32,000 nucleotides of DNA, from positions 2,520,001 to 2,552,000 of the forward strand of contig CP178758.1 in NCBI GenBank assembly GCA_047651235.1. Direction: 5' to 3'. Under the pieces are notes generated by a model. It saw nothing but the letters and a program-made list of their open reading frames with translations, was not told where the DNA came from and did not search any database. The translations under genes were made by a program, and so were the position numbers. The DNA comes from Candidatus Electrothrix yaqonensis (GTDB taxonomy: Bacteria; Desulfobacterota; Desulfobulbia; Desulfobulbales; Desulfobulbaceae). This document shows, piece by piece, positions 1 to 32,000 of this stretch. Within the stretch, counting starts at the first letter, position 1; each line of letters begins with the position of its first letter.

Positions 1-675
1 AAACTGCACTCACTTGATCATTTTTCCTTGGAATTTCAATGGCAAAATCTTCTCCTGGTGCCAAGATGCAAAGGAAAGCTGCTGGAACCTCACGCATGGG
101 TGATCCCTATTCATAAGTTCATCAGCCAGTTAAATGGAGATAAGGGGTTGGGTGCTCATAACTTAATCCCACGGCAAATTGGGCAGGAAAATTTGGAGGC
201 TTTAGGGGTAAAAGTATGGGAGCCCGTACTGCTCAATGATGGAAAAATGTTTCTCAAGAGTTATGCCACATTGCAGATACGTCTTCGGCATCTGGTGCAA
301 CTAAGAAATATCAAGAAGAAAGATGATCTTAGTGAAGAAATTATTCAATTCTATTTCAATCAAACAAAAAACGAGTTGAATGGAAATATTCAACAATTGC
401 TTAATCAGATAGAAAAAATATTCTCTTTAAATAGCCAACTATCCGGCATGGCTGATAAAAACAAGCATGAATATTTAAAACTTGCCGCAGATCAACTATT
501 TAAAATTAATAAGCAATTAATTCCAGAGTATTTAAAAAATGGTCAAGCTGTTATGACCTATGAAACCATGAAAGAATGGCAGGAACAGCTTTTGTCTGTT
601 CAAGATACGGTGTTTGTCATCTATCTCTACTGGTGCGGATATGCTATTCATCGCTATAATTCTGGTATCCAATGA
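1..675 (+). CDS. hypothetical protein, 5'-partial (reading frame is open to the left window edge)
   Basis: Frame 1 has no stop from nt 1 to the TGA at 673-675, so the listed TTG at 28 is probably internal. The gene is AT-rich and Lys/Asn/Gln-rich with no motif I recognise. Its stop overlaps the ppx ATG (ATGA at 672-675). Confidence 0.5.
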   Translation, partial: KLHSLDHFSLEFQWQNLLLVPRCKGKLLEPHAWVIPIHKFISQLNGDKGLGAHNLIPRQIGQENLEALGVKVWEPVLLNDGKMFLKSYATLQIRLRHLVQLRNIKKKDDLSEEIIQFYFNQTKNELNGNIQQLLNQIEKIFSLNSQLSGMADKNKHEYLKLAADQLFKINKQLIPEYLKNGQAVMTYETMKEWQEQLLSVQDTVFVIYLYWCGYAIHRYNSGIQ

Positions 676-2174
676 ATAAGCAACCCCAAACTCCCCAATT
701 CCTTGCCGCCGTTGATCTCGGCTCCAACAGCTTCCACATGGTTGTTGCCCGCATTGAAGACGGGCATATCCACATCCTGGACAAGCTGAAAGAGATGGTG
801 CGTCTCGGTGCCGGACTGGATAAGCGCGGTCGGCTTTCCGCAGAAGCCCGCCAGTGCGCCCTTGCCTGTCTGCGCCGTTTCGGCGAGCGGGTGCGGAATT
901 TTCCTGCCGGGACGGTAGCCGCTGTGGGCACGAAAACGCTGCGGCAGGCTAAGAAATCCCGGCGTTTTGTAGAGCAGGCCGGGCAGGCTCTGGGCCATCC
1001 GATTGCCGTCATCGGCGGGAAAGAGGAAGCCCGCCTGGTGTATCTGGGCGTTTCCCATTCCCTGGCAGCTGCGGGCGGCAGGCGCTTTGTCATGGATATC
1101 GGCGGCGGCAGTACTGAGCTGATTATCGGAGAAGATTTTGAGCCGCTGCACCTGCACAGCCTGAATATGGGCTGTGTCAGCATGAGCCGTCAGTGCTTCC
1201 GCAACGGCAGCCTGAACCAGAAAAACTGGAAAAAGGCTTCCATTGCAGCTCACCTGGAACTGCGTCCGGTGCGGTATGCGTTTCAACAGGCAGGCTGGGA
1301 TTCCGCCACCGGGGCCTCCGGTACGATCAAGGCTGTGGGCAGCGTTGTGCAGGCGCTCGGCCTTGCGCCTTACACCATCACCCTGGACAGTCTGGACAGG
1401 ATACGCAAACTGATGACCGCTGCCGGACACCTGGACAATCTTGATCTGCCCGGCCTGAAAACAGAGCGCAAGCCTGTTTTTGCCGGAGGACTGGCTGTCC
1501 TTATTGCCGTGTTTGAGGCTCTGAAAATCGAGAGCATGCAGATCTCCGACGGGGCTTTGCGGGAAGGGCTGCTCTATGAACGACTGGGCCGCATCAGAAG
1601 CGAGGATACCCGGTTAACGACTGTTGCCGGTGTACAGCAACGCTTCCAGCTCAGCCGCCGACATGCTGATCGGGTGACCGAAACAGCGCGTCGGCTCTTT
1701 GCTGCCTGTGAAGCAGCATGGAATTTGGCTCCAGAAGATGCTGAACTGCTCTACTGGGCAGGCAGTCTGCATGAGATCGGCCTTGCGGTTTCTCTGAGCG
1801 GATACCAGAAACACGGTGCCTATCTCCTGGACCACGCTGATCTGCCCGGATTTTCTTTTGCCGAGCAGGAGCAGATGAGCGTGCTGGTCCGTTGCCATCG
1901 CAAGAAGCTGTCGAAAAGTCTGTTCAGAAAAATCCCCGCTGAACGGCGGCAGACTGTCCTGCGGCTTGCGGTCCTGCTGCGCCTTGCTGCGCTGCTGCAT
2001 CGTTCCCGTAAAGACGAGACAGCGGTCATTGAGGATGTTATTGCCAAGGGAGAGAGCTTGTCCCTTCACTTTGCCGAGGGTGAGCTGGACAGGCATCCCC
2101 TCCAGCTTGCCAGCCTGAAACAGGAGGCCGGGTATGTAAAACAGATCGGGTTTACACTCAGGTTTTCTTCGTGA
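672..2174 (+). CDS. ppx: exopolyphosphatase / guanosine pentaphosphate phosphohydrolase (Ppx/GppA family)
   Basis: 500 aa. The N-terminus AAVDLGSNSFHMVVARIEDG and DIGGGSTELI are the ASKHA phosphate-binding motifs typical of Ppx/GppA. The C-terminal half is HD-like (LHEIGLAVSLSGYQKHGAYLL). Confidence 0.9.
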   Translation: MNKQPQTPQFLAAVDLGSNSFHMVVARIEDGHIHILDKLKEMVRLGAGLDKRGRLSAEARQCALACLRRFGERVRNFPAGTVAAVGTKTLRQAKKSRRFVEQAGQALGHPIAVIGGKEEARLVYLGVSHSLAAAGGRRFVMDIGGGSTELIIGEDFEPLHLHSLNMGCVSMSRQCFRNGSLNQKNWKKASIAAHLELRPVRYAFQQAGWDSATGASGTIKAVGSVVQALGLAPYTITLDSLDRIRKLMTAAGHLDNLDLPGLKTERKPVFAGGLAVLIAVFEALKIESMQISDGALREGLLYERLGRIRSEDTRLTTVAGVQQRFQLSRRHADRVTETARRLFAACEAAWNLAPEDAELLYWAGSLHEIGLAVSLSGYQKHGAYLLDHADLPGFSFAEQEQMSVLVRCHRKKLSKSLFRKIPAERRQTVLRLAVLLRLAALLHRSRKDETAVIEDVIAKGESLSLHFAEGELDRHPLQLASLKQEAGYVKQIGFTLRFSS

Positions 2175-2201
2175 CTGATTTGTTATCTGAAACCCTTCCG
2201 T

Positions 2202-2429
2202 TCAGCCTTTGATGAACTTCAGAAACTCAGAACTGCGCGACCGGAATTCTCCCAGGAACCAATTGACATGCTGACACTGAACGGCTTCACGGGTGACGCA
2301 GACCTGATGCGCAGATTGCTGGACGCAGCAGGCGATAGTACATATCAGCGCTGATGAGAGCTGCCGGACAAGCGTATACAGCTGCTGCAGAACATTCCGA
2401 AAACCAAGGCAACAACCTGACTGTATCAA
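2202..2429 (-). CDS. hypothetical small Cys-rich protein (weak call)
   Basis: 75-aa ORF filling the ppx-yggT gap. It uses a non-ATG start, has no clear SD and no recognisable motif. Confidence 0.2.
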   Translation of the reverse strand: MIQSGCCLGFRNVLQQLYTLVRQLSSALICTIACCVQQSAHQVCVTREAVQCQHVNWFLGEFRSRSSEFLKFIKG

Positions 2430-2459
2430 CTAAAATTACCATTTCCCCCTCCTCAGCTG

Positions 2460-2488
2460 TTTACTCTGCCCTATCTGTCAGGTAGTAT
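2460..2488 (+). promoter_or_regulatory. candidate sigma70-type promoter for the yggT operon
   Basis: TTTACT (2460-2465), a 17-nt spacer, then TAGTAT (2483-2488), about 60 nt upstream of the yggT ATG. Pattern match only. Confidence 0.3.
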
Positions 2489-2545
2489 AAGCTACGGAAC
2501 CGCTCCTGAAAAATCAGTCAACCCTCACCTTGGAAGTAACCGCTC

Positions 2546-2842
2546 ATGTTTCTACTCGGAAATTTTATACTTGCGCTTGCCAAACTGATTAATGTCGCCT
2601 TTTCCGCCTATGTCTGGATTGTCATCGCCCGGGCTGTCATATCCTGGGTGAATCCTGATCCGTATAATCCTATTGTCCGCTTTCTGATTCAGGCCACTGA
2701 TCCGCTGCTTCGGAAAATACAGCGTTATATCCCGTCCATGGGAGGAATAGATCTGAGTCCCATGATTCTGATTCTGGCCATTGTCTTTCTGCAGAGCTTT
2801 ATTGTGCCGACTCTGACCCAGATCGGCATGAATCTGCGTTGA
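2546..2842 (+). CDS. yggT: YggT family membrane protein
   Basis: 98 aa with two hydrophobic segments and ARAVISWVNPDPYNPIVRFLIQATDPLLRKIQRYIP, which is typical of the YggT/Ycf19 family. Confidence 0.85.
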   Translation: MFLLGNFILALAKLINVAFSAYVWIVIARAVISWVNPDPYNPIVRFLIQATDPLLRKIQRYIPSMGGIDLSPMILILAIVFLQSFIVPTLTQIGMNLR

Positions 2843-2854
2843 ATCTTTGGACCG

Positions 2855-3151
2855 ATGTCGTATCTGCAGGTTCAGTCCGACGGCAGTCTCCTCCTCTCTC
2901 TGTATGTCCAGCCCCGATCTGCCCGCAATGAAATCGCCGGGCTGCATGGAGATGCCGTAAAACTGCGCCTTACTGCGCCGCCGGTGGACGGCAAGGCCAA
3001 CAAGGCGGTCATTACCTTTCTGGCAAAATGCTTCAAAATTCCTAAATCTGCTGTGCAGATCAGGAGCGGCCAGCAAAGTCGGATCAAAAAAATTCTGCTG
3101 AACAGCGTTGAAGAAGAGCGCGTCCGTTCCCTGCTGGAGCAAGAATTATGA
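2855..3151 (+). CDS. DUF167 (YggU-like) protein
   Basis: 98 aa. LYVQPRSARNEIAGLHGDAVKLRLTAPPVDGKANKAVITFLAK matches the DUF167 signature (PP.DGKAN). It sits next to yggT, as is common. Confidence 0.85.
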   Translation: MSYLQVQSDGSLLLSLYVQPRSARNEIAGLHGDAVKLRLTAPPVDGKANKAVITFLAKCFKIPKSAVQIRSGQQSRIKKILLNSVEEERVRSLLEQEL

Positions 3152-4596
3152 GAAGAAAACAGCGACGAGTGAAACGACTGAAAACTATTCTGGAGGTTTT
3201 TTCCGACGCGTGGGATCTTTATACACGCAGGGCCCTGTCTGTCCTGCTTGTCACTCTGCTGGCGCCCGTGATAACGGTGATTGTCCTGGCTGGCTGCGGA
3301 GCAGCAGCCTTTATCGGCCTGGGTGGAGAGCAGGCATTTACCGGTGATCTGCGGCAGATGCTGCTCAATCCGGCAGTTTTGGGGGCGGGAGCTGCGTTTA
3401 TTCTGCTGGCCGGACTGATGATTACTTGGTGCCAGACAGCGGTGCTGACTGTTGCCGTTGATGAAGAACGGGATATTTTAGGAGGGCTGGCAGCGGGCTG
3501 GAAATATGTCTTTTCTCTGCTCTGGATAGGGAGCCTTTATTTCGGCATCATCATGACCGGTATGCTGTTGATTGTTCCAGGTCTTGTTCTGGCCCTGTCC
3601 ATGTCCCTCTGTTTCTATATCATGATCGAGGAGGAAATTACCGGGATTGATACACTCATGGCCAGCCGTCTGTACATGCGGGGCCATTGGTGGAATACCC
3701 TGCTGAAATTCCTGCCGGTCTGGCTGCTCTCCCTGCTGATCGGCCTGATTCCTGTTGCCGGGCAGGTGCTTGCCTTTCTTTTCACCCCGTTTGTGCTGTT
3801 TTATGGCGTGGTTGTTTATCGTAACCTCAAAGAAGTCACAGGAGAGGTTGATCCAAGTGACTGCTGCAGGCCGCTGTGGGTGCTGATGGGCACTTTCGGT
3901 ATGCTGCTTCCTCTGCTCGCCTTTGTCGGTGCTGTTCTTGCATTCGGGCCTCGGCTCCAGGAAAAGCTGCCGCAGATACAGCACCAAGTCAATCAGATCG
4001 TGGGATCGGAGATATTTCCGCTGCAGACAGGTGGTGCAGGATTACCGTCTGTCCTGCAGCTTGCTTCAGTGGACGGCTTTCTGGTCTGGCGCGACCCGGT
4101 CAACGATACGCATAATCCTCTGCTGGATATCAGAGAGGTCTCGGCAAAAGGAGATGCAGGAGAACTGCAGCTCAGGGTACGGCTTGCCCGTCCTTTTGCT
4201 GACTATTTTGCTGCTGCCAAGGCCGGAAGGAGCGAGCCGCTGGTCAGCTTTTACCTTGATACAGATCAGGACCGTGCAACCGGCGGTTCTCCGTTTAGTA
4301 ACGGACAGGGCAGAAACGGGTATGATATGGATATCGAGGTGCAGTTACGTGCTCAGTCTGCTGAGCAGAACACGCCTGCGGGAGTGAATACAGGAATCTA
4401 CAGAGTTGACCGTCGGGAAAACAGGTCTTTCCAGGGCACACTGGATGACAGTGCAGTGAAAATTACCGGCGATACCTTGACCATACGTTTGCCGTACAGT
4501 CAGTTAAGTACCACCGGTAAGGGGGCTGTCCGGATCTGCTACCGGGAAACAGGGCAGCAGACTCCGGCAGAAGATAAACTGGTTCCGTTGAAGTAA
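3148..4596 (+). CDS. multi-pass membrane protein with a C-terminal soluble domain, function unknown
   Basis: 482 aa. ATGA overlap with the DUF167 gene. The first ~270 aa hold about 6 hydrophobic helices. The C-terminal ~200 aa are hydrophilic and look beta-rich. Confidence 0.7.
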   Translation: MRRKQRRVKRLKTILEVFSDAWDLYTRRALSVLLVTLLAPVITVIVLAGCGAAAFIGLGGEQAFTGDLRQMLLNPAVLGAGAAFILLAGLMITWCQTAVLTVAVDEERDILGGLAAGWKYVFSLLWIGSLYFGIIMTGMLLIVPGLVLALSMSLCFYIMIEEEITGIDTLMASRLYMRGHWWNTLLKFLPVWLLSLLIGLIPVAGQVLAFLFTPFVLFYGVVVYRNLKEVTGEVDPSDCCRPLWVLMGTFGMLLPLLAFVGAVLAFGPRLQEKLPQIQHQVNQIVGSEIFPLQTGGAGLPSVLQLASVDGFLVWRDPVNDTHNPLLDIREVSAKGDAGELQLRVRLARPFADYFAAAKAGRSEPLVSFYLDTDQDRATGGSPFSNGQGRNGYDMDIEVQLRAQSAEQNTPAGVNTGIYRVDRRENRSFQGTLDDSAVKITGDTLTIRLPYSQLSTTGKGAVRICYRETGQQTPAEDKLVPLK

Positions 4597-4602
4597 TCTT
4601 GT

Positions 4603-5001
4603 TCAGTCTTTCGGGACAACCGGATAATTGCTCATTTCCCATTCCTTCCAGCCTCCGTTGAGTGCGTAGACATTGCTAAAGCCTTTCTCCATGAGCATGC
4701 GTGCGACATAACCGCTGCTGCCCAGCCCTTCGCAGGCGCAATACAGGACCAGCGGGGTACTTTTATGAAAGTTTTCCGCCCAAGTCTCAAGCTGATCAAT
4801 AGGCAGGCGGATCGCTCCCGGAATTTTGCTGTTGCTGGAATCCCAGTCGTTGTCACTGCGGACATCCAGGATGGTGAATTCCTGGGTACCGAGTTCTGCT
4901 CTGAGCTCTTCTTTGCTGATGGTGGGGACGTCAGCAGCAAGGGCCGGAAGTGCAGCTGTGCAGAGAAAAACAGCAGCAACCAGCAATAAAATTTTTTTCA
5001 T
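4603..5001 (-). CDS. periplasmic single-domain rhodanese (sulfurtransferase), Cys form
   Basis: 132 aa. Signal peptide MKKILLLVAAVFLCTAALPALA. Active-site loop YCACEGLGSSGYVARMLMEKGF followed by LNGGWKEW, typical of GlpE/PspE-like rhodaneses. Confidence 0.85.
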   Translation of the reverse strand: MKKILLLVAAVFLCTAALPALAADVPTISKEELRAELGTQEFTILDVRSDNDWDSSNSKIPGAIRLPIDQLETWAENFHKSTPLVLYCACEGLGSSGYVARMLMEKGFSNVYALNGGWKEWEMSNYPVVPKD

Positions 5002-5450
5002 GACTTTTCCTCTTCTGTTGTACTTTTCCCGTCTTCAGCAGAACGGTTTACTTTTTTTACTTTTTTCTCCACCGGAAAATTCTTTTCTGTCCATTCCCGC
5101 CAGCCTCCTTTGAGAACATAGACCTCGGTGTACTCTTTTTCCATGAGCAGGCGTACCAAACTGGCACTGCTATGTTCATTCTTTCAGGAACAATAAACAA
5201 CAATGGTTCTGTCTTTCGGCAGATCGGCTGCCCATTTTTCCATAGTGGCCTGAGTTGCCCGGATTGCTCCGGGAATCTTTGTCGCAGCGGCCTGCCAGCC
5301 GCCTTCCGAGCGTGCATCCAGAATGGTGATGTCCTCAGAAGAAAGTTGCTCCTTAAGTTCGTCAGTACGCATAAACCGGATGTCGTCAGCAGCGACCGCC
5401 TGTGTCAGTCCGCTGAATAAAAAGATAATGAGCAGCAATATTCTGTTCAC
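4998..5450 (-). CDS. periplasmic rhodanese paralogue with in-frame UGA (probable selenocysteine) at the catalytic position
   Basis: GTG start at 5450 with an AAGGAG SD. Signal peptide MNRILLLIIFLFSGLTQAVA. The listed 88-aa ORF stops at TGA 5186..5184, but the same frame stays open for 61 more codons to TGA 5000..4998. Those codons read KNEHSSASLVRLLMEKEYTEVYVLKGGWREWTEKNFPVEKK..., the conserved rhodanese C-terminal half. The final stop overlaps the ATG of the downstream paralogue (ATGA). Confidence 0.6.
5146..5171 (-). promoter_or_regulatory. SECIS-like hairpin downstream of the in-frame UGA
   Basis: Minus-strand RNA: UGA, 12 nt, then AGCAG-UGCCA-[GUU]-UGGUA-(CGC bulge)-CUGCU. That is 10 bp in total with G and U in the apical loop, about 23 nt after the UGA. 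Folded by eye only. Confidence 0.45.
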
Positions 5451-5740
5451 TTTCTTTCTCCTTTTTTATTAATTGGAAAGATCTCACCGTAAAAAACGCC
5501 TCAGCCCTCTATTCCGGAGGGTAATAACGAGCCGCGTTTTTTTCGCATTCCTCAATAAATTGCCCTTACTGTACAGTACGTAACATAAAGTGTACAGTCT
5601 TTTTATCAGAGGAACCAATTCAAAAGATGGGGTGCGGAAAGGACATGCGCACGGATATTTAGTTTCCGCAGAAACTCAAATGATTATGAAGTGCTCACGG
5701 AAAACAGCGAGGCGATGATTCAGATTTATGATCAGCATTC

Positions 5741-5846
5741 TTATAACTGATGTTACGCACGCAAATAAAAGATCAGTAAGTTACGAGACACCCAAAGCGT
5801 AGAATCTGCCGATTTTGCGTTTCGGCTGCGTAACATCAGCTTATAA
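5741..5846. repeat. long imperfect inverted repeat / hairpin in non-coding DNA
   Basis: TTATAACTGATGTTACGCA (5741-5759) pairs with TGCGTAACATCAG(C)TTATAA (5827-5846), giving 19 bp with one bulged C. It is extended by CGCAAA/TTTGCG after an internal loop. Confidence 0.6.
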
Positions 5847-5975
5847 AAAGTAAGAAGACCGGCTCAGCAGGTTTTTAAAAACAGCTTCTTAGCAGGGCCT
5901 GTCAATACCGCATTCGTAACAATTTTTTCTTCATCCTCTTGTAATGATTCCCGATCCAAAGTAAGGCTTCACCGG

Positions 5976-6007
5976 CAACAACAGCTTCATTTTTTTTGTG
6001 TGAACAG
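5976..6007. repeat. left inverted repeat bounding the 6144-6470 ORF unit
   Basis: CAACAACAGCTTCATTTTTTTTGTGTGAACAG. The reverse complement of 6574-6604 is CAGCAACAGCTTAATTTTCTTGTGTGAACAG, about 28 of 32 positions identical. Confidence 0.7.
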
Positions 6008-6025
6008 GCCTTGGTATACAAAATC

Positions 6026-6146
6026 AAGGAGGTATAGCTGGAGCAGTATAAACTGAATACAGGATCAGCTATCTGAAAGGCGTGAAGGCAAAACTTATGC
6101 CTCTTGTGGGCATATTCAAATTATGTTGCTCCAGCTATAGTACATG
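6026..6146 (+). promoter_or_regulatory. split translation-initiation region: SD, 13-bp stem enclosing about 81 nt, then the ATG
   Basis: AAGGAGG at 6026-6032 is followed directly by TATAGCTGGAGCA (6033-6045). That pairs perfectly with TGCTCCAGCTATA (6127-6139), which is followed by GTAC and ATG (6144). There is no SD-like sequence next to the ATG itself. Confidence 0.45.
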
Positions 6147-6470
6147 GCTTGGAAATGGTATGATATTAAGAGTTACAAGGTGTCCTCAGGAGGAGGCCGA
6201 TATTACGGAGGCGTACAACTGTTCGGAGAAGGGTTCTATGGATTACTGACGTTCCATAAGGACGGGCCATTGCCTTCCGCATCAGCTCCTATGACGCACG
6301 GTCAACGATTTTACGGGCACTTGGACTTTCAGCAAATGCAGATGATTGTGGATCTGCTGCGCAACGAGGCTCCGGTGCGTTTCGGTTGGTATGAGAAAGA
6401 TCCCAATCTGTTTCACCTCATGACAGGACAGGAACCTGTCGGGGAAGGTGATGGAACCCTTACGGAATAA
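6144..6470 (+). CDS. hypothetical protein (orphan, 108 aa)
   Basis: Clean ORF with Gly/Tyr/Trp-rich composition and no motif recognised. It lies inside the IR-bounded unit. Confidence 0.5.
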   Translation: MAWKWYDIKSYKVSSGGGRYYGGVQLFGEGFYGLLTFHKDGPLPSASAPMTHGQRFYGHLDFQQMQMIVDLLRNEAPVRFGWYEKDPNLFHLMTGQEPVGEGDGTLTE

Positions 6471-6573
6471 AAGCGTAAAGCAATCGTCCGGAAACAGACT
6501 GAGATATGCGGTTTATTGAAGATTATGATCTTCCGTCATAGCTGAGACTATTTTGCTTAAAGAGAGATAGGGT

Positions 6574-6604
6574 CTGTTCACACAAGAAAATTAAGCTGTT
6601 GCTG
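6574..6604. repeat. right inverted repeat bounding the 6144-6470 ORF unit
   Basis: CTGTTCACACAAGAAAATTAAGCTGTTGCTG, the partner of 5976-6007. Confidence 0.7.
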
Positions 6605-6643
6605 AAGTTTCACCGACCTCTGCGTATTTTCCCTGCACATAAT

Positions 6644-6661
6644 CCCCCCCCCAAAAAAAAA
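6644..6661. repeat. C9A9 double homopolymer tract
   Basis: CCCCCCCCCAAAAAAAAA read directly. It lies about 200 nt upstream of the 6859 gene. Confidence 0.9.
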
Positions 6662-6728
6662 TTCAGACTTTGAAGCCATAGCATGATGGTCCCTGCTCCC
6701 GGGTTATCGGTTGTCTTTCACTGAATCA

Positions 6729-6747
6729 GTTTGAGTTTGAGTTTGAG
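6729..6747. repeat. (GTTTGA)x3 tandem hexamer
   Basis: GTTTGAGTTTGAGTTTGAG read directly. Confidence 0.9.
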
Positions 6748-6858
6748 CTGAAAGTTCCTTTCTTTGAAAGAATAGTTCCTTACATTATCTTAAAATTACA
6801 GGTAAAATCATAATAAATATAGGCGATCAACACCATCCTTCAGTATTTCCGAAAGAAA

Positions 6859-7596
6859 ATGTTTAAAAAAAAGAGCATAATAGCACTGAAAATCGTCATC
6901 GTGGTATATCTTCTGCTTCCCTCCTCAGCCTGCTGCACACCAAGTAATGCAGATATATTCTTTAAAACAGGCAACATGGAAAGATCCTTCGGAAATCATG
7001 AGGAGGCCAAAAAGGCGTACAGGGAGGCAGAGAAGCTCTACAGACTTGAACAGAACCAGTCGGGACTGGCCGAAGCGCTCCTCGAAATCGGCGATATGGA
7101 GAGATCATTCGGACATCATGACGCAGCCAGAAAAGCGTACATGGAAGCGGAAAAGCTCTACAGACTTGAGCAGAATACGCCGGGACTGGCCGAGGTGTTC
7201 CACGGAATCGCTGAATTGGAAAGCAGGCTCGGAAATTCAGATGCAGCCCTGAAAGCATACAACGAAGTAAATAATTTCTACAGAAAAATCCATAATCAAC
7301 AGAAAACGGAAAAAAAGTTCAATAACCCGCAGGAGAATCTCCCCAAAAAAAACATCGATCAGGAATTATTCAATATCACCCTGAAAATAATCGCAGCGAT
7401 AATCATACTGACAGGTGCTGTAAGCATAATTATTATCGACTGGAAACTGTTTATTCAAAATAACAAAAGAACGTCAGATAACATTTGCAGGATAAAACAA
7501 ATAATTACTTTTTTACGCAGGATGAAGAATAATTTGTTTCCAGCAGCTTTATCTCTCTTCGTGCTGCAGCAGGAGTTTTGCCGGACCATCGTTTAA
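6859..7596 (+). CDS. TPR-like repeat protein with N-terminal signal/anchor and C-terminal TM helix
   Basis: 245 aa. Hydrophobic N-terminus, then 40-aa repeats (GNMERSFGNHEEAKKAYREAEKLYRLEQNQSGLAEALLEI / GDMERSFGHHDAARKAYMEAEKLYRLEQNTPGLAEVFHGI / a third, diverged copy), then the TM segment IIAAIIILTGAVSIIII. The 3' end overlaps the convergent AraC-family gene by 92 nt, so the exact C-terminus is uncertain. Confidence 0.6.
   Translation: MFKKKSIIALKIVIVVYLLLPSSACCTPSNADIFFKTGNMERSFGNHEEAKKAYREAEKLYRLEQNQSGLAEALLEIGDMERSFGHHDAARKAYMEAEKLYRLEQNTPGLAEVFHGIAELESRLGNSDAALKAYNEVNNFYRKIHNQQKTEKKFNNPQENLPKKNIDQELFNITLKIIAAIIILTGAVSIIIIDWKLFIQNNKRTSDNICRIKQIITFLRRMKNNLFPAALSLFVLQQEFCRTIV
6970..7209 (+). 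repeat. 2 x 120-bp tandem repeat (a third degenerate copy runs to about 7300) inside the TPR-like gene
   Basis: 6970-7089 and 7090-7209 align without gaps at roughly 80% identity by eye. Confidence 0.85.
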
Positions 7597-8569
7597 ACGC
7601 CTTCCTGAACCCCCGATTGCTCTCGAATCCCAGGCGGGACGCTATTTCGTCCACGCTGAGGCTGCTGTCGGCCAGCATGCCCATCGCATTGACGTATCTG
7701 ACCTCATCCAGCACTTTGCCCGCAGTGACACCGGAAGGCAGGCGTCGCTTCAGGCTGCTGATACTCATTCCCATAGTCCGCGCAAGCCCGCTTACGGAAT
7801 AATCTCCTTTTATCGCATTACATAGAGCGGCGTTACGGATATCGGCAATCCTATCCGCCTCTTCCATGCCAAGTTCCCGGCGAAGACGCTGCAGACGCTG
7901 TTCCAAAGAGCAACGCATATCCAGCCCTCCCTTTTTGTTTGACCGTTTATCCAGCTCGTCAGTCTTGAGTACCAACGCATTGAACTCGGCATCGAAACTG
8001 ACCGGAACCCGAAAAAAGTTTTCATAGGAAGCGCGGCTTCCACGTGCTTTATGGCGGAACTGAACCCGGATCAGCAGACCTTCCCCGAAGCACTCGTGTA
8101 TAATTCGGGATCCCAGTCCGAGACCGATTTCCGCCCCCATACCGTCGTCAAGTTCACTTAAGGGCTGGCAGGTACGGAAAAATGTTTCAGTCCCACTTTC
8201 AAGAGCCTCTATTTTCAAACGGTCAGCGAGCAAATCACCATGTTCAACAGCCAGATCCAGCATGGTACGTGCATCCGGCGCGCGAAGCAGAAGCCGCCCC
8301 GGAGTCCCGAAATAAGAAAGCGGCGCAATCCCGGCCAATTCCAAGGCCAAGTTTCTTTCAGGAAAGCGGGTGTCCAGCAGATGGAAAATTTTCTCAAAGA
8401 ACTCCTCCGGCAGATAGTGATCAGTATCCATCAGGCGGGCAGGCGCAACACCGGTCTCTTTGCCGATGCTCTCCAAAGACAGACCGACATAGACGGCAAA
8501 AAATGCAGCTACACTGCCCATGCTGCTCAGCATACGACATTTTTCTGACGTTTTCCTGAAGAAAGACAT
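7505..8569 (-). CDS. AraC family transcriptional regulator (AraC-type ligand-binding domain plus C-terminal HTH)
   Basis: 354 aa. The C-terminus SLSVDEIASRLGFESNRGFRKAFKRWSGKTPAAAR is the second AraC HTH signature. Confidence 0.85.
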   Translation of the reverse strand: MSFFRKTSEKCRMLSSMGSVAAFFAVYVGLSLESIGKETGVAPARLMDTDHYLPEEFFEKIFHLLDTRFPERNLALELAGIAPLSYFGTPGRLLLRAPDARTMLDLAVEHGDLLADRLKIEALESGTETFFRTCQPLSELDDGMGAEIGLGLGSRIIHECFGEGLLIRVQFRHKARGSRASYENFFRVPVSFDAEFNALVLKTDELDKRSNKKGGLDMRCSLEQRLQRLRRELGMEEADRIADIRNAALCNAIKGDYSVSGLARTMGMSISSLKRRLPSGVTAGKVLDEVRYVNAMGMLADSSLSVDEIASRLGFESNRGFRKAFKRWSGKTPAAARREIKLLETNYSSSCVKK

Positions 8570-8598
8570 GAAGACACTTTCAGCTGATGGGGCCGTAA

Positions 8599-9189
8599 TT
8601 ATTTATTCAGACAGCATTTCTTGTACTTTTTTCCGTTGCCGTTGTCCTGATGCGCCTGCTGGATCGTCGGGAAGGCTTCTGCCGCCTTGAAGTCAAGCAG
8701 GTCACCGACAAAAAGGCCGTTCAGAATAGGATCATTCCGGCGGTACTGAGCCAGCGCTTTTTCAATACCGGCAACACATGCCTCCCTGGTTTCCGGATGC
8801 TTTCTTCCAATATGACTCAGGCCGGAAGCAGCGGCAGAACGTGCATACAAAGTACGCGCGGTATCGCCCGCATATCGGCTCAGTTCCCGGATCGCGGGTT
8901 CACCGATCAGGGCAAATACCTTGGGTAGATCCTCACTTATCCAGTCGTCATCATATTCATCAACGCGGTAGAGCAGGTCGAGCAAGGCAGGAACCGCCTC
9001 GGCGGCCTGCAGCATTCCCAAGGTGCGCCAGGCGTGCAGCGACGCCCATACCTCGCTGCTTTCTGAATCTGCCTGGTGGAGTTCTTCATCACCGATCATT
9101 TTGATGAGTTCGGGAATGTGCTCCCGGGTCAGGCCGAGTTCCTGGTAGACAGACCAGTCTTTGATATCAAATGCGCTGCCGTAGGTCAC
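8599..9189 (-). CDS. DUF1186-like protein with a degenerate SEC-C motif tail
   Basis: 196 aa. Helical repeat region (VPALLDLLYRVDEYDDDWISEDLPKVFALIG) and a C-terminal GKKYKKCC. The usual preceding CxC of the SEC-C motif is absent. GTG start. Confidence 0.65.
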   Translation of the reverse strand: MTYGSAFDIKDWSVYQELGLTREHIPELIKMIGDEELHQADSESSEVWASLHAWRTLGMLQAAEAVPALLDLLYRVDEYDDDWISEDLPKVFALIGEPAIRELSRYAGDTARTLYARSAAASGLSHIGRKHPETREACVAGIEKALAQYRRNDPILNGLFVGDLLDFKAAEAFPTIQQAHQDNGNGKKYKKCCLNK

Positions 9190-9441
9190 GAGCTGACGGG
9201 TTCGGTGTATTGGTTGGTATTCATGAGTTCATGAGGCATGTGTATGGGATAGGAGTTGATTTTTGATCAGCAGATTCTACTGCAGGGTCTATGAAGAAGC
9301 AAATGCTTTCTGGGAGTTAGGAGGGAATGGTGTTGACGGATGCGGAAAGGGGAGTTAGAACAAACAGAAAGCTTCCTCGGAAAGGATATGGTGAGTCAGG
9401 TAGGACGAACGAAAAAAGGTATTCAAGGGAGGATAAGGACT

Positions 9442-12400
9442 ATGGCGGAGAAACTCCATGCGACCAAGCCGCAAAAGAGGCATCTTATGAGCACACTCGG
9501 AGAACAATGGGTCACTAGACGTGATGGATATCGTTCAAAGACCGGCTGGGCCTTACAGGTTGTGCAGGATACCCTTGCCATGCAGGTCACCATGCCGTTG
9601 AGATTATATGATGTCAATGCGGCAAAGAGTATTGAGGGCTATTTTGATGAGTTAGAATATGATCTACAGGGAAAAAGGGAATATTCTAACCAGGAGACAG
9701 GAGACTTATTATGCTCTATAGAAGCTACAGGATTAACCAGGAAATTCAGTAGCTATTATTATTCCCCATGGGCAACCCGGTCGAGCAATAATGATATGCT
9801 GATCGAGAAGATTTCTTCATGGAATGTATGGCAATGTTTTCAGTACGTCATCATGAAGGAAATACATAAAAATTATCTGGATAACCTTGATAATATAACC
9901 TTAACGGTATGTGAAAAGTTAATCTACTACTTTTATCGTATAAGGACAGACAAGAGTGATATGGATTTTATTCTCGTCGGCGGACCGAGAATTGATATTC
10001 CTTGCAATGAAGGAACGTGCAGTATTGAAGAAACAGTAGATTTTTTTCAAAAATTTGGGACTGTCCTGATAGATAGTCAGGCACCTCAATGGACCAGGCC
10101 GGACAGAACAGACCTTACAATATTATGCAGAGCAGTGAACACGCCTGATGAGGTAAGAGAACAACTGCAACAAACAGGTAAGAGTGTAAAAAGGCTTTTT
10201 GATATTGACATTAGCCCTGAGATACATGAGGATATTATTTTTAATAGGAAAACTGTCATGAAAATAGCGAGACATGCCTTTGATCGCGCTAGTTCTCATC
10301 GTGACACCTCTGTTAATACCTTTTATATCCCGATTAATCAGCGGAAGGACAATACTATTCAGCTCCATATAGATAATTCAAAAAGACAATGGAAAATTAT
10401 TCGAGCAATCAACAGACCCTCTGAGGCTGATTCTTCATTCATAGAAGAATCAGCTGAAACTATACTGTTTGAACAAAATAGAATTTTTTATTTTCACCAA
10501 AGACTCAAACTTCTTCGTTCATGGATAGAGCATCATGTTGGAATCATTGCAGCCGAGCATACAGCAGAAACGGGAGATTCGATAGATCCTATTGTCAATA
10601 AACTTGCTGCACAAATAGCTGATTTACTTCTGGCTGAAACAGCCTCAATTTTTCGCTACGATTATCATACAGAGAGTCTTTGTGCCCTTGCACTCTACTA
10701 TTCAGGAGGGGACCGGATGCAGGGTGCTGCAGAGTGGAAAGAATCACAAATGCATTTAATACGGGAAGCCGCGAAGGATAAGGAGAAAAGAAAATCAAGT
10801 ATAAGCTACCGAGTGAAAGACGGGAAGAAGAAAGACCGGCTTTGTTATTTTTATGATCATAAAACGGGGATTGCCGACCCTCTTGAGGAAACACTTCTTT
10901 CAGCGGCCAGCGATACCTATGAACGGCCAAAGAGCGGCATGGCACTTCCCATCTATATACATGGGCGCCTTTTCGGTGTTTTGGAGGTCTCCGGCCTCTG
11001 TGAATACCAATTTGGTCAGGATGATCTTTACTACGCCTCCTTAATAGCTGATGAAATCGGACGCAATCTCTATCAGAAATATGTTTGGCAGTATATTAAT
11101 TATGTAATCAAAGAAACAAATATACACGCTGATTCGCAACAGAAATATAATGCTTTATGTGAAGCAGCCTGTAAAATTTTTATGGCTGAAACAAGCACAT
11201 TCTGGAAACCGGATAACAGCCGTAAAGCGTGTCATCCTATTGGCTGGTTTAACAGAGAAGATCTCAACGAGATCTGTGAAGACGAAAATTGCGAGAGTAG
11301 ATTGGAAGAAGATTACGGCAGTTCTATAGGCACAGCTATTAAGAAGCTATTAGGTAACCCTGATGAATATTATGCGTGTTCAGATATCCAGACATTGAAA
11401 GAGAATGATCCAGAAGGGTGGAATGCTAATACAATCAATGAAATGAAGCCACAACGACGATGGATACTTGAAAATGAAATAACATCTGTGGTTGTTATTC
11501 CGCTTTATCCCTGGGAAAAGAGAGAGGAACGCGGGGAGTCTTTTCAATTCATCCTCTGTCTGTACTATAAGGACTCAGAAAGAAAAGATCCTCTTGGTAG
11601 CCAATGGAACCCGACTGTAAAGTTTGTTGCTCATAATTTTGGCTTACACCTTGAGACGATAAAACTAGAAAAAGATAAAGATACGCTTGAAGCTGAAACG
11701 ATCAAATTAGCAAACGATAAAGATACGCTCGAAGCTGCGAAAGCATCCCGTGAGAAAGAGATAAAAGGCATGGAGCAAAAGATCAATGAGCTTGGAACAA
11801 CGATTGATGAGAAAAACAGATTACAAAAGAAGAAGGGCCTTATCGAACATGAGTTAAAAGGACAGATACCTCTGGTGCTGGAAAAAGCGGGTAATATTCT
11901 TGACTCAATACGGAAAACACCGAGGGGAAGGTTGATAATAGATAGACAGAAAGCATTCCGTCTTGAAGAGTGGATGCAGGACTTGGAGATATATAAACAG
12001 GATTTACATCTCATGCTCCTCCTTCTCAATGATGACAAGTTAGCTGATGAGACACCTGATATAGGAAGACTTACATTTAATATTTCTGAATTACGTGGTA
12101 AAAAAATAACCAAGAAACGAGTCAAGGTTCGTGAGGTATTTAACAGCCTCTATCGAGGAACAAACTATGATCGTTGCCGTAAGAATATACAGGATGATAC
12201 TGCTCTTTCAGGCGAAATATGGCCTGCGGTCCTGATAGCAGAAGAACATCTCACCAGAATACTCTCTAACCTCATTTCTAACGCCGTAAAATATTCTCTT
12301 CCTCATACGTCAATCTCGGTAAAAGGAGAGTTTGATAGGTTTCAAAACTTTACACTTTCTATTTCAAATTATACAGCACCCTTTAGCGAAGAGTTTGATA

Positions 12401-12633
12401 TTTCCCGTCTCAAGCTTTATGGTGTTCGAGGGTCGAATAATATAGAAAACATTTCCGGTAAAGGTTTGGGTTTGTATCTTGTTGATGGGCTATGTTCTTA
12501 TAATAGCTTAGGTCTTGATTTTGATTACCAGGAGTCGGAATATGATGGCATACTGTGCGGGAAGTTTACAGCCAATCTCTTATTTCCTTGTGACAGTATC
12601 CTTATAAAGACACCAGAGGAGAAAACAATATGA
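9442..12633 (+). CDS. large soluble sensor protein: unknown ~400-aa N-domain, two GAF-like domains, coiled coil, histidine-kinase-like DHp and HATPase_c
   Basis: The ORF is open from 9340, but ATG 9442 has a good SD (AAGGGAGG, 9425-9432). GAF-like blocks are ...LLLAETASIFRYDY...LPIYIHGRLFGVLEVSG and ...IFMAETSTFWKP...VVVIPLYPW. A coiled coil follows. H-box-like IEHELKGQIPLV, N-box LSNLISNAVKYS, G2-like GKGLGLYLV. The G1 DxGxG position reads SNYTAPF. No TM segment was seen. Confidence 0.8.
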   Translation: MAEKLHATKPQKRHLMSTLGEQWVTRRDGYRSKTGWALQVVQDTLAMQVTMPLRLYDVNAAKSIEGYFDELEYDLQGKREYSNQETGDLLCSIEATGLTRKFSSYYYSPWATRSSNNDMLIEKISSWNVWQCFQYVIMKEIHKNYLDNLDNITLTVCEKLIYYFYRIRTDKSDMDFILVGGPRIDIPCNEGTCSIEETVDFFQKFGTVLIDSQAPQWTRPDRTDLTILCRAVNTPDEVREQLQQTGKSVKRLFDIDISPEIHEDIIFNRKTVMKIARHAFDRASSHRDTSVNTFYIPINQRKDNTIQLHIDNSKRQWKIIRAINRPSEADSSFIEESAETILFEQNRIFYFHQRLKLLRSWIEHHVGIIAAEHTAETGDSIDPIVNKLAAQIADLLLAETASIFRYDYHTESLCALALYYSGGDRMQGAAEWKESQMHLIREAAKDKEKRKSSISYRVKDGKKKDRLCYFYDHKTGIADPLEETLLSAASDTYERPKSGMALPIYIHGRLFGVLEVSGLCEYQFGQDDLYYASLIADEIGRNLYQKYVWQYINYVIKETNIHADSQQKYNALCEAACKIFMAETSTFWKPDNSRKACHPIGWFNREDLNEICEDENCESRLEEDYGSSIGTAIKKLLGNPDEYYACSDIQTLKENDPEGWNANTINEMKPQRRWILENEITSVVVIPLYPWEKREERGESFQFILCLYYKDSERKDPLGSQWNPTVKFVAHNFGLHLETIKLEKDKDTLEAETIKLANDKDTLEAAKASREKEIKGMEQKINELGTTIDEKNRLQKKKGLIEHELKGQIPLVLEKAGNILDSIRKTPRGRLIIDRQKAFRLEEWMQDLEIYKQDLHLMLLLLNDDKLADETPDIGRLTFNISELRGKKITKKRVKVREVFNSLYRGTNYDRCRKNIQDDTALSGEIWPAVLIAEEHLTRILSNLISNAVKYSLPHTSISVKGEFDRFQNFTLSISNYTAPFSEEFDISRLKLYGVRGSNNIENISGKGLGLYLVDGLCSYNSLGLDFDYQESEYDGILCGKFTANLLFPCDSILIKTPEEKTI
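11653..11736 (+). repeat. 2 x 42-nt in-frame tandem repeat in the kinase coiled coil
   Basis: GAGACGATAAAACTAGAAAAAGATAAAGATACGCTTGAAGCT / GAAACGATCAAATTAGCAAACGATAAAGATACGCTCGAAGCT, encoding ETIKLEKDKDTLEA / ETIKLANDKDTLEA. Confidence 0.9.
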
Positions 12634-13115
12634 AAAATAAACATATTTTATGGATTGAGGATTTAGAACATTCAGTTGCTGACGAGAAGTGTTGGTGCGA
12701 GAGTCAAGGTTTTCTGGTTAAAATGGTTAACCATCCTGCGAGGTTTGCTGAATATCTGGAAAGGAACAAAGAGAATATTCGACTTTTGATACTAGACATC
12801 ATGCTTGCAGGCGTGAATAATTTGAAAACTATAGGAGTTTGCGACTCAGATACTCTTGGAGGAAGAGAGGCTGGCTGGGAACTTGTCCGGCGTTTTCTTC
12901 GTTCTGAACCAAAATCACCTTATGCTAAAATACCTGTGCTTATCGTTTCTGCACGAATGAAGTCTGAAAGAGATGATGAAGATATTTTTACTTACAGCGC
13001 AGATGGAATGGGGGAAATTCGATATATTGAGAAGAGAAATCCAGATATTAACTGGTCAGAACAGTTTAAAAACGATGTTGTTGATCTAAGCTCTATAGGG
13101 AGAAATATCGTATGA
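12630..13115 (+). CDS. stand-alone response-regulator receiver domain protein (no output domain)
   Basis: 161 aa. ATGA overlap with the kinase gene. ILWIEDLE (acidic pocket), LLILDIML (phospho-acceptor Asp candidate), IPVLIVSA (conserved Ser/Thr position). An insertion lies between beta3 and alpha3. Confidence 0.75.
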   Translation: MKNKHILWIEDLEHSVADEKCWCESQGFLVKMVNHPARFAEYLERNKENIRLLILDIMLAGVNNLKTIGVCDSDTLGGREAGWELVRRFLRSEPKSPYAKIPVLIVSARMKSERDDEDIFTYSADGMGEIRYIEKRNPDINWSEQFKNDVVDLSSIGRNIV

Positions 13116-13477
13116 AGAAAAACCTGCTTCTTTTGGCCACTGTTTTTTCAATCATTTACATCCCACTTTTGTTTCTATTTTTTTTCATTGTTCCAGATTC
13201 CTCTATAGAACAGCACAGAGAGAATATATCAAATGTTCTTGATAAGCCAGCATCTGTTGATCATAAGGAACAAGAAGATAGAAGCCGATCTGAAAAATAT
13301 GATAGATTTAACGAACAGCTCTCAAACGCTGTAGCAATTGTAGCAAGAGAAAATGAAAACACAGAAAATATAATACTCTTATTAAATATAGTAGCAGTCC
13401 TTATTCCTATAATATTTTCCATCATAACTTTATTTTTTTGCAGTCAAAAGGAGAAAAGCAAATTGAATCTAATGTAA
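13112..13477 (+). CDS. small membrane protein, two predicted TM helices
   Basis: 121 aa. ATGA overlap with the receiver gene. Hydrophobic LLLLATVFSIIYIPLLFLFFFIV and IILLLNIVAVLIPIIFSIITLFF. It may be fused to the next ORF by a -1 shift at the T7 run (13433-13439). Confidence 0.55.
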   Translation: MKKNLLLLATVFSIIYIPLLFLFFFIVPDSSIEQHRENISNVLDKPASVDHKEQEDRSRSEKYDRFNEQLSNAVAIVARENENTENIILLLNIVAVLIPIIFSIITLFFCSQKEKSKLNLM

Positions 13478-14220
13478 CAGGAAAGATAAACGATATTGTT
13501 GAACACAAAGAGAAAGAACTGAACTCAAGATTGATTGAGAGACTGAATATTAAAATTGAAGGAAAGAAAAATGAACTGACTGACAGTATAGAAATTAAAA
13601 TTAACGATCTAATAGAAAAAAATACTTTTGGGTGCGAAGAACACTTGGAAGGAAAACTATCTGAGATGAAAGTTGATCTTTCAAAAGAGTGGAAAAATAT
13701 CAAAAATGAATTTTCTGGCATGCAGGATGAATTGCTTCAGCACATGAAAGTTGAAGATGATAAAATATTAAGTCTTAGAAATGAGTTATCTGAAGAATGG
13801 AAAAACTTGAAAGATGAGCTATCCGGTATGCAGGACGAACTGTTTCAGTACATGAAAATTGAAGACACCCTTTCGTCCCGAATTAGAGACAGGAAAGCTC
13901 AAACAATTTTGAATCATTGGCTTAATGCAATGTACCAACTCAGAGATTCTTCAGAAAAAAAGTCTCTTTCTCTACTCCTCAAGCAGCACATAGAATTTAT
14001 TTTTTCACTGGAGCAGCTCTGTTCAACAGCACCGGAAACCATTGTTGACGGGCTGTTCTACCTTGAAGGCCATGCAGATGAGGTGCCAAGAAGCGACCTC
14101 CTTAATCTTCTGGGCGAACTCAAAAGACAGCAACGGCTCAATGAAAGAGATGTTTTTATTCCATTAAGAAGGCTGGAAATCAAACTCCAAGATACGGGCG
14201 AAGACAAGTTGGAAACCTAA
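13438..14220 (+). CDS. coiled-coil protein with internal repeats; start uncertain
   Basis: 260 aa from a TTG that lies inside a T-run with no upstream SD. The frame opens only at 13357, and no ATG/GTG precedes the TTG. Heptad-like Glu/Lys-rich sequence. Confidence 0.55.
   Translation: MQSKGEKQIESNVTGKINDIVEHKEKELNSRLIERLNIKIEGKKNELTDSIEIKINDLIEKNTFGCEEHLEGKLSEMKVDLSKEWKNIKNEFSGMQDELLQHMKVEDDKILSLRNELSEEWKNLKDELSGMQDELFQYMKIEDTLSSRIRDRKAQTILNHWLNAMYQLRDSSEKKSLSLLLKQHIEFIFSLEQLCSTAPETIVDGLFYLEGHADEVPRSDLLNLLGELKRQQRLNERDVFIPLRRLEIKLQDTGEDKLET
13678..13867 (+). repeat. in-frame duplicated segment, 108-nt period, in the coiled-coil gene
   Basis: LSKEWKNIKNEFSGMQDELLQHMKVED vs LSEEWKNLKDELSGMQDELFQYMKIED, starting at 13678 and 13786. 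Confidence 0.85.
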
Positions 14221-14239
14221 TTTCGTTTCAAATACAACC

Positions 14240-14275
14240 AAAAAGGGCAAATCGCAAAGCGATCCGCCCTTTCTG
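14240..14275. terminator. bidirectional Rho-independent terminator between the accessory operon and ppsA
   Basis: AAAAAGGGCaaATCGCaaaGCGATccGCCCTTTCT: a two-tier GC stem flanked by an A-run and a T-run. Confidence 0.7.
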
Positions 14276-14308
14276 AACTCCTCAGAGACTCAGCTGTAGC
14301 TCCTCATT

Positions 14309-16753
<2,445 letters not shown>

Positions 16754-17054
16754 GTTTTCATCTCCCAGACCACAAGGTCTTTATTAAAAATAACTGAGCA
16801 AGTAAAACAGCGTATAAGCAATGTATTCCGCAGTACGGGTTTTTTATGCAGAGGGCAAAACTATGATAAAATTTTTCCGGATTGTCAACCTTAACCCGTG
16901 CACGGCCTGAGATTTTGAGGTAATCTGGCGAAAAACAGCCGTCAGTACCTGCTTTTCCCCTGAAACTGCAATATGCATATTATGCACAGCGCAGCAGGCG
17001 GAGGGGCAGAACTGAACAACGTCAACTTCAGCCGTAACGGTATGCAAGAGTCTT

Positions 17055-17888
17055 ATGTGGGAATATACAGATAAAGTCAAGCAGCATTTCATTGATCCGC
17101 AGAATGTGGGCGAAGTGGAGAGCCCCAGCGGCACCGGTGACGTGGGTTCCCTGGCCTGCGGCGACGCCCTGAAACTGACCATCAAAGTGGATGAAAACGA
17201 TATCATCACCGAGGCGAAGTTCAAGACCTTCGGCTGCGCTTCCGCCATTGCCTCTTCTTCTGTTCTGACAGAACTCATCAAAGGCATGTCCGTGGACGAA
17301 GCCGCCAAGGTCACCAACGAGGATATTGCTCAGGCCCTGGGCGGCCTGCCCAAGGAGAAAATGCACTGCTCGGTTATGGGCAGGGAGGCCCTGGAAGCAG
17401 CCATTGCCGATTATCGCGGTATGATCCTGCCTATGGCCCAGGGCGAGGTGGTCTGCGAGTGCTTCGGGGTCACTGATCTGGAGATCAGCCGGGCAATCAA
17501 GGAATCCGGTCTGCGTTCCGTGGAGGAAATCACCAACTTTACCAAGGCCGGGGGCGGCTGCGGCAAATGTGAGGATCGGCTGCGGCAGCTCCTCCGCCAG
17601 ACCGTGGAGGGCATTTCAACCCCCATCAAACCGGTTGAAAAGCAGCGTATGACCACTCTGCAGAAAATCAAGAAGATCGAGGAGGTCATTGAGCGGGAAA
17701 TCCGGCCCACCCTGAAAAAGGATGGCGGCGATATCGAACTGATCGATGTGGACGGCGATTTCGTCACGGTGTCCCTGCGCGGGGCCTGTGCCGGGTGTCA
17801 GTCATCCCGGACAACCCTGAAGGTCTATGTGGAAAAGAAACTGCGTGAACAGGTGGTTGACAGCCTGATCGTCGAGGAGGGAAGATAA
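17055..17888 (+). CDS. nifU: NifU: IscU-like N-domain, central BFD-like [2Fe-2S] domain, C-terminal NifU domain
   Basis: 277 aa. GSLACGDALKL, FKTFGCASAIASSS, HCSVMG, central CECFGVT...GGGCGKC, C-terminal GACAGCQSS. Confidence 0.9.
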   Translation: MWEYTDKVKQHFIDPQNVGEVESPSGTGDVGSLACGDALKLTIKVDENDIITEAKFKTFGCASAIASSSVLTELIKGMSVDEAAKVTNEDIAQALGGLPKEKMHCSVMGREALEAAIADYRGMILPMAQGEVVCECFGVTDLEISRAIKESGLRSVEEITNFTKAGGGCGKCEDRLRQLLRQTVEGISTPIKPVEKQRMTTLQKIKKIEEVIEREIRPTLKKDGGDIELIDVDGDFVTVSLRGACAGCQSSRTTLKVYVEKKLREQVVDSLIVEEGR

Positions 17889-19069
17889 TGGACTGCGGCA
17901 GCGATACAATTATTTATATGGACAACAATGCCACCACCCGGGTCGCTCCGGAAGTTCTGGAGGCAATGCTGCCCTTTCTCAGCGAGTGCTACGGTAACCC
18001 CTCGTCCATGCACACCTTCGGCGGCCAAGTGGGCAGGGCTGTACAAGAGGCGCGCAGCCAGATTGCTGAGTTGATCGGGGCGGAGCCGGAGGAAATCGTG
18101 TTCACCAGCTGCGGCACGGAGAGCGACTCCACCGCCATCCTCTCTGCCCTGCAGACCGTGCCGGAAAAACGGCACATCGTCACCACCCGGGTGGAGCATC
18201 CGGCAGTCAAGAATCTCTGCGAAACCCTTGATCAGCTCACCGGGCACAAGCACCGCAGCACCCGGCTCATGGTGGAGTCCGACGGTACGCTCGACCTTAC
18301 CGCCTATCAGGAGGCCCTGACTGAGGACACAGCTGTTGTTTCAGTGATGTGGGCCAACAATGAAACCGGGGTGATCTTTCCGGTGGAGGAGATGGCGGCC
18401 ATGGCCAAGGAGCGGGGCATTCTCTTTCACACTGATGCTGTCCAGGCCGTGGGCAAGATCCCCATTAATATGCGGGAAAATCAGATCGATTTTCTTTCCC
18501 TGTCCGGTCATAAACTCCATGCGCCTAAGGGGGTCGGGGTACTTTATGTGCGCAAGGGAAGCCCTTTTGTTCCCTTTCTCCGGGGCGGGCATCAGGAACA
18601 CGGACGCCGGGGCGGCACGGAAAACGTGGCCTCCATTGTCGGCCTGGGCCGGGCCTGTCAGCTGGCCGGGGAGATGATGGGGAAAGAAAATATCCGAGTC
18701 CGGGCCCTGCGGGACAGACTGGAACAGGGCCTGCTGACCTCCATCCCCAAGGCCATCCTGAACGGCCATCCGGACAGCCGCCTGCCCAATACCAGCAATA
18801 TTAGCTTTGAGTACGTGGAAGGCGAGGCCATTCTGCTGCACATGAACCGGCACAACATCTGCGCCTCTTCCGGCTCTGCTTGTACCTCGGGTTCACTGGA
18901 GCCGTCCCATGTGCTCCGGGCAATGGGCGTGCCCTTTACTGCGGCGCATGGCTCCATCCGTTTCAGTCTGTCTGTATATAATACCGAGGAAGAAGTGGAT
19001 TTTGTCCTGGAGAAGATGCCCAAGATTATTGCTGATCTTCGGGAGATGTCGCCTTTTTGGGAGGGGTGA
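17888..19069 (+). CDS. nifS: cysteine desulfurase NifS
   Basis: 393 aa. PLP-lysine motif SLSGHKLHAPKGVG and active-site loop SSGSACTSG. TAATG junction with nifU. Confidence 0.92.
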   Translation: MDCGSDTIIYMDNNATTRVAPEVLEAMLPFLSECYGNPSSMHTFGGQVGRAVQEARSQIAELIGAEPEEIVFTSCGTESDSTAILSALQTVPEKRHIVTTRVEHPAVKNLCETLDQLTGHKHRSTRLMVESDGTLDLTAYQEALTEDTAVVSVMWANNETGVIFPVEEMAAMAKERGILFHTDAVQAVGKIPINMRENQIDFLSLSGHKLHAPKGVGVLYVRKGSPFVPFLRGGHQEHGRRGGTENVASIVGLGRACQLAGEMMGKENIRVRALRDRLEQGLLTSIPKAILNGHPDSRLPNTSNISFEYVEGEAILLHMNRHNICASSGSACTSGSLEPSHVLRAMGVPFTAAHGSIRFSLSVYNTEEEVDFVLEKMPKIIADLREMSPFWEG

Positions 19070-19070
19070 G
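19002..19070 (+). repeat. direct repeat copy A (the functional nifS 3' end)
   Basis: 69 nt encoding VLEKMPKIIADLREMSPFWEG-stop. It is repeated at 19535-19603 with 4 mismatches by my alignment. Confidence 0.9.
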
Positions 19071-19071
19071 C

Positions 19072-19326
19072 GTGGAATTCGAGATCCTCGGCAAGATCCT
19101 TGACATTGAGACAATTGCATCAGGCCGAGGTATACATATCCGGCGTTACTTGGACCGTACTTACGGAAAAGGTCGCTGGAGAAAGATGAAGGGAAATGCT
19201 ACAGTACGATTAAGAGATGGTACAATCTTTGAAGCCGAAGTACACTGGTTTGAAGCGCACGGAATAGGGCGCAGAGACTTTAAAATAAAGAGGGTGATTG
19301 ATGAGAGATTTTGTCATCTGCATTAA
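19072..19326 (+). CDS. small conserved hypothetical protein, first gene of a two-gene cassette
   Basis: The ORF is open from TTG 19057. GTG 19072 lies 6-7 nt after GGGAGGGG. The sequence ...YGKGRWRKMKGNATVRLRDGTIFEAEVHWFEAHGIGRRDFKIKR resembles, from memory, a small-protein family common in cyanobacteria and other bacteria. I cannot name or verify that family. Confidence 0.6.
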   Translation: MEFEILGKILDIETIASGRGIHIRRYLDRTYGKGRWRKMKGNATVRLRDGTIFEAEVHWFEAHGIGRRDFKIKRVIDERFCHLH

Positions 19327-19531
19327 CAATGAGAGCAATCCAGCCAGTCTGATATTGGGAAAGGTTTATCCAACCTTGCCGGATGAAGAAGCGGAACCAC
19401 TCAACATGATACGTATTATTGATGAAGACCTGTCAGAGCCTGATGGTTATCTTTATGATTCGTCTTCCTTTGTCCGTGTCGAATTACCGGAGATAGCGCA
19501 GAGGGTACTGGAGAAACAGGTTCCGGTTTAA
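19301..19531 (+). CDS. small conserved hypothetical protein, second gene of the cassette
   Basis: ATG 19301 after an AGAGGG SD, overlapping the first gene by 26 nt. MRDFVICINNESNPASLILGKVYPTLPDEEAEPLNMIRIIDEDLSEPDGYLYDSSSF resembles, from memory, the usual partner of the upstream family. This is unverified. Confidence 0.6.
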   Translation: MRDFVICINNESNPASLILGKVYPTLPDEEAEPLNMIRIIDEDLSEPDGYLYDSSSFVRVELPEIAQRVLEKQVPV

Positions 19532-19534
19532 GAA

Positions 19535-19603
19535 TTGTGCTGGAGAAGATGCCGAAGATTATTGCTGATCTACTGGAGATGTCGCCTTTTTGGGAGGGGT
19601 GAG
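19535..19603 (+). pseudogene. direct repeat copy B: orphaned duplicate of the nifS 3' end
   Basis: Encodes VLEKMPKIIADLLEMSPFWEG-stop with no upstream nifS body. The differences from copy A are two synonymous-type changes plus CGG->CTG (R->L). Confidence 0.85.
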
Positions 19604-19871
19604 GAAGGAATGTTCTGAGCAGAAAATATCAAACTCAGCTGAAGCAGGAGAAAAACGTTTTCTCTCCTGCCGCCATTTTGAATGATAAAGGAAGGGGTTG
19701 TGTGTTGTCAATAGTAACGGGGGGAGAGGCGGCGGGATGTGCAGCAGGGGAAAAGAAAAGCTCTGAATCCGGGTGGAATCAGGACTGATGTGATGACGAT
19801 GTCGCTTTTCGGCTACGTTATGGTCACCGGCAACGTTCCGGTTCATTGGATATCGCTACAGCTATAGCGAT

Positions 19872-19904
19872 AAAAAAAGCGGGACCGACAATCGATCCCG
19901 CTTT
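19872..19904 (-). terminator. Rho-independent terminator (minus strand)
   Basis: Minus strand reads AAAGCGGGAtcgattgtcggTCCCGCTTTTTTT. It lies about 200 nt downstream of the 20107 gene stop. Confidence 0.6.
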
Positions 19905-20106
19905 ACTGCTGCCAGTTCGTAGATTGCGGGTGGGCGGGACAAACCCCGACATGGCCGACTCGCCTTATGATTGTCGGGGTTCGTGTCTCAGCCCGATCTA
20001 CGGGGCTTGGTTCAAATGCCGAGTATCGTTTTCGGCTTTAATGAAACATTACCAGTTCGGGTTGGCTATGTCATAAAACTGCCCCAGGACGGCATACCGT
20101 AATCAG

Positions 20107-20640
20107 CTAGTCTATACAGTCGGGGCCGTTTGAGGGTCGGAACGATATAGCATAACTGGTGTTGTCTTCTTGTGCTACAACCATCCCGTCACTGCAAGTA
20201 CCTGTAAAAAAGATGTTCTCGCCGGTATGTTCGTTTCTTAGTGAGACAGACATACGGTTAGGCCGAGACGGTAGCCAGGTCATACGAATGGAATAAGGAG
20301 AGTCAACATTGCAGCCATCCTTCTTGTAACAGTTGGTTAGAAGGGTGAGGTTAGATGCTCGCAATTGTTTATAGTAGTTTGTGCTCAACTTACTCGTGAA
20401 GTGTGAATCTACGTAGAACACCTCGAAATTCTCACCATCGTTCCCAGTGAACTTGAAATTCACTCTGTCTTCCTCGCAGTCATTATAGATATTTTCCTGT
20501 TGAGTTTGCAGAGAGCTCATCAGGAACCAGCAAGGGTCGAAGATGATTGGCCCGCCTAGTGATGCCGTAGCTGGCACAACGGCACCCACTACTCCTAACA
20601 AAAACATCATCTTCTTTTGGACTTGACTTCGGCATTTCAT
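20107..20640 (-). CDS. secreted Cys-rich hypothetical protein
   Basis: 177 aa. Signal-peptide-like MMFLLGVVGAVVPATASLG, about 8 Cys in the mature part, AT-rich, no motif recognised. Confidence 0.55.
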   Translation of the reverse strand: MKCRSQVQKKMMFLLGVVGAVVPATASLGGPIIFDPCWFLMSSLQTQQENIYNDCEEDRVNFKFTGNDGENFEVFYVDSHFTSKLSTNYYKQLRASNLTLLTNCYKKDGCNVDSPYSIRMTWLPSRPNRMSVSLRNEHTGENIFFTGTCSDGMVVAQEDNTSYAISFRPSNGPDCID

Positions 20641-20686
20641 GTCTCTCGCTCCTTTTTAGTAAAAAAAACTTAATTTTTTGAAAATA

Positions 20687-20726
20687 TGCCGATTCTGGTT
20701 TACGGCGAAGACCAGAAAGTACGGCA
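20687..20726. repeat. hairpin repeat, full copy (TGCCGATTCTGGT...ACCAGAAAGTACGGCA)
   Basis: TGCCG/CGGCA and TTCTGGT/ACCAGAA arms. A shorter copy is at 22832-22859 and a right-half copy at 22733-22742. Confidence 0.6.
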
Positions 20727-20792
20727 CTTGCTAAGTACCTTTCTATTTATGATTAGTCCAATTTACTTGTTGGCAGTTACTTTTGTCAAAAG

Positions 20793-20807
20793 TTTTTTTT
20801 TTTTTTT
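20793..20807. repeat. T15 homopolymer
   Basis: Fifteen consecutive T read directly, about 150 nt upstream of the 20640 start (which is on the opposite strand). Confidence 0.9.
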
Positions 20808-20852
20808 GTCTTAGGTTCTGTTGATATTTTATTCGTCCGTTATTAGGGTTAA

Positions 20853-21024
20853 ACCCCCCGCCTTTCAGGCGGGTAGCTTTCAGCCAGCAGTTGTTTTATA
20901 CTGACTGTTATGGAATACAGGAGCGGAAGTCATACCAAGTATAAAATAGAGTATCATTTTGTTTGGGTAACGAAGTATCGTTATCATATTCTACGTGGTG
21001 ATCTTGCCGAGCGGGTACGTGAGG
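20853..21024 (+). mobile_element. IS200/IS605-family left-end remnant (subterminal hairpin plus the first ~38 codons of tnpA)
   Basis: Hairpin CCCGCCtttcaGGCGGG (20857-20873) upstream of MEYRSGSHTKYKIEYHFVWVTKYRYHILRGDLAERV, the characteristic N-terminus of Y1 (HUH) IS200 transposases. The HUH and Tyr motifs are missing. Confidence 0.65.
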
Positions 21025-21356
21025 CAGCTTCCCTTAACACTGAGGTTGAGAAATTGAAAATTGGAGGATCGACAAATATGGCAGATGCCATCAGTCTGGC
21101 AACAAATAAACTCGCTGACAAAATGGGCGAGAAAATAATTTGTCTTGTGACCGATGGAATGCCGGATAATAGGCAGGCTGCGCTTGATGCGGCTGATCGG
21201 GCAAAAAGAGAACAAATTGACATTATGGCTATCGGTACAGATGATGCCGATAAAAATTTTCTCGAAGAAATTGTAACCCGCAAGGAGCTGTCAGTCAAAA
21301 TCGCAAGAGATCAGCTCGAACAAGGGATTGTCTCAATGGCCAAACTGTTGCCATGA
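20910..21356 (+). pseudogene. chimeric ORF: IS200 tnpA N-terminal fragment fused in frame to the C-terminal part of a vWA-domain protein
   Basis: After about residue 38 the sequence switches to KIGGSTNMADAISLA...IICLVTDGMPDN...IDIMAIGTDDAD. That is the distal half of a von Willebrand A fold. The DxSxS MIDAS start is absent. Confidence 0.6.
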
Positions 21357-21363
21357 CGGCTAA

Positions 21364-21618
21364 ATGAAACGCCGACACGCCATCAACCTGCTGACCCAAT
21401 GCAGGCAGGAGCTGAAGAACCATTTCGGTGTGACCAAGCTGCTGCTGTTCGGCTCAACCGTCCGCGATACAGCGACCGATGAAAGCGATGTGGACATTCT
21501 GGTCGCCTTTGACGGACCGGCGAACTCGAAACGATATTTCGGCCTTCTGTTTTTTCTGGAAGATTTACTGGACTGTACAGTAGACTTGGTGACGGAAAAA
21601 GCACTTCGGCCTGAATAA
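21364..21618 (+). CDS. nucleotidyltransferase-domain protein (MntA-like antitoxin type), C-terminally short, no partner toxin
   Basis: 84 aa. LLLFGSTVRDTATDESDVDILVAF matches the GS-x9-DxD minimal NTase motif. It ends at ...EKALRPE, whereas the related fragment at 22602-22724 continues LRPYVEKEGIYV. Confidence 0.65.
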   Translation: MKRRHAINLLTQCRQELKNHFGVTKLLLFGSTVRDTATDESDVDILVAFDGPANSKRYFGLLFFLEDLLDCTVDLVTEKALRPE

Positions 21619-21682
21619 ATCAGGGACAGACCCCGATTAGAGGTTCACATAACACGCCCAATAAAAGTGGGTTATGGTATCT

Positions 21683-22003
21683 TTATGAAGGAACGGCACG
21701 TACTTCAAAATTAATTTTGAATTTTTGCCGGAGAACCTTCAGGATCGCCGTCAGATTGTCCATAGTGGGATTGCCTTTGGCTGACAGCATTCTGTGAAGA
21801 CTCTTGCTGGGCTTTGTTGTTTCGTTCGCCAATGTTTCGAAACCTACTGTGGCATTTACCAAATCTCTAAGGATCAGTCTTGCAGTATCCGGTTCTCCGT
21901 TAAGAAATAAGGTAACAGCCTCGTCAAGTAAAGCGGCGGCAAATTCAGGTTCGCGTTCGGCCCGTTCATTAATTGTTTTTTTATAATCTCTGACTATCGG
22001 CAT
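21683..22003 (-). CDS. higA: HigA-family antitoxin (addiction module antidote, HTH)
   Basis: 106 aa. PEFAAALLDEAVTLFLNGEPDTARLILRDLVNATVGFETLA...SLHRMLSAKGNPTMDNLTAILKVL is typical of this family. Confidence 0.8.
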   Translation of the reverse strand: MPIVRDYKKTINERAEREPEFAAALLDEAVTLFLNGEPDTARLILRDLVNATVGFETLANETTKPSKSLHRMLSAKGNPTMDNLTAILKVLRQKFKINFEVRAVPS

Positions 22004-22006
22004 AGT

Positions 22007-22342
22007 TCACCTCTTTTTCTGACGATACGCCGTCATGCGCTTCTTGTACTCTTTGAAGAGATCATTAACCTTTTTAATATCGGATTGTTGGCTTTTTTTC
22101 ACCCCTCCTCCAAAAAGGATTATCAGATCATCTCCCCTTTGAGCCAGATAAATTCTGTATCCCGGCCCCCAATTGATACGGTACTCACCAATTCCACTGA
22201 ACCATTTTATTCCTGATGTATTCCCAAGTTCCAGCCGGGCCAAGGCCACAGTGACTTTAGCAGCCGCCTGACGATCAAGCTTATCAAACCATTTCTTAAA
22301 CGAATTTGAGCCGTCTTCTCGAATATACTCTTCAATCTTCAT
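22007..22342 (-). CDS. higB: HigB-type toxin (addiction module killer protein, RelE/ParE superfamily)
   Basis: 111 aa. FKKWFDKLDRQAAAKVTVALARLELGN...GIGEYRINWGPGYRIYLAQRGDDLIILFGGGVKKSQQSDI is typical. It sits upstream of higA with a 3-nt gap. Confidence 0.8.
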   Translation of the reverse strand: MKIEEYIREDGSNSFKKWFDKLDRQAAAKVTVALARLELGNTSGIKWFSGIGEYRINWGPGYRIYLAQRGDDLIILFGGGVKKSQQSDIKKVNDLFKEYKKRMTAYRQKKR

Positions 22343-22456
22343 AACACTACATATAGTAACATTTAAGTTACCGCACCGTCAAGTAAGTAAATTTTTGTAA
22401 TAACGAAAGAAGCGCACCAAAAAACAACATGCACCAGACAGTGCAGTGATGGGGGG

Positions 22457-22492
22457 CGGGATAGCGGGTTCGAATCCTGCTTATCCCGACCA
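22457..22492 (+). ncRNA. tRNA-like acceptor/T-arm minihelix ending in ACCA (not a complete tRNA)
   Basis: CGGGATA-[GCGGG TTCGAAT CCTGC]-T-TATCCCG-A-CCA. That is a 7-bp acceptor-like stem stacked on a 5-bp T-stem with a canonical T-loop, a C1-G72 pair and an A73 discriminator (tRNA-Pro-like). There is no D arm or anticodon arm. Confidence 0.4.
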
Positions 22493-22601
22493 AGTTCACA
22501 TCTTCATGTAGCCACGAAATAATATATTTTACAGAATTGATAAATACAAGTATGTTATACTTCTTCGGTAGGTTACAAGATTCCAAGGTATCAGCCGCTG
22601 A

Positions 22602-22724
22602 CGCGTTTTTGGTCTCCTGTTTTATCTGGAGGATTTACTTGAGTGTACAGTGGACTTGGTGACGGATAAGGTTCTCCGACCTGAGCTTCGCCCTTATGTT
22701 GAGAAGGAGGGAATTTATGTCTGA
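22602..22724 (+). pseudogene. 5'-truncated fragment of a second MntA-like nucleotidyltransferase gene
   Basis: RVFGLLFYLEDLLECTVDLVTDKVLRPELRPYVEKEGIYV-stop, preceded by an in-frame TGA. About 80% nt identity to 21541-21612 by eye. Confidence 0.6.
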
Positions 22725-22831
22725 CGGTTCCGACCAGAAAGTGAGGTTCGTACTCAATTAACTACCCAGTACGACAATAATATATTTATTTAACATCGAC
22801 CACACTGTTCGTCAAGTATTTTTCCAGAAGG

Positions 22832-22859
22832 TGCCGATTCTGGTCTGCAAAGTACGGCA
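22832..22859. repeat. hairpin repeat, short copy (TGCCGATTCTGGTctgcAAAGTACGGCA)
   Basis: Shares a 13-mer and an 11-mer with 20687-20726. It lies just 3' of the xth remnant. Confidence 0.55.
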
Positions 22860-22896
22860 ACAAGGCAGGATACGACAAAATCTCCCAATTCGCAGA

Positions 22897-23556
22897 TTAA
22901 ATGAACTCAATGCTGACCGGGCAATGGTCGGAGCCGAGGATGTCGTCATGAATGTCTGCGGCCAGAACCCGGTCCCGGCTGGCAGGATGGACCAGAAAAT
23001 AATCAATACGCCAGCCGATATTCTTTGCCCGCGCATTGAAGCGGTAACTCCACCAGGTGTACTGGTCCGGTTCCTGATTGAACAGGCGGAAGGTATCCAC
23101 ATAGCCTGCTCCGGTCACCTCGTCCATCCAGGCCCGTTCTTCGGGTGAAAAGCCGGGATTCTTCACATTGGCCTTGGGATTGGCAAGATCGATTTCTTTA
23201 TGGGCCACATTCAGGTCGCCGCAGAGCACCACAGATTTTTCCGTTGCCAGCCGGTCCATATACCGGAGGATTTCCCGGTTGAAATCCTGCTTGAACTGCA
23301 GCCGTTTTAGGTCGTGCTGGGCATTGGGAAAATAAGCGGTGATAAAATAAAAATCCGCAAACTCCAAGGTCAGTACCCGGCCTTCGGCATCAAATGCTTC
23401 TTTTCCCAGACCATAGATCACATTGAGGGGCGTCTGCCTGCTGAACACGCCTGTCCCGGAATAGCCTTTCTTCTGCGCCGGATACCAATAGGCGGTATAA
23501 CCGGGAACCTGTCTGACTTCATTCGGCAGCTGATCCGGCATGGCCTTGATCTCCAA
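22897..23556 (-). pseudogene. xth: exodeoxyribonuclease III (Xth/ExoIII family), N-terminally truncated by about 30 aa
   Basis: 219 aa, matching ExoIII from the LQE(I/T)K motif onward (LLEIKAMPDQLP ... GSDHCPVSIEFI). The frame opens immediately after the stop of the upstream gene, so the WNVNG-type N-terminal strand is absent. Only a TTG start is available. Confidence 0.7.
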
Positions 23557-23571
23557 GAGCTGACTTGCTCG

Positions 23572-23784
23572 TCAGGCCTTGCTCCCCTCGCTGTCTTTTA
23601 CGGCATCAAACAGTTCTTTCAGGTCAGGATCGCCCAGCCATTTTTTTCTTTCTTTTGTGTAATCTCCCCAGCCGGTTTCAGATTGCTGTAAGAATCTGAC
23701 CATTCCGACTGCTCCAAGTTTCTGAGCAAGAGCTGTTATACCGATCCGTCTCACCTGTTCAAGAGTCATTGCTTGGGTGCTCAT
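23572..23784 (-). CDS. small antitoxin-like protein (family not named)
   Basis: 70 aa. LEQVRRIGITALAQKLGAVGMVRFLQQSETGWGDYTKERKKWL resembles small proteins I recall next to PIN toxins. This is unverified. Confidence 0.5.
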   Translation of the reverse strand: MSTQAMTLEQVRRIGITALAQKLGAVGMVRFLQQSETGWGDYTKERKKWLGDPDLKELFDAVKDSEGSKA

Positions 23785-23788
23785 AGTT

Positions 23789-24004
23789 TCACCATATCTT
23801 TCTTAACCAGTTTAGTGGATTATCGACTGTGATATCCAACACGTCTTTATTCTTCTGAGATTTTTTCACCAACTTGTCGTCTGTTGAAAGAAGCACATCT
23901 GCACCTGCTTTTTTTGCACAGCATAGATGCAACGCATCGTAGGACTTAATGCCGAGATGCTTCAGCTTTTCCGCAAGTGCATAAATATCATCATCCAGCT
24001 TCAT
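23789..24004 (-). pseudogene. PIN-domain (VapC-like) C-terminal fragment
   Basis: 71 aa. LGIKSYDALHLCCAKKAGADVLLSTDDKL is the C-terminal half of a PIN fold. The N-terminal acidic residues are missing. Confidence 0.55.
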
Positions 24005-24037
24005 CCATTATTTACGTTCTTTTCACATGATAAGAAT

Positions 24038-24075
24038 AAGGCCCCTCCCGGTTTCCCGGAAGAGGCCTTTCTGTT
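24038..24075. terminator. strong hairpin terminator downstream of por
   Basis: AAGGCCCCTCCCGGtttcCCGGAAGAGGCCTT, 12 bp plus 2 mismatches, with T-rich flanks on both strands. Confidence 0.7.
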
Positions 24076-24113
24076 TTTACTGCCAGCTTAAAAGAAGCTG
24101 CTTTCTACTCAAT

Positions 24114-27100
24114 TTACTCCTCAAGCGCCTTGAAGCGACCCTGGAGGAACTTCCAGCTCTTCTCCACATCCTTCTGCGAGGCCTCCATCAGCTCATCAAA
24201 ATGATCCGGGTTGGAGAGCTTGAGCATCCGGTAGCGGTTCTCGTTCAGGGCGTAGTCCGCGAACTTCATGGTCGGCTCTTTGGAGTCGATGGTCAGCGGG
24301 TTTTTGCCCTCATCCTCCAGCTGCGGGTTGTAGCGGTACAGGGGCCAGTGGCCGCAGGCGACCGCCTTCTTCTGCTGCTCAATGCCCAGAGCCAAGTTCA
24401 GACCGTGGTTGATACAGTGGGCATAGGCGATGATGATGGAGGGACCGTCGTAGGCCTCGGCCTCGTTGATCGCCTTGACCGCCTGCTGCGGGTTGGCGCC
24501 GATTGCAATTCTTGCAACATAGACGTTGCCGTAGGTGGAGAAGATCATGCCCATATCTTTCTTGGGCATCTTTTTGCCGCCGGCCGCAAACTGGGCCACA
24601 GCCGCACGCGGGGTGGATTTGGACATCTGGCCGCCGGTGTTGGAGTAGACCTCGGTGTCGAGCACCAGCACGTTGATGTTCTCGCCGGAAGCCAGCACAT
24701 GGTCCAGACCGCCGTAGCCGATGTCGTAGGCCCAGCCGTCACCGCCGAAGCACCAGACTGATTTTTTCACCAGATAATCAGCCACCGGCAGGAGGCGGGC
24801 CGCAGTCACGCTGCTGCTGCCGGACAGGGCTGCCTTCAGCTCCTCAACCCGGGCCCGCTGGGCCTCGATCTCTTCCTGGGTTGTCTGGCTTGCATTGAGG
24901 AGAGAATCGGCAAGCTCCTTGGAAACAAGCCCTTCTTCAACGGCAAGGTTCAGCAGCTCAGCTGCCTGCATGGCCAGCTTGTTGACGCTCTGGCGCATAC
25001 CCAGGCCGTACTCGGCGTTGTCTTCGAACAGGGAGTTGGACCAGGAAGGCCCGCGTCCGTCGGCCCGCCGGGCATACGGGGTGGTGGGCAGGTTGCCGCC
25101 GTAGATGGAGGAGCAGCCTGTGGCATTGGCAATCAGCATCCGGTCGCCGAAGAGCTGGGTGGTCAGCTTGATGTACGGGGTCTCGCCGCAGCCTGCGCAG
25201 GCACCGGAGAACTCGAACAGGGGCCGCTTGAGCTGGCTGCCCTTGACCGTGGCCGGATTGATCAGGCTGTTGTCCACTTCAGGCAGGGCCGTGAAGACCT
25301 TCCAGTTTTTCGCTGAAACAGCGCGCACCTCTTCGGTGTTGTCGATCATGGTGAGCGCGGTCTGCTCGGTCTTGTTGCCTTCCGCATCTTTTTTGCGGGC
25401 CGGGCAGTTGGTGGAGCACAGGGTGCAGCCCACGCAGTCCTCGGTGGACACCGTGACCATGAATTTGCTGCCTTTGAAATCCTTGCCCGCCGCATCAGCA
25501 GTCTTGAAGGCGTCATCGGCACCGGCGGCCTGCAGCGCGTCATCGGAAGCCACCTTGATGCGGATACAGCCGTGCGGGCAGACCAGGGAGCAGCGGCCAC
25601 ACTGGATGCAGGTTTCCGGATCCCAGCTCGGTACTTTCACCGCAATGTTGCGTTTCTCCCACTGGGAGGTGCCTGTGGGCCAGCGGCCGTCGGCCGGCAT
25701 CTCGGAAACCTTAATCTCCTCGCCCTTGCCCTGGATCATCTTGGCAGTGACCTGTTTGACAAACTCAGGCGCCTCAGCAGGCACGGTCTCCGGCAGTTCA
25801 TGACCGGTGATCTTGTCGGCCAGGGTCACCTCGACAATATTATTTACAGCTGCGTCAACCGCCTCGTAGTTCATATTAACGATCTTGTCGCCCTTCTTGC
25901 CGTAGGTCTTCTTGATAGCATCCTTGATCGCCTTGATGGCCTCTTCTTTGGTCAGGATGCCGGAGATCAGGAAAAAGGCGGTCTGCATGATCATGTTGAT
26001 GCGCGCGCCCAGACCGATGGCCAGGCCCAGCTTGACCGCATCGATGATGAAGAACTTGGCCTTCTTGTCGATCAGCTGCTGCTGCACCTTGGCCGGAAGA
26101 TGATCCCAGACCTGGTCCTTGTCAAAGGTGGTGGTGAGCAGGAAGGTGCCGCCGTCCTCCAGATTGGCCAGCATGTCGTAGCTGTCCAGGAAGGTGAAGT
26201 TGTGGCAGGCGATGAAGCTGGCCTTGCTGATCAGATACGGCGCCACGACCTGGTTCTCGCCGAAGCGGAGATGGGATACGGTCATGGACCCGGACTTTTT
26301 GGAATCGTAGACAAAATAGCCCTGGGCCGAGTTGTCGGTCTCGGTGCCGATGATCTTGATGGTGTTCTTGTTCGCGCCCACGGTGCCGTCGGAACCCAGG
26401 CCGTAGAACATGGCACGGTAGACGTCTTCTCCCTCGATATTGAAGGACTTGTCGTAGTTCAGGGAGGTGTGGGTCACATCGTCGTTCGGCCCGACGCAGA
26501 AATGATTCTTCGGCGCCAGCGCAGCCATGTTGTCGTAGACCGCCTTGACCATGGCCGGGCTGAATTCCGCAGAACCCAGGCCGTAGCGTCCGCTGAGGAT
26601 CAGCGGCATGATCATGGTCGGGTTGGCCTCGCCGGCCTCGGCGACCGCAGCACGGACATCCAGATACAACGGCTCGCCCGGTGCGCCCGGCTCTTTGCAG
26701 CGGTCAAGCACCGTGATGCGCTCAACAGTGGACGGCAGGGCGTTGACCATCGCCTTCATGTCAAACGGACGGAACAGGCGGACAATCACCATACCGACCT
26801 TTTTTCCTTCCGCCACCAGATGATCAATAGTCGCAGCTGCAGTCTCGGCGCCGGAACCCATGATCACGACCACATCGGTGGCATCGGGTGCACCGTAGTA
26901 ATCAAAGAGGTTGTACTGGCGACCGGTGAGGGCAGCAAATTTGTCCATTGTTTCCTGAACAATGCTGGGAACCGCGTTGTAGTACTTATTTACGGTCTCA
27001 CGGCCGGTGAAGTAGACATCCGGGTTCTGAGCCGTACCGGACATACTGGGCCGATCCGGGGTCAGGGCACGGGCGCGGTGCTCGGTGATCAGATTTTCAT

Positions 27101-27686
27101 CGATCATTTCCTGCATGTCTTCGTTGGTGAGCTGCTCCATCTTCTGGATCTCATGCGAGGTGCGGAAGCCATCAAAAAAATGCAGGAACGGGATGCGGGA
27201 AGCCAAGGTGGATTGGGTGGAGATCAGAGCCATATCCTGGGCTTCCTGAACGTTCTGAGAACAGATCTGAGCCCAGCCGGTCTGACGGGCGCTCATCACA
27301 TCACCGTGATCGCCGAAGATGGACAGACCCTGGCAGGCAAGCGAACGGGCTGTAACATGAAAGACGGTCGGGGTCAGCTCACCAGCCAGTTTGTACATAT
27401 TGGGCAGCATGAGCAGCAGACCTTGGGACGCAGTAAAGGTGGTGCACAGGGCGCCGGTGGCCAGGGAGCCGTGCAGGGAACCGGCAACGCCGCCTTCAGA
27501 CTGCATCTGAGAGATAACCGGTACAGAACCCCAGATGTTTTTTTGTCCCGCTGTGGCCTTGGCATCCGCCTCAGCCGCCATCGGGGAAGACGGGGTGATC
27601 GGGTAGATGGTGATAACTTCACTGGTGGCGTAGGCAACATGCGTACAGGCCTGGTTGCCGTCAATGGTGACCATTTTTCGCGACAT
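24114..27686 (-). CDS. por: pyruvate:ferredoxin (flavodoxin) oxidoreductase, single-polypeptide type
   Basis: 1190 aa. N-terminus [33 protein letters not shown], two ferredoxin CxxCxxCxxxCP motifs ([25 protein letters not shown]), and a TPP-binding [10 protein letters not shown]. Confidence 0.95.
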   Translation of the reverse strand: [1190 protein letters not shown]

Positions 27687-28050
27687 AAAAACTCTCCCTT
27701 AAATCGTGAGGTTGACGTGTTCCGGCATTGCTGCCGAAAAATACAGATACGTTAAAACGTGCTATTATTTTTTAACTTTTTTATTTTTTGTTTGACCGTA
27801 CAGTCTGCGGAGATTCTGTCGATTTGACAGACGGTTGTTTTGCCTGCAGCGTGCGGAATGGCTGCGGACCGGTTGTCCGTTACAAAAAGACCGAAATTTA
27901 TCTTTATAGAACATTATTGTTTTTTACGCAAGATACAAAGTGTATGCGGGCAGAATACGGGATTGCGGACTGGGTTACAACAAATGGAAAGGATAGGGAA
28001 AAAGAATGAAAGAGTGGCCGGTAGCGGGAAGAGGAGACGGGCAACAATGC

Positions 28051-28788
28051 CTATTTTCTGCGGCTCTCCAAGCTGCTCTGGACATCCCGGAGTCTGCTGC
28101 GCAGCAGATCGGCTCTGCGGCTGCCTGCTGCATGCTGCATCAGAATATCCTGCACAGTGACCGGTTTGCCGTAATATGCCTTATTCCATTGCGGACGGGG
28201 AGTAATGACTGCTCCGGCCAGAAAAACGCCGCCGAAGATTCCCTTCATGGAGCGGGTAAAAGCCAGGATATCGGCAGAGGGCCGGGAATGCTCATCACCG
28301 ACGGAGCCGGCAGCAACAGACACATCCTGTCCGGTTATGTTGAATTCCGGGGACAGCATAGCCTTCATCCCTTTTTCCGTCATCACAAGGAGGATGATTT
28401 CCGAAGCATCCGCTCCTATCTGCAGGCCTGTGGACACGGAATCAAGGGTATAAAAGGCAGGATGCCTCCAAGTTCCGGTGTCCGGGTCACGGGCAAGTAG
28501 AAGACCGGCACCGCCGGAACGGCCTATGAGAAATTTCCCTCTGAGCATCTGGGGAACAATAAACACACCGGAGGCCTTGTTGATATTATTCCGAAATCTC
28601 TCCATATTCGGGGCAGCCAGAAAACTTTGCAGCACTGCGTCACTTTTTTTGATCAGTTCTTCGGCATTCAGGGCATCCTGAGAGGGCGGATCGATGTCGA
28701 TGTACTCGGCAGGAAGAGAGAGGGGAAACTCCAGGAGGGTCCAGAGAAGGAGAGACAGGCAGGTCGGAAGGTGGAGTGAAAGCAGCAT
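28051..28788 (-). CDS. SYLF (Ysc84/DUF500) lipid-binding domain protein, secreted
   Basis: Start moved to Met37 of the listed ORF (MLLSLHLPTCLSLLLWTLL, signal-like). GVFIVPQMLRGKFLIGRSGGAGLLLARD...WRHPAFYTLDSVSTGLQIGADASEIILLVMT is typical of SYLF. Confidence 0.7.
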   Translation of the reverse strand: MLLSLHLPTCLSLLLWTLLEFPLSLPAEYIDIDPPSQDALNAEELIKKSDAVLQSFLAAPNMERFRNNINKASGVFIVPQMLRGKFLIGRSGGAGLLLARDPDTGTWRHPAFYTLDSVSTGLQIGADASEIILLVMTEKGMKAMLSPEFNITGQDVSVAAGSVGDEHSRPSADILAFTRSMKGIFGGVFLAGAVITPRPQWNKAYYGKPVTVQDILMQHAAGSRRADLLRSRLRDVQSSLESRRK

Positions 28789-28929
28789 GAGAGGCTCTGC
28801 GGAAGAAGGGAGCGGAAGATCGAAAACTCGTGCTGTTGTCTTGAGGATTATCCCGAGGATTTTTTCGTTTTTTTTACAAACGGTAATGACCGGCATTACA
28901 GAAGGTTGCCGGTCACCAAGCAGGGTAGA

Positions 28930-29106
28930 TCAGTCGTCGGCCTCATAAAAATATTCTTTTTCCGCCTGACATTTCGGGCAGAGCCAGTCGTCCGGCAGAT
29001 CCTCGAACGCTGTCCCCGGATCAATACCGCTGTCTGCATCTCCTTCTTCTGGATCGTAAATATAACCGCACGGACATTCCCATCTCTTCTTGGTTTCATC
29101 CTTCAT
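28930..29106 (-). CDS. rubredoxin with an atypical first Cys knuckle
   Basis: 58 aa from ATG 29106 (SD GGAGGAG). [53 protein letters not shown]. It matches the rubredoxin consensus except for CPCG in place of CxxCG and CPKCQ in place of CPxCG. Confidence 0.8.
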
Positions 29107-29369
29107 CGCAACTCCTCCAAAAAAAATAAGTGATGATACGACAAACTTGATAGGACTATAATGAACCTTGTGCAGTTCGGCAAGAAAAAGCCGTTGTTTT
29201 TTATCCGTGTCAGAGGTGCTGTCTAATTTCCTCATCTTCTGCGGAAATTATCCGAAAATATTTTTTTACCCTTGACAGAAGGGCCTGTTGTATAGTTTAT
29301 TCTTACCCTTTTCAGAGCGATCATTTGATAATCAATATATTGAATTGAACATATAGAGGAGGAAAGGGT

Positions 29370-29678
29370 ATGTATGCTGTAATACGTACCGGCGGAAAAC
29401 AGTATCAGGTCACCGCCGGCGATACGCTGCGTGTAGAAAAATTACAGGGACAAGTCGGTGACACGGTGGAGCTTGCCGATGTGCTGCTGGTCGCTGACGG
29501 TGAAAATATCCGGGTCGGCACACCGGCGGTTGAGGGTGCCAGGGTCGTTGCTAAGATCGTTGAACAGGGCAAGGCGAAAAAGGTGCTTGTGTTCAAGAAA
29601 AAAAGACGCAAGGGATATCGGGTTCTGCGCGGGCACCGCCAGCAGTTCACGGCTCTGAACATTCAGGAAATTATGTAG
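29370..29678 (+). CDS. rplU: 50S ribosomal protein L21
   Basis: [25 protein letters not shown]...GHRQQFT is canonical L21. Confidence 0.95.
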
Positions 29679-29767
29679 ACATGTAGAGGGGCTGTCCGGC
29701 CTCTTTTGTTTCGGTATACATCCTGACCCTGACCACTCATTTTTATTTTTATCTGGAGAACACAGCT

Positions 29768-30070
29768 ATGGCACATAAAAAGGCGGGCGGCAGTTCAAGA
29801 AACGGCCGCGACAGTGCAGGACAGCGGCGTGGTGTGAAACGCTTCGGCGGACAGAGCGTCACGGCAGGCAGTATTCTTGTCCGTCAGCTGGGCACAAGAA
29901 TCCATCCGGGAACCAACGTGGGCTGCGGGCGCGACTATACCCTGTTTGCCAAGGTGGACGGCGTGGTGAAGTACGAAAAATTCGGCAAGAACCGGAAACG
30001 GGTTTCTGTGTATCCTCCGTGTACGGATTCCTGTTCCTGCACTCAGGAACAATGCGGAGCCAGCTGCTGA
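29768..30070 (+). CDS. rpmA: 50S ribosomal protein L27 with a Cys-rich C-terminal extension
   Basis: [28 protein letters not shown]...[14 protein letters not shown] is canonical L27. An extra tail [17 protein letters not shown] follows the usual end. Confidence 0.9.
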
Positions 30071-30132
30071 TTATTTGTTGATTGATCTGCTGATTGCGCT
30101 GCACGGAACAGCAGAAAAAAAGCAGAAAATTG

Positions 30133-30164
30133 ACCCGGCGCCGAATCTGGTGTCGGGTTTTTTA
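30133..30164 (+). terminator. Rho-independent terminator after rpmA
   Basis: ACCCGGCgccgaatctgGTGTCGGGTTTTTTA: a 7-bp stem with one G-U pair, then a T6 run. Confidence 0.65.
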
Positions 30165-30569
30165 TGCGGTTTTTGATACGTTTTTTTGCCGCGCATTGCA
30201 CCTCACCCGGCAGCAGCTCTCCGGCAAAGTCTGGAAAAGATCTCCCGCAGCAGATGATCCTTCAATCCTTCAGCCGGTTCATGAGCTGTTTTTCATATTC
30301 GTCATCAGTGATCAGCCTCATGGTTCTTTTTTTTCCCGGATTTCCGGAAATGCCGGATCGGGCCTTCCGGCTGTCCCGTCTCAGTCGTATCTGTATGGGC
30401 TGCGAATCTATTTTTCCACCAACGGCGTAACTCCTCTTCCTGTTTATTTTCTGAAAAAATCAGCTTGCTTATTGTGGCCAAACCGGTCAAATTGTATTTT
30501 GGCAGGAAGCTAACTGCCCGTTACCGAACAGATGAAATCTGTGTCGAAACACAAAGCAAGGAGGAAATC

Positions 30570-31181
30570 ATGAAGGTATTGATCGTTTATTACTCAATGT
30601 ATGGACACGTTCGTCAGCTGACAGAAGCTGCAGCGGAAGGAGTGCGGTCTGTGGCAGATGCGGAAGCAATCCTGCGCCGAATTCCGGAGACTCTGCCGGA
30701 TGAGGTTCTGGAAAAAATGGGGGCGGTTGAAGCGCAGAAACAGCAGGCTGACGTGCCGATATGCACTGTAGATGAACTGGGTCAGGCAGATGCAGTCATT
30801 TTTGGAACACCGACCCGCTTCGGCAACATGTGCGGTCAGATGCGCCAATTTCTTGACGCAACAGGACAGCTGTGGATGGAAGGAGCGTTAGTCGGCAAAG
30901 CCGGAAGTGTTCTGACAAGCTCAAACACCCAGCACGGGGGACAGGAATCCACCATCCTGAGTTTTCATATTACGCTGCTTCATCAGGGTATGGTGATTGT
31001 CGGTCTGCCCTATGCGTTTAAAGGACAAATGCTGACAGATCAGGTGAGCGGCTGTTCACCGTATGGGGCCTCAACCGTTGCAGGTGGTGATGGCAGTCGG
31101 TTGCCGAGCGCGAACGAGCTTGCCGGGGCACGATTTCAGGGAGAACATGTTGCCAGGATCGCCAAAAAGCTGAACGTATAA
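30570..31181 (+). CDS. wrbA: NAD(P)H:quinone oxidoreductase WrbA (flavodoxin-like)
   Basis: Start at ATG 30570 after an [26 protein letters not shown]...[21 protein letters not shown]...GGQESTI is canonical WrbA. Confidence 0.9.
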
Positions 31182-31344
31182 CCTGTCAAGGCCTGTCAGC
31201 AGGACCGTTGTCAGAACAGATGCAGATCCTGCAGAAATGACAGTCTTCTTCCGCCCTTCTGTTCAGTACTGCTGCATCCCGCTCCAAAACCGGGAATCCG
31301 TTCATCAGGCTCCCCGGTATTCATTGTTCTCTCTCCTCAGCCGC

Positions 31345-31896
31345 TCAGCCGTTAAGGACAATTTTGCCTGCCACCTTAAAGGGAAAAATCTTTTTACCGT
31401 CCTTGCCGAGATGAAGCTGCCCGTCCAGCTCGTAGTTGAGCGGCTCATTACGCTTGTTGCCATACTGCTGCACATCTTTCTGCAGAAGCTCAATCACCGT
31501 ACCGACAATGGAGAACTTGGAGGTATAGACTACGACCGGCACAGAGATTGTGCCGAAAGGAGGCAGCCCTTTGCGTTCGTCGCTGATCCCGGAGGCAAAA
31601 ACTTCACCGTTAATTTTCAGGTCGCATTTTATACTGCGGATTTCCATCTGGGTGTCATTGGGATTGACCACCCGCAGCTTCAGGAGAAAAATGGTCTCCA
31701 ATGCCTTGATTTCCTGCAGCTCTATATCAGAGAGCGCGACATTCAGCTCCTCCTTGGCCCCCCAGGGCAGGGACTGCTGTACAGAGGCGCATCCTGCAGG
31801 CAGCAGCGTGAAACAGAGGGCAGCAAACAGCAGAGCGGAAGAATGGTATAATCCGGCGGCAAACGGAACAGATATTTTTTTTCTGAGCACTTTCAT
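31345..31896 (-). CDS. LEA14/WHy (LEA_2)-like probable lipoprotein
   Basis: Start at ATG 31896 (MKVLRKK...LLPAGCAS, lipobox-like). LKLRVVNPNDTQMEIRSIKCDLKINGEVFASG...VPVVVYTS resembles late-embryogenesis-abundant type 2 / NDR1-like beta-sandwich repeats. Confidence 0.65.
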   Translation of the reverse strand: MKVLRKKISVPFAAGLYHSSALLFAALCFTLLPAGCASVQQSLPWGAKEELNVALSDIELQEIKALETIFLLKLRVVNPNDTQMEIRSIKCDLKINGEVFASGISDERKGLPPFGTISVPVVVYTSKFSIVGTVIELLQKDVQQYGNKRNEPLNYELDGQLHLGKDGKKIFPFKVAGKIVLNG

Positions 31897-32000
31897 AGAA
31901 ATATGAATCAACATAGATATGGACAGGTGGACAGACAGATACATACTCCGATGCTCCGTACCGGCCCCGGTAATTTTGCAATCGAAATATATACTCACAG

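Follow-up and report, generated by a model that had tools for sequence, protein, structure and literature searches.

On the minus strand of the 32-kb window (the whole stretch of DNA analysed here), an open reading frame that begins at 5450 ends at a TGA (5186..5184), and its frame continues without interruption over a further 61 codons, up to a second TGA at 5000..4998. Does the first TGA terminate a short protein, or is it decoded as selenocysteine (Sec) in the active site of a rhodanese, as a preliminary description of this DNA proposed? Direct reading of the frame 5450..4998 bears out the interruption and its 61-codon continuation, and the evidence assembled below indicates that it is very probably a single gene, encoding a 150-residue selenoprotein of the NCBIfam NF041203 ‘LYCAU’ (CxU form) rhodanese family. 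Its features are:

4998..5450, minus strand: the complete predicted Sec-rhodanese gene, 150 codons including the UGA-Sec codon 89, plus the stop
5184..5186, minus strand: UGA, predicted to be read as Sec (residue 89); TGA in 82/83 homologues, Cys in the Cys clade
5190..5192, minus strand: TGT codon for Cys87, first residue of the C-x-U motif, invariant across the family
5458..5462, minus strand: Shine-Dalgarno AGGAG, 7 nt ahead of the GTG start, from direct reading
5391..5450, minus strand: predicted signal peptide VNRILLLIIFLFSGLTQAVA, followed by ADD, by inspection only

The start codon at 5450 is GTG, and two close relatives (L001 and L002) have ATG at the equivalent codon. The Pfam Rhodanese domain (PF00581) spans the TGA, covering residues 29-122 of the 150-residue read-through product (E 3.6e-17); the neighboring paralogue, which has Cys in place of Sec, matches the same domain with E 8.4e-17. 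Signal peptides had been claimed for both proteins, and the expected sequence features are present in each by inspection: a basic N-terminus, a hydrophobic core and an A-x-A site. N-terminal hydrophobic segments are also found in those homologues whose match extends to the N-terminus.

The NF041203 model (‘rhodanese_LYCAU’, rhodanese-related (seleno)protein) has an equivalog cut-off of 115 bits, against which the Sec copy scores 153.3 bits (with U entered as C), the Cys copy 143.9 and a typical member (L004) 183.7. The Sec-rhodanese reported here belongs to an already catalogued family and is not new. LYCAU rhodanese selenoproteins were reportedly predicted by Zhang and Gladyshev in 2005 (Bioinformatics 21:2580). 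Reviews list the CxU form, as a predicted one, among the rhodanese-related selenoproteins (PMC9312934), and the novelty is low because the family is already curated (PMC13188914, PMC9312934). The family amounts to a widespread selenoprotein, to all appearances a periplasmic one, with members in sulfate reducers, sulfur disproportionators, Geobacter relatives and Nitrospirota.

Conservation of the TGA and of the frame beyond it

The comparison set comprises 83 homologues, namely three close relatives (L001-L003) and 80 distant loci, and extends over the Desulfobulbales, Desulfobacterales, Syntrophobacterales, Geobacterales and Nitrospirota. At the column of codon 89, 82 of these have TGA and the remaining one (L050) has TAA. 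The close relatives share 81-86% amino acid identity with the window gene and all three keep the TGA; L001 and L003, which reach past it, also retain the frame, the hairpin described below and the ATGA junction with the downstream gene, and the indels in their tails are all multiples of three nucleotides, while the L002 sequence stops 20 nt beyond the TGA. All 80 distant loci (36-50% identity, five orders) possess an in-frame stop in the same column, which is TGA in 79, and past it their C-terminal half is conserved, including the GGW.EW...P motif; one of them (L026) has one additional in-frame TAA. The dN/dS past the TGA is 0.33-0.72 among the three close relatives, a result that is weak alone and not decisive because it draws on merely 8-12 substitutions.

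A second line of evidence comes from a Cys clade of 25 Cys-type proteins, including the neighboring paralogue, which have Cys in the Sec column and in which both cysteines of the motif are invariant. MAFFT agrees with the earlier alignment of the TGA with the latter Cys in the paralogue’s YCAC, and when the read-through product is aligned with its homologues, as had been suggested, the column holds either Sec-UGA or Cys. Cys87, in turn, is invariant in 83/83 Sec-type genes and 25/25 Cys-type proteins. A neighbor-joining tree, rooted on the long GlpE branch, is used here only for the observation that the Cys forms come out at more than one point.

If the TGA were instead a true stop, the gene would be a truncated or decaying rhodanese, with an 88-residue product and a downstream frame that is a mere remnant. 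Such a product is exactly what gene callers yield: in a large protein collection all four close copies (P0001-P0004) are 88-residue stubs, which is the truncated annotation that the preliminary description had anticipated. The TAA in L050 and the extra TAA in L026 also raise the possibility that individual copies are dead or contain assembly errors. Against this, the TGA persists at the codon in all but one of the genes across five orders together with a conserved C-terminal half; neither frameshifts nor plain truncation, named at the outset as what would tell against Sec, are seen in the comparison set, where the only indels are in multiples of three; an 88-residue fragment would be devoid of half of the rhodanese fold; and the RNA covariation directly 3' of the codon (see below) would be left without a reason. 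We accordingly regard termination at this codon as highly improbable.

The main value of recognizing the Sec codon lies in annotation: ordinary callers split or truncate the gene, because of which Sec members are likely to be undercounted without a dedicated model such as NF041203. [quoted passage not shown] The practical consequence for sulfur-cycle genomics is that Sec-type rhodanese copies exist in Candidatus Electrothrix genomes, three of which carry them in our set (L009, L025 and L065); a full-text search of a recent cable-bacteria sulfur-gene survey that counts periplasmic rhodaneses did not find the word ‘selenoprotein’.

The hairpin downstream of the TGA

Two nested elements can be delineated in the RNA just past the UGA:

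5153..5167, minus strand: conserved core of the putative SECIS element, 6-bp stem GUGCCA/UGGUAC with apical loop GUU; from covariation, codon choice and minimum free energy (MFE)
5146..5171, minus strand: extended lower stem, lineage-specific (10-bp bulged version); lower pairs not conserved family-wide

In the core, 5167..5162 pairs with 5158..5153 around the loop 5161..5159, and the stem begins 16 nt past the UGA. The 10-bp bulged hairpin of the preliminary description (5171..5146, 12 nt past the UGA) is recovered as the MFE fold, at -9.1 kcal/mol; as a family element, however, it has to be reduced to its upper 6 bp, which alone are conserved in the family. The published bacterial SECIS (bSECIS) model calls for a 3-9-nt loop on a 4-16-bp stem, a G within the first two loop positions, a UGA-to-loop distance of 16-37 nt and an MFE of -7.5 or lower. 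The window hairpin satisfies all four of these constraints, with its 3-nt GUU loop, a 6-bp upper stem, the loop 22 nt past the UGA and MFE values of -8.0 (21 nt) and -9.1 (30 nt) kcal/mol; 70/83 family members attain -7.5.

The 71-nt region folded alone is not unusually stable (z -0.80), and since the stability of the single-sequence fold is not significant, the argument for a SECIS element is one of comparison and not of energy. Across the family 93.4% of the stem cells are paired, as against 25-50% with the partners shifted along. Of the 81 distinct sequences, 60 have U-A at pair 21-33, 16 have C-G and 5 have U-G, and in none is it unpaired. These covarying columns are the synonymous third positions of one Ser and one Ala codon: GCG is the partner in a ratio of 15:0 with AGC versus 5:60 with AGT (Fisher 2e-12, with the kinship of the sequences ignored), and GCC and GCT never occur at this Ala codon, although outside this position GCC accounts for 49% of the Ala codons of these genes. 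There is thus strong support for this hairpin being built like a bacterial SECIS element. Like the E. coli fdhF-type SECIS and the bSECIS consensus, it is a coding-region stem-loop just 3' of the UGA with a small loop in which G is followed by U or G, and its distance and energy lie inside the model; the LYCAU family differs from the fdhF type in keeping only a 5-6-bp upper stem, without a conserved lower helix. The loop GGUCU, common in the family, is one that we take to resemble the fdhF loop.

Read-through without Sec, by a variant code or by near-cognate or suppressor insertion of Trp, Cys or Gly, would likewise account for the open frame, and nothing specific speaks for it. TGA serves as an ordinary stop elsewhere in the window, ending the genes for Ppx/GppA (2172..2174) and YggT (2840..2842) as well as both rhodanese genes, because of which an alternative genetic code can be rejected. 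Moreover, the UGA aligns with the invariant Cys of the Cys clade, a classical Sec/Cys pair; it is followed at the canonical distance by a SECIS-type hairpin with a G-U loop; and the family has been curated as a selenoprotein. The chance of such non-Sec decoding appears to us even slimmer than that of a true stop. The conservation of the TGA, the SECIS-type hairpin with its covariation and the Cys clade together strongly support, at the level of sequence comparison, the decoding of the UGA at 5186..5184 as selenocysteine. By analogy with E. coli fdhF, SelB loaded with Sec-tRNA(Sec) would be expected to bind the hairpin.

The Cys paralogue and the genomic surroundings

The Sec gene is followed by its Cys-containing paralogue:

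4603..5001, minus strand: Cys paralogue, 132 aa, LYCAC motif; Cys88 at 4740..4738 and Cys90 at 4734..4732
4998..5001, minus strand: ATGA overlap of the Sec-gene stop and the Cys-paralogue start, kept in L001 and L003

The overlap, already remarked upon in the preliminary description, is evident on direct reading. An AlphaFold2 model of the paralogue has a pLDDT of 85, with residues 1-21 below 50, and its top Foldseek matches are all rhodanese domains, including single-domain rhodaneses. The Sec/Cys tandem is confined to the window, L001 and L003; the other 80 loci have a single gene within +/-3 kb. In addition, the Sec copy has the motif VYCSU-KNEHSS where the family has LYCAU-PNEGTS, V and S replacing L and A, and a Lys/Glu-rich C-terminal tail of 20 residues. 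Two metagenome scans found no more members of this VYCSU subclade. Judged from the sequences compared, the tandem and the variant motif are to be seen as local peculiarities.

We propose that the Cys-for-Sec paralogue is translationally coupled to the Sec gene through the ATGA: because its start overlaps the Sec-gene stop, its translation would be tied to passage of the UGA, and the protein would be made only by ribosomes that get past this codon, or else from its own weaker ribosome-binding site. One candidate interpretation is that the pair is not a backup for selenium starvation, but works together, for instance as a heterodimer or as two steps of a relay in the periplasm, with the same overlap tying the Sec:Cys stoichiometry to the success of UGA decoding. 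The wider family offers a further candidate: in 27/80 loci a divergent APC-superfamily permease lies immediately upstream of the LYCAU gene, often with a 4-nt overlap, and the two might constitute a so far undescribed system in which sulfur or selenium species are captured in the periplasm and then imported. The joint proposition, that the tandem is an obligate pair and that the Sec-rhodanese and the permease form an import system, is one we put forward as a long shot. No permease homologue was found in the window; the convergent 482-aa membrane protein (3148..4596) was considered for this role and rejected as unrelated.

The 32-kb window has no selA, selB, selD or tRNA-Sec (selC) gene, as judged by searches that included tRNA-Sec and Rfam scans. 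A permissive Rfam search of 4500..6200 yielded nothing but a c-di-GMP-I-GGC match within the coding sequence, below threshold at 17.5 versus 59 bits and treated as chance. A six-frame scan of the window did not find a second TGA-interrupted selenoprotein candidate, the other interrupted frames being antisense frames or adjacent genes that share a frame by chance, and a promoter and terminator scan gave nothing above the shuffled expectation that would fit an operon.

Active site, proposed chemistry and related systems

The canonical rhodanese catalytic Cys is the first residue of a six-residue active-site loop. The claim that the TGA occupies this position stands in one set of alignments: ungapped HMMER alignments to both domains of 6mxv place Sec89 on the catalytic Cys of C-G-G-G-F-R-S. 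It does not stand in strand-anchored ones: the 6h98 alignment and the MAFFT alignment including GlpE assign the place to Cys87 and open a 2-residue gap, which makes for a longer loop. DSSP on the paralogue model (strand 84-87, helix from 94) is compatible with either placement. The spacing from Cys65 of GlpE to its G/aromatic pair is, we presume, the same as that from Sec89. The assignment is ambiguous between Cys87 and Sec89, with Sec89 as the likely candidate for the canonical catalytic-Cys position.

In the mechanism that we envisage, the N-terminal signal peptide would export the protein to the periplasm, where Sec89, in the rhodanese active-site loop U-K-N-E-H-S, would serve as nucleophile and accept sulfane sulfur from polysulfide, a persulfide or thiosulfate. 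Cys87, two residues upstream, would be the relay or resolving residue and could close a selenenylsulfide with it. The same pair admits a different reading, namely that the selenoprotein is a thiol/selenol oxidoreductase and not a sulfur carrier, with C-x-U cycling between selenol/thiol and selenenylsulfide, a membrane electron donor recharging it, and periplasmic polysulfide, persulfides, selenite or an oxidized partner as its substrates. Every member keeps both Cys87 and Sec89 (Cys90 in the paralogue), whereas canonical single-Cys rhodaneses need no second residue; the active-site loop is acidic (N-E) and not cationic as in thiosulfate-binding rhodaneses; and Sec is typically used in redox centers. 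According to reviews, most predicted selenoproteins are likely to have redox roles (PMC9312934), and a selenoprotein combining rhodanese and DsbD parts exists in TsoB, with weak similarity in its rhodanese part (NF045694, E 9e-10). A UxU variant of a rhodanese-related selenoprotein family, in which a second Sec evolved, has also been reported (PMC1976440); if it belongs to the CxU family, the first position too carries a redox-active residue. On the other hand, no conserved thioredoxin-fold or DsbD-like partner adjoins the gene, and both the fold and the loop length are of the sulfurtransferase type. We hold the oxidoreductase role to be possible but doubtful, and the sulfur-carrier and redox chemistries do not exclude one another. 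Concrete hypotheses on the function are offered by the invariant C-x-U pair and by the permease often encoded next to the gene.

The closest known system is the NF041203 family itself, whose 80 distant loci have in common with the window proteins their size, a predicted signal peptide, the C-x-U/C-x-C motif, the hairpin of SECIS type and the column of the UGA; typical members differ from the Sec copy in having the LYCAU-PNEGTS motif and no Cys copy in tandem. The separately studied ExtH lipoprotein may belong to the other Sec-containing rhodanese forms. These comprise forms 1, 2 and 4 (UxxS, UxxG), form 1 being represented by a Geobacter sulfurreducens protein, and the TsoB rhodanese/DsbD fusion with its UxxxxU motif (PMC13188914). 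They resemble the present family in carrying Sec in a rhodanese active-site loop and in occurring in Deltaproteobacteria and relatives (PMC13188914), but differ in Sec motif and architecture; the TsoB model NF045694 matches the window proteins with just 37 bits against a cut-off of 805.

The E. coli thiosulfate sulfurtransferases GlpE and PspE (COG0607) likewise consist of one rhodanese domain of the same fold: the GlpE structure 1gmx matches the paralogue model with a Foldseek E of 2.5e-7 and a TM of 0.66, and the GlpE model NF001195 matches at E 3e-8, which is below that model’s cut-off. PspE is periplasmic. Both have Cys in place of Sec and lack a second Cys two residues upstream, whereas the window proteins have a strand-helix segment two residues longer and an acidic loop. 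Finally, Sud, the periplasmic polysulfide-sulfur transferase of Wolinella succinogenes (1qxn; a structural match with Foldseek E 5.4e-6 and TM 0.66, at only 19% identity), is a small exported rhodanese of an anaerobic sulfur-respiring bacterium. It has a single Cys and no Sec, and its partner is polysulfide reductase, no psr genes being found next to the window rhodanese genes; by analogy, Sud is a plausible functional counterpart as a periplasmic carrier of sulfane sulfur.

A bicistronic rhodanese unit and its surroundings

Two rhodanese genes on the minus strand of the window form a self-standing bicistronic unit. Its components, and the gene that converges on it, are the following.

Features of the rhodanese unit and its convergent neighbor
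5450, minus: GTG start of the Sec-rhodanese, preceded by an AGGAG in Shine-Dalgarno placement at 5462..5458
5186..5184, minus: internal TGA, reached after 88 codons from the GTG at 5450
5000..4998, minus: second TGA, the end of the Sec gene, after 61 further open codons in an unchanged frame
5001..4603, minus: Cys paralogue, 132 aa, whose own ATG overlaps the second TGA of the Sec gene as ATGA
3148-4596, plus: convergent membrane protein, 482 aa, with some five hydrophobic segments in its N-terminal part and a soluble C-terminal half

The 150-residue read-through product matches the Pfam Rhodanese family at residues 29-122, a region spanning the internal TGA. The Cys paralogue also matches this family, and in a MAFFT alignment the TGA falls in the column of the second Cys of its YCAC motif. 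A preliminary description had proposed a selenocysteine (Sec) rhodanese with a SECIS-like hairpin; upon re-examination of the frame, ATGA overlap, TGA/Cys column and hairpin, its coordinates and sequence statements all proved correct, and the comparisons reported here support the Sec interpretation.

The unit is flanked by the convergent membrane protein, which has no Pfam family and a sub-threshold NCBIfam match only (BPSS1780 family, 17 bits), and by a 700-nt gene-poor stretch. Further genes of the window include yggT/yggU, ppx, an AraC regulator, a large sensor kinase, ppsA, nifU/nifS and PFOR; none of these more distant neighbors is informative. About 40 nt before the Sec start, an A-run, GC-rich stem and T-run (AAAAAACGCGGC...GCGTTTTTT; 5491-5545, minus) resembles a terminator acting in both directions or a leader attenuator; it has no Rfam match, and a close relative (L001:1-60) shares the A-run, the T-run and the flanks of the stem. 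Upstream of the operon, ACTGTACA occurs twice, 14 nt apart, with the palindrome TGTACA inside (5569-5600, minus). This pair, which may be an operator, falls outside contig L001, past its 5' end.

Three further observations concern other parts of the window. At 21683-22342 (minus), two ORFs of 111 and 106 aa in the same frame, separated by a TGA and one codon, look like a toxin-antitoxin pair (addiction-module killer and HTH antitoxin) and not a selenoprotein. By eye, an exonuclease III-like ORF at 22897-23574 (minus) seems to lack its N-terminal part; an unrelated segment of 76 codons, closed by a TGA, runs in frame before it, and the gene may have been disrupted or rearranged. The ORF at 20910-21356 (plus) starts with a motif typical of IS200/IS605 TnpA (HTKYKIEYHFVWVTKYRY) followed by unrelated sequence, and is probably a transposase remnant joined to another fragment.

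Conservation of the UGA and of an RNA hairpin downstream

A search of 5.8 billion predicted proteins recovered just four close copies: the stub of 88 residues from the window itself and three more at 81-86% identity. All four were called at the 88 aa that the preliminary description had expected of gene callers. The TGA occupies the same codon in all three contigs of close relatives (L001-L003), of which L002 stops 20 nt past it. The preliminary description had named loss of the post-TGA frame in close homologues as evidence against Sec: in L001 and L003 this frame is intact and conserved, the length differences amount to just two 9-nt indels, both in the Lys/Glu-rich tail, and the ATGA junction with a Cys paralogue is retained. 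Downstream of the TGA, dN/dS among the close relatives is 0.33-0.72, a value derived from 8-12 substitutions only and thus of little weight.

A scan of one genome per GTDB species yielded 262 related stretches; the best 80 entered the analysis. These best 80 of 262 have 36-50% identity to the query and come from Desulfobulbales (including Candidatus Electrothrix, Desulfocapsa and Desulfopila), Desulfobacterales, Syntrophobacterales, Geobacterales/Desulfuromonadales and Nitrospirota/Thermodesulfovibrionales. An in-frame stop is found at the aligned codon in 80/80 of them (consensus L-Y-C-A-*-P-N-E-G-T-S-A), and the C-terminal half that follows is well conserved, ending in ALKGGWREW...YPVE.K. 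Adding the window and two close relatives brings the set to 83 genes; the Sec column, inspection of which had been proposed at the outset, holds TGA in 82 of them and TAA in one (L050). A stop fixed at a single codon across phyla, with protein-level constraint acting after it, is the mark of recoding and speaks strongly against truncation, the reading embodied in the 88-aa gene calls. A variant genetic code is rejected, since TGA serves as a normal stop elsewhere in the window, for example in Ppx/GppA, in YggT and in both rhodanese genes.

Two of the distant loci carry anomalies: at L050:3274-3276 TAA replaces the TGA of the Sec codon, and L026 has an additional in-frame TAA about 30 codons before the Sec codon, within the conserved K-I-x-G-A motif. 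Either these copies are dead or the MAGs are misassembled at these points.

Folding 5171..5146 at minimum energy reproduces the hairpin of the preliminary description. In a gap-free alignment of the 45 nt from the UGA in 83 genes (including the best 80 of 262), columns 20-25 pair with 29-34, corresponding to 5167..5162 and 5158..5153 in the window. Standard pairs fill 93.4% of the cells, versus 25-50% after shifting the 3' arm by 1-3 columns. None of 500 shuffles reached the observed covariation score, and the inner four pairs are predicted independently by RNAalifold. Column 21 falls on the third position of a Ser codon, always AGY here against 43% of the Ser codons in the rest of these genes; column 33 falls on the third position of an Ala codon, where GCC and GCT are absent although GCC makes up 49% of their other Ala codons. 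The two columns combine as U-A (60), C-G (16) and U-G (5), with no mismatch: AGC always occurs with GCG (15:0) and AGT mostly with GCA (60:5; Fisher p 2e-12, uncorrected for shared ancestry). Selection thus acts on the RNA as well as on the protein.

The published bacterial SECIS model specifies a 3-9-nt loop, a 4-16-bp stem, 16-37 nt from UGA to loop, a G in the first two loop positions, then usually G/U, and an MFE <= -7.5 kcal/mol (PMC13188914). The window hairpin, for which a SECIS predictor had been suggested, falls within all these limits, with a GUU loop, a 6-bp upper stem plus lower pairs, a UGA-to-loop distance of 22 nt and an MFE of -8.0 or -9.1 kcal/mol; the energy threshold is reached by 70 of the 83 family members (including the best 80 of 262). 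The window's 71-nt region alone folds no better than shuffles (z -0.80), and the case for a SECIS is comparative. Neither sel genes nor tRNA-Sec occur within the 32-kb window; that TGA, frame and hairpin are kept in every relative extending past the TGA argues strongly for Sec machinery in the genome.

Active site, duplication and probable function

For the Cys paralogue, Foldseek recovers an ordinary single-domain rhodanese fold, with matches including 3tp9, 6mxv, Alr3790, GlpE (1gmx) and Sud (1qxn). HMMER aligns residue 89, the Sec, without gaps to the Cys of C-G-G-G-F-R-S and C-G-S-G-F-R-S, the canonical active-site loops of the two domains of PDB 6mxv. It lies 17 residues from the G/aromatic pair, the same distance as from Cys65 in GlpE. 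Strand-anchored alignments (6h98; MAFFT with GlpE) instead place Cys87 on the canonical Cys, with a 2-residue gap; GlpE has two fewer residues between strand and helix than this family. The AlphaFold2 model of the Cys paralogue (pLDDT 85; strand 84-87, helix from 94) fits either register. We conclude that Sec89 and Cys87 are two residues apart and that each is located within the active-site loop or at its mouth, with Sec89 probably at the catalytic position.

The Cys paralogue has 25 full-length relatives (51-93% identity), whose named sources are mostly Candidatus Electrothrix; all are L-Y-C-[AS]-C, with both Cys invariant. As the family gene is single within +/-3 kb in all distant loci (best 80 of 262), the Sec-plus-Cys tandem is peculiar to the lineage of the window, L001 and L003. 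The window copies share 41% identity, and distant Sec proteins are about equally like both (up to 52% to the Cys copy, up to 50% to the Sec copy), so the duplication is old, and the Sec copy (VYCSU-KNEHSS) is the more diverged one. The Cys-form homologue P0030 (LYCACPQEATS) is placed with Electrothrix Sec-type sequences, outside the main Cys clade, in a rough NJ tree with a distant outgroup; this suggests more than one Sec/Cys switch, with P0030 an independent exchange.

Three Electrothrix loci (L009, L025, L065) have a Sec-type copy with VIYCA-UGA-NNEGSSA, and cable bacteria have, besides the Sec-type copy, a Cys-type copy (LYCACEGLGSSG) elsewhere in the genome (P0009-P0026). The word 'selenoprotein' has zero occurrences in the full text of a recent survey of cable-bacteria periplasmic rhodaneses (PMC13047784), which may therefore have overlooked the Sec copies or seen them truncated.

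A ~420-aa polytopic membrane protein is encoded directly upstream on the same strand in 27/80 distant loci (best 80 of 262), often overlapping the Sec-rhodanese by 4 nt.

Examples of the upstream ~420-aa membrane protein
L006:1747-2982
L010:1763-3004
L022:1724-3004
L081:1724-3004

This protein is a very divergent transporter of the APC superfamily: its profile hits ApcT, an APC transporter (3gi8; E 3.2e-6), and one member matches Pfam AA_permease_2. NCBIfam has no model for it, and the window contains no homologue. Other neighbors recur in at most 9 loci (best 80 of 262): glucokinase, cyclophilin and a fusion, identified by inspection only, of DedA-like and pyridine-nucleotide-disulfide oxidoreductase domains.

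In cable bacteria and Desulfurivibrio, periplasmic rhodaneses are reported to be universal and strongly expressed, with proposed roles in periplasmic sulfur trafficking (PMC13047784, PMC5516251). Our best inference, with about an even chance of being right, is a periplasmic sulfane-sulfur transferase, in which Sec would be the nucleophile and the vicinal Cys would serve as a relay or resolving residue. The strongest alternative is a reductase working through a selenenylsulfide; both kinds of chemistry may also occur together.

Relationship to the known LYCAU family

Both copies score above the cut-off (115 bits) of the NCBIfam equivalog NF041203 ('rhodanese_LYCAU', 'rhodanese-related (seleno)protein'), the Sec copy with 153.3 and the Cys copy with 143.9 bits; a Cys-type homologue, P0015, already bears this name at NCBI. 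The prediction of the family is credited to Zhang & Gladyshev 2005, Bioinformatics 21:2580 (PMC13188914); a 2022 review lists it as 'COG0607 form 2 (CxU)', the function of such predicted selenoproteins being unclear (PMC9312934). Sec rhodanese-related sulfurtransferases are also counted in the Sargasso Sea and Olavius-symbiont selenoproteomes (PMC1088965, PMC1976440), and L007, one of the best 80 of 262, comes from the Olavius Delta 1 symbiont. What remains of value here is the annotation correction, the coupled Sec/Cys tandem and the link to a permease, which may offer a lead to the family's function; the window gene itself is an ordinary, slightly divergent member of a family already known, predicted since 2005 and with a curated NCBI model.

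Follow-up and report, generated by a model that had tools for sequence, protein, structure and literature searches.

To our knowledge, Detocs is the only characterised defensive two-component family, besides systems regulated by two-component proteins such as Ambrosia. The Detocs operon encodes DtcA, DtcB and DtcC, of which DtcC is an effector with its own receiver and DtcB serves as a phosphate buffer, and its effectors are swappable, with transmembrane ones in some operons (bioRxiv 10.1101/2023.01.24.525353). Ambrosia combines XRE, MTase, HATPase, REC-wHTH and HNH components, so that a HATPase/REC pair is part of a defence operon validated by experiment (bioRxiv 10.1101/2025.09.30.679545).

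The locus studied here lies in a stretch of 32,000 nucleotides from Candidatus Electrothrix yaqonensis (GCA_047651235.1, CP178758.1:2520001-2552000), referred to as the window, with positions counted from its first letter. It is a conserved and undescribed module whose three genes code for a sensor kinase, a receiver that stands alone and a coiled-coil protein anchored in the membrane. Like Detocs, it is a three-gene operon that pairs a soluble sensor histidine kinase with a stand-alone receiver and has swappable effectors, and the proposed path likewise leads from sensing through a His-Asp relay to a growth-arresting effector. Unlike Detocs, the cassette has a single receiver, its third protein (two transmembrane segments, a coiled coil and a helical domain) carries none, and its sensor consists of an N-terminal domain (N-domain) followed by two GAF domains instead of TPR. 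Identity with Detocs was rejected: by the definition of that system (bioRxiv 10.1101/2023.01.24.525353), the effector DtcC joins an N-terminal receiver to a toxic domain, and the effector here has no receiver attached, in agreement with the original prediction, which had set the two apart on the same grounds. PADLOC did not place the cassette proteins in the DtcA, DtcB or DtcC families, in a release that may not hold Detocs models. The cassette also differs from Ambrosia, whose receiver is a wHTH transcription factor on RM-like genes, in having no DNA-binding, nuclease or methylase component.

Three further groups of proteins resemble parts of the cassette. Bacteriophytochrome histidine kinases (PaBphP, PDB 9eut) share with gene 1 the order of N-terminal domain, GAF, GAF-like domain, coiled coil, DHp and CA on a helical spine, and PaBphP was the best Foldseek match of the full gene 1 model (E=2e-15 over 854 columns; TM 0.17-0.23, identity 9-12%). 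In contrast to bacteriophytochromes, gene 1 has an N-domain that shows no significant match to PAS (E=0.24 for the best PDB match), a degenerate G1 box and different partner genes, and it may lack a bilin-binding site. The CheA-CheY-MCP system is similar in using a single-domain receiver as a diffusible output and in that a 2-TM coiled-coil membrane protein is encoded beside the kinase. However, gene 1 is DHp-type and HisKA-like without the CheA P1-P5 domains, Pfam and NCBIfam searches gave no MCPsignal, HAMP or CheW, and a novel helical domain forms the C-terminal end of the membrane protein; an MCP/CheA chemosensory array was rejected because of the DHp-type kinase and the lack of MCPsignal and CheA matches. 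DSR1/DSR2, ThsA and SIR2-type LmuA resemble sister fusion proteins of gene 1, in which a large sensor is likewise fused with a domain of the NADase type, but the sensor body is unrelated to the HEAT-like sensor of DSR2 or the SLOG sensor of ThsA, and the protein in the window has a kinase core, not SIR2/TIR.

Gene order and composition of the cassette

The GC content of the cassette is 38.8%, compared with 49.8% and 52.2% in the flanks, which agrees with the AT-rich composition noted originally. Four co-directional ORFs were called at 9340-12633, 12630-13115, 13112-13477 and 13438-14220, the last two being halves of one gene, gene 3/4 (Table 1). As had been read from the sequence, ATGA overlaps are present at the first two junctions, at 12630 between genes 1 and 2 and at 13112 between genes 2 and 3/4. 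Downstream, ppsA (14309-16753, minus strand) is convergent with the cassette, and the hairpin between them is likely a bidirectional terminator. The upstream neighbour is a weak DUF1186-like gene (8599-9189, minus strand; 20.3 bits, under the Pfam cut-off of 22). The prediction of four co-directional genes between ppsA and a DUF1186 gene was thus right about the ORFs, their direction and, with a weak DUF1186, their neighbours, and wrong about the number of genes, which is three. The neighbours in the window are housekeeping genes, which counts against a defence reading and does not bear out a defence-island setting. No tRNA, integrase or flanking repeats marking a low-GC island were found in the window, a further point against the defence reading.

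Table 1. Features of the cassette, in window coordinates
Feature	Position	Strand	Basis
Shine-Dalgarno GGGAGG, 9 nt before gene 1 start	9427..9432	+	sequence read
Gene 1, soluble sensor histidine-kinase-like protein, 1063 aa	9442..12633	+	ORF call, L001 orthologue, Logan gene call
Family-specific N-terminal alpha/beta domain, aa ~1-373	9442..10560	+	alignments A2, A7
GAF domain 1, aa ~382-560	10585..11121	+	Pfam partial matches, model, invariant residues
GAF domain 2, aa ~565-754	11134..11703	+	model secondary structure; aligns to phytochrome GAF/PHY tandem
42-bp tandem duplication	11652..11737	+	2 copies, 86% identical
Signalling helix and DHp domain	11722..12048	+	hhalign
CA (HATPase_c) domain	12109..12591	+	Pfam HATPase_c 31.4 bits vs cut-off 26.4
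Gene 2, stand-alone divergent receiver, 161 aa, XOF32731.1	12630..13115	+	hhalign, alignment A5
Gene 3/4, 2-TM, coiled coil and C-terminal domain, 369 aa when repaired	13112..14220	+	relatives, frame repair
TM segment 1, aa ~3-33	13118..13210	+	hydropathy scan
TM segment 2, aa ~83-109, ends in T7 run	13358..13439	+	hydropathy scan, sequence
T7 homopolymer, site of -1 frameshift	13433..13439	+	sequence
Internal duplication, 108-nt period	13674..13865	+	84 nt aligned, 76% identical
Conserved C-terminal helical region	13830..14217	+	~90% nucleotide identity to L001
C-terminal domain core, aa 283-366	13957-14208	+	motif [GA]L[GF].LE....[VL]P......L..LL..Q.RL.
G+C-rich hairpin, 18 pairs	14238..14276	no strand	between cassette and convergent ppsA

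The sensor kinase and the receiver

Gene 1 likely starts at ATG 9442, because GGGAGG is located 9 nt upstream, the start of the orthologue in the related locus L001 is equivalent, and an independent gene call (Logan) also gives 1063 aa; NCBI XOF32730.1 begins at what is M16 here (ATG 9487) and has 1048 aa. With a highest 19-residue hydropathy of 1.41, the product fits the soluble protein of ~1060-1097 aa that had been described, and it is predicted to be a soluble dimeric-type histidine kinase with a sensor body of ~750 aa before the DHp/CA core. Foldseek searches with its AF2 model (pLDDT 77, pTM 0.67) returned full-length bacteriophytochromes as the top matches, followed by HK853, HprS and WalK. 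In the model, the sensor body appears to consist of a new N-domain and the GAF-GAF tandem on a helical spine, in a phytochrome-like layout.

Conserved motifs of the N-domain are W36-A-L-Q-V..Q, PLRL, W110.T, HPL and G181-P182 (alignments A2 and A7). Structure searches with a model of this domain alone (pLDDT 76, pTM 0.79) gave no match below E=0.2 in PDB or BFVD, and there are only weak LOV/PAS and IclR-type similarities, in line with the earlier failure to assign this region to anything known. GAF domain 1 contains a conserved insert with the motif SI.YR...DP..E.LL; the Pfam GAF and GAF_2 matches are partial here (aa 523-576 of the 1097-aa ORF) and full in relatives. GAF domain 2 is a conserved homology region in 140 of the 154 relatives. 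The 42-bp tandem duplication, absent from L001, lengthens the coiled-coil linker by two heptads (14 aa).

The DHp domain aligned with EnvZ/HK853 in hhalign (99.4% probability, E=3e-21), and H803 in the motif HELKGQ (codon 11848-11850), the putative phospho-acceptor, falls on EnvZ H243 and is invariant in an alignment of 30 sequences. In the CA domain, the N-box NLISNAVKY and the G2 box GKGLGL are intact and align to the N and G2 boxes of EnvZ. The G1 box DxGxG is degenerate and reads S-N976-YTAP (N976 codon 12367-12369), with N976 invariant across the gene 1 family. By its motifs, gene 1 therefore has the H-box of a HisKA-type DHp, the N-box and the G2 box, and lacks the G1 box. The missing adenine-contacting Asp counts against an active kinase, but some active kinase families, e.g. 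AgrC-type, also lack the G1 box, so its loss does not imply inactivity. The originally described order of two GAF domains, a repeat-containing coiled coil and a kinase core is what Pfam, the model, hhalign and the duplication jointly point to.

Gene 2 scored 15.6 bits with Pfam Response_reg, below the threshold of 30.2, and aligned with CheY, Spo0F, PhoB and RR468 in hhalign at 95.9% probability (E=5.5e-9). Its D11, D56, S106/A107 and K135 align with D13, D57, T87 and K109 of CheY, and an insert of ~18 aa follows the putative phospho-acceptor D56 (codon 12795-12797). Gene 2 is thus predicted to be a single-domain receiver of the CheY type whose phospho-acceptor pocket is intact, and the hhalign match to canonical receivers upholds the earlier reading of a receiver domain only.

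The membrane protein and its frameshift

Gene 3/4 is split here into XOF32732.1 (121 aa) and XOF32733.1 (260 aa). In the related loci L001, L002, L006, L008, L010, L011, L013, L014 and L017, a single ORF of 259-455 aa covers everything from the TM segments through the coiled coil to the C-terminal domain, and one T added to the T7 run (T8) yields an in-frame ORF of 369 aa. Therefore, the third junction is a -1 frameshift and not the translational coupling at the T7 run that had been proposed; of the earlier genes 3 and 4, the 2-TM segment and the 260-aa coiled coil without an enzymatic motif stand as features and not as separate genes. Programmed frameshifting was considered and is unlikely because the T7 site is not conserved.

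The repaired product is predicted to cross the membrane twice (2-TM, N-in), to have its coiled coil in the cytoplasm and to end at the C-terminus in a conserved helical domain of ~90 aa. Its C-terminal region is ~90% identical in nucleotides to that of L001 and has a dN/dS of 0.21, whereas the upstream TM/coiled-coil part is not alignable; the 108-nt-period duplication copies the start of this conserved region. An HMM of the C-terminal domain matched the third genes of 10 further loci (E=3e-12 to 1e-37), with L015 as the sole exception, and no match to the domain was found in Pfam or PDB.

It is about an even chance that the locus in this genome is a decaying remnant in which the frameshift has inactivated the third gene. 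The gene is intact in all other loci, an independent Logan assembly also contains both split products, and the T7 site is not one at which programmed frameshifting would be expected. However, the frameshift aside, the ORFs of gene 1, gene 2 and each half of gene 3/4 are intact, two assemblies of the same reads could share an error in homopolymer length, and slippage at T7 could still give some full-length product. Because the membrane-protein gene carries the frameshift, the module in this genome is probably disabled or strongly attenuated.

Spread, relatives and possible function

The order kinase, receiver, third gene recurs at 12 independent loci, with identities as low as ~25%; a third gene is seen in 11 of these, and 10 of the 11 are of the 2-TM type. 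L015 carries an unrelated soluble protein in place of the third gene. Every receiver homologue directly follows a gene 1 homologue wherever upstream sequence exists, and a third gene follows the receiver wherever downstream sequence exists, which confirms the anticipated co-occurrence as a conserved cassette. Only 2 close homologues were found among 5.8e9 proteins and one locus only among GTDB species genomes. The cultured strain Desulfosudis oleivorans Hxd3 has an intact copy (WP_012176560.1 and two downstream genes). Cassette GC is below that of the flanks in every locus with flanks of useful length, and the sequences flanking the cassette in L001 and in the window are unrelated. In gene 1, dS is 0.03 in the N-domain and 0.6-0.9 in the rest, so recent recombination is indicated, and the cassette is mosaic between strains. 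With this composition and patchy spread, the cassette looks horizontally acquired or mobile, as was first suspected. All conserved segments are under purifying selection (dN/dS 0.07-0.21). Cassette copies were not found on viral contigs or plasmids, which counts against a defence reading. No family in PADLOC, Pfam or NCBIfam covers the cassette proteins, and profile searches with the same three collections found no DNA-binding or enzymatic output domain; the original prediction had anticipated both results, including the lack of a match to characterised families.

In about 5 of the 154 relatives, the N-domain and GAF-GAF sensor is fused to SIR2_2 (P0033, P0063, P0074 and P0095) or TIR_2 (P0116) in place of the kinase. 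The N-domain is common to both variants (HMM E-values of 1e-55 for P0033, 9e-40 for P0074 and 1e-21 for P0116). SIR2_2 and TIR_2 are NAD-consuming immune-type effectors, not regulatory outputs, and the SIR2 domain of the fusion proteins matched the PADLOC models of LmuA, ThsA and Dsr1. The three fusion loci examined have neither the receiver nor the third gene; a Cas3-like helicase is adjacent to one (L019, a SIR2 variant) and an nSTAND1 protein is near another. The small share of such fusions among the relatives counts against a defence reading. Among seven kinase-cassette contexts, a sample too small for statistics, two are RM/Abi islands: L006 with two RM systems, BrnT and a MORC-like GHKL ATPase, and L014 with an integrase remnant, an MmeI-type RM system and AbiEi/AbiEii. 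L010/L018 is ambiguous, with a PIN_12 protein, and four of the seven show no defence genes; the neighbours in L008, L015 and L017, as in the window, are housekeeping or signalling genes, which speaks against defence. PADLOC, proposed earlier as a check, gave no meaningful match of any cassette protein to a known defence model, the sole match being that of the HATPase region to PDC-M43B (16-28 bits).

Defence is plausible, with real but indirect support from the fusion of the same sensor to SIR2/TIR in relatives, from the RM/Abi genes that adjoin some cassettes and from the Cas3-like helicase next to a SIR2 variant. Our best explanation, held tentatively and at slightly less than even confidence, is that the cassette is a mobile three-gene phosphorelay module acting as a conflict or anti-phage system. 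Somewhat more tentative is the broader proposal that the new N-domain and GAF-GAF family are prokaryotic immune sensors, with output either through fused SIR2/TIR or through a His-Asp relay to a membrane effector. A cytoplasmic trigger would bind the sensor body, and the signal would pass down the coiled coil to cause autophosphorylation at His803, from which the phosphoryl group would be transferred to Asp56 of the receiver. [quoted passage not shown] Kinase, receiver and membrane protein together would be the functional equivalent of the SIR2/TIR that replaces the kinase in sister proteins. A long coiled coil with a helical domain is not typical of a pore-forming effector, which is a point against the defence reading.

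A real but rather doubtful alternative is an ordinary, non-immune accessory signalling module spread by horizontal transfer among sediment Desulfobacterota and relatives, in which the GAF-GAF kinase would sense a metabolite or second messenger in the cytoplasm and act through the receiver on a membrane scaffold for an envelope, motility or cell-cell process. The bona fide two-component core, the phytochrome-type sensory-kinase layout with GAF domains, which typically bind small molecules, the metabolic or signalling neighbours, the lack of a PADLOC match and the strong purifying selection all suit such a module, but it fits poorly with the fusion of the 750-aa sensor body to SIR2_2 and TIR_2, with the very patchy spread, consistently low GC and recombination mosaic, and with the RM/Abi neighbours in L006 and L014. 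Improbable is a membrane protein that serves as the input, its extracytoplasmic loop sensing an external or envelope cue and its coiled coil and C-terminal domain recruiting and controlling the soluble kinase in an MCP/CheA-like manner while the receiver acts on an unlinked target: an MCP-like topology, with two TM segments, an outer loop that is variable (~20-80 aa) and a long coiled coil in the cytoplasm, hypervariability of these parts beside a conserved C-terminal docking domain, and the distant targets of many single-domain receivers are compatible with it, but MCPsignal, HAMP or CheW-like matches are lacking in Pfam, the unrelated soluble protein in L015 fits swappable outputs better, and SIR2/TIR variants keep the full sensor body without a membrane partner, so sensing does not need the membrane protein.

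If the cassette is a plain signalling module, it still defines three families of uncharacterised proteins as well as a clade of kinases in which the nucleotide-binding box is non-canonical and invariant. If it is a conflict system as we propose, His-Asp phosphorelays would have been recruited to immunity more than once, and the cassette would represent a second defensive two-component class of distinct architecture, with receiver and effector separate, in which a membrane effector is gated by a CheY-like receiver that is not attached to it. The phytochrome-like GAF tandem would be an immune sensor interchangeable with SIR2/TIR outputs, and the module would open a tractable way into the conflict systems of cable bacteria and other sediment Desulfobacterota, about whose phages very little is known.

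Gene content of the cassette and its split third gene

The four open reading frames of the original prediction were confirmed at their positions, as were the two ATGA overlaps and the T7 run. The low GC content also holds: the cassette has 38.8%, and its flanks have 49.8% and 52.2%. The count of four genes does not hold, since genes 3 and 4 are one gene (gene 3/4), and the cassette therefore encodes a sensor kinase (gene 1), a receiver (gene 2) and a membrane protein. In the related locus L001, whose gene 1 shows 89% identity, a single 355-aa ORF stands where the window has genes 3 and 4, more distant loci likewise carry one ORF at this position, and one extra T in the T7 run restores a 369-aa protein. 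The run had been taken for a site of translational coupling and is instead a -1 frameshift site. Because it is absent from the orthologues, neither coupling nor programmed slippage accounts for it, and the -1 frameshift is either a mutation or a homopolymer error; programmed -1 frameshifting was rejected also for the non-canonical heptamer A-TTT-TTT. Both split products were seen in an independent Logan assembly too, which favors a real mutation. With its third gene frameshifted, the module may be inactive in this genome.

The gene 3/4 protein has two hydrophobic segments around a variable loop, a coiled coil and, at the C-terminus, a conserved helical domain of ~90 aa, and the window copy carries an internal 108-nt duplication. 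The protein had no match in Pfam, the PDB or PADLOC, and a PDB profile search with it returned nothing beyond weak matches and coiled-coil noise.

Downstream, ppsA is convergent with the cassette, with a strong hairpin between them; upstream, on the opposite strand, lie a DUF1186-like gene, whose label is tentative because its 20.3 bits fall under the Pfam 22-bit cut-off, and an AraC-type regulator. Farther away are nifU/nifS, PFOR and Ppx, indicative of a housekeeping neighborhood. No tRNA, Rfam family or boundary or flanking repeat marking an island was found in the window.

Positions of features in the window and in related loci
Feature	Sequence	Position	Strand	Remark
Cassette	window	9442-14220	+	genes 1, 2 and 3/4
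Segment coding for the N-domain	window	9570-10620		98-100% nucleotide identity to L001
Codon of Asn976	window	12367-12369		in 'SNYTAP'
TM/loop/coiled-coil segment, gene 3	window	13100-13830		unalignable to L001 though flanking segments are 80-90% identical; ~91% from about 13830
T7 run	window	13433-13439		
AAGGAG motif, Shine-Dalgarno-like	window	13447-13452		8 nt past the frameshift site; related copies at 10780 and 12616; might permit the downstream half to be re-initiated
Hairpin	window	14238-14276		
DUF1186-like gene	window	8599-9189	-	
Low-GC stretch (41-46%)	window	5000-7500		
TPR protein gene	window	6859-7596		in low-GC stretch 5000-7500
C9A9 homopolymer pair	window	6644-6661		in low-GC stretch 5000-7500
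Low-GC stretch (41-46%)	window	20000-23000		
T15 run	window	20793		in low-GC stretch 20000-23000
ORF, 482 aa	window	3148-4596	+	no Pfam match at E≤1e-3
ORF, 196 aa	window	2552-3142	-	no Pfam match at E≤1e-3
HATPase_c_3 and Methyltransf_35 genes	L006	14966-17153		directly after the cassette
Locus with intact cassette	L014, CP000859.1	3765032-3788142		
Third gene	L015	7173-8276		
Ldh/Mdh paralogues (77% identical)	L015	1897-2832, 8553-9488		bracket the cassette on this metagenomic contig

Sensor kinase and receiver

The gene 1 product is 100% identical to XOF32730.1. Its start is most likely ATG 9442, because GGGAGG lies 9 nt upstream and the same start is used in L001 and in the Logan gene call. 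An AF2 model built from 30 family sequences (pLDDT 77, pTM 0.67) showed, in order, an alpha/beta N-terminal domain specific to the family (N-domain, aa ~30-330), a pair of GAF domains connected through long helices, a helical linker of ~100 residues, the DHp and the CA domain. The closest PDB matches of the model were full-length bacteriophytochromes followed by the kinase cores of HK853, HprS and WalK, indicating a phytochrome-like layout, although identity to bacteriophytochromes is only ~10%. Gene 1 is at most a putative phytochrome. The N-domain, modelled alone with pLDDT 76 and pTM 0.79, carries motifs found family-wide; it had no significant match in the PDB or BFVD, with weak LOV/PAS and IclR-type similarities at E≥0.24. 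The coiled coil of gene 1 contains a 42-bp duplication, equal to two heptads, that is absent from L001.

The kinase core aligned with EnvZ/HK853 at 99.4% probability; His803 occupies the site of the phospho-acceptor, and both the N box and the G2 box are preserved, whereas in place of the G1 DxGxG box stands the invariant Asn976. Throughout the kinase family, Asn is invariant where GHKL ATPases have the adenine-contacting G1 Asp, and the G1 glycines are absent too. These changes may reflect a shift in nucleotide specificity, or the proteins may act in a pseudokinase-like manner.

Gene 2 reached 15.6 bits against Pfam, not significant alone, and a PDB profile search gave weak matches or noise only. 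Profile-profile comparison with CheY, Spo0F, PhoB and RR468 gave 95.9% probability (E=5.5e-9), with D11, D56, S106/A107 and K135 in register with the catalytic residues of canonical receivers and an insert of ~18 aa after the phospho-acceptor Asp. Gene 2 is a divergent yet apparently competent receiver without an output domain.

Conservation and mosaic character of the cassette

A sensitive search yielded 241 cluster representatives of the gene 1 family at E≤1e-3. Among the best 154 of these, the GAF-GAF region is common to 140, the N-domain is present at E≤1e-5 in 82, and 71 combine N-domain, GAF-GAF and kinase. Co-occurrence of the genes was borne out in 12 independent loci (window, L001, L002-5, L006/7, L008, L010/18, L011, L012, L013, L014, L015 and L017), in which, as far as sequence is available, a receiver homolog comes directly after the kinase and a third gene after that. 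As L012 ends before it, the third gene is visible in 11 loci; in 10 its product combines the conserved C-terminal domain with hydrophobic TM segments, of which the scan detected a single one in L017 and two in each of the others. The third gene of L015 encodes an unrelated soluble 367-aa protein; a nucleotide cyclase was rejected as its identity, since it has no Pfam match. Hosts include Electrothrix spp., a Lake Grevelingen Desulfobacteraceae MAG, a Thiotrichaceae MAG and the cultured Desulfosudis oleivorans Hxd3, whose intact cassette (L014) would be convenient to use in experiments.

Close relatives are extremely rare. Word-indexed protein searches, profile included, returned only 2-5 with either gene 1 or the third protein, a genome-collection scan with a 5-sequence alignment returned one locus, and a metagenome scan with the receiver profile returned 4. 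No copy was found on viral contigs or on plasmids.

Cassette GC is 5-20 points under the flanks wherever these are long enough (9 of 11 loci tabulated), and the flanks of L001 and the window are unrelated. Between these two loci, dS in gene 1 is 0.03 across the N-domain and 0.6-0.9 in the rest; in gene 3 the TM and coiled-coil part is not alignable and the C-terminal domain has a dS of 0.31. Both the dS contrast and the unalignable part point to diverged alleles having recombined; dN/dS lies at 0.07-0.21 throughout. A sharp recombination or gene-conversion boundary lies inside the gene 1 ORF, and the unalignable part of gene 3 resembles the result of a module swap, or else a hypervariable stretch.

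Relatives with SIR2 or TIR domains and the possible function

The original observation is largely right, and the genes form a real cassette, conserved and so far undescribed. Pfam, NCBIfam and PADLOC scans of the four ORFs and their relatives gave only generic HATPase/GAF matches and sub-threshold receiver matches, the PADLOC check proposed in the original prediction showed that no model covers the cassette, and our literature search found no described GAF-kinase, GAF-SIR2 or GAF-TIR defense family, nor any account of the cassette itself.

The most informative result on function is the fusion of the sensor body to SIR2 or TIR domains. The whole N-domain and GAF-GAF unit also occurs with a C-terminal SIR2_2 (P0033, P0063, P0074 and P0095) or an N-terminal TIR_2 (P0116); the SIR2 domain matches defense-type models, and one SIR2/TIR variant adjoins a Cas3-like helicase. 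The three loci examined (P0033, P0074 and P0116) have neither receiver nor third gene. It follows that the sensor can do without the membrane protein, which places the latter on the output side, and that the kinase, receiver and third protein stand where these relatives have an immune-type NADase. The third-gene replacement in L015 is consistent with a swappable effector.

Defense neighborhoods are suggestive in a sample below statistical use: of seven contexts around kinase cassettes, two (L006 and L014) are clear RM/Abi/TA islands, one has a PIN_12 protein, and four, including the window, have nothing. In L006, the cassette is directly followed by genes for a MORC-like GHKL protein and a methyltransferase, a pair that may be a separate uncharacterized system, and beyond them lie two N6/N4 methylases, a BamHI-like nuclease with an HTH controller, and BrnT. 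The L014 cassette has an integrase fragment, a MerR gene, an MmeI/Eco57I-type enzyme and AbiEi/AbiEii as neighbors.

An ordinary accessory signaling role is nearly as likely as defense. That the membrane protein, with its two hydrophobic segments, serves as a co-sensor is less likely, and improbable given sensor bodies that work without it. The cassette resembles Detocs in outline, but its receiver and target are separate, CheY-like, and the lack of a receiver in its effector excludes it from Detocs; it did not qualify as part of a chemotaxis array either.

We tentatively lean towards a conflict or defense function. A trigger acting on the sensor would start a phosphorelay from His803 of gene 1 to Asp56 of gene 2, and the relay would act on the conserved C-terminal domain of the membrane protein to activate it.
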